Of a stretch of 64,000 nucleotides of DNA, positions 1 to 64,000 are shown piece by piece (within the stretch, counting starts at the first letter, position 1; every line of letters starts with the position of its first letter). A model generated the notes under the pieces. It was given only the letters and a program-made list of their open reading frames with translations. It searched no databases and was not told where the DNA came from. This DNA comes from a virus (Duplodnaviria; Heunggongvirae; Uroviricota; Caudoviricetes). The stretch lies in IMG/VR virus record IMGVR_UViG_2778261375_000003, one strand, 5' to 3'. The position numbers and the translations under genes were made by a program.

Positions 1-342
1 ATGATGAAAAAAAGTATTCTGGCGTTTCTGTTACTCACCAGTTCTGCAGCGGCGCTGGCTGCACCGCAGGTGATTACCGTCAGCCGTTTTGAAGTGGGTA
101 AAGACAAATGGGCGTTTAATCGCGAAGAGGTGATGCTGACTTGCCGACCGGGTAATGCTTTGTATGTCATCAACCCAAGTACCCTCGTGCAGTATCCTTT
201 AAACGATATCGCACAAAAGGAAGTTGCCAGTGGGAAGACTAAAGCCCAACCCATTTCGGTGATTCAGATTGATGATCCTAACAATCCCGGCGAAAAAATG
301 AGTCTGGCACCGTTTATAGAACGAGCTGAAAAACTCTGTTAA
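1..342 (+). CDS. yebY: Periplasmic DUF2511-type protein, YebY-like (host gene)
   Basis: 113-aa ORF from base 1 with signal peptide [20 protein letters not shown]; matches my recollection of E. coli YebY; followed by a hairpin terminator. Confidence 0.6.
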
Positions 343-371
343 TTACCTAAACTAGCGTTTTGATTTCCAAT

Positions 372-413
372 AAAAAAACCGCCTCAGTTCTTTCACCAGA
401 ACGGGCGGTTTTT
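372..413. terminator. Bidirectional rho-independent terminator
   Basis: A-run, imperfect GC stem (ccgcc ... ggcgg), then T-run; reads as hairpin plus U-tract on both strands. Confidence 0.6.
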
Positions 414-500
414 AACATTTAAGCTGATGACCACCGCGCTTTTTATTGACCATTTTGCACGCAAACTGGAAAACCTGGCGTCGTCATCTATTCTTAAAGG

Positions 501-603
501 GCAAGGCAACTAAGCCTGCATTAATGCCAACTTTTAGCGCACGGCTCTCTCCCAAGAGCCATTTCCCTGGACCGAATACAGGAATCGTATTCGGTCTTTT
601 TTT
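501..603 (+). ncRNA. sdsR: SdsR/RyeB-like small RNA
   Basis: gcaaggcaacuaagccugcauuaaugcc... ending in hairpin 571-595 plus T-run 597-603 matches my memory of SdsR; possible -35 TTGACC at 446-451; known to lie next to yebY. Confidence 0.5.
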
Positions 604-734
604 AATTGTATTTAAAATCAATCAGTTGCAAGCGTCTCCCCGAAATTCCCCGAAATTTACTCGAATTTCTGTATTCCGGTCTTTTTTGGTTATATCACAA
701 CCAATATACATTTAACAATCCATTTACGTTAAAA

Positions 735-1811
735 TCAGAGCAGTAAGTACGTTTTTTCTCGCTCATCAAGATACATTTTTGTTGTCTTCTCCGATGTGTG
801 ACCAAGTAGGCGCTGGGCAAATTCTTCTCCACATGTTTCTTTGTACAATCGTCCAGCCAGACTTCTGATCTCGTGAAAAGTTGGTGGGTTTTCACTGAAC
901 TGGATACCTGTTAATTTTCTGGCTGCGACAAATTTTTTTGTCAGGCCATCCGGGTGAATGCTGCCGTCAGGGCTGTTTTTTCTAATCCCGGCACTGATTA
1001 GATAATCTCCCCGGCTTACCAGGCGGCATCGTTCAACTACTGTACCAAGCCGTAGACCAGCGACAGGAAGGCTGAGTGACAGGGGGATAGCAATCATCAT
1101 TCCTGTCTTAATTTGCCTGATGTGGAGACGATCATCATAAATATCACTGAACCGCATATTCGTTATGTCTTCGCGACGTTGTCCTGTTACAAGGGCTAAA
1201 TCCATAGCTAATGGGAACCATGCCGGAAGTTGATCTGCTGCCTCCCTGATGCAGTTGTATGTCTTTAGTTTCAGTCGTTCTCTTGTAACTACTATTTTCG
1301 GTGCTCTTGTTGGTGTTACTGGATTTTGAGATATACGTCCTTCAACAATGGCCTCGCGGAACATATCAGATAACACAGAACGCATTGATCCTGCCATCGT
1401 GTTTTTCCCTCCTTCAATCCACAAATCAAGAAACTCGGCAATATGGCGAGTGGTTATTTCTGTCAGTAAAACCCCTCCTAATTTTTCTTTTATTGTCTCC
1501 AGTTGATTTACCCGAATTTTATAAGTATTTCTGGACACTTTTCTCCTTATAAGAATCGTTTTGTAACGTTCAATCCAGTCTGCCATAGTAAATGAGTCGA
1601 ACCCTTTTAGTTTTTCAATTAAGGCAGCAGGAGAGTAGTTTTTGTATATATAATGATTTGCTTCAATTGCCTGCGCTACTGCATCTCTTCTTGAAATTTT
1701 ACCTAGTGTAAATTCTTCTTTCGTCAGAGGGTTGCGCCAGTAATATGCTTTGTCCCTCCTTCGATATGTTAAGTTTTTAGGCAAATTGGGATCGTATTTT
1801 TTCCGCTGCAT
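735..1811 (-). CDS. int: Tyrosine integrase, lambda Int family
   Basis: 358 aa; C-terminal catalytic region (...[11 protein letters not shown]...[17 protein letters not shown]) closely parallels lambda Int; overlaps xis as in lambda. Confidence 0.9.
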
Positions 1812-2064
1812 GTTTTAACTTCTCCAGTAACGGACTGTCTCTCCCTTGTCGCCCATTAGGCTGATGGTGTGTTATATCGGTATCAACCTTATTTGGGTTG
1901 ATATAGAAAGCTTCCGGAACCACCCTGTAACTCCTCCCGTGTAGTTCAGGTGCAGGATAAATGTTTCCATTCCTTGCCCATCGTCTCAGCGTTGATATTG
2001 ATGGTGGGTTATCCGGATATCTGAGTTTTCCCCACGTTTTGAGTGTCACAAGATTCATTGCCAT
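1777..2064 (-). CDS. xis: Excisionase (Xis-like)
   Basis: Small ORF directly upstream of and overlapping int; winged-helix-like TLRRWARNGNIYPAP resembles lambda Xis. Confidence 0.7.
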   Translation of the reverse strand: MAMNLVTLKTWGKLRYPDNPPSISTLRRWARNGNIYPAPELHGRSYRVVPEAFYINPNKVDTDITHHQPNGRQGRDSPLLEKLKHAAEKIRSQFA

Positions 2065-2164
2065 ACCTCTTACGATATGACCGCCAGTAAATATACAGAA
2101 TACTGGCGGGTGTGGTTGATTTTTAATAATCAGCTATGAAGTTATAATTTGTATATAATGCAAC

Positions 2165-2353
2165 TCACGAGGACAGAAGTTTCTCGCAATTAAAATTTAT
2201 CAGCTTTACTTTCTGCTCTCTGGACACGCCTGCTTCTTTTTTCCCTGAGAGCATTTTTTCGCATTCTGATTTCGTTAATTTAGATTTTGAATATCTTGTC
2301 CAGTTAGTAGGAGTGCCACCTTCTTTTTCAATAGTGGCAGTTATTTTATACAT
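2165..2353 (-). CDS. Hypothetical small protein (YdaC position in Rac)
   Basis: ORF between xis and lar; start chosen at internal Met to limit overlap with lar; start uncertain. Confidence 0.4.
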   Translation of the reverse strand: MYKITATIEKEGGTPTNWTRYSKSKLTKSECEKMLSGKKEAGVSREQKVKLINFNCEKLLSS

Positions 2354-2549
2354 GAACACCTCCATTATTATTTCCAGTAGTTCGTTTATTCCATCTTTCG
2401 AGTGCTTCTTTTTCACTTCCACCATAGCCAGTTCGGGATTCGCATTCGTTGCATTTTGCCCGGTAATACCCTGAAATTGCTTTCACCGTAACAGATGGAC
2501 AACCACAAAACGGACATGGTTTAACATCGTCATATCTCATAATTTTTGT
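2346..2549 (-). CDS. lar: Restriction alleviation protein, Lar/RalR family
   Basis: MTKIMRYDDVKPCPFCGC...CNECESRTGYGGSEKEALERWNKR zinc-ribbon signature of the Lar family; sits upstream of recT as in Rac. Confidence 0.8.
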   Translation of the reverse strand, partial: TKIMRYDDVKPCPFCGCPSVTVKAISGYYRAKCNECESRTGYGGSEKEALERWNKRTTGNNNGGVHV

Positions 2550-2596
2550 CATAAAAACTGTCTCACGTTGGCGGTGCATTACACCGCCAGGCTGAA

Positions 2597-3406
2597 TTAT
2601 TCTTCTGAATTATCGATTACACTGTATTCCCCGGTTAATACAGAGGAGTCTGCCGGATCGATTGTCAGTGGTTCCTTTTCATCCATTGATACTGCACGCT
2701 GGATTTCAATTGAGACAGGCAGGTATTTAAACAGGCGACGAATAGCCGTTTTTTTTGCCATTTCTTCCCAGTGAGTTACCCATGGCCCGTTATTACCAGC
2801 CTTACTCTGGCTGCGCACCAGTTCAATCTGTTTGCGCGTCATAACTTCAAACTGAGTCCCTCCGTCTTTCAGTCTTGCGACAGCATAGACGTGGGTCACT
2901 GGTGCATCTTCGTTTTCTCCCGGGCGGTGTATTAACTTTTCATCAAGGCCAAATTCAAAACTAAACTCGTCACCTTCACGGACAACACGGGCTGACAGGC
3001 TGGCGATTTGACCAGAACGGCGAGCCAGATCAATCATGCCGCGATAACCAATGATTAGCTGAACGTTCTTTTTACCGCTCTTTTCGTTTTTATTACCAAA
3101 AGGCAGTAAATATGCGTGGCCGAGGGCGCTACCTGGCTCAAGGCCGAGCTGTGAACACTGAACGATCGCACTGACAAAACTCATGGTGTCACAGTTTCCT
3201 AGCGCCGGAACCTTACGAATTTCTGTGGTGGCGATACGTATCATTCGTTCAGCCGTCATATGGCGTGGGAGAGCTGCTGCCAGTTGCTCTTTCATTGATG
3301 GCTGATTAATAAAGCTGATCACGTCGTTATTTTTTACTGCTGCTGGTGCACGGTTTCCCTGAGTTTTTTGCAGATCGGCTTTTGCGATTGGTGGTTGCTT
3401 AGTCAT
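2597..3406 (-). CDS. recT: RecT single-strand annealing recombinase
   Basis: 269 aa from [24 protein letters not shown]...; essentially the Rac RecT sequence as I recall it. Confidence 0.95.
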
Positions 3407-6053
3407 TTGCATATTCCTTAGCCCAGCGGGGCAGTGATAACGTCTTAATAGCTGGCCATTCATCGGTATTGAGGCAGTCAGCCAGGGTTCGCAGATTGCG
3501 GTGATATTCCAGCTGACCTGCCAGTTTTGCTTCTTCGCCCATCATGAAAATTTCAACCGGATAACGTCCGCATTCAATAGTTGTGCTGGCAACCAGAAAA
3601 ACGAAAGTTGGCTGCACTCCAAACTGTGCTTCATAACCGTCACTGTAGAATGCATCCTGAACGTGATAGCGGTAGTCGTAATAAGCGGTTTTGAATCGTT
3701 GAATATCCGCCGTAGTTTTCACGTCCATGATCCAGTGAAATTCAGGGATAATTTTGTCCGGACGGCACCGACACAAAATTCCTGTTTCAGGATCTTCCCA
3801 GTAAATTGATGATTCAGCGTGTCCGGCGCTTTCAACAAGCCATTGCCCCAGCGGCAAAGCCATAACGCTTTGATACATGAGTTCAATTTTCCGGCCTTCT
3901 TCCGCAGTGATAACCGTTTTTCCTGTGCTTGCGCATTCCATCAGAAACGCTTTCTCTTCTTCTTTTCCGGCGTTTGTACGGCGGTTAAATTCAGGTGCTA
4001 CGATAAAGCGGTTACTGAATTCTTCCGGTTCAAGTACCCGGCAGTGGAAAGCGGTTCCTAAATCGAGCGTTTTTGTCTTTGTGGTGTCCACGGGGGCATT
4101 TTTACGCCACAAATACAGTGCCGGAGTATCAGCAATGTCGTCGAGCTGAGACTTACTGACACCGGGACCCGCGTGGTAACTCTCATTCGAAATTCCGTAA
4201 TAAATACCTGGCTCTATGTCTTCTACGATTACGGGATCTGCGACTTCGCCAGTTTCATCACTGCAATCGCGATGCGGATCGCTGCCAGCATTCTCATTGT
4301 GCGGATGTTCAGCGCCTTCCATTTCCTCCGGATCATTTTCCTTAGCTTCAACCTGATTCTCTTCACCGAATGTTTCCTGGTATGTTGCGTCGCCCATCAC
4401 CGCACCACAGTCAGGGCAGTTATCCCCGCCAGTCTGACCGCAGGCATTGCAGACTATTTCCGGTTCCTGTTGCACTACTGGCTCAGGTTGTTTCACATCC
4501 GGGCTGGTTTTTTCCGTTTCTGGCGTGTTTTGTTCCGTTTCTGGCTGGTTCTGGTACACAGAATCGCGAGTCTGGATCCCCTTAACCCATTTCGGATCGT
4601 TCGGGTCGCTAATTCCGTCAACAAATTCACCACGTGATGCAGCAAGCAATTTATCGGCATCGACAGGATTTTTTGATGGAATGTTTTTCCGGGCTTCATG
4701 GAGTTCTGCCCGCAGTTCCTGATATTTCGCATCAACAGAATTTACCTGTGACTGAGCATCCAGCGGCTGCGTGTCCTGATGATGTTCAGTTGCGTCCGGT
4801 TCCATTGTTTCAGCCTCTCCCTGTTCATCTGCCGTTGTTCCAGTTGGTTGTGGTTTTTCTTCATCATCCTGTTTTCCTTCTTCTGTTACACGCTGCGGCA
4901 TCGGGGCAGAGGAGCGACCGCAGGCAATATCCACGATTTCCGGATCAGGGTTGGCATGATCGGTTTCAGTCAGTACTTTGTTCAGATATTCAGTGACGTG
5001 CGCGGGGATGACCTCGATCCCAATTGGTGCTTTTTTCACGGACGCAACCACGATGGCGCGTGAATAATCCAGCCCGCCAGGCATGGTGATGAATTTGTCG
5101 CGGAAAACAGAAAAGGGCGGTTTATTTTCAGCGATAATTTCCTCGACACGTTTAGCGTGTGCCGGATGAAGGTTATAAATGTCCACGTCCATTGAACGAG
5201 CCAGTACGCCAGTGGCTACGTCGCGCGCCAGTGACGTCAGATCGTGAACGAAACCTTCGCCGCGATCGGTGAGGTTCCCGCCGCCAGCATTAGCGCCGGA
5301 AGCCGTGCGCGTGATGCGTGAAACACGATTTCCTTTCATCCACTCTTTTGTCAGCAGACCGCGATCGGTGTAGTCTGCGTCCAGGTATGCTTCGAAAAAA
5401 GCAGTCATCAGCCCCAGGCTTGAATTGCCTGGATTAGGGAAAACTCTGTCAGTATCACGCACCAGTTTGTGGAGATCGCGAATTTCCAGCGGGTCGAGCA
5501 GGCTGGTTTTGTGGGAAACAGCCAGGGCAGTAACAGCTGGTAGTTCTTCAGCTCGTGCAATGTGTAATGCCTGGAGTTTGTCGCGTGAAACGTGCGTTAC
5601 CGGTTTTTCGCTGCCGTGTTGAGCAAGCCAGCGAATGGGCAGCTCCTGACCGGAAATCGGGAGTAGCATATTCTCCTCAATCTCCGTCATGTCTTCGCCA
5701 TTAACATTGGTATTGTCAGTGCTGGCTGGTTTGTCCTGCGCAGAGGATGAGGGCGCGATAAATACCATTGTGATGCCATCTTCCCCGCCTTTTTCGTAAC
5801 GGTTGCAGAATTCCGTATCAAATACGCCCTCTGGTGGAAGGTCATCAACAACGGGCAAATTGACGCGAACAGGTTTTTTAAAGTCATCTTCATCGTAGCC
5901 AGCATCGTCAATCGCAACAGCACCACGGGATATGGCAATGGATAATTTTTTCGCTTCAGCCCAGTAGAAACCGCCTTTAATACCGAGACGTTTTCTTACT
6001 TTGTCATTTTTTGCTTCGTAATACAGTGGGTAAACTTGTTTATCGGTGCTCAT
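3399..6053 (-). CDS. recE: RecE exonuclease VIII
   Basis: 884-aa ORF overlapping recT start; acidic low-complexity middle and C-terminal nuclease domain (...[22 protein letters not shown]...) as in Rac RecE. Confidence 0.9.
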
Positions 6054-6152
6054 TGTTTTTTAACCTCAACTCAGATTAAAATTAATGCGAGTGATGAATA
6101 AATGTCCCAGGTTCTTCACTCAGGCCTGCACAGTGTGCAGGCTTTCTTTTTT

Positions 6153-6428
6153 TCAGATTTCACCTTTTAATTTCATTGCAATCAGAGTTGCCAGAAATTC
6201 GGCTTTTTTTTCTGCGGGCAGATTCTTTCCTATGTGCACCAGACACATTTTTTTAACACCATCGTTAAGTGTTTTAACGTTGCCTGATGGACCGTCGATA
6301 TCAACCACAGTGAATGGGGTTTCTTTATTTTCTGTCTTAATCACGTAGCCAATACGCTTTCCTTCCAGGGTAACTTCGTGAACAATGTCATCAGTAGTAA
6401 CAACAGTGGCTTCATAACTGGTAATCAT
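6153..6428 (-). CDS. racC: RacC
   Basis: 91 aa from MITSYEATVVTTDDIVHEV...; matches recalled Rac RacC. Confidence 0.85.
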   Translation of the reverse strand: MITSYEATVVTTDDIVHEVTLEGKRIGYVIKTENKETPFTVVDIDGPSGNVKTLNDGVKKMCLVHIGKNLPAEKKAEFLATLIAMKLKGEI

Positions 6429-6502
6429 GTTTTTCTCCTTAATTAAGGTTGAGTGAATCCCTGCCATTGCTGGCATAAATTCAGTTTCGGATAGTCAGTT
6501 AA

Positions 6503-6673
6503 TTAAAGTTCGTGTGCCATCTGGTCTTTTTCGGCACAGATTTCACTACAATATTTTTTCATTTCCGTCGTTGGTATAACTCCACGCATGAAATGAAGTG
6601 GTCTTGTAATGATTTTGCTTTCTTCAATTTCTTTATTGCAAAGGTGATAAGCACATTTTATTTTCTTAGTCAT
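6503..6673 (-). CDS. ydaE: YdaE-like small zinc-binding protein
   Basis: Hand-translated 56-aa [22 protein letters not shown]...YCSEICAEKDQMAHEL, below the ORF-track size cutoff; start overlaps kilR stop (TAATG). Confidence 0.7.
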   Translation of the reverse strand: MTKKIKCAYHLCNKEIEESKIITRPLHFMRGVIPTTEMKKYCSEICAEKDQMAHEL

Positions 6674-6894
6674 TACCATGACTCCGCCTTTACAGGTAAA
6701 CCATCACGACCGAGGAAGACTTTAATCATGCAGTCAGAAATGCATGTTTTTGTAGTCAGGCTACGAATATAAAGTTTTCGCTTTTTAATATTGTTTGCCG
6801 AGGCGATATACGTCCGGCCTTCATGAAGAACATAATCGCCAGGGGTCACACACTGACGTGGTATTTCATCAGTTCCGAAGTGATGAGCAATCAT
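6673..6894 (-). CDS. kilR: KilR, FtsZ-inhibiting killing protein
   Basis: 73 aa [38 protein letters not shown]...; matches recalled Rac KilR. Confidence 0.85.
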
Positions 6895-7289
6895 AATTAT
6901 CTCCATTTTTACAAATGAATTTTGTCGATGCGGTGCCTGGTGCCTCCAGGTGACGTTAACCAGTTAACAATTAACGCCGGATAATCCACCCATAACACTG
7001 ATGCTTTTAACTGTTCCGCGTGCGCTTAGCCGCATTCACCGCATCACAAAATTCACTTTAAAAAGGGGCGGCAGGGCAGCCACGGAGTAGAACTGATGCC
7101 GCCAAAGACTAGACACAGCAATGTCGTTATTTACAACCGGAGGCGCACTCCCACCATTTAAATTTAACAGACAAGACCGACTCTTTATGAATACCGGAAA
7201 TGCGCCTTCGTGTTGTGCGCCTGTCTTTTTACCACTTCAGGCTCGGTGGTATACTGGAGTTCTCACACAACCAGTAATAAGGTATTCCG

Positions 7290-7484
7290 ATGGATAATAA
7301 AGACAAAGCCTGGCTACTTGCTTTAGCTTTCAGCATCAGATCGCAGCGAGAAACAACTCATCAAGAATTTTTCTCGGAAATCGAGAATGCTGAGAATGAG
7401 TTTTTGTCACTACTCAATGAACGTGATGCTAAAAAAAGCGCCGATTCACTTAAGGCTTGGGCGAAACTAGGCTCTTCAAAATAA
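7290..7484 (+). CDS. Hypothetical small protein
   Basis: 64-aa ORF with upstream -10-like tatact and purine-rich RBS region; no recognised family. Confidence 0.35.
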   Translation: MDNKDKAWLLALAFSIRSQRETTHQEFFSEIENAENEFLSLLNERDAKKSADSLKAWAKLGSSK

Positions 7485-7668
7485 TTGCTTCTGTAGCGGC
7501 ATGAACAACTGTTTTTGCCGCCTCTTCAACTTCCTTGTCTGGACGACCAGCCTTTACTTTTTCTGCAATGACCTCCAGCACAGTTGGAAGAACCTTGCTA
7601 ATAAGCATGGCTGCCACATCTTTGCTGCACAATTGACCGTTAATAACAACCAGATCTTCACCAACCAT
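7450..7668 (-). CDS. Hypothetical small protein
   Basis: 72-aa ORF with strong RBS (aagggg 8 nt upstream of ATG); convergent with and overlapping 7290-7484. Confidence 0.4.
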   Translation of the reverse strand: MVGEDLVVINGQLCSKDVAAMLISKVLPTVLEVIAEKVKAGRPDKEVEEAAKTVVHAATEAIILKSLVSPKP

Positions 7669-7859
7669 CTTTTTTCCCCTTAACGCCGGGTGGCGGAACT
7701 AAAACCTACAGCGCCGTGCTGTTCTTGATATAAATATTAGTAACACGGATATTTTAAGTCAACAGTATGGCGTATGATATTTTTGATTTAGTAACTATGT
7801 AAATGTTTTTTCAAGGGAAAAATATTAGTTATACAGCTGATTTGCAGAAGTTATGGCAC

Positions 7860-7890
7860 AAAAAAACCGACTAAGACGTCGGTTTTTTTG
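7860..7890. terminator. Bidirectional terminator downstream of racR
   Basis: aaaaaaccgac-taag-acgtcggttttttt hairpin flanked by A-run and T-run. Confidence 0.6.
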
Positions 7891-7915
7891 TTGTGGATGG
7901 GGTAGTGAGTGGTGG

Positions 7916-8377
7916 CTACTGGTTACGTTTCTTTAGTGCCAGCATGTTCTCGAAGGCTTCCTCGTAGAGCTTGTTTAGTCCACGTAGCTGGTTAAGGAGT
8001 TTGGCTTTTTCTGACGCAGGTAGAATCTCGAAGAGGTTAAGTAACTCAGCCTGTTCTTCATTGACCAGCCTCCATCCTTTGCCTGAAAAGCTATCATCAT
8101 AAGTATCTGATGATCTTACATAATTCATTAAGTCTTTAAGGTCTTCTCGAATGTCCTCTGGTTTTACCTTTAACAGAGCCGCAAATTTTAGCGCAGCGTC
8201 GGTATTTACCGGTATCTTGCCGTTCAGATACTGGCTAACGGTGCCTTGAGATTCGAATCCCAACAACTCAGCCGCCAGCTCTTGAGTCAGCTTCAGCTCT
8301 TTTTTTCTTGCATTCCATGCGGCTTTTAAATTCTTGCTCGCTTCTGGAGTTGCAATCACTTCGCGTGTTTTTTTCAT
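7916..8377 (-). CDS. racR: RacR-like HTH repressor
   Basis: 153 aa with XRE-type HTH (LTQELAAELLGFESQGTVSQYLNGK); divergent from a Cro-like gene; position equals RacR in Rac. Confidence 0.7.
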   Translation of the reverse strand: MKKTREVIATPEASKNLKAAWNARKKELKLTQELAAELLGFESQGTVSQYLNGKIPVNTDAALKFAALLKVKPEDIREDLKDLMNYVRSSDTYDDSFSGKGWRLVNEEQAELLNLFEILPASEKAKLLNQLRGLNKLYEEAFENMLALKKRNQ

Positions 8378-8425
8378 ACATAGAGTTTATTTGTTTTACC
8401 AATATTATCAAAGATAGTCTGACTG

Positions 8426-8454
8426 TTGATCTTTAAAATTAGTGGAGCTAATAT
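8426..8454 (+). promoter_or_regulatory. Candidate pR-like promoter for ydaS-ydaT
   Basis: TTGATC, 17-bp spacer, TAATAT, about 25 nt upstream of ydaS ATG, in the racR/ydaS divergent region. Confidence 0.4.
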
Positions 8455-8478
8455 TTGCTCGAGGCATAACGTAGAAGG

Positions 8479-8760
8479 TTGGCTATGAACTTAAGAGACT
8501 ATTTAAAAGAGAAACATATCACCCAGTTACAGTTTGGGAAGCTAACGGGTTTATCTCAGGTGCATGTAAGTCGAGTGCTGGGGGGCTATGAAAGATTCAG
8601 CCCTGAAAAAGCATTACGTGTTGCTGAAGTAACGAATTTCGAGGTTACACCTCATGAACTCCGGCCTGATATCTACCCGAATCCGACCGATGGTTTACCT
8701 GTTGGATGTAAGGCTAACACACAAAATGCACAGGAGTTGATTCATGAAAATCAGGCATGA
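8479..8760 (+). CDS. ydaS: YdaS-like Cro-type HTH protein
   Basis: 93 aa, HTH (LTGLSQVHVSRVL), divergent from repressor. Confidence 0.7.
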   Translation: MAMNLRDYLKEKHITQLQFGKLTGLSQVHVSRVLGGYERFSPEKALRVAEVTNFEVTPHELRPDIYPNPTDGLPVGCKANTQNAQELIHENQA

Positions 8761-9166
8761 GCACATCGAATCAGTGTTGTTAGCCCTAGCCGCTGAAAAA
8801 GGGCAGGCGTGGGTCGCTAACGCAATTACTGAAGAATATCTGCGCCAGGGGGGCGGCGAATTGCCCCTGGTACCAGGCAAGGACTGGAATAATCAGCAGA
8901 ACATCTATCACCGTTGGTTAAAAGGTGAAACGGAAGCGCAAAGGGAAAAAATTCAGAAACTGATCCCTGCAATTCTGGCAATCCTTCCGCGCGGGCTGCG
9001 TCACCGACTCTGCATCTTCGATACCCTGGAACGCCGTGCATTACTGGCGGCGCAGGAAGCGTTGAGTACGGCAATTGATGCGCATGATGATGCAGTCCAG
9101 GCCGTTTACCGGAAAGCACATTTCAGCGGTGGTGGGTCGCCCGGCGATTCTGTCGTAGTGCATTGA
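8744..9166 (+). CDS. ydaT: YdaT-like protein
   Basis: 140 aa, overlaps ydaS 3' end; length and position match Rac YdaT. Confidence 0.7.
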   Translation: MKIRHEHIESVLLALAAEKGQAWVANAITEEYLRQGGGELPLVPGKDWNNQQNIYHRWLKGETEAQREKIQKLIPAILAILPRGLRHRLCIFDTLERRALLAAQEALSTAIDAHDDAVQAVYRKAHFSGGGSPGDSVVVH

Positions 9167-9210
9167 TTGAAATTAATCGTGCCGGATTGTTTTGTTCGGT
9201 ATCAGTTAAA

Positions 9211-9630
9211 TGTAACGCTGCGAGCGTTACAAGGTGAAAACAAATGGCTTCAAACTGGATAAAGCTCGAGGTTATTACGCCGGATAAGCCGGAAATATTC
9301 AGGCTTGCTGAGATTCTGAATATTGATCCAGATGCCGCATTAGGGAAGGTTATTCGCTTCTGGGCATGGGCGGATCAACAAATGATAGACGGTAATGCAG
9401 ATTGTAACGCTCGCGGCGTTACAAAAAGTGCAATAGATCGCATCACTTTTATGGCTGGTTTTGCTGATGCGTTAATTCAGGTTGGATGGCTGGTCGAAAA
9501 TGACGGTGGGCTTTCTCTACCTAACTTTGAACGTCATAACGGGAAAAGCTCTAAAAAACGGGCGGTTACAAACGAGCGAGTTACAAAAATACGCGAACTG
9601 AAACGAAAAGGTAACGCTGGCAGCGTTACA
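9211..9630. repeat. Three copies of a GTAACGC(N)GCGTTAC palindrome plus one degenerate copy
   Basis: Perfect palindromes at 9211-9231, 9403-9423, 9611-9630 and a degenerate gttaca...gttaca at about 9565-9585; first overlaps the ydaU RBS region, others lie inside ydaU. Confidence 0.8.
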
Positions 9631-10032
9631 CAAATGGATCAAAAAGCGTTACCAGAGGAAGAGGAAGAGGAAGATATAAATACTGATCTCCCCCTAAATC
9701 CCCCTCGCCAAAAACGAGCGTCTAAAAAATTTGAGCCGGAGGCTATTGAGCTGCCCGATTGGTTGCCGGAAACACTCTGGCATGAGTGGGTCCGGTTCAG
9801 GCAGGCATTGCGAAAACCGATTCGAACGGAGCAGGGCGCTAACGGGGCGATACGGGAGCTGGAAAAATTCCGCCAGCAGGGTTTTACACCTGAGCAGGTG
9901 ATTCGACACAGCATCGCCAATGAATACCAGGGCCTGTTCGCGCCGAAAGGTGTTCGGCCTGAGACGTTGCTCCGACAGGTTAACACTGTCTCGTTGCCGG
10001 ACAGTGCGATCCCGCCAGGCTTCAGGGGGTAA
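9244..10032 (+). CDS. ydaU: YdaU-like replication initiation protein (lambda O analogue)
   Basis: 262 aa directly upstream of a DnaC-like gene; carries internal palindromic repeats. Confidence 0.65.
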   Translation: MASNWIKLEVITPDKPEIFRLAEILNIDPDAALGKVIRFWAWADQQMIDGNADCNARGVTKSAIDRITFMAGFADALIQVGWLVENDGGLSLPNFERHNGKSSKKRAVTNERVTKIRELKRKGNAGSVTQMDQKALPEEEEEEDINTDLPLNPPRQKRASKKFEPEAIELPDWLPETLWHEWVRFRQALRKPIRTEQGANGAIRELEKFRQQGFTPEQVIRHSIANEYQGLFAPKGVRPETLLRQVNTVSLPDSAIPPGFRG

Positions 10033-10038
10033 CGGACC

Positions 10039-10785
10039 ATGAAAAATATTGCGACAGGCGGCGTTCTGGAACGCATCCGCCGACTGACCCCGCCACATGT
10101 AACCGCCCCATTCAGAACGGTAGCGGAGTGGCGCGAGTGGCAACTTGCTGAAGGCCAGAAACGTTGTGAGGAGATCAACCGTCAGAATCGTCAGTTGCGG
10201 GTGGAAAAAATTCTGAATCGTTCAGGCATCCAGCCGTTGCACCGTAAATGCTCATTTGCGAATTACCAGGTGCAGAACGACGGCCAGCGATACGCGTTAA
10301 GCCAGGCGAAATCCATCGCCGATGAACTGATGACCGGGTGTACAAATTTTGCGTTCAGCGGAAAACCTGGTACCGGGAAGAATCACTTAGCGGCAGCTAT
10401 CGGGAATCGCCTGCTGAAAGACGGTCAGACAGTGATTGTGGTTACCGTGGCTGATGTTATGAGCGCCCTGCACGCCAGCTATGACGACGGGCAGTCAGGC
10501 GAAAAATTTTTGCGGGAGCTGTGCGAAGTGGATCTGCTGGTTCTTGATGAAATTGGCATTCAGCGCGAGACGAAAAACGAGCAGGTGGTGCTGCACCAGA
10601 TTGTTGATCGCCGGACAGCGTCGATGCGCAGCGTGGGGATGCTGACAAACCTGAACTATGAGGCCATGAAAACATTGCTCGGCGAGCGGATTATGGATCG
10701 CATGACCATGAACGGCGGGCGATGGGTGAATTTTAACTGGGAGAGCTGGCGTCCGAATGTCGTCCAGCCAGGAATTGCGAAGTGA
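10039..10785 (+). CDS. ydaV: YdaV-like DnaC/IstB-type helicase loader ATPase
   Basis: 248 aa, Walker [16 protein letters not shown], Walker B LLVLDEIG. Confidence 0.85.
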
Positions 10786-10807
10786 TTTTTACCGGGAGGA
10801 AATTTTA

Positions 10808-11569
10808 ATGGAGACTGTTTTTGACGCACTGAAAGCGATGGGAAAAGCCACGTCGGTAGAGCTGGCTGCGCGACTTGATATCAGTCGTGAAGAAGTACTG
10901 AACGAGCTGTGGGAACTGAAAAAGGCTGGCTTCGTTGATAAAAGCGTATACACCTGGCGTGTGGCTGATAACAACGTTCAGCAGGAACAGCCAGCGCCAG
11001 AAGAACAGCCGGAAGAAACCACCACGGCGACAGTAGCGAAAATCTCAGAGTGCGATTTAACCGCGACGATTGAACAACGCGGACCACAAACGGCGGATGA
11101 ACTGGCTACGCTGTTCGGTACAACATCCCGCAAAGTGGCTTCAACGCTGGCAATGGCAATCAGCAAAGGTCGTCTGATTCGCGTAAATCAGGGCGGTAAA
11201 TTTCGTTACTGCATACCGGGCGATAATTTACCAGCAGAGCCGAAAGCTGCATCGGTAGCGGAAACTGATGGTAAAGCCTTTCCTCAGCCTGCATGTGTTG
11301 CGTTACCAGTACAGGAGGCTGCAACACAGGAAGATATTAAAACAGAAACTGTGGCGGACATTGTGCAGTCGCTGCCATCGTTCACCGAAACGCGAGCGGA
11401 TGACCTGATTTTACCATCGCTGCATATGGCAAACCGCGAACTGCGTCGGGCGAAAAGTCATGTCCAGAAGTGGGCGCGAGTCTGCGCCGCGCTGCGGGAG
11501 CTGAACAAGCACCGGGATATTGTTCGACAGATTACTGATTCTTCCCGACGTGTTGTATCGGAAAAGTGA
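10808..11569 (+). CDS. Hypothetical phage protein (YdaW position)
   Basis: Start set at ATG 10808 behind gggagg RBS; acidic/proline-rich linker; no recognised motif. Confidence 0.5.
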
Positions 11570-11584
11570 TTGCCGGAGGCACTT

Positions 11585-12007
11585 ATGGCAAAAGTATTTA
11601 CACAAGAAGAGCGGGAAAAAATTAAAGGGCAGGTTGTTGAGCTAGTACGCCGGAGTGGGCGCGAGACGTTACGGCAACTGGAAGCCAAGACAGGTGCGAC
11701 AAGATATCTGATGAGCGTTCTCGCCAGAGAGCTTGTTGCCAGTGGCGATGTATACAACTCTGGTTACGGGTTATTTCCGTCTGAACAGGCCCGTAAGGAC
11801 TGGCAAAACGCCCGCAAAAAACTATCCAGGGCAAAGGTGAAAAAAACGGTTGTGGTTGATCCTGACCTTATCTGGTCATTACCAGACGGAGAAATACGCC
11901 GCTACGACAGGCGTCTGAACATAATCTGTCGCGAGTGCCGGAAGAGCGAAGCTATGCAGCGTGTACTGGCTTTCTATCAGGGTAATTTTCAGGAGGCGGT
12001 ACTGTGA
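11585..12007 (+). CDS. Hypothetical phage protein
   Basis: ATG 11585 behind ggagg RBS; 140 aa. Confidence 0.5.
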   Translation: MAKVFTQEEREKIKGQVVELVRRSGRETLRQLEAKTGATRYLMSVLARELVASGDVYNSGYGLFPSEQARKDWQNARKKLSRAKVKKTVVVDPDLIWSLPDGEIRRYDRRLNIICRECRKSEAMQRVLAFYQGNFQEAVL

Positions 12008-12064
12008 GTGAAATTAGCTATCAGGCTTCAATTGCCGCTGGCATTCGCATCAAAGGAGAGGAGC

Positions 12065-12421
12065 ATGGAAATAAAACCAGAAGATGAGTTAAGTAATATT
12101 GTTTTATTTCCGGTAAAAGAGGATGACCCACGTAATCAGGTTAATTTTCTTTATGAGCCATCGGAAAGACCATATTGTCATCACGCCTCTGTCCGGGTTG
12201 ACGAAAAAGAGCGTCAGGTCCGCTGTAAAATCTGCGGTGCAGTTGTGGAGCCATTTGACTGGATGCTCTCTGTGGCGAAAAGAGAAACCAGACTGGCAGA
12301 TGATGTAAGGCTATTGCGTCAGGAGGAACAGGAAAGGCGAAAAAATATAGAAAAGCTAATTCAGATTGAGCGTAACGCGAAAGCGCGGATAAGCAGGGTG
12401 ACAAAATCAAGAACTGAATAA
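12065..12421 (+). CDS. Hypothetical protein with C/H zinc-ribbon-like motif
   Basis: ATG 12065 behind aaaggagaggagc RBS; CHH...CKICG motif. Confidence 0.5.
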   Translation: MEIKPEDELSNIVLFPVKEDDPRNQVNFLYEPSERPYCHHASVRVDEKERQVRCKICGAVVEPFDWMLSVAKRETRLADDVRLLRQEEQERRKNIEKLIQIERNAKARISRVTKSRTE

Positions 12422-12514
12422 TTTAAATTTAGCACTGTTAAAAATTTAATCCTTAACCGGAGGGATTTCTGCACCCTCAGAACATCAGGAGTCCGCCCGA
12501 AAGGGCGGTAAGAA

Positions 12515-12733
12515 ATGACTACATTATTCAGAAAAGAATATCCGCGAAGAAGTAGAACGACAGAATTTTTGTTTCTCATTCTGTTTATCGTGTTGATGAC
12601 ACCGATATCCCCGCTAATTTTTGTCTGGGCAATCGGGAAAATAATTGAGCCAGTTATTGAATTGTATAACGACGTGGTATGGGCGTCGTTCAACACACTG
12701 CACAATAAAATTAATCCGTATAAGGAAAGCTGA
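12515..12733 (+). CDS. Small hydrophobic membrane protein
   Basis: 72 aa with one long hydrophobic helix (FLFLILFIVLMTPISPLIFVWAIG). Confidence 0.4.
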   Translation: MTTLFRKEYPRRSRTTEFLFLILFIVLMTPISPLIFVWAIGKIIEPVIELYNDVVWASFNTLHNKINPYKES

Positions 12734-12734
12734 T

Positions 12735-13166
12735 ATGACCACTATTACCACTATTACCAGAGAAAACGCGGAGATTAAATCATTCATCACTGGTTTCCTG
12801 AGCGACCCGGCGCACGATAACCAATCTTCAGACAGCCTGCTTGCCAATGTGTTTCGTATCGCGCTGGCTTCGCTGGAAGCAGAACCAGTTGCATGGACTG
12901 ATGATGAGGAACTGCGTGATGTCAAGCAGTATGGTCTCGGTGAGATATTTCAGTGCCCGCCAGATAAATACGCAGACTCGCGTCGTGTAATTCCGCTGTA
13001 TCGTGTGCCGCCAGCTTCCATGGTGCAGGCACAGGGCATAGAGATTGCAATAAACGAACTGGTGGCTCTGTCCCCACGCTTGGATAAACAGGCGGTGGAA
13101 ACTCTTTCTATGGCTGTGGAACATTTACGCAAACTGGTTAAGAAGCAGTTGCAGACTAAGGACTAA
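12735..13166 (+). CDS. Hypothetical phage protein, paralogue A
   Basis: ATG 12735 behind aaggaaag RBS; begins MTTIT and contains RIALASLEAEPVA, both shared with next gene. Confidence 0.55.
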   Translation: MTTITTITRENAEIKSFITGFLSDPAHDNQSSDSLLANVFRIALASLEAEPVAWTDDEELRDVKQYGLGEIFQCPPDKYADSRRVIPLYRVPPASMVQAQGIEIAINELVALSPRLDKQAVETLSMAVEHLRKLVKKQLQTKD

Positions 13167-13169
13167 CCC

Positions 13170-13865
13170 ATGACCACTATTACCAAAGAACGTATTGAAT
13201 TGTTCATTAAAAATCCGCTTGAAAACGGGCTTGCTCGTAGCGAACAAATGGAAGTGGCACGGATCGCTTTGGCATCGCTGGAAGCAGAGCCGGTGGCATA
13301 TCAGTATCGCCAGTGGGATGCAGAATATGATGAATGGGGAGAATGGGAAGATTGCGGGGAATGTGCTTTCGAAAGATTCGTTGAGGAAGAGAAATGCCAG
13401 GGGGCAGGTGTTCAGACCCGTAAGCTTTACACCGCCCCTCCAGTGCCGGTAGTGCCAGAGGAAATCAGCATGGCTTCAAAGTTGCCTCTCATGAGTGACC
13501 AGTTGATGTTAGTAGGTTATGTGAAGGGGTGGAACGCCTGCCGCGCAGCCATGCTTCAGTCCGGAAACTTTCGGGAAATCTCGGAAACGTCAACCAACTC
13601 TCCGATAACTCTGACTCCTTTGCCTGGTGGTTTCACCATTGAGGATGCGAAGGAGTTACATGAAGACCTGGTACGCAGCCACATAAGCCAGGCTTTAAGT
13701 GGCGAGAAGATGAAAAAGAAAGATCGTGATGCTGATTTGCTCTGGATTCATGGCGTTATAGTACAGGCAGCGTGGTTTGTGAAAGCCTCACTGGATGCGT
13801 TGCCTGAACCGCTGCGGGAGGAGAAGGGAGGAAGTCCAACTGAAGAAAGTGAAGCCGGACTGTAA
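13170..13865 (+). CDS. Hypothetical phage protein, paralogue B
   Basis: 231 aa; shares MTTIT N-terminus and ARIALASLEAEPVA block with previous gene. Confidence 0.55.
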   Translation: MTTITKERIELFIKNPLENGLARSEQMEVARIALASLEAEPVAYQYRQWDAEYDEWGEWEDCGECAFERFVEEEKCQGAGVQTRKLYTAPPVPVVPEEISMASKLPLMSDQLMLVGYVKGWNACRAAMLQSGNFREISETSTNSPITLTPLPGGFTIEDAKELHEDLVRSHISQALSGEKMKKKDRDADLLWIHGVIVQAAWFVKASLDALPEPLREEKGGSPTEESEAGL

Positions 13866-13931
13866 ATTACCGAGTAAGGCGATGGACTACCTGAAGCGAA
13901 ACGGGCTGACAAGCGTGGAGGATATTTTACG

Positions 13932-14015
13932 ATGACCTGGCCTGAGGCATTCACCACGGTAGGAATTGCAATGGCGGTGGCGCTGGTGGTGTATTCGATT
14001 TGCCGCTGGGGATAA
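13932..14015 (+). CDS. Possible 27-aa hydrophobic peptide
   Basis: Hand-found ORF MTWPEAFTTVGIAMAVALVVYSICRWG; below ORF-track cutoff; speculative. Confidence 0.25.
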   Translation: MTWPEAFTTVGIAMAVALVVYSICRWG

Positions 14016-14203
14016 AAACGGTTTGCGGGAAAAGGAGAGTTAAGTAGAATTGCAGCGGGTGCTTGAGGCTATCTGCCTCGGGCATGAACACCAACGGCAG
14101 ATAGATAAAAGCCCCACCCGACTATAAATCGAAGTGAGGCCCCTATATGCTCGTCACATATAGATTGCCTCTTACGGACCGAAAGGTCAAGGAGAAGCAG
14201 GCT

Positions 14204-14359
14204 ATGAAGCAGCAAAAGGCGATGTTAGTCGCCCTGATCGTCATCTGTTTAACCGTCATAGTGACGGCACTGGTAACGAGGAAAGACCTCTGCGAGGTAC
14301 GAATCCGAACCGGCCAGACGGAGGTCGCTGTCTTCGTAGACTACGAACCTGAGGAGTAA
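14204..14359 (+). CDS. hok: Hok/Gef-family type I toxin
   Basis: 51 aa MKQQKAMLVALIVICLTVIVTALVTRKDLCEVRIRTGQTEVAVFVDYEPEE, near-identical to recalled HokD/RelF; in-frame upstream ATG at 14147 could act as a mok-like leader. Confidence 0.9.
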   Translation: MKQQKAMLVALIVICLTVIVTALVTRKDLCEVRIRTGQTEVAVFVDYEPEE

Positions 14360-14427
14360 GAGACCCGGCGGGGGAGAAATCCCTCGCCACCTCTGATGTG
14401 TCAGGCATCCTCAACGCACCCGCACTT

Positions 14428-14450
14428 ACCCCGCTTCGGCGGGTTTTTTG
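14428..14450 (+). terminator. Rho-independent terminator of hok transcript
   Basis: ccccgcttcggcggg hairpin followed by tttttt. Confidence 0.7.
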
Positions 14451-14637
14451 TTGTTTATTTTCGGTGAGCATGATGCATCTGGTTGTACTGATGTGGCTGG
14501 CTGATTCTGTTATTCAGGTGGCTTATTGCTGTTGATTGGTATGTCTTCACGGCTAGAATCGAGGCTCTTAAGTAGCGCGCAGGGAGAAGAGGGATGGACC
14601 CCGAAGGGGAAGAGCTATTTATCTGGAAGGATTCTGA

Positions 14638-14813
14638 AGATGAAAATCGAAGAATTGCGTGAAATTTTTAGTGAAAATGGCCTCTATGCTGTGCGCGTTG
14701 AGAATGGGAAAGTTGTCTACACAACGTTAATCCCTGATGATCATGTAATTTTATCTATCGAGGCATTCATTGAATACCTTGAAAGGCTCGGTTTCAAGGT
14801 GGTTCGCGAATGA
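14638..14813 (+). CDS. Hypothetical small protein
   Basis: 58-aa ORF from MKIEELREIF; start chosen at internal ATG. Confidence 0.4.
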
Positions 14814-14872
14814 GTTATAATTCGTAAGCCAGCCTGAACAACTGGCAACCTACAGCGCCATTGGAGGCAGCA

Positions 14873-15472
14873 ATGGCGCATATACAACTGGTCAAACAAA
14901 CCTCTTCCGGATTACTTCTCCCGGCGACGCCGGAGAGTTGTGATTTTCTGCATCAAATCAAAATAGGTGAGTGGATACACGCAGACTTTAAGCGTGTGCG
15001 TAACTACGCGTTCCACAAGCGTTTTTTCAAACTCCTGCAACTGGGATTCGATTACTGGACTCCGAACGGTGGGGCGATCACGCCTCGCGAACGAGAACTG
15101 GTGTCCGGTTTCGTTGAGTATCTGTGCGAATCAGTTGGTCGGGAACACACTCCAGCCCTGAGCGAAGCCGCAGAGCAATATCTGAATGCCGTTGCGACAC
15201 GCAGAACCCGGGATACGGCATTGCTAAAGTCGTTTGACGCTTTCCGCGAGTGGGTAACCATTCAGGCCGGATTTTACACCGAGCATATTTATCCTGATGG
15301 TAGTCGTGGGCGCAGGGCAAAATCTATCGCATTTGCGAATATGGACGAAACCGAGTTTCAGCAGGTTTATAAATCTGTACTGAATGTGCTGTGGAACTGG
15401 ATCCTGTTCCGTAAATTTTCCTCTCCGGAGGAAGTCGAAAATGTGGCCGCACAGTTACTGGAGTTTGCGTAA
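14873..15472 (+). CDS. Nin-region protein, DUF1367-like
   Basis: ATG 14873 behind ggagg RBS; recalled as the family paired with DUF1364 upstream of Q in lambdoid prophages. Confidence 0.5.
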   Translation: MAHIQLVKQTSSGLLLPATPESCDFLHQIKIGEWIHADFKRVRNYAFHKRFFKLLQLGFDYWTPNGGAITPRERELVSGFVEYLCESVGREHTPALSEAAEQYLNAVATRRTRDTALLKSFDAFREWVTIQAGFYTEHIYPDGSRGRRAKSIAFANMDETEFQQVYKSVLNVLWNWILFRKFSSPEEVENVAAQLLEFA

Positions 15473-15762
15473 TGGTGGATTTACGTAAAGCGGCGCGGGG
15501 GCAGATGTGCACCGTCAGAATTCCTGGCTACTGCAATCACAATCCCGAAACTTCTGTGCTGGCGCATTACAGGCTGGCGGGGACGTGCGGAACAGCGACA
15601 AAACCACACGATATGCAGGCAGCGATTGCCTGTAGCTCATGCCACGATCTAATCGACGGGCGGGTAAAAACCAGCGATTACACCAAAGAAGAATTACGCC
15701 TGATGCATGCAGAAGGTGTTTTTCGCACACAAGAAATCTGGAGAAAGGAAGGTTATTTATGA
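15472..15762 (+). CDS. DUF1364 protein, YbcO-like
   Basis: MVDLRKAARGQMCTVRIPGYCNHNPETSVLAHYRL...CSSCHD resembles recalled YbcO; ATGG start overlaps previous stop. Confidence 0.7.
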   Translation: MVDLRKAARGQMCTVRIPGYCNHNPETSVLAHYRLAGTCGTATKPHDMQAAIACSSCHDLIDGRVKTSDYTKEELRLMHAEGVFRTQEIWRKEGYL

Positions 15763-16313
15763 TTTACCCAACAAATACAGGCAAAAGCGGGGAACACCTT
15801 CGTCTCACCACGCTGGAAAGTGTCTGGATTCAGGGAAAACTGCGCATGTGGGGGCGCTGGTCGTATATTGGCGGCGGTAAGACGGGAAATATGTTCAACC
15901 AGTTGCTGACCTCTAAAAAGCTGACAAAAACGGCAATTAACGAGGCGCTCCGGAGGATGAAAAAAGCAGGTCTGGACAAACCTGAACTTGAGGCTTTTTT
16001 GCGGGATATGATCAACGGCAAGCAAAAAAGCTGGCTGGTGCATTGTACTGATGCAGAGGCGTTATGCATTGATCGGGTGATTAGTGAAGTGCTGGCAGAA
16101 CACCCAGGATTGATTTGTATCCTCCGGCAACGATATGAAGGGAGGGGGATGACTAAGCGAAAAATGGCTGAGTTGCTGAATGATTCACACCCTGAGTGGT
16201 GTTACGCCACGTGCCGTAATCGCATAGATGCGTGGTTGAAAATGGCAGAGTTTATGCTCTATCTGCCGATGCGTGATGCATTCTCTTCCGGGGATCTAAA
16301 AACCGTCTGTTGA
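15759..16313 (+). CDS. Late-gene antiterminator, Q21-like
   Basis: 184 aa; blocks LRMWGRWSYIGG / CTDAEALCIDRVI / RIDAWLKMAEFMLYL parallel recalled phage-21-type Q; followed by promoter plus short terminated leader. Confidence 0.6.
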   Translation: MIYPTNTGKSGEHLRLTTLESVWIQGKLRMWGRWSYIGGGKTGNMFNQLLTSKKLTKTAINEALRRMKKAGLDKPELEAFLRDMINGKQKSWLVHCTDAEALCIDRVISEVLAEHPGLICILRQRYEGRGMTKRKMAELLNDSHPEWCYATCRNRIDAWLKMAEFMLYLPMRDAFSSGDLKTVC

Positions 16314-16339
16314 CTCAATCTGTTATCCGGGGCTATATT
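16310..16339 (+). promoter_or_regulatory. Candidate late promoter pR'
   Basis: TTGACT (16310-16315), 18-bp spacer, TATATT (16334-16339), overlapping the Q stop codon. Confidence 0.4.
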
Positions 16340-16400
16340 CCTCACGCGCCAGCAAAATCTGGCGTCGGGATTGGCGTCCTGGATAGAGACCGCGACAGAT

Positions 16401-16422
16401 ACACGCCGCGAGCGTGTTTTTT
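16401..16422 (+). terminator. Candidate tR' terminator of a short pR' leader RNA
   Basis: acacgccgcgagcgtgt hairpin plus tttttt, about 75 nt downstream of the predicted pR' start. Confidence 0.5.
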
Positions 16423-16583
16423 ATTGTCGTATGCACGCGCACATCTGAATTATGGTGGGCTGTGTGGGGGCGGAGAGATCCGCGCCGGTCGGTTTCCCGG
16501 TTACGCCAACCCTGCACAGTTCACCACCAGATGATTGGCGTCGTCGGTGGTGAGTTATTAAGAAACCACCAGAGGGCGTCATT

Positions 16584-17195
16584 ATGACAACTCAAATTTC
16601 TGTTGAAACTCTCTCCCCGATCACCCATAACCAGATTCCTGTTATTACCACCGAACTTTTGGCGCAGCTTTACGGCACTGAGCCGGTGCGCATTCGCCAG
16701 AATCATCATGAGAACAAAGTACGCTTCGTTGAAGGGAAACACTTTTTCAAAGTTGTTGGTAATGACCTTAAAGAATTGCGGGTAGCTTTAAACTACTCAC
16801 AAAATTTGCGGGTTACTTTAAGTAACTCACAAAATTTGCAACCATCTTTAAGAGGGTTACAAATTTCCCCGAAAGCCCGCTCCCTCATCCTCTGGACAGA
16901 ACGCGGAGCAGCCCGTCATGCCAAAATGCTCGAAACCGATCAGGCGTGGGATGTGTTCGAAAAGCTGGAAGACTGCTATTTCAGACAAAAGGATCCGTCA
17001 GCGCCAGCTTCATGCCAGAAAAGTTACGACACGCGAGTTCTCTGTTATCAGCGAGGCGGTGTCACTGTTTCCACAATTCAGTTGCGGGATGATGATATTG
17101 TTATTTCCCTTGAGTCATGGCTGGAACTGGCGAGAGCCAATGGTTGGTTTGTTGTTCGCAGAGATAAACTGGTGGAAAGGCTGATGCAGCTTTAA
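16584..17195 (+). CDS. ORF6N-domain protein (antirepressor-like), with internal 30-bp tandem repeat
   Basis: N-terminus PVITTELLAQLYGTEPVRIRQNHHENKVRFVEGKHFFKV fits remembered ORF6N pattern; 30-bp unit repeated about 2.5 times at 16776-16865. Confidence 0.55.
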   Translation: MTTQISVETLSPITHNQIPVITTELLAQLYGTEPVRIRQNHHENKVRFVEGKHFFKVVGNDLKELRVALNYSQNLRVTLSNSQNLQPSLRGLQISPKARSLILWTERGAARHAKMLETDQAWDVFEKLEDCYFRQKDPSAPASCQKSYDTRVLCYQRGGVTVSTIQLRDDDIVISLESWLELARANGWFVVRRDKLVERLMQL

Positions 17196-17290
17196 AAAAG
17201 TTCTTGCAATTTTAGCCATAAACTGCTTCAATTCCGTTACGCTTCGCAAAGCTGTATCGCGAGGCGAACCAAGCGCATGAACTTTACCAG

Positions 17291-17316
17291 AACCCGCCAT
17301 TGAGCGGGTTTTGTTG
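17291..17316 (+). terminator. Rho-independent terminator after ORF6N gene
   Basis: aacccgccattgagcgggtttt hairpin plus T-rich tract. Confidence 0.6.
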
Positions 17317-17332
17317 TTTCTGGAGAACACCC

Positions 17333-17605
17333 ATGAAATTTTATGAATTATCTTCTGAGTCCCGATCTCAGGCCAAAATCACACTGGGTCAGTTGATTGT
17401 GGCTCGGGCTAACACCGGGATGGATGATTTTGAAAATTTGGGGCATTGCATCGCTGCCGCGTTTATTGCGATGGAGCGCCATGAAAGCGCCCCTGAGGTT
17501 GGTGAGGGGCGTAGCGGGAACGGAATACCCGTTAATGGCGATCAAAAACTAGCATCCAACGTCGTGAACGTGATGATTCACTATCCGTGTGACTCTATAG
17601 CGTGA
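17333..17605 (+). CDS. Hypothetical cargo protein
   Basis: 90 aa from MKFYELSSESR; ggagaa RBS; no family recognised. Confidence 0.45.
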   Translation: MKFYELSSESRSQAKITLGQLIVARANTGMDDFENLGHCIAAAFIAMERHESAPEVGEGRSGNGIPVNGDQKLASNVVNVMIHYPCDSIA

Positions 17606-17661
17606 CAGCGACAGTAAATTGGGTAAAATTTTCTACGCTGCAATATGCGAAAGGGGATGAA

Positions 17662-18231
17662 ATGAACGATCTGCCCGATGACTACTTTCTTGATGCTGAC
17701 GATGATCTTGTCGATTTTCTTGAAAAACAGGGTGAAGACTGCATAGGTGAAATCTATCGGTCAAATTCAGTAAATAAAGAAAATGGCTATAAGCTGTTGA
17801 GCATCCTAATCGTCGGTATTGGATCTTCATTTTTGCTGTTAACGCAAAAGACGCAGATTGACTTTCTTAGCGCAGGCATTGCCGTTTTCACCGTGTACTG
17901 GTCAGTTTGTGCTATTTATCTTGTTATTAATGTGCTGACGGTTCACACATACGGACTTGTTTCCACATCACCTGCAGATTTGTATACCGAAGCTTATAAA
18001 GGGATTTGCGAGTCCGATTTCGAGAACCTTAAGGCAAGGGGTTTTGTCGGTAAAAATGACCGCCTTTCAGTGATGAGGCGGTACAGATTGAAAACGTTAT
18101 GTGTGACTGCTGATGAGTTGCTCCAGGTCAATGAAACCATAAGAACCAGACTGAAAAAAGCAAGGATAGCGACTATCCTTGCTCCTGTTTACGCGATTAT
18201 TATTTCAGCTATCACTTACCTTTTTTTCTGA
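17662..18231 (+). CDS. Hypothetical multi-pass membrane protein (cargo between Q and holin)
   Basis: ATG 17662 behind aaagggga RBS; acidic N-terminus then three hydrophobic helices. Confidence 0.5.
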   Translation: MNDLPDDYFLDADDDLVDFLEKQGEDCIGEIYRSNSVNKENGYKLLSILIVGIGSSFLLLTQKTQIDFLSAGIAVFTVYWSVCAIYLVINVLTVHTYGLVSTSPADLYTEAYKGICESDFENLKARGFVGKNDRLSVMRRYRLKTLCVTADELLQVNETIRTRLKKARIATILAPVYAIIISAITYLFF

Positions 18232-18452
18232 TTCCTTCAGCGGAATCACCAACGATCCTTCTACCGACTGAAAAACGGTCGGGTTGAACTGGGGCCGGTT
18301 TTTGCTGCTGTGTTGGCTGTGGCTTGCTTTCACCTGCCGGCTTGTTTGACTGGCTCATCTAATTCTCCATATTTGATAAGGTTATCTTTGGCGATTTAAC
18401 GATATCAAACACGAGGATATACCGCCAGAAGCTTAATCTGGCACTCCATCTG

Positions 18453-18477
18453 GCCCCGGCATGTCCCGGGGCTTTTT
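18453..18477 (+). terminator. Hairpin terminator upstream of lysis cassette
   Basis: gccccggcatgtcccggggc followed by ttttt. Confidence 0.5.
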
Positions 18478-18575
18478 CGTTGTTAGGCTCCGGAAACATC
18501 CTCGACTTCTTGTGAGCAAGCCTGAGAGCCTGAATCTTACACTTAGCACCATCCGAACTCTCGGAGGTGAGGCTT

Positions 18576-18917
18576 ATGAAAATGCACAATGCCCCTCATT
18601 CCTGGCCTGACTTACTGGAACTCTTACAAAGTTGGTGGCGTGGAGATACGCCGCTGGGCGCAGTGGTTATGTCAATTATTATGGCTGGTTTGCGCATTGC
18701 CTATTTTGGCGGTGGCGGCGGCTGGAAACGAAAAACGCTTGAGATTCTGCTTTGTGGTGCTCTGACGCTGACCTTTGCATCCGCGCTTGAGTATGTCGGA
18801 TGGCCTAAATCACTTTCTGTTGCCATTGGTGGTGGGGTGGGGCTGATTGGTGTTGATGCTATTCGTGGTGCGGCAATGAGGGTCATCGGTAACAAGTTCG
18901 GTGCCCATAAGGAGTAA
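18576..18917 (+). CDS. Holin, lambda S family, with dual-start motif
   Basis: MKMHNAPHS... (Met1-Lys-Met3 like lambda S); three hydrophobic segments, glycine-rich C-terminal region; ggaggtgagg RBS; directly upstream of endolysin. Confidence 0.8.
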   Translation: MKMHNAPHSWPDLLELLQSWWRGDTPLGAVVMSIIMAGLRIAYFGGGGGWKRKTLEILLCGALTLTFASALEYVGWPKSLSVAIGGGVGLIGVDAIRGAAMRVIGNKFGAHKE

Positions 18918-18920
18918 TTA

Positions 18921-19397
18921 ATGCAGACACTTAATTCCCAGCGTAAAGCTTTCCTTGATATGGTGGCATGGTCAGAAGGAACAGATAACGGACGGCAGAA
19001 AACCAGAAATCACGGTTATGATGTTATTGTCGGTGGCGAACTGTTCACTGATTACTCCGATCACCCCCGCAAACTTGTCACGCTAAATCCGAAACTCAAA
19101 TCAACAGCCGCCGGACGTTACCAGCTTCTTTCACGCTGGTGGGATGCCTACCGCAAGCAACTTGGTCTGAAAGATTTTTCTCCAGAAAGCCAGGATGCTG
19201 TAGCGCTGCAGCAGATTAAAGAGCGTGGCGCTTTACCGATGATTGACCGCGGCGATATTCGTCAGGCAATCGACCGTTGCAGCAATATCTGGGCTTCGTT
19301 GCCGGGCGCTGGTTACGGTCAGTATGAACATAGAATCGGTGACCTGATTGCCCGATTTAAAGAAGCTGGTGGGGGGGTAAATGAAGCTGAGATATAA
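18921..19397 (+). CDS. Endolysin, lambda R-type lytic transglycosylase
   Basis: 158 aa; ...NSQRKAFLDMVAWSEGTDNGRQKTRNHGYDVIVGGELFTDYSDHPRKLVTLNPKLKST... nearly identical to recalled lambda R. Confidence 0.95.
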   Translation: MQTLNSQRKAFLDMVAWSEGTDNGRQKTRNHGYDVIVGGELFTDYSDHPRKLVTLNPKLKSTAAGRYQLLSRWWDAYRKQLGLKDFSPESQDAVALQQIKERGALPMIDRGDIRQAIDRCSNIWASLPGAGYGQYEHRIGDLIARFKEAGGGVNEAEI

Positions 19398-19773
19398 GCT
19401 GGTTATTGTTGCCTTCTTTGTTACCGTCATCGGTTCTTTTATCTGGTCTGCCGGGCATTACTACAGCAAATATCAGCACGAAAAGGAGCGCGCTGATGAG
19501 GCTGTACGAAATGCTGAATCTGCAACAGCCATTACCAGTAACGTCCTGCAATCACTGCAAATCATCAATACAGTTATAGAGGCTAACCAGCATGCAAAAC
19601 AGCAGATCGCACTGGAGTCACAGAGAACCCAGGAAGATATCAAAGTGGCTGTTGCGGATGATGATTGCGCTGTTCGTGTTGTTCCTTCTGGCGCAGTTAA
19701 GCGGTTGCACGAATACGCGAACGGTATACGTGTCGGTGCCGGTCATTCCGTTACCAGCAAGTCTGACGGCTGA
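19381..19773 (+). CDS. Rz-like i-spanin
   Basis: 130 aa; N-terminal TM helix then coiled-coil periplasmic domain; immediately after endolysin. Confidence 0.7.
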   Translation: MKLRYKLVIVAFFVTVIGSFIWSAGHYYSKYQHEKERADEAVRNAESATAITSNVLQSLQIINTVIEANQHAKQQIALESQRTQEDIKVAVADDDCAVRVVPSGAVKRLHEYANGIRVGAGHSVTSKSDG

Positions 19774-19936
19774 AACACCCCAGCCAGATTTACCCGACCC
19801 GTTTACGTGGGGAGCCAGCCTTAACCTGAATGTTGCGTTGTTGTCAGCGTTAGCACAGTGCAACAGGGATAAGGCTGATATCAGGACTTTTGAGAAAAAC
19901 AGGGCAGCACAAACCAATGGCACGATTAAACGTTGA
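19658..19936 (+). CDS. Rz1-like o-spanin lipoprotein (overlapped architecture)
   Basis: +1-frame ORF starting inside Rz; lipobox LAQLSGC; proline-rich mature part; extends past the Rz stop. Confidence 0.6.
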   Translation: MMIALFVLFLLAQLSGCTNTRTVYVSVPVIPLPASLTAETPQPDLPDPFTWGASLNLNVALLSALAQCNRDKADIRTFEKNRAAQTNGTIKR

Positions 19937-20102
19937 AGTTATCCCACCAGACAGCGAAACGATGAACGGGATTTTTGCAGAGATTGAACGTAAATATGCG
20001 CATCAGCCGATGACGCCAAAAGTTATCGATGAAATGCAACGCGAAGCGGCGCGCCTTGTAAGGCGAGCGACAAACACGAAGGTTACGTTTGTTCGGGACT
20101 GA
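19917..20102 (+). CDS. Hypothetical small protein
   Basis: 61-aa ORF from MARLNVEV between spanins and terminase. Confidence 0.4.
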   Translation: MARLNVEVIPPDSETMNGIFAEIERKYAHQPMTPKVIDEMQREAARLVRRATNTKVTFVRD

Positions 20103-20159
20103 CATTACAGAAGCTCCTTTGATAAGGGGCTTCGATAATGTCACTAAGAGGAAAAATTC

Positions 20160-20909
20160 ATGGCAAAACCGGACTGGGAGGCCATCGAATCGGCATACCG
20201 GGCCGGAGTCCTTAGCCTCCGTGATATAGGTGAGAAATACGGCGTAACAGAAGGGGCTATCAGGAAGAGGGCTAAAAAGCTTGGTTGGGTACGCAGTGGC
20301 GGTACGCAGGTTTGCAAAAATGGTACGCAAAAAAGAAAAGTGCGTACCAGCAGAAAGCCTGCTATTACTGGCCCTACACAAAAAGGTACGCAACCAAAAA
20401 CAGAACCTACACCGGATACGAAACCGATACGCGGAATGCGTACCAATCCCCCGACTAACCCATTCCAGCCCGGTAACCAGCAGGCATTAAAACACGGTGG
20501 TTATGCCCGTCGCCTTCTGCTCAAAGATGAGGTGATAGAGGACGCTAAAGCGTTGACGCTCGAGGACGAATTATTTCGCCTTCGTGCTAACAACCTTGTC
20601 GCTGCAGAGAATATTGGTCGGTGGCTGGTGTCGCTGGAAGATGCTAATGGGGACCAGGAAAGGAAGATGCTGATGGAAAATATCAGCGCCGCCGAGAAAG
20701 CAATGATGCGCAATACAGTTCGTATTGAGTCCATCGTTGGCACGCTTGCGACGGTAGGAAAAATATTTGCTGATACAGCCTACCGCAAGGCCGCTACTGA
20801 TAAGGTGTCTCTGGAGGCTGATCGTCTTCGCCGTGATGCAGGTATTGATGATGGCAATGGAGAGCGTGACCTCAATGACTTCTACTCTGACATCCAAACC
20901 GACGCTTAA
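20160..20909 (+). CDS. Terminase small subunit (HTH type)
   Basis: N-terminal HTH (LSLRDIGEKYGVTEGAIRKRAKKLGW), basic low-complexity linker, directly upstream of terminase large subunit. Confidence 0.7.
   Translation: MAKPDWEAIESAYRAGVLSLRDIGEKYGVTEGAIRKRAKKLGWVRSGGTQVCKNGTQKRKVRTSRKPAITGPTQKGTQPKTEPTPDTKPIRGMRTNPPTNPFQPGNQQALKHGGYARRLLLKDEVIEDAKALTLEDELFRLRANNLVAAENIGRWLVSLEDANGDQERKMLMENISAAEKAMMRNTVRIESIVGTLATVGKIFADTAYRKAATDKVSLEADRLRRDAGIDDGNGERDLNDFYSDIQTDA
20288..20444. repeat. GGTACGCA / TGCGTACC octamer array inside small-terminase gene
   Basis: Direct copies at 20288, 20301, 20322, 20385; inverted copies at 20341, 20437; encode repeated GTQ tripeptides in the linker. Confidence 0.8.
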
Positions 20910-22278
20910 TCCGGCTTTACGTAGTTTCTGGACTACGCGGGCACGTAACAAAGTGCTTTATGGTGGCCGGTCATCGTCAAAATCATGGGATGCCGCTGGC
21001 ATTGCCATATTTCTGTCGAATAAATACACCCTGCGTTTTTGTTGTGCCCGTCAGATCCAGAATAAAATCGAAGAGTCGGTGTATACCCTGCTCAAAATTC
21101 AGATAGACAGGTTTGGCCTGCGGCACCGTTTCCGGATTCTGAACAACAAAATCATTAACCGGGTTACTGGCTCGGAATTTGTTTTTTATGGATTATGGCG
21201 CAACATCGAAGAAATTAAGTCACTGGAGGGGATCGATGTGTTGTGGCTGGAAGAAGCCCACGCACTGACGGAATACCAGTGGAAAATTCTGGAGCCAACG
21301 ATCCGTAAAGAGGGTTCGGAATGCTGGTTCATATTCAACCCCGGACTTGTTACTGATTTCGTCTGGCGCAACTTCGTTGTTGATCCGCCCGAAGGCACTC
21401 TCATCCGCAAAATTAACTATGACGAAAATCCGTTTCTGTCTGACACCATGCTTAAGGTTATCGACGCGGCGCGACGCCGTGATCCGGATGGTTTTAAACA
21501 TGTGTATGAGGGCGTTCCGGAGTCTGATGATGATGCGGCAATCATCAAACTGTCCTGGATAGAAGCCGCAGTGGATGCGCACAAAACGTTAAATTTCGAA
21601 CCCAGTGGAAGAAAGCGTATTGGCTTTGACGTGGCTGACAGTGGTACAGATAAGTGCGCTAACGTTTACCGTCACGGATCCGTTGTTTTCTGGGCCGACG
21701 AATGGAAGGCCAAAGAAGATGAATTACTGAAGAGCTGCCAGCGTACTTATCAGGCGGCGCTGGAGCGTGAAGCAGATATTGTTTACGACTCTATCGGTGT
21801 TGGTGCGTCTGCCGGTGCTAAATTCTCTGAAATTAACGCTGACCGGAAGAGCGAGAATGCATACGCGCGACGTGTGAATTACCAGAGGTTTAACGCCGGT
21901 GCTGGTGTGCATGAGCCAGATGACGAATACAACGGCATCCCCAACAAAGACTTTTTCGCAAATCTTAAGGCTCAGGCATGGTGGCTGGTGGCTGACCGTT
22001 TCAGAAATACGTTTAACGCCATTAACAACGGAGAACAGTATCCTGTGGATGAGCTGATCAGCATAGATTCTCGTTGTCCGTTGCTTGAAAAGCTGAAACT
22101 GGAACTGACAACACCTCATCGTGATTTCGACCGTAACGGACGTGTGATGGTCGAAAGTAAAAAAGACCTCGCAAAACGCGAGATACCGTCACCAAACGTT
22201 GCTGACGCATTCATTATGGCCTTCGCGCCAATTGATACATCGCTGGATATCTGGGAACAGCTGGGGAGACAGGCCTGA
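20848..22278 (+). CDS. Terminase large subunit
   Basis: About 475 aa, directly after the small subunit; ATPase-like N-terminal half and acidic nuclease-like C-terminal half; start (20848/20851/20857) uncertain. Confidence 0.8.
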   Translation: MMAMESVTSMTSTLTSKPTLNPALRSFWTTRARNKVLYGGRSSSKSWDAAGIAIFLSNKYTLRFCCARQIQNKIEESVYTLLKIQIDRFGLRHRFRILNNKIINRVTGSEFVFYGLWRNIEEIKSLEGIDVLWLEEAHALTEYQWKILEPTIRKEGSECWFIFNPGLVTDFVWRNFVVDPPEGTLIRKINYDENPFLSDTMLKVIDAARRRDPDGFKHVYEGVPESDDDAAIIKLSWIEAAVDAHKTLNFEPSGRKRIGFDVADSGTDKCANVYRHGSVVFWADEWKAKEDELLKSCQRTYQAALEREADIVYDSIGVGASAGAKFSEINADRKSENAYARRVNYQRFNAGAGVHEPDDEYNGIPNKDFFANLKAQAWWLVADRFRNTFNAINNGEQYPVDELISIDSRCPLLEKLKLELTTPHRDFDRNGRVMVESKKDLAKREIPSPNVADAFIMAFAPIDTSLDIWEQLGRQA

Positions 22279-23744
22279 TGGCACGAAACAAGCAAGCCCT
22301 GCGAAGAACTGCGCAGGCCACAGCTGATGGTTATGAGAATTTTATTGCCCGCGTAGGGATGCAGACACCTAACCAGCACTCAGCATCCACCTACCGGGCT
22401 AATTTCACCAGTCGTAACCGCATGCTGGTGGAATGGTCCTATCGTTCATCCTGGATCATCGGCGAAGCAGTCGATGCTATCCCGGATGATATGACCCGCA
22501 AAGGCATTCGCATCACTTCGGAAATTGATGCAAAAGATCGTGGCATTCTCGAATCACAACTGGATGAGTTGCAAATCTGGGATGCGCTGAATGACGTGCT
22601 GAAATGGTCGCGCCTCTACGGCGGCGCGGTGGGTTTCATCATGATTGAGGGGCAGGCACCAATGACCCCGCTGCGACCCGAAACCATCGGTAAGGGCAAG
22701 TTTAAGGGGATTCTCCCGCTCGACCGCTGGATGATTGACCCGGTACTGACCCGCCGCATTAAAGATATGGGGCCGGACCTGGGTAAACCTGAGTTTTACG
22801 ATGTGGTGACCACAGCAACGGGAATTCCTGCCTGGCGCATTCATCACAGTCGACTGATTCGCTTTGATGGCGTCACGCTGCCATTTCAGCAGAAGATGAC
22901 CGAGAACGAATGGGGAATGTCGGTTGTAGAGCGTATCTGGGATCGTCTTACCGCGTTCGACAGCGCTACTGTCGGCGCGGCGCAGCTGGTCTACAAAGCG
23001 CATTTGCGCACCTACAGCGTGGAGAAGCTACGCGAGCTTATCGCACTTGGTGGTCCTGCGTATGAAGCGTTGCTGAAGAATATTGACCTGATTCGACAGT
23101 TCCAGAGCAATGAAGGCATGACGCTCATGGACTCGCGGGATAAGTTTGAAACCCATCAGTACAGCTTCAGTGGTCTGGATGACATCCTTTCACAGTTTGC
23201 AGAACAGATTAGTGGCGCTGTTGGTATCCCACTGGTGCGGTTGTTCGGACAGTCCCCGAAGGGATTTTCTACCGGCGATGCAGACCTTGCCAACTATTAC
23301 GACCGGGTAAGCTCGTTACAGGAGAGGCGTTTACGTCTTCCGGTGCGGCGGATACTGGACATCATGCATCGTTCGGAGCTTGGCAAGCCGCTGCCGGACG
23401 ATTTCACGTTTGAGTTTAACCCGCTCTGGCAAATGTCTGATGTCGATCGCTCAACGGTGGCGTTAAACACTACCAACGCAATCAGTACGGCGCTGGGTGA
23501 TGGTCTGATGACACTGAAAGCCGCTATGACTGATTTGCGCGAAAATTCTGACGTAACCGGCATCGGGGCATCCATTACCGACGAGGACATCGAGAATGCC
23601 GAAGATGAAGCGCCGCCCGGCATCGGCGAACCTGATGACGAACCGCAGGAACCGTCAGGCGGAAATCCGCTATCGAACCAGCCTACGCAGGATAGCGCGG
23701 GCGGTCGGAGACATCGTAAATGGTCGCTACGATGGTTCAAATGA
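22278..23744 (+). CDS. Portal protein
   Basis: 488 aa after terminase large (ATGA overlap); acidic C-terminus. Confidence 0.75.
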   Translation: MARNKQALRRTAQATADGYENFIARVGMQTPNQHSASTYRANFTSRNRMLVEWSYRSSWIIGEAVDAIPDDMTRKGIRITSEIDAKDRGILESQLDELQIWDALNDVLKWSRLYGGAVGFIMIEGQAPMTPLRPETIGKGKFKGILPLDRWMIDPVLTRRIKDMGPDLGKPEFYDVVTTATGIPAWRIHHSRLIRFDGVTLPFQQKMTENEWGMSVVERIWDRLTAFDSATVGAAQLVYKAHLRTYSVEKLRELIALGGPAYEALLKNIDLIRQFQSNEGMTLMDSRDKFETHQYSFSGLDDILSQFAEQISGAVGIPLVRLFGQSPKGFSTGDADLANYYDRVSSLQERRLRLPVRRILDIMHRSELGKPLPDDFTFEFNPLWQMSDVDRSTVALNTTNAISTALGDGLMTLKAAMTDLRENSDVTGIGASITDEDIENAEDEAPPGIGEPDDEPQEPSGGNPLSNQPTQDSAGGRRHRKWSLRWFK

Positions 23745-24369
23745 CAGTATCACGGAAATTATTGAGGCGCTGGAACGCTACAGTGAAATCATCACCCCCT
23801 GGGCGACAAAGGTCGCGGAAAACTTTACCGCCGATATTGTGCGCAAGAATGATGAGCAGTGGCGTAAACACAGCAAAACCATCAGCCGTGAGCTACGCAA
23901 TCTGGTAAACAGTGCCCCGCCAGGGCAGGTGATGAAATCCATCGTTGCTGAACAGGTTAAGTACATTAAATCGCTACCCCTCGAGGCGGCTGACAGGGTG
24001 TACGACATCCAGAATCGGGCGATTGAAGCTGTTGTGACCGGTGGGAGAGCGGAACATTTTGCTAAAGAAATAGCCGCATCGGGTGATATAGCAAAGTCCA
24101 GAGCTGACCTGATTGCCCGTACTGAACTTGGACGTGCAACCGGCGCGCTGGATCAGGCGCGTGCGCTGGCAATTGGTTCGAATGGTTATATCTGGCGTAC
24201 AGCCGAAGATGGTGACGTCAGGCATTCTCATCGGGAAATGGAAGGTAAATTTGTCGAATGGGGCAAACCTCCAACGCTTGATGGCATGACCGGTCACGCT
24301 GGCGAGCTCCCGAATTGTCGCTGTTATAAAGAAATCGTTTTTCCCACCTCCCATTCTTATCCCGCCTGA
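23596..24369 (+). CDS. Head morphogenesis protein (Mu F / SPP1 gp7-like)
   Basis: Follows portal; C-terminal ...HSHREMEGKFVEWGKP...NCRCY typical of the family; annotated start overlaps portal by about 150 nt, true start uncertain. Confidence 0.6.
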   Translation: MPKMKRRPASANLMTNRRNRQAEIRYRTSLRRIARAVGDIVNGRYDGSNDSITEIIEALERYSEIITPWATKVAENFTADIVRKNDEQWRKHSKTISRELRNLVNSAPPGQVMKSIVAEQVKYIKSLPLEAADRVYDIQNRAIEAVVTGGRAEHFAKEIAASGDIAKSRADLIARTELGRATGALDQARALAIGSNGYIWRTAEDGDVRHSHREMEGKFVEWGKPPTLDGMTGHAGELPNCRCYKEIVFPTSHSYPA

Positions 24370-24383
24370 ATCGCAGGTAACAC

Positions 24384-25604
24384 ATGAAATATTTTTTCAA
24401 TACCCGGCTGGGGGAAACCCGCTATCAGCTGGCTGACGGCTCGTTGCTGTGCAAAGACGTGCCGATAGGACGAACAGGTAAGCAGCTCTATGGTGCTGAT
24501 GACCTGCCAAAACTGAAACCCGATAAGTTCGGTGAAATAGTCGTCACGCGTTCTCCTGAGCAGGTATTCCATCCCGCCACGCTTGCCTCATTCGAAGGAA
24601 TGAGTATCACGGTGTTGCATCCCGAGGATGAAAACGGGGATGTGCGGCTGGTGAATCCAGAGAACTGGAAAGAGCTCGCGGTCGGGCATCTTCAGAATGT
24701 CCGGCGCGGGACGGGTGTGCAGTCTGATTTGATGCTGGCTGACCTTATCGTCAAAGACGAAAACGCCATTCAGCTGATCGAAGATGGCCTGCGCGAAGTG
24801 TCGTGTGGCTATGACGCGGAATATAAGCAGACTGAGCCGGGTAAGGCTGAGCAGGTTGATATTACCGGAAACCATGTGGCTCTTGTCCCTAAAGGCAGAG
24901 CCGGAAATCGTTGTGCAATTGGAGACAGAGACACAATGGCAAATCAAAAGAAAAGCTGGTGGACCCGCATGCGCACGGCCATCAAAACGGGTGACGCTGA
25001 CACCATGAACGAACTGGTGGAGTCGGCTCCCGCATCGGTTACAGGAGATGATGGGGATTTGCCGCAGGGCGTTAATCTCAACATCAACCTGTCCCCGCAG
25101 CAACCACTACCGGACAAAGCACCAGAGATGGGTGGAGATCCAACCGGCGACAGTGATGATGACCTCAAAACATTACTGAAAGCCCTGCTGGCTAAGCTGG
25201 AAGGAAATGCGACGGGCGATAACGATAATAAGCCTGACGATAATCCGATCGGTGATGGCGAGGATGATGAAGAGGAAACCACGATTACTGGTGACTCAGC
25301 CTGGCGTGCCGAAGTTATCGTTCCGGGTATCGATCTGAGCCGTAAGATGAAACCGACCGCGTTCAAACGCGAGGTTCTGGCTTCCGCTGACAAAACGCTG
25401 GTTCGCCAGATAGTCGGTGATGCGGATATCCGCAAATTACCGAAACAATCGGTCAACATGGCGTTTAATGCCGTGTCTGAGATTGCCAAAGGGCGAAACA
25501 CCCGCGCCACCACCGGCGATGCACAGCGCCCAAATATGGGCATGACCAGTATCGCTTCCCTGAACAAACAAAACGCTGAATTCTGGGCAAACCGTAAAGG
25601 GTAA
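24384..25604 (+). CDS. Putative prohead protease/scaffold protein
   Basis: 406 aa between minor head protein and capsid; acidic low-complexity middle, helical C-terminus. Confidence 0.5.
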   Translation: MKYFFNTRLGETRYQLADGSLLCKDVPIGRTGKQLYGADDLPKLKPDKFGEIVVTRSPEQVFHPATLASFEGMSITVLHPEDENGDVRLVNPENWKELAVGHLQNVRRGTGVQSDLMLADLIVKDENAIQLIEDGLREVSCGYDAEYKQTEPGKAEQVDITGNHVALVPKGRAGNRCAIGDRDTMANQKKSWWTRMRTAIKTGDADTMNELVESAPASVTGDDGDLPQGVNLNINLSPQQPLPDKAPEMGGDPTGDSDDDLKTLLKALLAKLEGNATGDNDNKPDDNPIGDGEDDEEETTITGDSAWRAEVIVPGIDLSRKMKPTAFKREVLASADKTLVRQIVGDADIRKLPKQSVNMAFNAVSEIAKGRNTRATTGDAQRPNMGMTSIASLNKQNAEFWANRKG

Positions 25605-25607
25605 AAA

Positions 25608-26114
25608 ATGAATAATGTATTTCTGTACCGGATGCCTGTTGGCATTGCCGGGGCTGTCTCTCGTCCGCAGGACTTAACCGTCGAACCGGTGGTCCTTAAA
25701 TCCGATAACGCCTTTGCTGCCTATGGGCTGGCTGGTAAATACGATGATGACGGTTTTTTCGTGCCGCTGGCAGATGGTGATACCGCAGACAAGGTGAAGG
25801 GGATCTATGTGCGCCCTTATCCGACCACTTCGCAGCCGGACATGGTTCGCCAGGTGGGGAGTGGCAAGAACTTCCCTGGCGACGCCATGAAGCGTGGCTA
25901 CGTGACCGTTAATCTCGGTTCTGATTTTGATGCCAGCACCATCAAAAAAGGCGACCCGGTATACGTTGTCGTCTCCACTGATGAATCCATCAAAGTGCCG
26001 CTGGGTGGATTCATGTCCACGTCAGTCAGTGGCAAAAATGTGGTGCTGACCAACGCTGAATTCACAGGTGCCGGTGATGCTGACGGCAATGCAGAAATTT
26101 CCTGGAAGATTTAA
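25608..26114 (+). CDS. Head-associated hypothetical protein
   Basis: 168 aa immediately upstream of major capsid gene. Confidence 0.4.
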   Translation: MNNVFLYRMPVGIAGAVSRPQDLTVEPVVLKSDNAFAAYGLAGKYDDDGFFVPLADGDTADKVKGIYVRPYPTTSQPDMVRQVGSGKNFPGDAMKRGYVTVNLGSDFDASTIKKGDPVYVVVSTDESIKVPLGGFMSTSVSGKNVVLTNAEFTGAGDADGNAEISWKI

Positions 26115-26125
26115 GGAACAGACGA

Positions 26126-27067
26126 ATGATTACTTTTGATCAGGCAACCGTTGACAGCTCTGGTGCCTTTCTCATCGGAGAGCTGGAGCGACTCGACCAG
26201 ACGCTGAACCTGCCACTGGTGGGGTACACCTGGACCCGCGATATTCAGTTGCGTGAAGATGTCTCTATCGCAGATGACATTTCCAGCTGGACGAATACCA
26301 GCTTCGCCGCTGCGGGTACTGGTGCAAATCCGAATGGCAAAAACTGGGTAGGCAAAGACTCAACCGCTATTGCTGGCGTAAACGTGGATATCGGCAAATC
26401 CGGTAACCCGCTGAACCTGTGGGGGATGGAACTTGGCTGGACGGTCATAGAATTGCAGGCTGCTCAGCAGGTCGGACGCCCGATCGATACGCAGAAGTAT
26501 GACGGGATGCAACTGAAATGGCAGATGGATAACGATGAACAGGTATATGTTGGCGATTCCGCATTAAACCTGAAAGGCCTTGTTACCCTGGACGGCGTGC
26601 CTGTCAACAACGCTGCCAAAACGTGGGCAACCTCAACACCGGACGAAATCCGCGCAAGCATTAACCAGGTGCTGTCTGATGCGTGGGCCGCTTCTGGTTA
26701 CTCTGTGGTCCCGCGTGATTTGCTGATCCCGCCTGAGCAGTTTGCTCTGTTGTCCAGCATCATCGTTTCATCTGCGGGTAACCAGTCCCTGTTGACGTAT
26801 CTTCAGACCAACACCATCAGCTATCACCAGAACGGTGTTCCGCTGAATATCCGCGCGGTTAAATGGCTGAAAGGCCGTGGTGTGGGGGATAAGGATCGCA
26901 TGGTTGCGTACACCAACGACAAGAAATACGTGCGCTATCCGCTGGTGCCGTTGCAGAGCGTTCCTATCCAGTATCGTGGTCTGTATCAGATTGCGACCTA
27001 CTACGGCAAGCTGGGTGCGGTTGAGCCAGTGTACAAAGAAACCATTTCGTACGTTGATGGCATTTAA
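26126..27067 (+). CDS. Major capsid protein (Mu gpT-like size)
   Basis: 313 aa in head module, after scaffold-like gene. Confidence 0.65.
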   Translation: MITFDQATVDSSGAFLIGELERLDQTLNLPLVGYTWTRDIQLREDVSIADDISSWTNTSFAAAGTGANPNGKNWVGKDSTAIAGVNVDIGKSGNPLNLWGMELGWTVIELQAAQQVGRPIDTQKYDGMQLKWQMDNDEQVYVGDSALNLKGLVTLDGVPVNNAAKTWATSTPDEIRASINQVLSDAWAASGYSVVPRDLLIPPEQFALLSSIIVSSAGNQSLLTYLQTNTISYHQNGVPLNIRAVKWLKGRGVGDKDRMVAYTNDKKYVRYPLVPLQSVPIQYRGLYQIATYYGKLGAVEPVYKETISYVDGI

Positions 27068-27109
27068 CAGCCACATGGCCCCCTGGCGGGGGCCATTAAG
27101 GATGACCAG

Positions 27110-27331
27110 ATGGCAAAAAATAATGCAGTAATACACGTACATACCCCGTTTGTGCTCACGCTTCCCGACGGTTCACGGCGCGAGTTTGTTAAAGGCCGTC
27201 ATGCTGTGGAGGAAGACGTTGCCACGCACTGGTTCACTCGTGCGCACGCGGAAGTATCCGTTGGCAAAGCCACAGACGCGCGTAACGAGGTAAAAAATGC
27301 CAAAGAATCAAAGTCTGCCAGCGGTAAGTGA
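27110..27331 (+). CDS. Hypothetical small head-module protein
   Basis: 73-aa ORF after capsid gene. Confidence 0.4.
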
Positions 27332-27704
27332 TTTTCGCCGCGACTTCCCGCAGTTTGCTGACCCTGCCAAATATCCCGAAGCGCAAATCCAGTTTCGTCT
27401 GAATCTGGCCGATGAACTGCTGAGCGAAAACGTCACCGGAAAAAAGTTGTTTCCGTACTTTGCCGGGTTGTTCGTGGCTCACTACATGACGCTATGGGCG
27501 GCAGACAGCCGGGCGATGCTGGCTGGCGGGCCGGGCGGTTCAACCAATGGTGTTCAGTCCTCAAAGTCCGTGGATAAGGTAAGCGTCAGTTATGACACCA
27601 GCGCGACGCTGAATCCTGATGCAGGTTTCTGGAATAACACCCGATATGGCGCTGAATTTTATCAGTTGATCACGATGTTTGGTGCAGGCGGTCGCCAGCT
27701 ATGA
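27297..27704 (+). CDS. Head completion / connector protein (hypothetical)
   Basis: 135 aa in head-tail joining region. Confidence 0.45.
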
Positions 27705-28255
27705 GCTTCAAAAGCGGTGTAACAACGAGGGTGGATAACGCTCAGGCCATTCTGGATGCGCTCAGGTCGCTAACCAAAAAGGATGTGCTGGTCGGCATCC
27801 CTTCGGAAGACAGCGAGCGTGAAGATGTTCCGTTTGGTAATGCCGGGATCGGCTATGTCAACGAACACGGCTCACCAGCGCAAAACATCCCCCCACGCCC
27901 GCACCTGACCCCCGGCGTTAAATCGGTAGAGGGACAGACAGTGCCGCAGCTCAAAGCAGCTGCGCAGGCTGCGCTTGATGGTAATGCGTCGGGTGCGGAA
28001 AGAGCGCTCAACCGTGCCGGAACGCTGGCCGCTAATGGCGTCAGGCGTTACATGACTATTACCGGCTTTACGCCGCTTGCTGACAGCACTGTTGAAGCCC
28101 GTGCACGTCGAGGGCGCAAAGGGGCAAAAGCGGAACTTGCGCGGCGCGCTGCTGGTGAGTCTCCTGGAACCGATCTGGTGAAACCGCTAATTGACACCGG
28201 ACAGTACCGCAGAGCTATTACCCATGTAGTGAGGGATAAAGATGCCGACTCTTGA
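27701..28255 (+). CDS. Phage structural protein (hypothetical)
   Basis: 184 aa, ATGA-coupled to neighbours. Confidence 0.45.
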
Positions 28256-28631
28256 TGTAACAGACGTGCTTTTTGACCCCGATTTTTGCGACTTCAACCT
28301 GTGGGTAACGCGTCGCGTGCAAACGGTGGACGATGACGGGATCGGCAGTGACAGCGAAGTTAAAACGCAGTTTGCCGGAGTTGTTACCGTTGACCGCTCC
28401 CTGGAGAACCGCCGTATGCAGTCCGGGCAAGTTATCAGTGGCGCGATTCTTATCGTGACAACTGAGCGACTGACGCAGGGACAGACTGGCCGTGATGCAG
28501 ATATCGTGACGTATCAGGGCCGTGATTATCGTGTGACCTTCGTCGACCCGTATACAGCTTATGGGGCCGGATTCGTTCAGGCGCATTGTGAGTTGATGCC
28601 GTTTGATGGGGGAATTCCGGTTGAGCAATAA
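28242..28631 (+). CDS. Phage structural protein (hypothetical)
   Basis: 129 aa in head-tail joining region. Confidence 0.45.
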   Translation: MPTLDVTDVLFDPDFCDFNLWVTRRVQTVDDDGIGSDSEVKTQFAGVVTVDRSLENRRMQSGQVISGAILIVTTERLTQGQTGRDADIVTYQGRDYRVTFVDPYTAYGAGFVQAHCELMPFDGGIPVEQ

Positions 28632-29169
28632 CACCAGCACAGAGCGCGGATGGCTGATACCAACCAGTGGCGATCCGGATTATGACGAAGCACTCGACAG
28701 GCTGTTAAGCCAGTGGATGCGTAACGTTTCCGGTCTGTCTGCCGGGATGGTTCGCCCGCGCTGGCAGAAAGAGCAGCCGCCACTGCTACCGGTTGAAACG
28801 AACTGGTGTGCGTTTGGGGTTATCGGATGGTCAGGTGATGACAGTCCGGCATTCACCAGACAGACCGATGATGGCTCTCAGCTCTGGCGGCATGAAACGA
28901 TTGAGTGTATGGCTTCGTTTTATGGTCCGGCGGGGATGGTGTATGCGTCCCGGTTTCGTGACGGTATATCTGTACCGCAGAACAATGCAGCACTGAATGC
29001 GCTGGGGCTGTCTCTTGGCGATTACACAGGTCTGACTCCCTTCCCTGAACTTATTAATCAGCAATGGGTCCGCCGCTACGATATGACGGTGCGTCTGCGC
29101 CGGAAGGTTGTGCGCGAGTACGGTATTAAATCGCTGGTGGAAGCACCAGTCATCTTTTTCGGAGATTAA
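28621..29169 (+). CDS. Phage structural protein (hypothetical), probable TTG start
   Basis: ORF overlaps previous stop; TTG at 28621 gives MSNNTSTERGW... Confidence 0.4.
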   Translation: MSNNTSTERGWLIPTSGDPDYDEALDRLLSQWMRNVSGLSAGMVRPRWQKEQPPLLPVETNWCAFGVIGWSGDDSPAFTRQTDDGSQLWRHETIECMASFYGPAGMVYASRFRDGISVPQNNAALNALGLSLGDYTGLTPFPELINQQWVRRYDMTVRLRRKVVREYGIKSLVEAPVIFFGD

Positions 29170-29172
29170 GCT

Positions 29173-30318
29173 ATGGCACAGGGCTTGCCTGTATCAAACG
29201 TTGTTAATGTTGATGTGATCATGTCGCCGCGTGCAGCATCAGGGCGAAATTTTGGTGCATTACTCATTCTCGGCCCGTCCACAATCATTCCGGTAAGTGA
29301 GCGCATTCGTCGTTATTCTGCCGCGGAAGATATTGGAAAAGATTTTGGCGTGGAATCACCAGAATATAAGGCTGCGCAGGTGTTTTTCTCACAATCACCG
29401 AAACCTCAGGAGGTTTTTGTTGGTCGTTGGGTGAAAACGAAGGGAGACAGCGAACAGGCCACGACTGAGACGCTGGAGCAGGCTGTGAATGCCATGCTCG
29501 ATTATACTTCATGGTATGGGTTGGGGATTGCAGACGATGCAGATATTCCGGATGCAGACTGGCTGAAAGTGGCTGCGGCGATCGAATCCTCTTCTGTAAG
29601 CCGTATTCTGGCGATTACGACAAGCGATGAGAAATGCCTGCAGACTGCATCCAGCGATGATTTGGCATCAAAACTGAAAACCGCCGGATATTCACGCAGT
29701 TTTATTCAGTATTCATCGGGTAATAAATACGCTGCGTTATCTGCATTTGGCCGGGCATTCACGGTTAATTTCAATGGCAGTAATACCGCGATTACGCTCA
29801 AGTTTAAGCAGGAGCCGGGTGTCGGGTATGAAACACTGACAGTCAGTCAGGCATCGGCACTTGATGCAAAAAACTGCAATGTGTTCGTGTACTACCAGAA
29901 TGATACAGCTATCCTCCAGCAGGGAGTGATGGCTAACGGCGATTTCTTTGATGAACGCCACGGCCTGGACTGGTTACAGAATTATGTGCAGACCAACCTC
30001 TATAACCTGCTTTATACCAGCACCACGAAAGTTCCCCAGACTGAAGCCGGTATTACCCGACTGTTATCAAATGTTGAAAAATCACTGGATCAAGCCGTTC
30101 AGAATGGACTGATTGCTCCGGGCGTATGGAACGGGGGCGACCTTGGCCAGTTGTCATCAGGTGACACGCTGCCCAAAGGTTATTACGTATACGCCCAGCC
30201 GCTGGATGAACAGGCACAATCAGAACGTGAAGCCCGTAAGGCTCCGGTGATTCAGGCTGCAATAAAACTTGCAGGCGCGGTTCATTACGCTGACGTACAG
30301 ATTAACGTTGTTCGCTAA
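29173..30318 (+). CDS. Tail sheath protein (contractile tail)
   Basis: 381 aa immediately upstream of tube, chaperone and tape measure genes. Confidence 0.6.
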
Positions 30319-30328
30319 GGGGAAGTGA

Positions 30329-30769
30329 ATGTCTACCTATTCTTTTATGGATGTCACTGCGACGCTGACCGGCCCGACCGGTTCGATTGACCTCGGGTAC
30401 GGTTCTGCAAGTTCTGAAGAGGGGATTGTGGTTGCGATGGGCGGCCCTAAAAACACCATGACCATCGGTGCTGATGGCGAAGTGATGCACAGTCTCCATG
30501 CAGATAAAAGCGGGACGATTACCGTTAACCTTCTGAAGACATCACCGACAAATAAAAAATTGTCGCTGGCGTATAACGCACAGAGCCAGTCTTCTGCCAC
30601 ATGGGGGAATAACGTTATTGTGATCCGAAACAAGGTCAGCGGCGACATCATCACGGCACGTAGTGTTGCGTTCCAGAAACAACCGGATAATGCCAACGCT
30701 AAAACCGGTAATACGATGCCGTGGGTGTTTGACTGCGGCAAGATTGACCAGGTTCTCGGGGAGTTTTAA
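30329..30769 (+). CDS. Tail tube protein
   Basis: 146 aa following sheath gene. Confidence 0.6.
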   Translation: MSTYSFMDVTATLTGPTGSIDLGYGSASSEEGIVVAMGGPKNTMTIGADGEVMHSLHADKSGTITVNLLKTSPTNKKLSLAYNAQSQSSATWGNNVIVIRNKVSGDIITARSVAFQKQPDNANAKTGNTMPWVFDCGKIDQVLGEF

Positions 30770-30772
30770 TAC

Positions 30773-31225
30773 ATGGAATTCGAAATCAAAGGCGTGAAAT
30801 ATCGCGCGGCAAAACTCAGCGTTTTTGATCAGCTGAAAGTGACCCGCAAACTTCTGCCGGTGCTGGCAGGAATGATGTCAGATTTCGGGAGCATTCGCTC
30901 CCGTTTGCCTGCTGATGGCAAAATCGACACCGTGAAATTCGAGCAGTTAAAACCGGTGTTTGAAACCATGCTCCCGCGTATCGCTGAGGAACTGTCTTCC
31001 CTGACCGAAGATGACACCAGTGCGATTATTCATCCCTGTCTTGCGGTGGTATCGCGGCGTCATATGGACGGATGGGTTCCGGTATTTACCCAGGGCGAAC
31101 TGATGTTTGATGATATTGACTTGCTGGTCATGCTGCATCTGGTGGCGCGGGTGGTCGCCGATTCGCTGGGAAATTTTTTGCAAGGACTCCCTACCAAAGA
31201 GACGCCCATCCCGCCAGCGGAATAA
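30773..31225 (+). CDS. Tail assembly chaperone
   Basis: 150 aa between tube and tape measure; 177-bp gap before tape measure could hold a frameshift extension. Confidence 0.5.
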   Translation: MEFEIKGVKYRAAKLSVFDQLKVTRKLLPVLAGMMSDFGSIRSRLPADGKIDTVKFEQLKPVFETMLPRIAEELSSLTEDDTSAIIHPCLAVVSRRHMDGWVPVFTQGELMFDDIDLLVMLHLVARVVADSLGNFLQGLPTKETPIPPAE

Positions 31226-31402
31226 CCTTCAATAGCCTGCCGGGTGGTGAAGATTTTATTCTTCGTCCGGCGCTTGCCTTCCATATTGACCAGAAAGATC
31301 TTAACAGTGGTGCGGTAGATCTCTGTCGCATCGCGCTTCTTAATGACTACCTTGATATGTGCGAGGACAACGATGTCCGGGTAGAAAAATGGAGAGAGGA
31401 TA

Positions 31403-33388
31403 ATGAACGCCGAGACTATTAAAGATTTCCTCGTCTCGCTTGGCTTCAGTGTGGATGATGCAGGAGCGAAAAAGTTCGGTTCTGTCCTCGCCGGTACAAC
31501 TGCAAATGTCATCAAAATGGGGCTGGCCGTCGAAGGAGCTGCACTGTCCGTGGTGGCCTTCACGGCTAAGATCGCCTCCGGTCTGGATAATCTTTACTGG
31601 GCGTCACAGCGCACTGGCGCGACAGTCCAGGGAATTCAGTCTATTGGCTATGCGGTTTCGCAGGTTGGCGGCAGTGTGGACGCTGCGCGATCTTCTCTGG
31701 AAAGCCTCTCCCGGTTTATTCGTAACAATCCCGGAGCAGAAGGCTTTCTGAATCGCCTGGGCGTACAGACCCGTGATGCCAGCGGCAACATGCGTGACAT
31801 GGCCGCTATTTTTACAGGTGTAGGCCAGAAGCTCAGCGGTATGCCGTATTACCGGGCTAACCAGTATGCGCAGATGCTGGGCATTGACGAAAATACCCTG
31901 ATGGCCATGCGTCGTGGTGTGGGGCAGTTCAGCGCTCAGTATTCAGAAATGGTGAAAGCGATCGGATTTAATGCCGATCAGGCTGCCTTATCGTCAAACC
32001 GGTTTATGACCTCGCTGAAATCGCTCGGTGAAATGGCCGGGATGGCGCGGGACAAAATCGGATCGAATCTTGCGGACGGACTGGCGGGGCAGATTGATAA
32101 CCTGCGCAAAAAGATAATTGAAAATTTTCCCAAAATTGAAGTCACCATCACAAAGGTCATAAAGGGGATCCTCTGGCTGGGTGAGATAGTCGGGCGGGTA
32201 GCATTTCGGATAGTCGATGGTGTCGGAGATATCATCGAGTGGTGGGGGAAACTGGATGCCGAAACGAAAACCCTGATAGAGGTTATCGGCGGTCTGGTTG
32301 TCGCCATGCGGATACTTAACTCTACTTTCTGGATGTCACCTATAGGGCTGATTACCGGTCTGATCGTGGCTCTCGGTCTCTTGTGGGAAGACTACAAAAC
32401 ATGGAAAGAAGGCGGTAACAGTCTTATCGACTGGGAAAAATGGCAACCGGCAATAGATAAAGCGAAGGATGCGATCACCTGGCTTCGTGACCACCTTCTG
32501 GAACTAAAAGATGGTGTTGGCGGCTGGCAAAATGCACTGGAAATCCTTGGTACATTCATCGCGGGTGTCTGGGTATCCAGGGTTCTGGGGGCTTTCGGGA
32601 AAATATCAGGTTTGCCGGTCCCGCCGTGGTTAAAAGGCTGGATGGCTTATGCTGCGTATTTGTACTCTGATCGCGAAAATATTGGTGCCAGTGCGAAGTC
32701 ATCCTGGGATTACACGAAACAAAATATTGGAGATTCATTGCGCTGGCTTGGCATTGATACCGATTTTGGTCGTAATCCTCATACCGTAAAAGGCGCAAAT
32801 ATTCAGTCAGATATTCCAGGTGCTGAGCCGGAACAATATGCACAGGCTACGAAACGAGGAGAACGGAATAACAATCCGGGAAACCTTAATTTTGCTGGTC
32901 AGGCAGGGGCTTCTCTTGAACGCCCGGGCGGGCGATTTGCCAGATTTGAAACTGCCTTTGATGGATTACGGGCTCTTGCTCGTCAGTTAATGCTGTACGC
33001 CGGACGGGGAATAAACAGTGTGGAGAAAATTATCTCTACCTGGGCACCTGCGTCTGATAATAACAACACAACAGCGTATATCAGGGCTGTATCGCAACGA
33101 CTGGGAGTGGATCCCCGGGCTGCCCTGAATATGAGCGATCCGCAAACCATGTCAGCATTGATGAGCAGCATTATCCAGCATGAGAATGGAAGAAATATCT
33201 ATTCTCGAGAGCTGATTAATAAGGCTGCCGTGGCGGGAATTAGTGGCAAAGTGACAGAGGTTAACCAGCAAAATACCTACCACATTTACGGTGGCGGAGA
33301 TCCGCACGCTGTCGGTAATGAGGTTGCACGTCGGCAACAGTCTGCAAATGCTCAGGTCATGCGAAGTAATCAGGTGAGGGTGGGTTAG
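31403..33388 (+). CDS. Tail tape measure protein
   Basis: 661 aa, helical with central hydrophobic segment, after the chaperone. Confidence 0.75.
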   Translation: MNAETIKDFLVSLGFSVDDAGAKKFGSVLAGTTANVIKMGLAVEGAALSVVAFTAKIASGLDNLYWASQRTGATVQGIQSIGYAVSQVGGSVDAARSSLESLSRFIRNNPGAEGFLNRLGVQTRDASGNMRDMAAIFTGVGQKLSGMPYYRANQYAQMLGIDENTLMAMRRGVGQFSAQYSEMVKAIGFNADQAALSSNRFMTSLKSLGEMAGMARDKIGSNLADGLAGQIDNLRKKIIENFPKIEVTITKVIKGILWLGEIVGRVAFRIVDGVGDIIEWWGKLDAETKTLIEVIGGLVVAMRILNSTFWMSPIGLITGLIVALGLLWEDYKTWKEGGNSLIDWEKWQPAIDKAKDAITWLRDHLLELKDGVGGWQNALEILGTFIAGVWVSRVLGAFGKISGLPVPPWLKGWMAYAAYLYSDRENIGASAKSSWDYTKQNIGDSLRWLGIDTDFGRNPHTVKGANIQSDIPGAEPEQYAQATKRGERNNNPGNLNFAGQAGASLERPGGRFARFETAFDGLRALARQLMLYAGRGINSVEKIISTWAPASDNNNTTAYIRAVSQRLGVDPRAALNMSDPQTMSALMSSIIQHENGRNIYSRELINKAAVAGISGKVTEVNQQNTYHIYGGGDPHAVGNEVARRQQSANAQVMRSNQVRVG

Positions 33389-33975
33389 TGGATATTCTCT
33401 CTACACTTTTTCATCAGCAGAGCAGAAAAATAGGAATGATTGTTCCCAGTGTTGTTATTTCAGAGAAGCATACAGATATGCTTGAAATAACAGAGCATCC
33501 GGTAGAGGTCGGGGCCGCTGTCGCTGATCATGCCTATAAAAAACCGTCAGAAGTGGTGATGGAGGTTGGTTTCGCCGGTGGCGGCGCATTGCTGGATTTT
33601 GCCAGTAACCTGACGGCTACCAGCCTGCTCGGCCTGAGTCCTCAGCAGACGTATCAGGAGCTACTGGGTCTGCAGGAAAGCCGTATCCCCTTCGATGTGG
33701 TAACCGGTAAACGGCTGTACAGCAACATGTTGATCCGGGCGCTGGAAGTGACGACGGACAAGACAACCGAAAACGTCCTGTCCGCCGTCCTCACCCTGAG
33801 GGAGGTCATTATCTCCCGGACACAGCAGATTACCGTCGCGGATAAAACCAACATGAAGGAAGGGGCCAGCACGTCGGCGGTACAGAACAGCGGCAACAAA
33901 ACCACAAAGCCTCCAGATACTTCACTGCTGAAAAGCATCACGGGTAACGTGGCGTCATTACTGGGGGGCGGCTAA
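33388..33975 (+). CDS. Tail/baseplate protein (hypothetical), GTG start
   Basis: 195 aa; GTG start overlaps tape-measure stop. Confidence 0.5.
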   Translation: MDILSTLFHQQSRKIGMIVPSVVISEKHTDMLEITEHPVEVGAAVADHAYKKPSEVVMEVGFAGGGALLDFASNLTATSLLGLSPQQTYQELLGLQESRIPFDVVTGKRLYSNMLIRALEVTTDKTTENVLSAVLTLREVIISRTQQITVADKTNMKEGASTSAVQNSGNKTTKPPDTSLLKSITGNVASLLGGG

Positions 33976-34277
33976 TGACAATTCAGGAAATTCCGCTGAC
34001 AGCGGACAACCAGCAGTTCTGCATCGTCCTGGGTGGTGTCACCTGGCGGATTAGCATCATATGGCGCGATCTGTACTGGATTATGGACCTGCAGAACGAC
34101 AGAGGGGAGCCGGTAATCTCCGGTATTCCTCTCGTCACTGGTGCTGACCTGCTGGCGCAGTACGCCTGTATGGGGCTTGGTTTTAAGCTGGTGGTGGTCT
34201 GTGATGACAACACACAGGATTACCCCACAAAAACTGACCTGGGCGGTCGCAGCCATTTACTGGTATCAACGGAGTAA
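33975..34277 (+). CDS. Tail/baseplate protein (hypothetical)
   Basis: 100 aa, ATGA-coupled. Confidence 0.5.
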   Translation: MTIQEIPLTADNQQFCIVLGGVTWRISIIWRDLYWIMDLQNDRGEPVISGIPLVTGADLLAQYACMGLGFKLVVVCDDNTQDYPTKTDLGGRSHLLVSTE

Positions 34278-34279
34278 GC

Positions 34280-35347
34280 ATGTCACAGAACTGGATGAGA
34301 CATTTCGAGCTGCAGCTTGTGGACGGGAACGGTCAGGGAATTGAGCTAAGTGATTTCAAAGTCACCTTTACGATCGACTGGTTCAACATCAGCAGCGCGT
34401 CCCGGGTAGGGACTATCAAAATTTATAACCTCTCGGCAGATACTGTGAACCGAATTACCGGGCAAGAGTTTTCGAAAGTGCGTCTGATTGCCGGTTACGA
34501 CGGTATCGCGCCGGAGGTGTCAGCAAGCGACGTCGGGACAGTGCGGGAAGTTGACGCGGCGGACGTGGGCCAGAGTGATGGTCGCAACTACGGACTGATT
34601 TTCAGCGGTGAAATTCGCTACTCGGTTACAGGAAAAGACAGTCCGGTTGATTCCTACGTCCTGATTCAGGCAGCAGATACTGATCTGGCTTTTGCCACCA
34701 GTATAACCTCACAGACGCTGGCTGCCGGTTACACGGTCGCTGATGTAAACCGTGCGCTGATGAAAGACTTCGAAGCCAAAGGCGCGACCGAAGGCCTGAC
34801 GCCTGAAATGCCTGCTACTGTATTCCCCCGGGGGCGGGTACTCTTTGGCATGACGCGGCATCTAATGGATAACGTAGCCGGGCAATGTGGCGCAACATGG
34901 CAATTCGTGGATGGTCAGCGCCAGATGGTGGCGAATAACGAATATGTTCATGAAGCGATTGTGCTCAACAGCGCTACCGGGCTTATTGGCATGCCGCAGC
35001 AGACTATCGGTAACGGCGTAAACGTCCGCGCGCTTATTAATCCGAACATCCGGGTTAACGGACTTATTCAGCTGGATCAGGCTTCCGTGTATCGTACCGC
35101 CTTGTCGAACAACGATATCGCGATGGCCGGTGGGCAGATCACTGACCAGAACACGGACGGAAATATTACGCTAAGCGGCACCACATCGCAGCCTGCCAGC
35201 ATCGCAACGGATGGCGTTTATATTGTGCGCGGGATTATGTACACTGGCGACACAAGGGGCCAGGCGTGGTACATGGATATGATGTGCGAAGCGCGCGGTG
35301 CGGCGGATCTTCGTTCGGCGTCGTCTTTACAGCGTGAGGTAGGATAG
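34280..35347 (+). CDS. Baseplate hub-like protein
   Basis: 355 aa following tape measure and small tail proteins. Confidence 0.5.
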   Translation: MSQNWMRHFELQLVDGNGQGIELSDFKVTFTIDWFNISSASRVGTIKIYNLSADTVNRITGQEFSKVRLIAGYDGIAPEVSASDVGTVREVDAADVGQSDGRNYGLIFSGEIRYSVTGKDSPVDSYVLIQAADTDLAFATSITSQTLAAGYTVADVNRALMKDFEAKGATEGLTPEMPATVFPRGRVLFGMTRHLMDNVAGQCGATWQFVDGQRQMVANNEYVHEAIVLNSATGLIGMPQQTIGNGVNVRALINPNIRVNGLIQLDQASVYRTALSNNDIAMAGGQITDQNTDGNITLSGTTSQPASIATDGVYIVRGIMYTGDTRGQAWYMDMMCEARGAADLRSASSLQREVG

Positions 35348-35700
35348 TGAAAAAGTGGATTGTTATTGGACTCTGTTTCCTTCCGGGGTTCGCATTTGCT
35401 GCGAATCCTGGCGGTGTCACGCTTCAGTGTGGTGGCTACAAATTAGAGTTGATTCCTGATTCATTGTTCAGGATTAATGGTGAGACAGTTACCTCCCAGA
35501 AAATCAAAACGCTCGGCAACGGTAATGGAATGAAGGCGGATATGGGGCTTATGCCAGCCAAAGACGGTAACAATTACGGTTTCGAGTTCATTCGCCGTCC
35601 GGGTACCGAAACGCGATTCCTGAATGTCCAGCTTCTGCAGAACAGCATGGATGCGCCGAAAATCATCGGATCTTTCCCTTGTAAAAAAGTGGCTGGGTGA
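35347..35700 (+). CDS. Secreted small protein with signal peptide (probable moron)
   Basis: GTG start; MKKWIVIGLCFLPGFAFA signal peptide; two Cys; followed by weak hairpin/T-run about 35727-35765. Confidence 0.5.
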   Translation: MKKWIVIGLCFLPGFAFAANPGGVTLQCGGYKLELIPDSLFRINGETVTSQKIKTLGNGNGMKADMGLMPAKDGNNYGFEFIRRPGTETRFLNVQLLQNSMDAPKIIGSFPCKKVAG

Positions 35701-35849
35701 AGGTAACCTGAAATTCGTAACGCCTGAAAAACAACAAAATGTGCTCTAAAAACTGTTGTTTTTTGAGACGAGCGATTACACTGCACTGACTTTTTGATGG
35801 TGGATTGCCATCGATATGCTACTTCATTAAAGCCAGGAATAACTAAAAC

Positions 35850-36581
35850 ATGAGTTTAGCGCAGCCAAAATCAGGAGAACTGTTAGATCTTCTGACTCCT
35901 TCATTAACTAAGGGTGAAAACCTTCTGAGTGAGTTTGAAATCCATCGAATCATTCGTGAAGCGAAGAAACTACCTGAACGTTATCAGGGGCTATCAATTG
36001 AAGGCTTAGCTAAGCTTGTTCTTGGTGAAATAGATGAAGGATGTTCACTCTGTGAGCGGGGGTTGAGAATAGCGCCTAACGATCCAGTTTCTTTTTGTAA
36101 CTATACGATTGCGCTGCGTAACTTAGGTTTGCATGCTCGCCAGTATGTGATGATTCAGAAAGCATCTGATTCACTTAATCCAACGATATTGGCTGAGGTT
36201 GCTACAATTTCTGCATACTGGGTTGATATCGATTTGCTTGAAAAGGTGATGCCGATGCTAACTGCAATGGAAGTACCGCGCCCTGAAGATATGGGCAAAT
36301 GGTATGACACGCTCAATTATCTGCATACCCAAAAAGATCATGCTCAGGAGCTAAAAACTATTGGGCGGCTCATGATGAACGTTGCAGAAAAGTACCGCGC
36401 TCGTCTTGCTGGCGCTCATGCTTTTTATGTAATGTCAGAACTTGATACGCTGTTCGTTGAAGTCAAAACAGACGATCCAGTGCTTCTTTCGCAGATGAAT
36501 AATGCCTTGGCTGATGAGATTATTATTGCGGGGCTTGCGGATTCAGAATGCGTCGGATGCTTTGAAGCCGGGGAACTCTAA
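35850..36581 (+). CDS. Hypothetical helical protein, gene 1 of two-gene moron
   Basis: 243 aa; preceded by 150-bp AT-rich intergenic; stop overlaps next ATG (TAATG). Confidence 0.55.
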   Translation: MSLAQPKSGELLDLLTPSLTKGENLLSEFEIHRIIREAKKLPERYQGLSIEGLAKLVLGEIDEGCSLCERGLRIAPNDPVSFCNYTIALRNLGLHARQYVMIQKASDSLNPTILAEVATISAYWVDIDLLEKVMPMLTAMEVPRPEDMGKWYDTLNYLHTQKDHAQELKTIGRLMMNVAEKYRARLAGAHAFYVMSELDTLFVEVKTDDPVLLSQMNNALADEIIIAGLADSECVGCFEAGEL

Positions 36582-37009
36582 TGTCGGTTGAGCATACCTG
36601 TTTTCTTGAATTGGCTAAGCATTCCCTGGCTCTAAACGGTGAGATGTGGACGAGAAATGCTATTAGCCGAGCATACTATGGTATGTACCATTCCGCCTTA
36701 CGGATCACCAACAATCTGGTACCGACCGCTACACAAGATGGTGAAAAACTAAAAGGTGGAGTTCACATGCGAGTCTATACGGCCTTTTGTAGTGGTGAGG
36801 CAGCTGCACTTAACGATGTTGATGTTAACGCAGTAAAGAAAATCGGCGTTAAACTGAAAATGACGCATGCCCAACGTGTTAATTCTGATTACAAGCTTGA
36901 GCGGAAAATCAACCGGATTACCGCGAGAAGTGTAATTCTGGATGCGGAAGAGGTCGATGCAATCGTTAATCAATTACTGAAGATTGGTGATGACTCGTTA
37001 ACTGCATAA
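36581..37009 (+). CDS. HEPN-like protein, gene 2 of two-gene moron
   Basis: 142 aa; N-terminal helix pair FLELAKHSLALNGEMWTRNAISRAYYGMYHSALRI resembles the HEPN N-terminal pattern; assignment by pattern only. Confidence 0.45.
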   Translation: MSVEHTCFLELAKHSLALNGEMWTRNAISRAYYGMYHSALRITNNLVPTATQDGEKLKGGVHMRVYTAFCSGEAAALNDVDVNAVKKIGVKLKMTHAQRVNSDYKLERKINRITARSVILDAEEVDAIVNQLLKIGDDSLTA

Positions 37010-37030
37010 GCTGAAATTTCTCAAAATTCA

Positions 37031-37055
37031 AACCCGCCACTTGGCGGGTTTTTTG
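37031..37055 (+). terminator. Rho-independent terminator ending the moron cassette
   Basis: aacccgccacttggcgggtt hairpin plus tttttt. Confidence 0.75.
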
Positions 37056-37073
37056 CTTTCTGGAGCCTACTAA

Positions 37074-37826
37074 ATGGCAGTATCTGACCAGACCCGCAGC
37101 GGCGACCTTGCCGAAACATTTAAATCTGAACGGGAAACAACAAAGAACCAGATCCGTGTCGCCTTGCCTGGCATTGTTCAGTCATTCGCTCCTGATGCGG
37201 TGACGGCGGTTGTACAGCCTGCTATCCGTTACGTTGAAATTGATAACGACGGCAACCGCATTACCAAAAATTACCCATTGCTGGTGGATGTGCCAGTGGT
37301 ATTCCCGCGTGGCGGAGGCTGTACGCTAACGTTTCCAGTTAAAGCCGGTGATGAATGTTTGGTGATTTTTGCCGATCGTTGTATTGATTTCTGGTGGCAG
37401 AGTGGCGGGATACAGGAGCCGGTCGATGACAGAATGCATGATTTATCGGATGCGTTTTGTATTGTCGGTCCCCAGTCGCAGGCAAGGAAGATTAGCGGTA
37501 TTAATACCAGTGCCACACAGTTGCGTAGTGATGACGGCAGCACCTATTTTGAGCTTAATCCTGATACCAGGAAAATTAAAATTGTCGCTCCGGGGGGCCT
37601 TGATGTGGTTGCCCCTCTGGCTGATTTTTCTGAGAAAGTAACCATTCATGGCCTGTTAACCTGGATGGGAGGCATGGTGGGGTCTGTTGTTTCTGGTGTG
37701 GCTTCAAAAATCACTGGTGCTGTTGAGTTTTTGGGTAGCGTGAAGGCTAACGGCAAGCCAATCGATGATACGCACACTCATGGTGGTGTTCAGCGCGGTG
37801 GAAGCAATACCGACGGAGTAAAATGA
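37074..37826 (+). CDS. Baseplate central spike protein (gpV / Gp138-N-like)
   Basis: 250 aa, upstream of W- and J-like baseplate genes. Confidence 0.6.
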   Translation: MAVSDQTRSGDLAETFKSERETTKNQIRVALPGIVQSFAPDAVTAVVQPAIRYVEIDNDGNRITKNYPLLVDVPVVFPRGGGCTLTFPVKAGDECLVIFADRCIDFWWQSGGIQEPVDDRMHDLSDAFCIVGPQSQARKISGINTSATQLRSDDGSTYFELNPDTRKIKIVAPGGLDVVAPLADFSEKVTIHGLLTWMGGMVGSVVSGVASKITGAVEFLGSVKANGKPIDDTHTHGGVQRGGSNTDGVK

Positions 37827-38179
37827 TGCGATACAGACGTGAAGACGCCGATGGCGATTACACCTTTGGCAGCGGTGATGACACCTGGCTGATTAACTCA
37901 CCGGAGGCCGTGGCGCAGGCGGTAAAAACGCGATTCGAATTGTGGTATGGGCAATGGTTTCTCGACACCACCGAGGGGACTCCGTGGATCCAGTCCGTAC
38001 TCGGTAAGCAGAAGCCGGAAACCTACAACCTAGCGATCAGAAAACGCATTCTGGAAACGCAGGGCGTTAAATCAATCCTCTCTTTCAATACGACGGTGGA
38101 TACCACGACCCGACGTGTCATGTTTTCCGCTGAAATCGACACTCTCTATGGAATAACGACTGTTACATCGGAGGCGTAA
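37823..38179 (+). CDS. Baseplate protein (gpW-like)
   Basis: 118 aa, ATGA-coupled between spike and J-like gene. Confidence 0.55.
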   Translation: MMRYRREDADGDYTFGSGDDTWLINSPEAVAQAVKTRFELWYGQWFLDTTEGTPWIQSVLGKQKPETYNLAIRKRILETQGVKSILSFNTTVDTTTRRVMFSAEIDTLYGITTVTSEA

Positions 38180-39378
38180 TGGCTCTGAACCTTGATTCTC
38201 TCGGTTTATCTGCAAAGGTAACCGCGGAGGGGATCAGTGCGCCTGATTATCAGACGATACTCAGCACCCTGATTAGCTATTTTCAGCAGATTTATGGCAG
38301 TGATGCCTACCTCGAACCGGACAGCAAAGACGGCCAGATGGTGGCTCTGATGGCGCTGGCGATTCATGATGCCAATAATATGGCGATAACTGTCTACAAC
38401 TGTTTTTCACCGGCAACCGGCTATGGGGCTGCACTGACCAGTAACGTGAAAATAAATGGTATTTCACGTAAAGGCGCGACGAATTCTACGGTTGATTTGC
38501 TTCTTACAGGAACTGCCGGGGCAACCATCATTAATGGCAGCGTGAAAGACAGTAATAATGTGATATGGCGTTTGCCTGCTTCAGTGGTGGTCGGCGTGGA
38601 TGGTACAGTGATGGTGACCGCAACATGTTCCGTCAGTGGTGCAGTGGCGGCGCTGGCTGGAACTATCACTGAAATTAATACGCCAACCCGTGGCTGGATT
38701 TCGGTAACCAATCCTGCTGCAGCTACTGTAGGCACTCCAGCAGAAACTGATGCTGAGTTACGTATCCGCCAGTCGCAAAGTGTTGCGTTGCCATCAATAA
38801 CCCCATTTGAAGCACTGGATGGTGCTGTTTCTAATGTTGCCGGTGTAACCCGCCACAAACTCTATGAAAACGATACTGGTTCGGAGGACGGTAACGGGTT
38901 ACCGCCACACTCTGTTGCTGTAATTGTGGATGGTGGTGATGTGACGGATATTGCTCAGGCTATCAGAGGGAATAAAGGCCAGGGGACAGCCACTCACGGT
39001 ACAACATCCGTTACGGTTCTGGATAAATACGGCAATCCCCATGTAATCAAATTCTCGCGTTCCAGTGATGTACCTGTTTATGCCCGGATTAAATTAAAAG
39101 TTTTTACGGGTTATACCTCACAGATAGGGCAGCAGATCCAGCAGGCTATTTCCGACTATATCAATAGTCTGATGATTGGTGATTCGGTCCTTTTAAGTCG
39201 CATTTACTCACCGGCGAATCTTGGCGTGGTGAGTGGCGGGAATGCACGCTATTACGATATTCAGGAACTGACGATTGGGAAATCCCCGGGGGCTTTGTCG
39301 TCATCAAACATTGATATCAGATACAACGAATCTGCGTCCTGTACCCCGGAAAATATCGTTATAACGGTGGAGTCATGA
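38179..39378 (+). CDS. Baseplate J-like protein
   Basis: 399 aa in canonical position. Confidence 0.6.
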   Translation: MALNLDSLGLSAKVTAEGISAPDYQTILSTLISYFQQIYGSDAYLEPDSKDGQMVALMALAIHDANNMAITVYNCFSPATGYGAALTSNVKINGISRKGATNSTVDLLLTGTAGATIINGSVKDSNNVIWRLPASVVVGVDGTVMVTATCSVSGAVAALAGTITEINTPTRGWISVTNPAAATVGTPAETDAELRIRQSQSVALPSITPFEALDGAVSNVAGVTRHKLYENDTGSEDGNGLPPHSVAVIVDGGDVTDIAQAIRGNKGQGTATHGTTSVTVLDKYGNPHVIKFSRSSDVPVYARIKLKVFTGYTSQIGQQIQQAISDYINSLMIGDSVLLSRIYSPANLGVVSGGNARYYDIQELTIGKSPGALSSSNIDIRYNESASCTPENIVITVES

Positions 39379-40055
39379 GCAAATACACCGAACTAATCAC
39401 AAACTACCACGCCACCAAACCTAAATTTCTTGCACATGTTGATCTGATGACCCGGCCGCTTATTGATGTTGCGGCTGCCACCAGAGGGCTGATTACTGCA
39501 TTTGATATTGACTCTGCGGTTGGTGTGCAACTTGACATTCTGGGATTGTGGATCGGACGTAGCCGTGTTGTCAGCCAGCCTATCTCAGGTGTCTATTTCA
39601 GCTGGGATACCGACGGGCTTGGATATGATCAGGGGGTATGGCAGGGACCATACGATCCTGATTCCGGATACATGTACCTCAGCGATGAAACTTATCGTGT
39701 CATTCTTAAAGCGAAGATTGCGATTAATAACTGGGACGGACGGAATGATTCGCTTCCGGCAATTCTTGACGCTGCAACAGCAGGATCCGGGCTGCGAATG
39801 CAGATAGTCGATAACCAGGACATGACGATATCGGTCTGGGTCTTTCCTGATACTGATATTTCAGATGTATCGCGTGAGTTAATTGCGGCAATTAAACAGG
39901 GGTATCTCACAGTAAAAGTCGCCGGGGTATGGGCGGGTGGCATTGAAACACCTTCGGTGGAAACCCCATCGGAAGGCTCAAAATTTTTTGGTTTTGATAT
40001 GGATAACGAATTCATCAGTGGTTTTGATGTAGGAGCATGGGGAGTATTACTCTGA
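39375..40055 (+). CDS. Baseplate protein (gpI-like)
   Basis: 226 aa between J-like gene and tail fiber. Confidence 0.5.
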
Positions 40056-40828
40056 TGGCGAAAAATGACTTTAAAGCGTTTGCAACGGATCGAAATGCCA
40101 ATGTTATATCGCAGGAGGAATGGGAAGCGTTGCCCGCGCTTTTATCCGGATTTACAGCAGGGAAAGCCTCCAGTGCGCAAGTCAATAAGGTTATTCGGCA
40201 GGCCAGCTTTATTGCTGCAGCTCTGGCCCAGTTTGTAAGTGATAAAACGCAACGGGATGTGCTTGATAATGGTGATCTGCCCGGTTTTGTTGAATTGCTG
40301 GGATCGGGGTTTGCTGTTGAATACCTGAGCCGCAAGAATCCGTTTGGTGATATCAAATCGGATGGCACGGTGAAAACGGCTCTCGAAAACCTTGGTTTGG
40401 GAGAAGGTTCGGCATTACCCGTTGGTGTGCCTGTCCCGTGGCCTTCCGCCACTCCGCCAACAGGCTGGCTAAAATGCAATGGTGCGGCTTTTTCTGCTGA
40501 AGAATACCCGGAACTGGCAAAGGTTTATCCGACAAATAAATTGCCTGATTTACGCGGTGAATTTATTCGTGGATGGGATGATGGGCGTGGGGTGGATTCC
40601 TCTCGTGGTTTGTTGACATCTCAAGACCATTTATTTGCTTCTCATGGGCACTGGTTTGACAAGTACTATGCGCTAACAGGTTTTGATACAACGGGAGGTC
40701 GGTTCGTAGTTACGGCTGATGCTTTCGGGGAACTTATTAAGGCAAATTCAATTTCTACGGTATCGGTTGGTGGTTCTGAAACCCGGCCGCGCAACGTCGC
40801 ATTTAACTATATCGTGAGGGCAGCCTGA
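40055..40828 (+). CDS. Tail fiber protein (short, Stf-like C-terminus)
   Basis: C-terminus ...[10 protein letters not shown]...[12 protein letters not shown]...[11 protein letters not shown] parallels recalled lambda Stf C-terminus; ATGA overlap with previous gene. Confidence 0.7.
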
Positions 40829-41430
40829 TGAATAAAGCCGTATTAAATAACGAACTCATTGCCATAAAAGCGGGAGACATTACCATTTATAATTATGATG
40901 GTGAAACGCGGGAATATATTTCCACATCAACTGAATATCTTGCGGTTGGCGTCGGTATACCGGCATGCTCCTGTTTAGATGCTCCTGACTCATATAAAGC
41001 TGGTTATGCAATCTGCCGTTCTGCAGATTTTAACTCATGGGTATATGTGCCAGACCACCGTGGTGAAACGGTATATAGCACTGAAACAGGAGAATCAAAA
41101 GAAATCACAGCTCCGGGTGATTACCCTGAAAATACAACCACTATCGCCCCGTTAACGCCATTCGATAAATGGGATGGTGAGAAATGGGTGACCGATACTG
41201 AGGCACAGCATTGCGCCGCAGTAGACGCGGCAGAAGCACAGCGTCAGTCACTGATTGATACTGCAATGGCTTCCATCAGTCTGATTCAACTGAAATTGCA
41301 GGCCGGGCGGAAGCTGACGCAGGCAGAAACCACCCGACTTAACGCTGTGCTGGATTACATTGACGCGGTGACGGCAACAGATACCAGCACCGCGCCGGAT
41401 GTCATCTGGCCTGAACTGCCGGAGGCGTAG
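40828..41430 (+). CDS. Tail fiber assembly protein (Tfa)
   Basis: 200 aa after fiber gene; C-terminal ...LDYIDAVTATDTSTAPDVIWPELPEA. Confidence 0.75.
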   Translation: MNKAVLNNELIAIKAGDITIYNYDGETREYISTSTEYLAVGVGIPACSCLDAPDSYKAGYAICRSADFNSWVYVPDHRGETVYSTETGESKEITAPGDYPENTTTIAPLTPFDKWDGEKWVTDTEAQHCAAVDAAEAQRQSLIDTAMASISLIQLKLQAGRKLTQAETTRLNAVLDYIDAVTATDTSTAPDVIWPELPEA

Positions 41431-41842
41431 GCCATTCAATATCTGGCGCACCGGAAGTATCGACCAGTTCCAGTGCGTCCAGGTAATCCAGCCACAAATT
41501 ATATTGCGCCAGTTCGTCACCTTTCAGACGACCAATAGCCGCTTTACCAGGCCATTGTTTACTGTTCATATAATCGTTGGCCTGATTAATCAATTGCTGC
41601 TTCTCCAATTCGGCTGCAGCAATTTGTTCCTCATGTGTTGGTGGTGGAATTTCGGACCATGCAGGAAAACCATTTTCTCCAGCGATACGGATTTTTCCTT
41701 TCGGCGGTAATCCGGAAAACTCAATATACACTTGCTCATCAACTTCAACAGCATCATCTGGCCATGAGTCAGCTTGAGTGTAATCCTCTTTCATCCCCAG
41801 CGGATAGAAAGAGTTTGTAGTCGCGGAATATATGTAATTCAT
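41402..41842 (-). CDS. Tail fiber assembly protein (Tfa), second copy, convergent
   Basis: 146 aa; C-terminal ...LDYLDALELVDTSGAPDIEWPTPP; 3' end overlaps the plus-strand tfa by 29 bp. Confidence 0.75.
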   Translation of the reverse strand: MNYIYSATTNSFYPLGMKEDYTQADSWPDDAVEVDEQVYIEFSGLPPKGKIRIAGENGFPAWSEIPPPTHEEQIAAAELEKQQLINQANDYMNSKQWPGKAAIGRLKGDELAQYNLWLDYLDALELVDTSGAPDIEWPTPPAVQAR

Positions 41843-41863
41843 TTTTCACTCCATATAGCTAAA

Positions 41864-43798
41864 TTAACAGCCTAACGCTAAAAATGAAGCGCCGAGGCCA
41901 GGAGTACTGGCTCTGGATATAAATTTAACCGGGTCGGGACTAAAACCTGCACAGGCAATATAACCAACAGCCCCGCTATCTGGTGTGTAGTCTTGTGAGA
42001 CCAAAACACGCAGACATCTGTTTGGAAATGCAATCGGGAAATGGGTTACTACATCCTGTGCAATGCCTGGTGCGCCGATTGAGCCCCACTGAAGAATAAA
42101 ACCTGATGGTAATTTTTGATATCCAGTACCTGAAACAGAAAGCGTGAAGCTACCCATATCAGGTATCTGATTCGCCCCTGTCCCTACATTCCTTTTAGCC
42201 GCTTCTCCCAAACCAAGGTATTGGATAACGGCCAGTGTGCTTGTTTTAGCCAGAATATCGCGACCGACTGACGTTAAATCAGTCTGAGCTACCGTATCCT
42301 TACCAGTGAAATAAGGCAGTTTGTTTGCACCAGTCGCAAGGGCAGCGAGAGCGGTTAAAGTTGCATCCAGAGGCTGTTTGCCTGCCAGCGCATTTGTCAT
42401 TGTTGTCGCAAAGTTCGGGTCATTGCCAAGTGCTGCGGCAAGCTCATTCAGGGTATCAAGAGCTTCTGGTGATGAACCAACCAATGCGGATATGGCAGCT
42501 CTTACATAAGCGGTCGTAGCAATCTGCGTGTTATTCGTACCCTGTGCAGCGGTAGGCGCAGTAGGGACACCCGTTAATGCAGGGCTTGCCAAAGGCGCTT
42601 TGAGAGCCAAGGCATTGTTGATAGTTGTGCTGTAATTCGGGTCGTTATTGATCGCAGCAGCTATTTCTTTAAGCGTATCCAGTGTGCCAGGCGCACCGTT
42701 GATAAGTGCAGTTATAGCTGCCTTAACAAAGGCTGTATTTGCGATCTGCGTGTTATTCGTACCCTGTGCAGCGGTAGGCGCAGTAGGTATTCCCGTTAAT
42801 GCAGGACTTGCTAAAGGAGCTTTAAGAGCCAGAGCATTGTTGATAGTTGTGCTGAAATTCGGGTCGTTATTGATCGCAGCAGCTATTTCTTTAAGCGTAT
42901 CCAGTGTGCCAGGTGCACCGTTGATAAGTGCCGTTATAGCTGCCTTAACAAAGGCTGTATTTGCGATCTGCGTGCTATTTGTACCTTGCGCTGCCGTCGG
43001 CGCGGTTGGCGTTCCTGTCAGACTCGGGCTTTCTATTGGCGCTTTGGTATCAGCCAGATCTTTTATAGACTTAACAGCTTTAGGGGTAGCCGCCATTGTT
43101 TCGCTGTCGCTGTTAGTTGCGCTACTGAGCTGAACTAATCCCTTTTGCGTTGTGCTTGCATCCTGTGCCGTATACTTGCTTTTCGCCAGATCGTAGGCTT
43201 TTTTAACTGCCAGCGAACTTGCAGCAACATCACTTCTGGTACTGGTTACAGAGTCTGAAATATCAATGCCGATCGAGCGGTTGATACGCTCGGATGTATC
43301 AATCATCTCCTGGGTAATGGCAGATACACTAGCAGGGATATTCACCGTACAAACAAGCAGCTCCCCATCTCCTAACTGATATGAATCGGTATAGGTTCTG
43401 GCAACAAATTCAGCCGCATGAATATGTGACGCGGTATTCACCTGGTAGGTATCTTCTCCAAGGAGGTATCTTCCCTTCAGCACAATTGCATATTTCTTGC
43501 CTGCACTAAGTGCAAGAGAAATATCCTTACGTTGCTGAATAGTTACCTGGTAAAATTCACCAATATCCACCGACGCCGCGCCTGCGGTTTTATCACCATC
43601 CACTGAGGTAATTAACAGGTTCATCCCACCGCCAGGCTTAGGTAAGAAACCGGCATAAAATCCCGGGTCAACAATCCCCCTGAATTTTCGGTTTAGCGCG
43701 GCTGACAGATATGGTTCGTGGTATTGCACATCGGCCACCAGAGCCAACGACTCGGATGATGGGTAAGTAACCGATGTAACAACTGTAACGTCATTCAT
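41864..43798 (-). CDS. Side tail fiber protein (Stf-like) with internal tandem repeats
   Basis: Start set at MNDVTVVTS; contains ...[25 protein letters not shown]... and ...[35 protein letters not shown]... blocks shared with lambda Stf / P2 H as recalled. Confidence 0.8.
42540..43030. repeat. Tandem coding repeats (about 222-bp unit) within tail fiber gene
   Basis: Near-identical DNA at 42641-42660 and 42863-42882 and surrounding; encode repeated [57 protein letters not shown] units. Confidence 0.75.
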
Positions 43799-43809
43799 CA
43801 AGCATATCC

Positions 43810-44244
43810 TTATGCTGTAGTCGTGTTTATGGCCATAACTGCGGTATATGTTTTGCCCACATACAGCGAGTCTTCCTGGACACAAATAATGGCGATTGGC
43901 TTGTTCTCGTTATCCAGAACAACCAGAGTGTTGAATGGGTAGTTTTTCCCTTCCTGCAACTGGCTTTGATCAAGGTCCATTCGGACAGTAATTATCCCGC
44001 CTGAGTAGGTTGGGACGAGGTTGATGGTGCAAAATTGACTGGTCAGTTCTGCCAGTTCGAAAGCCTTTGGCAGTTCTCCAATCTCATAAGTGCCATCTCC
44101 TTTCTTAGTAACCAGCGAACTGGTACCGAAAACGGCCTTGCTGATTAAAAATCGAGAGCCTTTGTTAATGGACGATTCAGCGCGCCGCTGATAGTAATAG
44201 TCCAACAACTGACTCTTATAGAGGTTTGTTGAGACGTCAGACAT
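43810..44244 (-). CDS. Tail/baseplate-associated hypothetical protein
   Basis: 144 aa immediately upstream of minus-strand tail fiber. Confidence 0.45.
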
Positions 44245-44322
44245 GATTTTCCCTAATCAATGTTGTGAAGCCTCATTGTAAGATAAGTAACTTGTCACCC
44301 CGCCCTGCGGACGGGGTGATTA

Positions 44323-45162
44323 TCAGGCATCACTATCCAGCAGCAAATCATCTGCGCGGGTGCGATCAAACGTAGGCGTTGCTTTCACAATAGTGCCGCC
44401 CGGCGTTGCAGTGATCGGAGCGCTAATCGACGTAACTCCAGTAAGCGAAGTTGTATCCGAAGTTTCAAACCAGCAGTACGCTTTTTCGGTATCAGAAATC
44501 TCGTTCAAAGTGATCATGTCGGCGTGTTCATTTACAACAACCGACAAATAGAGCGTAAGCCCATCAAACACTATATGCAGTGGCAGTAGAGGCTTTACGA
44601 ACTGATTAAACTTTCTGAGAATTTCTTCTGTAATTGCGGACTGATCTATCGTGCCAGTAATCCCCATTGTCCGGGCCAGGTCGTTTATGGGAATACTGAT
44701 CATCCCTCTGGAAGTCAGAAACATCTCGCCGAATGTGCCGCCGGTAGTCTCCAGTGTGCTTTCAGGTATTAGAACCGTGCCATAGGGATGACGCTCAAGG
44801 TCCACCGGTGCATATATCGGATCCCATAAAACAGAAATACCGTTAAATTCGCGGTAAATTGTCTGGTTTATAGGGCGTTCAGTCCCCTTAAAGTGAATCT
44901 CATCAAGACGCTGTTGTAACAACATCGGAACGGAAGATGAGTTCGACGTTCTGATAGTAAAGAACTGGCCAAGTTCATTTGTCCTGGTCTCCAGATCCTC
45001 CTTGCTCATGGAAAAAATAGACTTCCGGTTGGTAATTCGCTCCAACCATGGGTCAACAAAGGTATCCATCATTGACTGAACCAAATCAGCCAATGATTTA
45101 TAGAGCAATGACTTTTGCTTAGCTGATGTAAGCCGGTTATTAAACCAGGAACGCTGCATCAC
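44323..45162 (-). CDS. Baseplate protein (gpI-like position)
   Basis: 279 aa between J-like gene and fiber region on minus strand. Confidence 0.45.
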   Translation of the reverse strand: MMQRSWFNNRLTSAKQKSLLYKSLADLVQSMMDTFVDPWLERITNRKSIFSMSKEDLETRTNELGQFFTIRTSNSSSVPMLLQQRLDEIHFKGTERPINQTIYREFNGISVLWDPIYAPVDLERHPYGTVLIPESTLETTGGTFGEMFLTSRGMISIPINDLARTMGITGTIDQSAITEEILRKFNQFVKPLLPLHIVFDGLTLYLSVVVNEHADMITLNEISDTEKAYCWFETSDTTSLTGVTSISAPITATPGGTIVKATPTFDRTRADDLLLDSDA

Positions 45163-46592
45163 TCCTCCTCATACGAAATATTAAAGGTGGAGTTTTCTGT
45201 ATCCAGATAAACGAAATCGTAAAAGCCGTTGGACTCATTCCACTCGACAAATTCCAGATAAAAGTCGCGGAAATAACCCAGCGTTTCGATAAATGCCCAA
45301 ACGTCTTTTTTCTTGATTAGGATGTACTTGCCAACACGGTTCGGATCAAAGAAAGTTGAGTCACGCCCAAATTTTGTTTCCAGTGCCGACTTCAGCTCAT
45401 CAGTCACGTTCTCAATGGTCAGGCTTGCCGATATCCGCCCGGTGATGGTGATCTTAAAGGGTAGTTTTCTGACCTCTTTATACGAGAATTTCTTGTTCAA
45501 CTCATTCGGCACCTTCTTAAAGGCAGCCAGGATCATTTCTTCAAGCTCTGACTGGCTTTTGTTTGGATGCCATCCTGAAATAAATATCTTATTGATATTC
45601 CGAACATTATAAGCACCATCTAATTTCTCTTGCTGGCCTTCGCCCCATGCCTTTACCCAGGACAGTCCCGGGATGTTACGCACCAGAAAATACGTATAGT
45701 CCCCGCCCCATACGACCTGATCATCATAGGCAAGGTAATATTGTGCACGATTACGTGTGATCTCCGTTGTTTCGGCATCGGTACCTGCGGTTATGGGTGT
45801 CATTGTCTTAACTGAAATCAAATTAGCTAAATTAGCCGCAGAATCGACAGGCGTCAGATTTTGGCCAGCAACCAAGGTTATATCTCCGTTGGTGCACCAT
45901 ACCTTAAGTGTAATGGTCGAGCCTTCTGGCGGTATTTGCCCAATTAGCCCATCACCGAATCGAACCCCCAACTGCTCGGATGGTTTATAAAACTCAACGT
46001 AGACCTGGCTTTTACTACCAGCTAACCGGAACATAGTGCTGGAAGACCACTGCGTGGTCTTACCATCGGTCGTCACGAATACTTCCAGCTTATAGCAGAC
46101 AGCAGTGAGAGCCTTTGATAACACGACTTCCAGAAATTCTTTGGCTGCCGTAACGGTATATGTCACCTCCTGGATTTCCAACTGTGCCACTTCTACCGTA
46201 CCGGTGCCGTCAACCAACCTGCATACATCCATAGTTATGTAAGGGTACTGGTCGTCAGATATTAAAGGCATGTTTTTGGGGATTACCGCTGGAGCATCTT
46301 CACTTGTGGCGGTGATCTCAATCATCCCCGATGACGGTGTTGGCTTGGTACCAACGTAACTATTCGTTTCTGCCGCTGCCAGGATAGAGGAACGCCGCGT
46401 CGCGGTCGATATAAAGCCTTCAGCCAGCGCCGCATCGGCATACTGAAAGCACCTGTAGACAATCTGGGTAATAAACAATGTCAGCATCGAGACAAATTGA
46501 GAGCCGACAAACTTCGACCAGAATGAATCTTTCTCGACAAGCTCTTCAAACTCTGCACGAATACTGTCTTTAGTCGGTGTTGTTTTACTCAT
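45159..46592 (-). CDS. Baseplate J-like protein
   Basis: 477 aa in canonical position of minus-strand tail module. Confidence 0.55.
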   Translation of the reverse strand: MSKTTPTKDSIRAEFEELVEKDSFWSKFVGSQFVSMLTLFITQIVYRCFQYADAALAEGFISTATRRSSILAAAETNSYVGTKPTPSSGMIEITATSEDAPAVIPKNMPLISDDQYPYITMDVCRLVDGTGTVEVAQLEIQEVTYTVTAAKEFLEVVLSKALTAVCYKLEVFVTTDGKTTQWSSSTMFRLAGSKSQVYVEFYKPSEQLGVRFGDGLIGQIPPEGSTITLKVWCTNGDITLVAGQNLTPVDSAANLANLISVKTMTPITAGTDAETTEITRNRAQYYLAYDDQVVWGGDYTYFLVRNIPGLSWVKAWGEGQQEKLDGAYNVRNINKIFISGWHPNKSQSELEEMILAAFKKVPNELNKKFSYKEVRKLPFKITITGRISASLTIENVTDELKSALETKFGRDSTFFDPNRVGKYILIKKKDVWAFIETLGYFRDFYLEFVEWNESNGFYDFVYLDTENSTFNISYEEE

Positions 46593-46948
46593 AGCACCAC
46601 GTCCTGTGTGATAGTTATATCCCTGATACGAATGGATATTTTCAACTTATCAAAAGCATCTCCCTCGGCTACTGACAAGCCAGAAATCGGTATGTCAGGT
46701 AAATCTACCGTCAGTTTTTGCAACAGCATTGCCTCAACCGCAATTTGAACATGCGACAAGTTGGTCGGTTCGTGTTTAAACTGCGGTAAAACATTGCCCC
46801 ATGACGGATCCCCGTATACCTCACCCTGATAAGTGTTTAGCCACTCATATAAACGAGCGCCCCAGGCCTCCTCCTGGGACTCATACGTTTTTACGCCGGA
46901 TAACTCCAGCGTCAGCAAAGGATCAATTTCGTTATTGTTGGCCATCAA
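46589..46948 (-). CDS. Baseplate wedge protein (gpW/gp25-like)
   Basis: 119 aa, coupled between tape-measure-like gene and J-like gene. Confidence 0.5.
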   Translation of the reverse strand: MMANNNEIDPLLTLELSGVKTYESQEEAWGARLYEWLNTYQGEVYGDPSWGNVLPQFKHEPTNLSHVQIAVEAMLLQKLTVDLPDIPISGLSVAEGDAFDKLKISIRIRDITITQDVVL

Positions 46949-49900
46949 TCAACTCTCGCGTAGTCATTCATCAACGGATCATCAATTGACAGTGGTACCG
47001 TGCGCATAACGCCCGGCTGAGGCGTGCTGACCTTTACGACAGTTCCCTGGCCTTTCGCCGAGTCTTTGGTGTGCTCTTCAATCCTGGCAAGCAATGAGGC
47101 CATCTGCGCAAACAGCCGCTTCGTTTCACCATCAAGTGAAACGGTATTATCAGCCAACTGCATTGTCGGCTTGGCACCGGAGCCGCCAAGGTCACTAATA
47201 ACCTGTCCGTCTATCTGCATACGACCGGTTGGTTGCTGCAAATCGTTGGCGGCAGTCGTCACCTTGGACGTGGAGGCTGGTTCAGGCGCATTATTTTTCC
47301 GCATCCCCGGCGAGTTGCGGAGTTTATCGAATAGTCCATCAATCTCCATTTGTGCGCCGAGTTGGTCAAAGTAACTTGAGTTGTTGGCCACCGGACGCGC
47401 CTCTTCAACTGGCATCGGAGTATCAACATACACATTGCCAGCTGCTGTTGCGGTCCCCTTCCCTCGTGCACGTTCTTCGAGCGTTCCCTGAACGACTTCC
47501 CGACGCATACCCCGGCCATTCATGAATTTGTTGACCAGATCGTTAACGCCAACAGCATTGCCGATTTTGTCTACCAGACCGCCTTTCTCAAACGGGCTAT
47601 CACCAGGGGTAAATGCCAGGCCAGTAGACTGATCGATAACAGCGTTATCAGGCAGTGGTCCCCTCACTCCATATTGCGCCCCACCCTGTGCTCCTGCTCC
47701 AGGTGTATAGATTTCACCACCTAAATAGCGAGCACGATGAGTATTGACCTTGATCGCGTACTCACGGTTTTCTTTGGATAAGTCACCTGTGCCTTTTTTC
47801 CACTTATTGATAGTGCCAAACCCAGCGTTATATGCAGTGATGGCCTCGTTTAAGTCTCCATTGGCTTGCTTCAGATACTTGCTCATGAGAAGAGCCGCAG
47901 CTTCTGCCGATTTCACAGGATCAAACGATTCACCTTCAGCTAAGCCAGTCTCTTCACGAGCAATCCCCGTGAACTGAAACATTCCCAGAGCACCGGTTTG
48001 GGATTTTGCATACGGATTACCACCAGATTCAGTTGCAGCAATCGCGTAAAGAGTGCCTTCTGGAAGACCGTATTTATTCTCTAGTTCGGCAAAATACGGA
48101 GCCAACTTATCGAGATTTGCCTTACCTTCAGCGCCAAGACTTCCGACTTTTACATCTAAGTTGCCATTGTTGTAAGTATCCGCAGCTTTCTGAATGTCAT
48201 TCCTGGTGCCAGTAGTATTAAGCGACGATGATGATGAGCTATTTTGACCAATAGCATTATCAATTTTCTGCAACGCGCTATTGCCCGTTTCTACGGCATT
48301 TGCATTGATAATCTGATTGGCAGTTTCTTTAACTGTTTTATTGCTATCTTTCGCCGTATCTAGGGATGCATTTACAACACGAGTGACAATATTAGCCTTT
48401 TTAGGGGTATATTCAGTCTTAGGAGCATTGTCCTCCTGACTTTCTTTAGCTGGTGTTTTTAATTCAGGTGTAACCTCTTTCGCATCCGCTTTGTTGACTA
48501 GCTTTGATGCAACCCAGGCCACAGGGGTGCTCTGAACAGCGGCATCTGCAACCTCACCTGAAAGCTCTTTTGCGGCACTCCATAGATTACTGCCAGCTTC
48601 TTTAATGTATTTCCCTGGGTTCTTAATGAAATCAATTGCACTATCAATTGCATCACTGAAAACCTGTTTCAGGTTATCGACAGTAAAGAAGTTTTTGATG
48701 GCGTCTAATTTTTCGTTCAGGTTCTTTGTTGTGTCACTGAACCATGCTGAAATAGCATCACCAATCTTTGCAGTATAATCACTAAATGTCGTGGATATAG
48801 TATCACCAAGGTTAGAAATATATGTTTCTAAATTGGTAATCCCACTATCAATGGCCTGGGCAATACTTTCCGTCGAAAATGATTGCAACATATTGCCGAT
48901 ATCCTCAAATCCAAGTGATTTGAGAACGCCGCCAATGGCACTGCTAATACCAGATACCAGTCCTCCCATATCGAGAACGTTAGCCAGTGTATAAGCCGCT
49001 TTTTGCTGAAAAGATGGATCTTCCCCATCCTTAAGCCCAAAGGTCCGACGTTGTGCTTCTGTATCATTCCAACCGGTTACCGCATCATAGATACCTCCAG
49101 CCACCGTGCCGACTAGCGGAATTGCGCGTAAAGCCCCCTTTGCAAGAGCCTTAACACCTAGTTTCCCCAATCCCTTAGTTGCAAGTTTTCCGGCACCGCG
49201 AGTAGCCAATTCGCCAGCTTCTTTGGCAGCAGCTTTTTTCCCACCAAAGCCCAATAAGCTTGCAACTTTTTTTATACCTAAAGCGCCTAGTGCCATCGAG
49301 CCAACTTTCTTTAGTACCCCACGGCCAAAAATAAGGGAAGCAATACCACCGGCCCCCTTCCCTAACAGGCTAAATAGTTTGGACAGCAAGCCGCCCTTCT
49401 TTTTCCCGGTGTTTTTGGCTATCTGATCAAGGGCGCTGAGAATCTTGTCATTGCCCTCTTTAATTTCGCTGGTCTGCTCCTGAAGTTCCTGAACCGTCCG
49501 TTTTTGGGTGTTAACCTGAACGACATCGGCACTATTTTGCGATTTACGCCTAAAAAAACCTTTTCTACGGCTGTTATCGTCATTGCCACGAATCACATCG
49601 GCAATAGACTTTCTGGCACCATTAAGCGATCCACCAACTTCTTTTGATATCCCGCCAAGCTCCTTCCCTGCTGCCCACAATGGACCAGCAACGGCATAAC
49701 CTAACGCATCGACGGCACGAGTCTCTGAAGGGTTACCTATGCCTTCAGCTACTTTTGACAGTTTTTTTAATAAACCTGATTCAGCATTTAGACGCTCATC
49801 ATCCTCTTTGCGCCTGGCCTTTTCAGCACGTTCAGCACGGGCATCTTCCGCTGCGGCCTTACTCCCTGACTTTCCAATAAAACGACCACGCGCATCGCGT

Positions 49901-50640
49901 TGGTTTTGGCTTTTTTGCGCACCGCCTTTTTGATCGAACATTTTGCGAGCGTGTTCGGCTGCTTCGGTCCGTTGTGCCTTTATATCCTCTGGTATAGCCT
50001 TCCTGCGTCGTTTTTTACCCTTTGGTGTAGTTGATTTGGCCTGCTGTTCCTGTTGAGCAATGCCCTCCTGAACTACACGAGAAACGTCCCCTAAATTAAG
50101 CCGTTTCATTGCATCAACAATAGGGTCTACTGATGGCGCATTGGCCACAAAGTCTGGCCGGGAATTTTCGATTGTTCGATTTAATGCCGACACACTGCGA
50201 GATACTGGGTCAACCGTTGCAACGCGTTCCCCTTTCAAATCACGATCGAGTTTGACCGTTTCTAACCGCTGTGCTTTAACATCCTCTGTTATTGCCTCTC
50301 TTCGTCTATTTGGGGGATTGTGCGCTGTTGGTGCAGCCTGCTGTTCACGGTTAGTGACTTTGTCCTCCCGTATACGAGAAACGTCCCCTAAATTAAGCCG
50401 TTTCATTGCGTCAACAATAGAGTCCACTGATGGCGCATTGGTCACAAAGTCAGGACGTGAATTTTCGATTGTGCGATTTAATGCCGACACACTGCGAGAG
50501 ACAGGATCAACAGTTGCAACTCGTTCCCCTTTCAAATCTTCAACAGCTTCCCGAATACCTGCAAGCTCTTCCAGCTCTTTCGCGCTGGCGGTTTCAACTG
50601 TCCTTATAACATCGTCAATATTGGCGTTTTTTCTTTCCAT
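46945..50640 (-). CDS. Tape-measure-like protein with lytic transglycosylase (SLT) domain
   Basis: 1231 aa; SLT-like block ...AIAATESGGNPYAKSQTGALGMFQF...AYNAG...; Gly/Ala-rich helical stretches; two copies of an N-terminal repeat of about 55 aa. Confidence 0.6.
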   Translation of the reverse strand: MERKNANIDDVIRTVETASAKELEELAGIREAVEDLKGERVATVDPVSRSVSALNRTIENSRPDFVTNAPSVDSIVDAMKRLNLGDVSRIREDKVTNREQQAAPTAHNPPNRRREAITEDVKAQRLETVKLDRDLKGERVATVDPVSRSVSALNRTIENSRPDFVANAPSVDPIVDAMKRLNLGDVSRVVQEGIAQQEQQAKSTTPKGKKRRRKAIPEDIKAQRTEAAEHARKMFDQKGGAQKSQNQRDARGRFIGKSGSKAAAEDARAERAEKARRKEDDERLNAESGLLKKLSKVAEGIGNPSETRAVDALGYAVAGPLWAAGKELGGISKEVGGSLNGARKSIADVIRGNDDNSRRKGFFRRKSQNSADVVQVNTQKRTVQELQEQTSEIKEGNDKILSALDQIAKNTGKKKGGLLSKLFSLLGKGAGGIASLIFGRGVLKKVGSMALGALGIKKVASLLGFGGKKAAAKEAGELATRGAGKLATKGLGKLGVKALAKGALRAIPLVGTVAGGIYDAVTGWNDTEAQRRTFGLKDGEDPSFQQKAAYTLANVLDMGGLVSGISSAIGGVLKSLGFEDIGNMLQSFSTESIAQAIDSGITNLETYISNLGDTISTTFSDYTAKIGDAISAWFSDTTKNLNEKLDAIKNFFTVDNLKQVFSDAIDSAIDFIKNPGKYIKEAGSNLWSAAKELSGEVADAAVQSTPVAWVASKLVNKADAKEVTPELKTPAKESQEDNAPKTEYTPKKANIVTRVVNASLDTAKDSNKTVKETANQIINANAVETGNSALQKIDNAIGQNSSSSSSLNTTGTRNDIQKAADTYNNGNLDVKVGSLGAEGKANLDKLAPYFAELENKYGLPEGTLYAIAATESGGNPYAKSQTGALGMFQFTGIAREETGLAEGESFDPVKSAEAAALLMSKYLKQANGDLNEAITAYNAGFGTINKWKKGTGDLSKENREYAIKVNTHRARYLGGEIYTPGAGAQGGAQYGVRGPLPDNAVIDQSTGLAFTPGDSPFEKGGLVDKIGNAVGVNDLVNKFMNGRGMRREVVQGTLEERARGKGTATAAGNVYVDTPMPVEEARPVANNSSYFDQLGAQMEIDGLFDKLRNSPGMRKNNAPEPASTSKVTTAANDLQQPTGRMQIDGQVISDLGGSGAKPTMQLADNTVSLDGETKRLFAQMASLLARIEEHTKDSAKGQGTVVKVSTPQPGVMRTVPLSIDDPLMNDYARVD

Positions 50641-50721
50641 GATCTTATCGCCTACCGTTTCGGTTTAAGTTTTTCTTCCAGTTTCTCCAACAGGAAAAAC
50701 GCATAGGATTCAGTAAGCCTT

Positions 50722-51603
50722 TCAGCGTCCTGAATCGGTATACCCCCATACAAAACCAGGTTGGACACTAAGGTCTGATAGCTTTTCAATCCCCACCTGT
50801 GGAATGAAGTCGGTAGCCCGAAAGGGCACCCACAGACGGGTATATGCACCCTCTGTGGACTCCTTTTTATCCTGATTTGGGCATTTATGCGGCGGGAGAC
50901 GAAGACGCATTTCACCTTTATCGATGTAGCACGGTAAACCATGTTCGAGCTTTTCATGAGCCAGTCGGATGTGTGCCGCCAGCTTCATAAATTCAGTATC
51001 AATGGCCATCCGTTTAATCGTTTCATAACGACGCTCAGCCTGATCTTCACGAGTACCGCTAACATCGTTATAAAGCTCACACTGATAAGCGAATTCCCAA
51101 AAACGCAAATCAACGATCGCTTCTTTGAATTCCGCGTCGTCTTCAGGTGGCAATGCTGCACGGCGCATCTCCAGCATTTCCATTGCCCAACCATCAAGCG
51201 GCACGATACGCCATTGATAAGGTACTCCCTCTACAGACACCTCAATATCGTCAATGAAAGGTTCCACTTCCAGGACCTGGATATCTTCAGCCAGAGCATT
51301 CATATCGCAATCGTAATAATGCTCTTTACCGCAATGTTTACAGGTGTAGGTGAATGTCTCGACCGGTGTTTCACGGGAGCCGGTAAATATCCACCATAAC
51401 GCGGTAATCCGGTCCTGCGCCGTCCATGTCAGGGGATCATGTTTCGCGGGTTCAGCAAGCAAGGCTTTTAAATACGCCGTTGTCTGTTGTTCTTGTTCCT
51501 CCGGTGTTATCGAGTTGAAACGCATCGCATCAGCAATATTTGGCTGACGGAACTGGATCAATTCAGTTGGCCGCGATGGTAGCGGGAAAAGAGGTAAAAG
51601 CAT
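50722..51603 (-). CDS. Phage tail-associated hypothetical protein (possible chaperone)
   Basis: 293 aa directly upstream of tape-measure-like gene. Confidence 0.4.
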   Translation of the reverse strand: MLLPLFPLPSRPTELIQFRQPNIADAMRFNSITPEEQEQQTTAYLKALLAEPAKHDPLTWTAQDRITALWWIFTGSRETPVETFTYTCKHCGKEHYYDCDMNALAEDIQVLEVEPFIDDIEVSVEGVPYQWRIVPLDGWAMEMLEMRRAALPPEDDAEFKEAIVDLRFWEFAYQCELYNDVSGTREDQAERRYETIKRMAIDTEFMKLAAHIRLAHEKLEHGLPCYIDKGEMRLRLPPHKCPNQDKKESTEGAYTRLWVPFRATDFIPQVGIEKLSDLSVQPGFVWGYTDSGR

Positions 51604-51617
51604 CCTTGCTCCTTAAT

Positions 51618-52229
51618 TCAAAGAGAAAAGCTAAAGCCCAGAAGGGAAGCCAAAGAACTTGAGGATTGGTTAAACGTGCTGTGCAATGCGAAGGTCATTG
51701 GGAATGACTTAAATTCAGTAACCTGATCTCGCGCATAGGTGACATCGCCGGTAGTGACCGGGAATACCGTCATCTCATTTTCCAGTTTGGTTAAGCCGGA
51801 AGACAGCAACCGATAAATACGCACATTGAGCAAATATTTAGACGGTATATTCCCGGTACCGTCCGGATTGATCACCCGACTTTTTGCCGTCTTAAACCAG
51901 TCCAAAACGAGGCCATCAACGGTATCCCTGACCATCATTGTTATCTGCCCAGGCGAACGCTCCGTTGGTTGAAGGATATTCCCTCCGCCGATTTTAATCG
52001 TTTCATATTCGATGCTGTAATCGTGGTAGGTAATGTCTTTGGCAAAGAAGTCTGCCCCCTCCAGTCCATCAACTTCGACAGAGAACTGCCATCCTTGCGC
52101 GAACAGCATTTTGTTCATGATGATTGACGTCAGCTTACCAACTTCCCGCTCACCAACGCCGGAGCCAAATAATGTCGTCGTTAATGCCGAAGATACATAA
52201 GACTTTACTGAAGCAACATTAAGCCCCAT
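51618..52229 (-). CDS. Phage structural hypothetical protein (possible tube)
   Basis: 203 aa in minus-strand tail module. Confidence 0.35.
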   Translation of the reverse strand: MGLNVASVKSYVSSALTTTLFGSGVGEREVGKLTSIIMNKMLFAQGWQFSVEVDGLEGADFFAKDITYHDYSIEYETIKIGGGNILQPTERSPGQITMMVRDTVDGLVLDWFKTAKSRVINPDGTGNIPSKYLLNVRIYRLLSSGLTKLENEMTVFPVTTGDVTYARDQVTEFKSFPMTFALHSTFNQSSSSLASLLGFSFSL

Positions 52230-52239
52230 ATCAGCCCCC

Positions 52240-52830
<591 letters not shown>

Positions 52831-52886
52831 TTAACAGATTCTACGAGTTGTCATTTGTGACAGTATGCTCGCAATCGTAGTGATTA

Positions 52887-53426
52887 CTACCACCAACTGC
52901 TAGCTTTCTTCTCTCTAGCTTTTCCTTCGCTTTGCAGTAAATCTTTACTTCCTGTAGAAATATTTCTATTTGCATCAGCCTCAGACTGAATTACATCTGT
53001 CTTAGCTGCTCTCTCCTTCAACTCCTGCTCTATAAAATCGTTTTCTCGCTGGACACGAGCCGCTTTTGCTTGCAGTTCGAGCTTCATGCTTTCGAGTTGC
53101 AGCTTGCGAAGCTCATCCTCATAAGCTTGATCTCGCTTCTTGTCATTTGCTAGCTCGGCTTCTCGTTTCGCTCTACGTTCATTTTCTGCAGCAACACGCT
53201 GTTTTTCGCGTGCAGCAGCGGCAGATGCTGCTTTTTCTCTTCTAATACGTTCAGCTTGTGCTTGTTGGCGAATAAGTTCTTTTCTGGCATCCTCAGCTTG
53301 CTGCTCTTTAGCTCGCCCTTCATTTTCCGCTTGAGCAATAGCAGCAATTTGACTTTGCAACGAGTTAGCCAAGGCAGTGCCTACACTAAACGTAGAAAAG
53401 ATTAGAAATAAAATAATTTTATTCAT
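52887..53426 (-). CDS. Secreted coiled-coil protein (Lys/Glu/Ala/Arg-rich)
   Basis: Signal peptide MNKIILFLIFSTFSVGTALA then long charged helical region; AT-rich codon usage. Confidence 0.55.
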   Translation of the reverse strand: MNKIILFLIFSTFSVGTALANSLQSQIAAIAQAENEGRAKEQQAEDARKELIRQQAQAERIRREKAASAAAAREKQRVAAENERRAKREAELANDKKRDQAYEDELRKLQLESMKLELQAKAARVQRENDFIEQELKERAAKTDVIQSEADANRNISTGSKDLLQSEGKAREKKASSWW

Positions 53427-53429
53427 AAA

Positions 53430-53951
53430 TTATTTCTTTTCTGGACAAGTAGCATTTGGCTGAATTCGAGTTTCATTATCTTTAGTTGAAATAAGCACAG
53501 CAAGCCCCGTTGTAAACTGGCATGCTTTACCAACTTGAGTTGAAGTGAACACCTTAGTTCCTTCTTTATAAGTCAGTGAAACACCTTCAACAATTGTTTT
53601 ATCACTAACCAAAGAACCAGCCGCTGCACCAAGAGCCGCACCACCAGTACCGCCAGCTACAGCACCCAGTGTCGATGTGCCTTTAACATTATAACCGGCA
53701 ACGCCCCCAGCAACAGCTCCCAGTACCGCACCAAATGTCTGTGCCGCTTCTTTATTAGCTTTATTATCAACTTTCACTTTAGCTGGAAGCACAGAGATAA
53801 TATTGACTGTCTTTGTTTCCTGCTTCGAATTCAATTGAGCGGTATCATAAACATCGGCAGCATAATCAGCACCGCTAGATTGACACCCAGAAAGAAGAAT
53901 TGCAGATACAACAAGAGCGCATAAAGTATACTTTTTAGACATAAGAATCAT
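53430..53951 (-). CDS. Lipoprotein with glycine-zipper domain (SlyB-like)
   Basis: Lipobox LLSGC; GAVLGAVAGGVAGYNV...GAVAGGTGGAALGAAAGS; start may be 53951 or 53942. Confidence 0.6.
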   Translation of the reverse strand: MILMSKKYTLCALVVSAILLSGCQSSGADYAADVYDTAQLNSKQETKTVNIISVLPAKVKVDNKANKEAAQTFGAVLGAVAGGVAGYNVKGTSTLGAVAGGTGGAALGAAAGSLVSDKTIVEGVSLTYKEGTKVFTSTQVGKACQFTTGLAVLISTKDNETRIQPNATCPEKK

Positions 53952-54563
53952 CCCAGAAAAACAAAAACCGGCGAGAAGTTACCACGAGAACGGAAAGTAA
54001 ACAAGAATACTCCCATTGACTTATATCAATTAATCAACTTTTTATAAGCTATCCCTAACTTATTGTGTATAGCTGAAAAGTCAGAGACAAGTTCACCATC
54101 TGCATTATTTCTTAAGTTAATAGTTTATTGCTAACTTAATTTATGTATCGACTATTGATATCCATCTTAAAGTTACAATATCCCTCTGCATTATTTTTCA
54201 TCACAAATAATATATCTATTGCACTACACTCACCTGCTCTAATAAATTTGTATTTTTAAGTCACAAATGCTATCTTTTCGCATCATATTGACCTTTTAAT
54301 CGTTCAGGCTTATAGTTCCGCCGTCGTAGCAAATTCTGCGACCGGGTTTAGCAGCCTGAATGATTGTGCGGACAGCCGCAGATATCCGATATTGCGGTAT
54401 TTTTGTGTCCGTAAAACCGTGTTACGCCCAAATTATGGTGGGGCGTGATGGGGAGGCTTCGGCCTGCTGGTTTCACAATCGCCAGTCTGCTAACCCCGTC
54501 ACGTCCTGCCACCTGTTTAGCAGCGGGTAGCAGGTTGTTAAACCTGATTGTGAGGCCGTAACT

Positions 54564-54785
54564 ATGGTTAATGCCAATCCTTGCGCACGCCAAGAATTCA
54601 TCTGGCGTTTCTATTCCTGTAAAAAACACCACTATCACTTCGTCATCGCAGCAACAGAAGACGAAGCACGCTCTCAATTGCCTGATGGCCCCTGCATTTT
54701 TACTGCCCGTTTTTCAACTAACTCGCGCAATTCACTTAGTTACTGGAACCTCCCCTTCTCTGCCGACGTTCAGGGGGATTTATGA
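54564..54785 (+). CDS. Icd-like small protein (putative cell division inhibitor family)
   Basis: 73 aa; EFIWRFYS...HFVIAATEDEARSQL...TARF fits remembered Icd-like pattern; gagg RBS; ATGA-coupled to antirepressor. Confidence 0.4.
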   Translation: MVNANPCARQEFIWRFYSCKKHHYHFVIAATEDEARSQLPDGPCIFTARFSTNSRNSLSYWNLPFSADVQGDL

Positions 54786-55825
54786 AAAAACCTCTCGTCA
54801 CCCGTAATGAAATAGCCGAAGCGATCGCCCTGCATACAACCTGTATGCCGACACGGGAGATCCCCGGCGCAATTGCCAACTATTTCATGATAACCAGACG
54901 TTTTTATACCCGAACAGATAAGGCTGTGATCAACAAGCTACTGATAGCCGAGATCAGGGATTATTTGATTGAACAAGGACGTCTACGTTACGCAACAGTG
55001 GCAGCAGAAATGAGAAAGGAGGCGCGCAGAATGACCGGTAATAATTTGAATGTTGAAAAACCAGCACCTGTTGCTTCAGCTACGCCATCACCAGCTGTGA
55101 ATGTTATCTCCAACACTGGAGACACAATCGACAGCCAGACACTGTTAAAGATGGTCAATGAAGCTCGTAAGTTATGTGGGGAACCAGAGGTTCGGAACAA
55201 CAAATTCATCGAAAAAATACTCGACGAATTAGAAGGTGAGGACGGTTACACAAAAAGTGCAACCGTGCCGCCAGGTGGCGGTACGCCTATGGTTGTCATA
55301 ACCATGACCTACAAACAAGCCCTGCGAGTCGCCGCACGCGAATCAAAAGCCGTCCGCCGTTCGCTGATCGACAAACTGGAAGAATTGCAGCAGGCAAACT
55401 CCCCTGCCCCATCGATCCCCCAAACATTACCAGAAGCTCTACGCCTGGCTGCCGAGTTGGCAGAACAGAAAATGCAGCTGGAACAACAGCTGGTGGCCGC
55501 CGCTCCTAAAGTCGATTTTGCCGACCGGGTATCAGTGGCTAATGGAATCCTGATCGGGAACTTTGCAAAGGTCGTTGGACTTAAGCAAAACGCCCTTTTC
55601 TCATGGTTGCGCCAGAACGGCATTCTCATGGCTTTTGGTGCGCGCAAAAACGTACCGCGCCAACAGTACATCAACGCCGGGTATTTCACGGTGAAAGAAG
55701 TGGTGCTGGATGATGAAAATGGCTACCAGATACGGCTGACGCCCCAATTAACGGGTAAAGGCCAGCAGTGGTTAACTCGCAAGCTACTTGATGCTGGTTT
55801 GTTAAAACCAGTAGCAATAGGTTAA
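54782..55825 (+). CDS. Phage antirepressor with KilA-C/ANT C-terminal domain
   Basis: C-terminal 130 aa (LPEALRLAAELAEQK...GYFTVKEVV...TGKGQQWL) match the ANT/KilA-C pattern and are paralogous to next gene. Confidence 0.7.
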   Translation: MKKPLVTRNEIAEAIALHTTCMPTREIPGAIANYFMITRRFYTRTDKAVINKLLIAEIRDYLIEQGRLRYATVAAEMRKEARRMTGNNLNVEKPAPVASATPSPAVNVISNTGDTIDSQTLLKMVNEARKLCGEPEVRNNKFIEKILDELEGEDGYTKSATVPPGGGTPMVVITMTYKQALRVAARESKAVRRSLIDKLEELQQANSPAPSIPQTLPEALRLAAELAEQKMQLEQQLVAAAPKVDFADRVSVANGILIGNFAKVVGLKQNALFSWLRQNGILMAFGARKNVPRQQYINAGYFTVKEVVLDDENGYQIRLTPQLTGKGQQWLTRKLLDAGLLKPVAIG

Positions 55826-55837
55826 CAAAAGAAAAAA

Positions 55838-55863
55838 ACCTGCCAGCAAACTGGCAGGTTTCT
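55838..55863 (+). terminator. Hairpin terminator after first antirepressor
   Basis: acctgccagcaaactggcaggt hairpin followed by ttct; weak U-tract. Confidence 0.45.
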
Positions 55864-55989
55864 GAGCAGATCGACCAACCCGATCTGGATCGAGTTAGAA
55901 AAATTTGCTCTAATAAATTTCGTTTTCTAAGTGCAAAGAATCACCATTTCGAGCTGGTGATTGAAGGTTGATGCAAATTTGGAGAAAAA

Positions 55990-56790
55990 ATGCAACAAAC
56001 ATTCAATGCGGATATGAATATATCAAACCTTCATCAAAATGTCGATCCTTCAACCACTCTGCCTGTTATTTGTGGTGTTGAAATTACGACCGACCGCGCT
56101 GGCCGTTACAACCTTAATGCTCTACACAGAGCGAGCGGACTCGGTGCCCATAAAGCGCCAGCTCAATGGCTAAGAACGCTGTCAGCCAAACAGCTCATCG
56201 AAGAGCTTGAAAAAGAAACTATGCAGAATTGCATAGTTTCGTTCGAAGGCCGTGGCGGCGGCACTTTTGCCCATGAATTGCTCGCTGTGGAGTACGCAGG
56301 CTGGATTTCTCCCGCATTTCGGCTGAAGGTAAACCAGACATTTATCGACTATCGAGCCGGAAGATTACAACCAGCTATTCCGCAGAGTCTCCCTGAAGCT
56401 CTCCGTTTGGCTGCCGACCTGGCAGAGCAAAAGCAACGGCTGGAGCAAAAAATGCTTATGGATGCACCTAAAGTCGAATTCGCCGAACGCGTTGCTACCG
56501 CTAGCGGGGTTCTAATCGGCAACTATGCCAAAGTGCTCGGCCTGGGCCAAAACTATCTCTTCACCTGGTTGCGTGATAACGGAATTCTGATCGCAACCGG
56601 TGAACGCAGGAACGTCCCCAAACAAGAATACATATCTCGTGGGTATTTCACCCTTAAAGAAACCGTGATCGATACAAGCAATGGAAGCAGGATTTCTTTC
56701 ACGACTCGTATAACCGGCAAAGGTCAGCAGTGGCTGATGAAGCGATTGCTTGATGCTGGTGTGCTGGTACCTGTCGCGGCAACGCGCTAA
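55990..56790 (+). CDS. Phage antirepressor, KilA-N plus KilA-C domains
   Basis: N-terminal KilA-N-like region (...NLNALHRASG...AQWLR...FEGRGGGTFAHELLAVEYAGWISP...); C-terminal ANT domain paralogous to previous gene; ggagaaaaa RBS. Confidence 0.75.
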   Translation: MQQTFNADMNISNLHQNVDPSTTLPVICGVEITTDRAGRYNLNALHRASGLGAHKAPAQWLRTLSAKQLIEELEKETMQNCIVSFEGRGGGTFAHELLAVEYAGWISPAFRLKVNQTFIDYRAGRLQPAIPQSLPEALRLAADLAEQKQRLEQKMLMDAPKVEFAERVATASGVLIGNYAKVLGLGQNYLFTWLRDNGILIATGERRNVPKQEYISRGYFTLKETVIDTSNGSRISFTTRITGKGQQWLMKRLLDAGVLVPVAATR

Positions 56791-56819
56791 CAGACGTAGT
56801 AAGAACCACCAGCATTGTA

Positions 56820-57665
56820 ATGCTGGCTAAAGTCACTTTCCTGAGCTGTATAACGATGAGCGATTTTACTTTTTCTGGCTATGAATTGGCCTGCTTTGTA
56901 ACACACTCCGGTCTATCCCGTAGCGCCGGGCATATCCTGTCGCAATGTGCAAATCTCGCGGCAACAACCAGTGAATACTTCATTCACAAGCCTCACCGCC
57001 TGATCGCGGCAGAAACTGGTTATAGCCAATCAACCGTCGTTCGTGCATTCCGTGAAGCTGTAAACAAAGGAATTCTGTCTGTAGAGATTGTTATCGGCGA
57101 TCACCGTGAACGTCGCGCTAACCTGTACCGGTTTACACCATCCTTTTTGGCCTTCGCACAACAAGCCAAAAATGCGCTGATAGAAAGCAAATTAAAGATC
57201 TCTTCAGCGGCAACCAAGGTTAAAGCTGTTCTCGCTAAGACATTGGCTTTATTTAATTTTTTATCCACACCCCCATGTCAAAATGATACCCCCTCCCCCT
57301 GTCAGGATGACGTGGCAATAAAGAATAAGAAGTCACAAGTTAAAAAAACAAAAAGATCAGTTTCCGGCGGTGCCGGAACGACCAGCCTCAAAAAATTGAC
57401 TTCATGGATCGCTAAGGCAAAAGCAAAGGCTGACAATCTGCGGTTATCCAAAAAACGCACTCAAAAACATGAGTTCAAGCAGAAAGTAGAGGCGGCTGCG
57501 CGGAAATATGCTTACCTGAAGAACAAGCGTTCGCCTGATATTGGCGGGATATCAAACTTCGATAACCTACCGCATTGCATGACGGTAAACGAAGCTCTTA
57601 ATGCGGTTTTAGCCAAAAATAAAGATAACGAACAATGGGGTATACCGGCAGGATTCAGAGGGTAA
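56820..57665 (+). CDS. Winged-HTH DNA-binding protein (possible replication/regulatory)
   Basis: HTH-like GYSQSTVVRAFREAVNKGIL; basic low-complexity middle; C-terminus ...WGIPAGFRG echoes YdaU C-terminus; start may be 56856. Confidence 0.45.
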   Translation: MLAKVTFLSCITMSDFTFSGYELACFVTHSGLSRSAGHILSQCANLAATTSEYFIHKPHRLIAAETGYSQSTVVRAFREAVNKGILSVEIVIGDHRERRANLYRFTPSFLAFAQQAKNALIESKLKISSAATKVKAVLAKTLALFNFLSTPPCQNDTPSPCQDDVAIKNKKSQVKKTKRSVSGGAGTTSLKKLTSWIAKAKAKADNLRLSKKRTQKHEFKQKVEAAARKYAYLKNKRSPDIGGISNFDNLPHCMTVNEALNAVLAKNKDNEQWGIPAGFRG

Positions 57666-57833
57666 TGAATTGCTCTAATTATAACCATGCATACTTTCAA
57701 CACCTCTAGTTTGCCATGAGGCAAACTCATAGGTGTCCTGGTAAGAGGACACTGTTGCCAAAACTGGACGCCCCATTATTGCAATTAATAAACAACTAAC
57801 GGACAATTCTACCTAACAATAAGTGGAGTTAAC

Positions 57834-58538
57834 ATGTTGAACCGAAGAACATTTAATGTATTCTGCGATGAATCCTGTCACCTACTAAATGATCATAATA
57901 AAGTCATGGTATTGGGTGCGCTTTGGTGTCCCGGCACTATCACAAAAAAAATTGCTAGAGACATCAAGGAATTAAAATTAAAACACAATCTAAAACCTGA
58001 TTTCGAAATCAAGTGGACTAAAGTATCTGCGTCCAAAGTTGAATTTTACTTAGATGTCGTAGATTACTTCTTCAGCAACCCTGCATTGCGCTTTAGAGGT
58101 GTTGTTGTTCCTGATAAAGAGCAACTGGACCATGCTCGATTCCATCAAGATCATAATACTTTCTATTATAAGATGTTTTTTTATGTCTTAAAAAACATAA
58201 TAGAAAGTAACAACACATACAATATCTACCTAGATATAAAAGATACTTTAGGTATTGAAAAAATTGAGAAATTAAGAGGGGTTCTTCACAATGATCGCTA
58301 TGATTACAATCATGAGTCGATAAACAGAATTCAACATATACGATCTCATGAAGTGCAGCAATTGCAGCTAACGGATCTTTTCATTGGCGCGTTAGGCTAC
58401 GTTCATCGAGGAATGAATAGCAACGCGGGAAAAATCCAAGTCATAAACAGAATAAAATCACATACAAACAGGGAGTTACTAAAAAGTACTCTTCCAACAG
58501 AAAGTAAATTTAATATTTTCGTGTGGGAGGCTCGCTGA
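57834..58538 (+). CDS. DUF3800-family protein, gene 1 of AT-rich two-gene cassette
   Basis: N-terminal FCDES motif typical of DUF3800; gtggag RBS; AT-rich codon usage; stop overlaps next start (ATGA). Confidence 0.6.
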   Translation: MLNRRTFNVFCDESCHLLNDHNKVMVLGALWCPGTITKKIARDIKELKLKHNLKPDFEIKWTKVSASKVEFYLDVVDYFFSNPALRFRGVVVPDKEQLDHARFHQDHNTFYYKMFFYVLKNIIESNNTYNIYLDIKDTLGIEKIEKLRGVLHNDRYDYNHESINRIQHIRSHEVQQLQLTDLFIGALGYVHRGMNSNAGKIQVINRIKSHTNRELLKSTLPTESKFNIFVWEAR

Positions 58539-59002
58539 TGCTTCAAATGCCAGATTTATTGTACTTCAATGGAAGTTGGCAAGAGTATATAGACGATGTA
58601 TATGATGTTGTTAGAGAAGATATTTTAATATCTAATATAACGTTTAAGGGTCTCCCTGTTCGATTACGTTATTCACCGGAATATAATGGGAAAGAATTCG
58701 GATTTTGGCATTTAGTATCAGAGGGAAAAATAGAAGAAGAACGTATACCCGATCTTGAACGGTGCAAGCGAATTCGCTGGATCGCGCACATGATAAGGAA
58801 TTATAACCATTGCGATATATCATGTTGGTCTGAAAGACGAGGACCAACTGAAGAGTGGGTAATCTGGAATGAGTGTGAAAACTACGTTGTTGTGCTATCC
58901 GCACGTAGAGACTATTGGCTTCTCAAAACAGCCTATGTTGTAACCTATGACAGTAAAATCAGAACACTCAAACAAAGCAGAAAAAGAGCACTTGGGACAT
59001 AA
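58538..59002 (+). CDS. Hypothetical protein with H/C cluster, gene 2 of cassette
   Basis: 154 aa from MLQMPDLLYF; gggagg RBS inside upstream gene; HMIRNYNHCDISCW cluster; no family recognised. Confidence 0.5.
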   Translation: MLQMPDLLYFNGSWQEYIDDVYDVVREDILISNITFKGLPVRLRYSPEYNGKEFGFWHLVSEGKIEEERIPDLERCKRIRWIAHMIRNYNHCDISCWSERRGPTEEWVIWNECENYVVVLSARRDYWLLKTAYVVTYDSKIRTLKQSRKRALGT

Positions 59003-59167
59003 AAAGCTGAACCCGACACATATTGCTATGTATCGGGTTCGATCGCTCTTTCTACACATGGTAGATGAGTAATGCAAATCTAACCGATCTACTTTAGCTT
59101 TTCAATAGCTAGCTATAACTTTCCGCACATATTCTTCTGATAATTCCGGGAGAGCGGTTGGGTTTTT

Positions 59168-59464
59168 TCATGCTTTTCTGCGCAGAGAAGCACACTTATT
59201 CAGCAATAATAAGTGCAATTCTTTGTTATCACTAAGTATTTCTACACACCAATATCGTAACGTGTTCACTTCAAGTGTAGCCAGCACCTTATGTCGAAAA
59301 GCCCCCTCCCCTACACATAACGATGGCTGACATTCTGCTAAGGCACATAACCATGTATTGGCATCATAGAGAATCCAATAATGCTCCTCGGAAATAGTTT
59401 TGCATCCAATTATTTCGAATCTTCGTTCTATCGTTTCAGGAGAGTATGAAAAATCAATTTCCAT
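59168..59464 (-). CDS. Hypothetical small protein (AT-rich island)
   Basis: 98-aa ORF convergent with DUF3800 cassette; several Cys. Confidence 0.4.
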   Translation of the reverse strand: MEIDFSYSPETIERRFEIIGCKTISEEHYWILYDANTWLCALAECQPSLCVGEGAFRHKVLATLEVNTLRYWCVEILSDNKELHLLLLNKCASLRRKA

Positions 59465-59504
59465 AATATGCTCAAAATTTCGCTATATTGACATGATTTA
59501 AGCA

Positions 59505-59530
59505 CAAAAAAGCTCCCGAAGGAGCTTTAA
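59505..59530 (-). terminator. Bidirectional terminator at end of minus-strand structural block
   Basis: aaaaaagctcccgaaggagcttt; on minus strand the hairpin is followed by tttttt; lies 20 nt after the stop at 59548. Confidence 0.7.
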
Positions 59531-59547
59531 AATACAAGGGATGACTC

Positions 59548-60057
59548 TTAATCCCACTCAATCCAGTTGTAGACGATACGAAGTGACGGGCGCACAGCGG
59601 CAGTCACATCTTCGGTACTAAAGTCGATTGCATCACTGTAGATTTTGCAGTCCAACATTTCAATTGTTGTAGCAGCTTTTGTCACAGCGTTAACCCCGGA
59701 AGATTTGGATTCAGGGGTCGCAGCCATCGTGATATCAACATAGTCCTTCGCCGCAATGCGATCTTTAATGAACTGAAGAATATCGCCTTCGATAGTCTCC
59801 ACGCACTGGACCTGGATTTCCCCAGAGTTTCGAATTGGACCGTGCTGGTTGAACTTCACACCATTCGGACCATAGTCCTCCACATCCTCGCGGGTCATTT
59901 CAGGAATTTGCGACGTGCGAACCAGTACGCTGATATCTTCATGGCCTGCAAAAGTGAGCTGGAATTCAGAAGATACCAGTCGTTCGCCTTTGGCCGCGTT
60001 GGCAGTATAGCGGCCCTTAATAAATTTACGGTTTCCCTTAGTGTTATTGTGCCCCAT
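59548..60057 (-). CDS. Phage structural protein (possible tail tube)
   Basis: 169 aa at the 3' end of a minus-strand structural operon. Confidence 0.35.
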   Translation of the reverse strand: MGHNNTKGNRKFIKGRYTANAAKGERLVSSEFQLTFAGHEDISVLVRTSQIPEMTREDVEDYGPNGVKFNQHGPIRNSGEIQVQCVETIEGDILQFIKDRIAAKDYVDITMAATPESKSSGVNAVTKAATTIEMLDCKIYSDAIDFSTEDVTAAVRPSLRIVYNWIEWD

Positions 60058-60068
60058 ATAAAATCCTT

Positions 60069-60650
60069 TTACTGGAACGCCCGAACAATATCGGAGCTGT
60101 TATATATCGAAGAACCGGTCAACTGGAGGTTGACGGTGTTTTTCAGGAAATGCCCATTGCTGTCCCTGGGCGCATCGAGATCGAAACTTATGTCCTGGAT
60201 AGCGACATCAATGATGTTGATCCGGCGACCAATGTTTAGCGTCACACGCTCCGGGATTCGACCACCAATGCTGGCATCTTTAAGTTCCGGGCTAATCATC
60301 GCTGACAATGCGGCGATAGCTCCTGAAACCTCAGTGAATGGGTCAAACAAAGCGATGAAAGTTACTGGCAGCGTGAAAGTCGGCGGTGTTCCCCCCTCCC
60401 AAACCATTAAGCTGTTCCAACGGGCCACCGACGTTGTTTCAGTACCAACCTGCGCAAAACCACTGAAAGCACCAGCAACAGACCCCATGGACATACCGGT
60501 AAACGGCGCTTCCCAATTCTGGGCCATGTTCATTGCTGCCCCCTGGCTGATATATCCGGTAACCTGGTACTGAGAGTTCGTTAAAGTAACTTTCAGAAAT
60601 GGCGATACACCGTCAGCCTGGCTGTAAACCCCATAAGGTATAGGTGCCAT
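60069..60650 (-). CDS. Phage structural hypothetical protein
   Basis: 193 aa, Gly/Ser/Ala-rich. Confidence 0.35.
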   Translation of the reverse strand: MAPIPYGVYSQADGVSPFLKVTLTNSQYQVTGYISQGAAMNMAQNWEAPFTGMSMGSVAGAFSGFAQVGTETTSVARWNSLMVWEGGTPPTFTLPVTFIALFDPFTEVSGAIAALSAMISPELKDASIGGRIPERVTLNIGRRINIIDVAIQDISFDLDAPRDSNGHFLKNTVNLQLTGSSIYNSSDIVRAFQ

Positions 60651-60685
60651 TCAAGTTAAAGGCCGGAGTTCTCCGGCCTCCTCCT

Positions 60686-61501
60686 TTAGCCAAGGCGCTT
60701 ACGGCGCAGTTTCATTGACTTTTTGCGGGCAAGTTTTGCCGCGCCGGTCTGGGCTTTTCGACGCGCTTTTTTCAGCGCCGATTTTTGAGCCGCAGTCAGA
60801 CGTTTTTTACGCAGGCGTTTACGGATGAGTTTGATCTCACCGTTACGAACAACCTTCTTAAATGCTTCAGTCAGCATTTCATCAGAAGTGCCAGCAACAA
60901 CAAACGCCGCTTCCAGTTCGTCGCGGTCGTCGCTATCTAAACCAGCGATAGAGGCACCAACATCAGCAGCTGCGTCGTCGTCTTCATCGTCAGCCAGTGC
61001 TTCGATCAGGTCATCATCTACACCGCATGCTGCGAGGAAGTCAGCAACATTTGCCCATGCTTCGTTATAGGCATCGTCCTGTTCTTCTGTAACTTCGGAG
61101 TCGTCGTCATCAGAGATACCAGCGATAGCCTGAACGAAACCATCAAGGGAGTCGAAAGTCAGATCACCGCTATCAGCCCAGGAGAAAACGGCGTCGGCCG
61201 CATCACTCAACGCATTCTGCATAGCACTTCGATTTGCAGCTTCCAGAATCATCTGGTGCGCCTGTTCGACGGTCCATTCTTTACCGTCTTTCCCTTCCAG
61301 GATTTGCTCTGGAGCCGGGGCAGATGGAACGTTATCGTTAGTCTGTGCCGCCGGTTCCGGATTATTATTAATAACCGGATCTGTTGGCGGTTCGGCGCTT
61401 GCTCGGGCAGACTCCATCAGCTGCACAGGATCAGAGTTCAAAGCGAAACGGGACAGTCCATTCCCCAAAAATGCCCCGGATTGAAAAAAGTTTTTGCTCA
61501 T
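60686..61501 (-). CDS. Acidic protein with highly basic C-terminal tail
   Basis: 271 aa; Asp/Glu-rich body then about 50-aa Lys/Arg-rich tail. Confidence 0.4.
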   Translation of the reverse strand: MSKNFFQSGAFLGNGLSRFALNSDPVQLMESARASAEPPTDPVINNNPEPAAQTNDNVPSAPAPEQILEGKDGKEWTVEQAHQMILEAANRSAMQNALSDAADAVFSWADSGDLTFDSLDGFVQAIAGISDDDDSEVTEEQDDAYNEAWANVADFLAACGVDDDLIEALADDEDDDAAADVGASIAGLDSDDRDELEAAFVVAGTSDEMLTEAFKKVVRNGEIKLIRKRLRKKRLTAAQKSALKKARRKAQTGAAKLARKKSMKLRRKRLG

Positions 61502-61510
61502 TGTATTCCC

Positions 61511-63100
61511 TTACTTAATAAGCAGCGGTACGCCCTGGATACGACGGGCTACGCCAGTCGGGCAGCAGGCCCAGACTACTTCCCATTTATCGAATTCCGC
61601 CTGCGTAACTTTCAGCACATACGGTTCTGTACCGTCAGCATCGGGATCACGAGGAGCCACCAGAGCGCCGGAGGCGACAAAGCGATCTAAAAGTTTGGTC
61701 ATCCCTTTAGTCAGGCCAGCCGCAGTAATACCGTCCGGGCTATGCTTCATCTGTCGGGCTAACTGGACAAAGAAACGGCTGATTGCATTCATCAGGGATG
61801 GGACGTGCTGGAAGTGCAGATAGTTATCCTGCGTGCAGCAAGTTAAAGCATCGTCGATGATCATCTGGCCAGAGGTGCCAACAGATACTTTATTGAGACG
61901 GCCCTTGACCATTGCTTCTTCGTCCGGGGTATCTTCCGGATACAGCGGTTGAATTGACGCACGAGCAATGACGGCACGTTCTTCACCAGCCGGTGAGTAA
62001 TGCCAACCGCCGACATCAGAGTTTTTCTTGACGCCACGAGCTTTCGCCGCATACGCCGCGCCAGACAGACCGAAGACCACACGGGATTGGGTCCATTTGT
62101 CTTTGCAGGAGAACGGGTAGTGATAGACAGAACAGCTTACATAATCGGTACCAAGTAAACCGGTACCCTCAACAGCTGTTAGTGCTTCTGCGTACCTTAA
62201 TGTCGGTTTGACATCAAAGAAGCCATCAATCAGGCGATCTGCACAGATTTTACCTAATGCGGTGATAGCCGCATTGTCATAGCAGCCCAGGCCAAGAACA
62301 GCGGTGTACATGTACGGCGCATTGTTCAGCACTTTCACCGCACGCAGGTACGCAGCGGTTGAGATTTTCGACTGATCACCGTTGGTACCACCAGTGAACG
62401 CCAACGATTTTTTGTTTGTTACTTTCGCTGTAGAAATCAGATCTTCATTAACAACCGCGCGCAGATATTTAGAACGAGCTTCCAGAGCCGTAGGCAGATA
62501 ACACAAGCGGCCCATGTCATCTTTCGCTTCTTCCGCCAAAGACACAGTGTGTGTCTCCAGGGTCGTTACCACGCCGAGCGAAGTCGTCTGGGTCAGTTTT
62601 AAGAGGAAGCGTTCATTACCCGCGCTGTCCGCTGTTGCCGTTTCGATGGTTAACTCTCGGGTAGGTGAAATACACGGATCACCATCATCAACGTAGATAG
62701 CAAAGGCTTCGCCACTATCAAGTTCAATTTCAGAACCGTATGGCAACGCACTGTAAGCCGGTTCGCCTGATTCATCGAACATAATAATCGGGAACTTCGC
62801 ATCATCCGGAACAGCGCGAACAACATAACCAGATGTTTGCTGAATAGCTTCGTATACATGGCGAATTGGTTCGAACTGTGAGCCGGAAGACGGCTTCAGC
62901 GGTTCGCCGAGAACATCTTCGTAATTGGACTCAGTAACCGCAAGAACAGTAAACGGCTTGCCACGCGCAAATACGCCAATACCAGCCCACAAGCTGCTAT
63001 TTAATGCAACACCGGTAGATAACGTCGCATCGGCATTGATCGGGCTAACCGCGACGCCGGATGCATTACCTAATGACTGTTGAATTGAATATTGAGACAT
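61511..63100 (-). CDS. Large phage structural protein (possible tail sheath)
   Basis: 529 aa; N-terminal region loosely resembles recalled P2 FI-type sheath N-termini; weak assignment. Confidence 0.35.
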   Translation of the reverse strand: MSQYSIQQSLGNASGVAVSPINADATLSTGVALNSSLWAGIGVFARGKPFTVLAVTESNYEDVLGEPLKPSSGSQFEPIRHVYEAIQQTSGYVVRAVPDDAKFPIIMFDESGEPAYSALPYGSEIELDSGEAFAIYVDDGDPCISPTRELTIETATADSAGNERFLLKLTQTTSLGVVTTLETHTVSLAEEAKDDMGRLCYLPTALEARSKYLRAVVNEDLISTAKVTNKKSLAFTGGTNGDQSKISTAAYLRAVKVLNNAPYMYTAVLGLGCYDNAAITALGKICADRLIDGFFDVKPTLRYAEALTAVEGTGLLGTDYVSCSVYHYPFSCKDKWTQSRVVFGLSGAAYAAKARGVKKNSDVGGWHYSPAGEERAVIARASIQPLYPEDTPDEEAMVKGRLNKVSVGTSGQMIIDDALTCCTQDNYLHFQHVPSLMNAISRFFVQLARQMKHSPDGITAAGLTKGMTKLLDRFVASGALVAPRDPDADGTEPYVLKVTQAEFDKWEVVWACCPTGVARRIQGVPLLIK

Positions 63101-63160
63101 AACTTTCCCTGTTATGCGCCCCGCACGGGGGCGCTATGTTAAACGGAGAACTTCCCCTGA

Positions 63161-63928
63161 TTACTCAGAGTCACCGGCATCAATCGTGTCGCCGCTAATG
63201 AAGTTAAGCCCGCCTTTTTTGGCCATTGTCAGCGTTACACGAGTGAAGTAATCAGCGCCGTTGCGTGGGTGCATATCGTTGATAGCCGAACCCCACAGTG
63301 TGGTACGGTTGACCAGCGCCGGAGTGGTCGGATGCTGGAACGGGATAGCCGGGACAGCATCACCAGTCACGAAGCCTGCTTTACCCGGATTTTCATCACG
63401 GACGTAGCACAGCACATCCATCGAGCTGAACTGAATGTTCTCTGTCGTTAAGTTCTTACAAATACCAGCAGGTACTTCGTACACTTTCACGTTACCGAAC
63501 AGGGTACCGATGTAGTGAACATACGGAGTCTGGATATAGTCTTCGGCTGGCTGGAAGAAATCCTTCGGCAACTGTTTGAAGAAAGATGCTGCATCAGCAC
63601 CAGCAAACATCCCCATCGCACCAGAAGATTTAACGCGCTCAATAATGTCGCGATATACAGTCTGGAATTTGCCACGAATGATGGTTGCCCATACATCAAA
63701 GGACTGGTTAACCGGCAGAGCGATGTCAAAGGTGTCGGTCGCAAGAGTACGCCAGATCATGATGCGAAGACGCAGCATATCCTGTTCATGAGACAGGTAT
63801 TCCTTCAGGGTGCGGAACTGTAGGGAACCCAGGTCCAGACCAAATTCACGCTGTGCTTCATACGCCGCCTGTACCGTGTGCTCAGCCGCGATAACGAACT
63901 GGCTTGGGAACAGGGTGTATTTCTTCAT
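63161..63928 (-). CDS. Phage structural hypothetical protein, frame open to window edge
   Basis: ORF from Met at 63928; same frame stays open up to base 64000 with no stop, so the protein may start beyond the window. Confidence 0.35.
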   Translation of the reverse strand: MKKYTLFPSQFVIAAEHTVQAAYEAQREFGLDLGSLQFRTLKEYLSHEQDMLRLRIMIWRTLATDTFDIALPVNQSFDVWATIIRGKFQTVYRDIIERVKSSGAMGMFAGADAASFFKQLPKDFFQPAEDYIQTPYVHYIGTLFGNVKVYEVPAGICKNLTTENIQFSSMDVLCYVRDENPGKAGFVTGDAVPAIPFQHPTTPALVNRTTLWGSAINDMHPRNGADYFTRVTLTMAKKGGLNFISGDTIDAGDSE

Positions 63929-64000
63929 TTCGTGGTTGATCAGCGGGATCAGCTCAGGAGCGGCTTCAATATTGATTTCCGTCTCAATTGCGATCTCAGT

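Follow-up and report, generated by a model that had tools for sequence, protein, structure and literature searches.

The window analyzed here is the whole stretch of 64,000 nucleotides. Its last part, 59548-64000, holds five genes on the minus strand, followed by a terminator and a sixth gene on the same strand:

59548-60057, minus strand: bplB, 169 aa, major tail tube protein (P1/P7 identity, PDB, PHROG)
60069-60650, minus strand: pmgG, 193 aa, hexameric tube-linking (baseplate-to-tube junction) protein (P1/P7 identity, PDB, PHROG 1114)
60686-61501, minus strand: gene 21, 271 aa (P1/P7 identity, PHROG 1053)
61511-63100, minus strand: gene 22, contractile tail sheath protein, 529 aa (P1/P7 identity, PDB, PHROG)
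63161-64000, minus strand: gene 23, major capsid protein, C-terminal 279 codons, residues 290-568 (P1/P7 identity, PDB, PHROG)
59509-59528, minus strand: intrinsic terminator closing the 23-22-21-pmgG-bplB unit (terminator scan, folding, P1 identity)
59168-59464, minus strand: pmgF, 98 aa, the sixth gene, past the terminator (100% identical to P1 PmgF)

A late operon of P1/P7 type

An ORF map bears out the five minus-strand genes of the initial annotation, and the frame at 63161-64000, described there as open to base 64000, runs without a stop up to the window end. All five proteins equal their P1 and P7 orthologues in length (the fifth as a partial gp23, residues 290-568) and share 91-100% identity with P1. 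A Pfam scan of six proteins, those of the five-gene block and PmgF, returned zero matches. As Pfam is silent on the five, their identification comes from PHROGs, PDB sequence matches and near-identity to P1. Profile annotation, proposed earlier as a check, matched PHROGs 1120, 1114, 1053, 1036 and 1014, and four of the five proteins have end-to-end P1 structures in the PDB (BplB 8JAN, Gp22 8JAJ, PmgG 9AY5/9VZK, Gp23 9UKM).

BplB (100% identity to P7, 99.4% to P1) matches 8JAN across residues 1-169 and PHROG 1120 (tail tube, E = 8.6e-83). PmgG, with 97.4% identity to P7 and 91.2% to P1, matches 9AY5/9VZK across residues 1-193. The 529-aa protein, first put forward as a possible sheath, is a tail sheath protein by its matches to PHROG 1036 (tail sheath, E = 1.9e-229) and, over residues 1-529, to PDB 8JAJ/8JAN Gp22; it is 99.1% identical to P1 gp22 and 98.1% to that of P7, has no match among the Pfam sheath families and matches the general sheath family PHROG 23 weakly (E = 1.6e-06). 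Residues 290-568 of gp23 are 100% identical to both P1 and P7 and match PDB 9UKM Gp23 and PHROG 1014 (E = 6.8e-129). In the source contig (NOEJ01000003.1) gene 23 starts at window-equivalent position 64867, and its full 568-aa product is identical to P1 gp23. Besides sheath and tube genes, the block thus includes one for the major capsid protein, which makes it a mixed head-and-tail late operon.

The terminator, earlier placed at 59505-59530 and called strong, is a hairpin at 59528-59509 on the minus strand (AAAGCTCCTTCGGGAGCTTT, then TTTTGTG), 19 nt past the stop codon of the 169-aa gene. A UUCG loop caps its 8-bp stem, the folding energy is -15.3 kcal/mol, and P1 has the same base at every position of the surrounding 83-nt spacer. 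Beyond it, pmgF has its own predicted promoters annotated in the P1 record. Extending the sequence past 64 kb into the source contig recovered the rest of gene 23 and, at window-equivalent 64919-64937 (outside the window), an exact copy of the 19-nt LP23 (AAGTGACTTTCAATAAAAT), followed by parS, parB, parA and repA. In the P1 and P7 records, bplB-pmgG-21-22-23 likewise follow one another in this order, between rlfB/pmgF and LP23/parS/parB. On sequence grounds, 59548-64000 almost certainly comes from a P1/P7-like temperate phage-plasmid (genus Punavirus) and forms the distal part of its LP23 late operon, whose annotated order is 23, 22, 21, pmgG, bplB, terminator, pmgF. Such a P1/P7 late operon, with its capsid, sheath, gp21, tube adaptor and tube genes, is already known and ordinary.

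Published work on P1 suggests how this operon would function. It would be transcribed late in lytic growth from LP23, which lies between parS and gene 23. gp23 would lose its N-terminal ~120 residues and assemble into a T=13 capsid, and stacked hexamers of BplB would form the inner tail tube, growing on a Tub hexamer. The Tub hexamer would in turn rest on a PmgG hexamer that mediates the transition from the sixfold tube to the trimeric hub of gp6, and gp22 would polymerize round the tube as the contractile sheath. Cryo-EM identified BplB as the tube and gp22 as the sheath (PMC10304247), with BplB placed in tube density also in bioRxiv 10.1101/2025.07.21.665459; Tub has been described as the tube initiator and gp23 as the T=13 capsid protein (PMC12810830; bioRxiv 10.1101/2025.07.21.665459), cleaved at E120/S121 (PMC9024508). 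PmgG is the tube-linking protein, an analogue of T4 gp48 (PMC12810830, PMC9024508); its gene is essential and a knockout is without tails (PMC9024508). A CRISPRi study found bplB, pmgG, 21, 22 and 23, but not pmgF, to be essential (PMC10695390).

The intervening DNA and the sit module

Between the operon and the tail module at 41-53 kb lies DNA that had been called an accessory island. The features of this region are as follows:

42221-53426, minus strand: tail module of the same P1-like phage (DNA matches, Pfam, protein identity)
44275-44293: LPs-like late-promoter-like site (pattern search)
52838-52856: LPsit-like late-promoter-like site (pattern search)
53430-59002, plus strand (upf50.5 minus): P1-type backbone, the former "accessory island" (P1/P7 annotation, protein identity, Rfam, Pfam)
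within 53430-59002, minus strand: upf50.5, P7-type lipoprotein gene (P7 annotation)
54431-54516: C4 antisense RNA (Rfam C4)
54782-55825: ant1/2 (Pfam ANT)
55990-56790: kilA (Pfam KilA-N)
56820-57665: repL with oriL (P1 annotation)
within 53430-59002: icd, rlfA and rlfB (P1 annotation)

Judged by annotation and protein identity, the "accessory island" consists of immI, the lytic replicon and rlfA/B, all of them native to P1, together with two lipoprotein genes of P7 type. Its backbone proteins are 94-100% identical to P1, Rfam matches to C4 and c4-a1b1 locate the C4 RNA and its a1b1 targets in immI, and the Pfam matches between the blocks are ANT, KilA-N and DUF3800. The two lipoprotein genes occupy the position that simABC has in P1. 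The flank of the late operon away from LP23 is canonical, running through pmgF, rlfB/rlfA, repL-kilA and ant-icd-C4 (immI). The tail module at 42221-53426 contains the constant part of S, R, 16, bplA, pmgA, sit (tape measure, 1231 aa), pmgB, tub (tube initiator), pmgC and upf50.0. Its Pfam matches are Phage_P1_Gp16 and Phage_P1_tail_fiber_R, and PmgB, Tub and PmgC show 97-99.5% identity.

The initial annotation treated 59548-64000 as a third structural block that could belong to another element. A separate prophage or tailocin, unrelated to the 41-53 kb tail module, would fit the roughly 6 kb of plus-strand non-structural genes between the block and the sit module, and the terminator of its own that closes the block. 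The collinearity of 42203-64000 with single P1-like genomes speaks against it: phage phi456 is 100% identical across 42203-50000, and 53400-64000 matches P7 at 97.8% DNA identity with 99% coverage, JL22 at 97.2% with 100% coverage and P1 at 98.0% with 92% coverage. The genes in between are P1 immI and the lytic replicon in canonical order, and the products of the block contact Tub, Sit and PmgA of the other block in the solved virion. The capsid gene means that the block is not a tailocin. We therefore reject a third element, which we regard as exceedingly improbable. A Mu-like or P2-like phage, with which a synteny comparison had been proposed, was also considered and rejected. The DNA matches of 53400-64000 are all P1-like phages, no P2 or Mu Pfam families were found, and, as in P1, immI and the lytic replicon lie between the tape measure and the sheath and tube genes.

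The 41-53 kb block encodes the virion contacts of the operon proteins, namely Tub, Sit, PmgA, BplA and gp16. The products of the two blocks therefore interlock in a single tail, and all that lies between the blocks is the phage's immI and lytic replication genes. The earlier proposal that a sheath and tube part was split from its tape measure by cargo thus stands in that both parts are of the same element, as their collinearity indicates, but falls in that the intervening DNA is P1 backbone and not foreign cargo.

Compared with P1 (NC_005856; P1_gp054 to gp058), the operon has the same gene order, lengths, spacing, flanks and terminator, an identical LP23 in the source contig, and protein identities of 99.4%, 91.2%, 96.7%, 99.1% and 100% for bplB-pmgG-21-22-23. 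The P1-like DNA of the window differs in that PmgG is just 91% identical, in that P7-type upf50.0/upf50.5 lie upstream of immI where P1 has simABC, and in that its Sit carries a 99-aa insertion. With P7 (NC_050152; upf52.7-upf53.3-upf54.2-upf55.8-upf57.5) it shares the lipoprotein genes adjoining immI, but Ant1 is just 90.5% identical, and PmgF, RlfB and RepL are nearer P1; the gene named 'bplB' in the P7 record is the pmgA-equivalent. By these comparisons it is a mosaic of P1 and P7. In the cited papers gp22, BplB and PmgG are structural counterparts of T4 gp18, gp19 and gp48, but there is no sequence-level family match (none in Pfam, a weak one to PHROG 23). Unlike T4, P1 has an additional ring, formed by the tube initiator Tub, and lacks a counterpart of gp54 (PMC9024508). 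The main value of these results lies in correct annotation: three apparently separate "modules" are one P1/P7-like phage-plasmid, and structures have already been solved for its capsid protein and for the sheath, tube and tube adaptor of its tail.

Gene 21 and a possible role in tail assembly

gp21, which is 97.8% identical to P7 and 96.7% to P1, matches PHROG 1053, a family of unknown function. The acidic protein with a basic tail described earlier corresponds to this 271-aa product: residues 71-215 have a pI of 4.05 (41 D/E against 5 K/R), and residues 216-271 a pI of 12.0 (25 K/R against 1 D/E). Alignment, an AF2 model and pI together outline a disordered N-terminus, an acidic helical domain modeled with pLDDT of about 82-87 across residues 90-200, and a conserved, highly basic C-terminal tail. 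gp21 has no PDB sequence match and neither a fold nor a sequence match to known chaperones. A homologue search found its relatives confined to P1-like elements, where gene 21 always has the sheath gene on one side and the PmgG/tube genes on the other, distant relatives included.

The gene is essential by CRISPRi (PMC10695390), and its product appears neither in the virion proteome table (PMC9024508) nor in the cryo-EM protein lists (PMC12810830). gp21 probably acts in the assembly of the tail or baseplate. As a more specific and tentative idea, which we think rather less than likely, it could be a tail assembly chaperone whose acidic helical domain and basic tail hold the tape measure and/or tube subunits at tube initiation. 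As the sole essential gene of the operon without an assigned role, gene 21 offers in its conserved architecture and position a defined experimental target.

Invertible segments and the apparent integration

At the other end of the P1-like DNA, the window contains an invertible segment:

40387-42219, no strand assigned: tail-fiber invertible segment, 1.83 kb, with inverted cix/pix-type crossover sites at its ends (crossover-site search)

This segment is where the P1-like DNA meets a resident myovirus prophage on the plus strand. Positions 1-41.7 kb hold Rac-like early genes and SEN34/vB_EcoM-611R5-like myovirus structural genes, a different prophage, which rules out reading the whole window as a single P1 genome. 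In the source contig, a whole P1-like genome of ~95 kb lies between two identical 1.83 kb segments of the resident prophage.

The two copies of the segment, about 95 kb apart, show 100% identity over the full distance between their crossover sites, and the stretch between them, about 93.6 kb, is the size of a full P1 genome. We read the half-sites at each of the four crossover sites. The outer halves of P7 cixR and cixL occur at Sc(P1) and cin, whereas Sc(prophage) and pin have outer halves seen in a chromosomal prophage. Both recombinant junctions are thus present in the assembled draft contig, and the switch between outer half-sites falls precisely on the central dinucleotide of the crossover sites. 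This evidence comes from one draft WGS contig of 271 kb, in which identical copies are equally expected from the way an assembler resolves a loop.

One possible reading, which we think less likely than not, is that the P1-like phage-plasmid is truly chromosomal, having entered through a Cin/Pin-family invertase acting intermolecularly between a cix site of the C-segment and the equivalent site of the resident prophage's tail-fiber segment. The resulting cointegrate would run from the prophage tail-fiber gene through the segment, the P1 genome (~93.6 kb) and the second segment to pin and the chromosome. Integrated P1-like prophages have been described (Pfeifer and Rocha 2024, PMC10879196) and resemble this arrangement: they are full-size elements with par and rep that adjoin a resident prophage and recombinase genes in a chromosomal contig. 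The cause of P1-like integration was left open there (PMC10879196). The source contig differs in that its junctions can be read to the base and are the crossover sites of a two-copy invertible segment, the integration itself being putative. Our literature search found nothing relevant on Cin-mediated integration of P1-like elements. If true, this reading would provide a base-resolved mechanism for P1-like prophages integrated beside resident prophages, and the constant part of the P1 tail fiber would be fused to a prophage-derived receptor-binding cassette.

An assembly artifact is, in our view, slightly more probable than not: a 1.83 kb segment would occur in near-identical form on a free P1-like plasmid and in a chromosomal prophage, and a short-read assembler would have threaded them in the order chromosome-repeat-plasmid-repeat-chromosome. 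Copies that are 100% identical fit a collapsed repeat used twice, the 271-kb contig is from a draft WGS assembly, and none of 5426 complete E. coli genomes contains the whole of 39500-44500. P1-like elements are usually plasmids, an identical gp22 lies on contigs of 20-200 kb in 371 of 485 collection blocks (by longest contig), and strain APEC20/16 carries similar segments on its chromosome and on a P1-like plasmid. Against an artifact, both junctions are present and jointly fit a single reciprocal exchange, integrated P1-like prophages beside resident ones have been reported (PMC10879196), and the complete APEC17 chromosome contains P1-like DNA. We considered that chromosome as a case of the same kind of junction and rejected it, its S-U-U'-Sv'-cin region being normal. 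The uniqueness of the 644-aa S protein was likewise dismissed as a sign of a novel right-hand joint, since the joint between Sc(P1) and the segment is common to the integrated and free-plasmid states.

The chromosomal prophage DNA on both sides of the P1-like DNA in the source contig, together with the gene loss seen in some integrated P1-like elements (PMC10879196), might also suggest a decayed, non-functional P1 remnant fixed in the chromosome. This is very unlikely. Every gene examined has its full length and an unbroken frame, at 91-100% identity to P1/P7. The element also has LP23, the terminator, the C4 RNA, par and rep, and the roughly 93.6 kb between the repeat copies equals a whole P1 genome in size. 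The source contig suggests that tail-fiber invertible segments may serve as portable recombination sites linking a phage-plasmid to a resident prophage. Even under an assembly artifact the two elements would share the segment, with identity ending exactly at the crossover dinucleotides, and this pattern points to site-specific cassette exchange. Elsewhere, the invertible segment alone is found at no more than 97.2% identity, on chromosomes and plasmids.

The late operon at 59.5-64 kb

The minus-strand genes at 59548-64000, set apart in the initial annotation as a third structural block, form an operon of a P1/P7-like phage that is already known in full and characterised structurally. The five genes proposed there are real (ORF map 59548-63100 plus a fifth frame at 63161-64000). 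They are tightly packed, with intergenic gaps of 60, 9, 35 and 11 nt, and the expected terminator closes them with a hairpin of -15.3 kcal/mol folding energy.

Features of the late block
59528-59509, minus: canonical intrinsic terminator, stem AAAGCTCC-UUCG-GGAGCTTT plus T run, 3' of the 169-aa gene
59548-60057, minus: bplB, tail tube, 169 aa (ORF; phrog_1120, E = 8.6e-83)
60069-60650, minus: pmgG (PmgG-like), 193 aa (ORF; phrog_1114, E = 1.5e-80)
60686-61501, minus: gene 21, 271 aa (ORF; phrog_1053, unknown function)
61511-63100, minus: gene 22, tail sheath, 529 aa (ORF; phrog_1036, E = 1.9e-229)
63161-64000, minus: gene 23, capsid, frame open to the window's last base (phrog_1014, C-terminal half of a 567-position family)

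PHROG profiles matched all five proteins, the gp21 family being one of unknown function, and a Pfam scan gave zero matches for any of them. The first four products have the same lengths as their orthologues, with identities to P1 and P7, respectively, of 99.4% and 100% (BplB), 91.2% and 97.4% (PmgG), 96.7% and 97.8% (gp21), and 99.1% and 98.1% (gp22); the 279 gp23 residues in the window are 100% identical to residues 290-568 of P1 and P7 gp23. The 83-nt spacer containing the terminator does not differ from that of P1. PDB sequences 8JAN, 8JAJ and 9AY5/9VZK match BplB, gp22 and PmgG over their full lengths, and 9UKM covers the in-window part of gp23. The 529-aa protein suspected of being a sheath is therefore one by both its PHROG and its 8JAJ (Gp22) match. 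The suggestion that these could be sheath and tube genes does not extend to the last gene, which encodes the capsid protein.

That last frame does run past base 64000. In the source contig, located by an exact protein match (NOEJ01000003.1 of assembly GCA_002517405.1, 271,099 bp; record position = window position + 88480), extension to window-equivalent 73100 (locus L013) completes gene 23 at 63161-64867, encoding 568 aa with no difference from P1 gp23. An exact copy of the 19-nt late promoter LP23, AAGTGACTTTCAATAAAAT, lies at window-equivalent 64919-64937, followed by parS, parB, parA, repA and more P1 genes.

One P1-like phage from 42.2 kb onward

By megablast against a phage collection, 53400-64000 matches P1-like phages only: P7 (coverage 99%, identity 97.8%), JL22 (100%, 97.2%) and P1 (92%, 98.0%). 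The P1 and P7 records share the order rlfA, rlfB, pmgF, bplB, pmgG, 21, 22, 23, LP23, parS, parB, parA. P1-like genomes are collinear with the window over 42203-64000, and phage phi456 is 100% identical across 42203-50000. This stretch includes the 41-53 kb tail module, which carries S (constant part), R, 16, bplA, pmgA, sit, pmgB, tub and pmgC. The supposed accessory island between module and block is phage backbone: upf50.0/upf50.5, immI (with icd and ant1/2), the kilA-repL lytic replicon, rlfA/rlfB and pmgF.

Features of the module and backbone
44275-44293: LPs-like late-promoter site (pattern search)
52838-52856: LPsit-like late-promoter site (pattern search)
52887-53951, minus: two exported-protein genes, upf50.0 and upf50.5, between pmgC and immI
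54310-54362: a1b1 targets of C4 RNA (Rfam)
54431-54516: C4 antisense RNA of immI (Rfam-confirmed)

As in P7 and unlike in P1, the P7-type lipoprotein genes upf50.0 and upf50.5 occupy the position of the P1 superimmunity genes simABC; one product is a DUF5384 protein with a signal peptide, and the other is a lipoprotein whose TraT-like match was weak and below threshold.

Because backbone genes and collinearity identify 42203-64000 as P1-like, the earlier suggestion that sheath and tube belong with a tape measure elsewhere in the same element was right in substance, although what separates them is backbone and not cargo. A Mu-like or P2-like relation and the assignment to another element both fall. 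Published work on P1 adds a structural counterpart. Cryo-EM shows a tail tube of stacked BplB hexamers, about 52-53 depending on which study is followed, and 53 sheath rings of gp22 (PMC10304247). Tub is the tube initiator, PmgG as a hexamer is the tube-linking protein and serves as the tube's adaptor to the trimeric gp6 hub, and gp23, with an HK97-like fold, builds the T=13 capsid (PMC12810830; bioRxiv 10.1101/2025.07.21.665459). The gp23 cleavage site lies between E120 and S121, and pmgG knockouts make no tails (PMC9024508). By CRISPRi, bplB, pmgG, 21, 22 and 23 are essential and pmgF is non-essential (PMC10695390). In the P1 virion, BplB, Tub and PmgG are stacked on one another and PmgA is bound to PmgG; the products of the block and of the 41-53 kb module thus interlock in a single tail, and both belong to the same phage.

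The tape-measure/transglycosylase gene sit (46945-50640) encodes 1231 aa where P1 has 1140 aa, through a 99-aa insertion after residue 34 with the motif DLKGERVATVDPVSRSVSAL repeated at its ends; the inserted DNA is 100% identical in phi456. The insertion might change tail length, and with it how many rings gp22 and BplB form. Within the S constant part, a 222-bp tandem repeat (42522-43003, 2.2 copies, 92% matches) is the equivalent of b1 and b2, the repeated elements annotated in P1 S. Names need care: the P7 record NC_050152.1 gives 'bplB' to the pmgA-equivalent gene (locus L016 15513-15869), whereas P1 bplB is the 169-aa tail tube, and the RefSeq product name 'tail tube protein' for gp16 and gp21 is outdated against the cryo-EM assignments.

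Gene 21

Only gp21 lacks an assigned role within the block. Its P1 label, "baseplate or tail tube" (NC_005856), derives from old amber-mutant phenotypes. It had no match among PDB sequences, and is in neither the P1 virion proteome table (PMC9024508) nor the cryo-EM protein lists (PMC12810830; bioRxiv 10.1101/2025.07.21.665459). The acidic protein with a basic tail noticed earlier is this one, with a pI of 4.05 for residues 71-215 and 12.0 for residues 216-271. In its AF2 model (mean pLDDT 65.6), N-terminal residues 1-70 are disordered, residues 78-205 form an acidic helical bundle (pLDDT about 82-87) and residues 237-269 form basic helices.

A search of a large protein collection returned 86 homologue clusters, none with a Pfam domain, from Enterobacterales, Vibrio, Plesiomonas and even Mailhella. 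Where a cluster was on a long contig, that contig mostly measured ~85-100 kb, as P1-like elements do. Invariant and near-invariant positions of the alignment gather in the C-terminal basic tail (consensus KVVRNG.VKLIRKR.RK.RLSAAQK.ALKKARRKA.T.AAKLARKKSMKLR.KRG). Two distant relatives keep the order capsid, (small gene), sheath, gp21 homologue, PmgG-like, tube-like. We tentatively infer that gp21 may be a tail assembly chaperone absent from the finished virion, a candidate role that is a more novel reading than those the initial annotation proposed.

The invertible segment at the prophage boundary

Positions 1-41.7 kb are a separate plus-strand prophage, with Rac-like lambdoid early genes at about 2.1-19.4 kb (recE, recT, replication genes) and a myovirus structural module at ~18.6-41.7 kb that resembles vB_EcoM-611R5 and SEN34. 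The module ends in baseplate J, DUF2612, a tail-fibre gene and two fibre-assembly genes in opposite orientation, and a tail-fibre invertible segment marks the boundary with the P1-like DNA.

Features of the boundary
40037 onward, plus: prophage tail-fibre constant part, left flank
40382-40405: cix/pix-type crossover site CTCGAAAACCTTGGTTTGGGAGAA, inverted relative to its partner
40387-42219: tail-fibre invertible segment, 1.83 kb
42203-42228: cix/pix-type crossover site TTCTCCCAAACCAAGGTATTGGATAA, inverted relative to its partner
43798 down to 42221, minus: P1 S constant part, right flank

Tail-fibre constant parts facing inward on either side are unusual, whereas the usual arrangement has an invertase gene as one flank, pinE in a related chromosomal prophage and cin in P7. 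When the 146-aa assembly protein encoded by the segment was looked up, a second copy of the segment came to light on the same contig, ~95 kb away (NOEJ01000003.1 224308-226140; locus L026 5624-7456), in the order yebT, rsmF, yebV, yebW, pphA, pin, [segment], cin, lydC, lydA, lydB, hdf, darA onward. Between their crossover sites the two copies do not differ at all; the only mismatch is in an outer half-site. The four outer half-sites are P7 cixR (Sc side), P7 cixL (cin side) and those of the chromosomal prophage (Sc side, pin side). On the contig, a complete P1-like genome (about 93.6 kb plus the segment) is thus bracketed by two direct copies of the segment.

Two explanations fit this structure equally well: it may be a real cointegrate produced by recombination, either invertase-mediated or homologous, or an assembler may have threaded chromosome, repeat, plasmid, repeat and chromosome through a collapsed repeat. 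In line with the former, a few integrated P1-like prophages beside resident prophages and recombinases have been reported, their cause unexplained (Pfeifer and Rocha, PMC10879196). We nevertheless lean towards the assembly artefact, because the repeat copies are identical, the assembly is a draft, and 0 of 5426 complete genomes have the configuration. Possible integration mediated by the invertible segment is a more novel reading that the initial annotation had not raised. In the complete chromosome of E. coli APEC17 (NZ_CP178203.1 3550724-3551836, locus L017), P1-like DNA has a normal S-U-U'-Sv'-cin region, and an ompC porin gene is annotated within the P1-like stretch.
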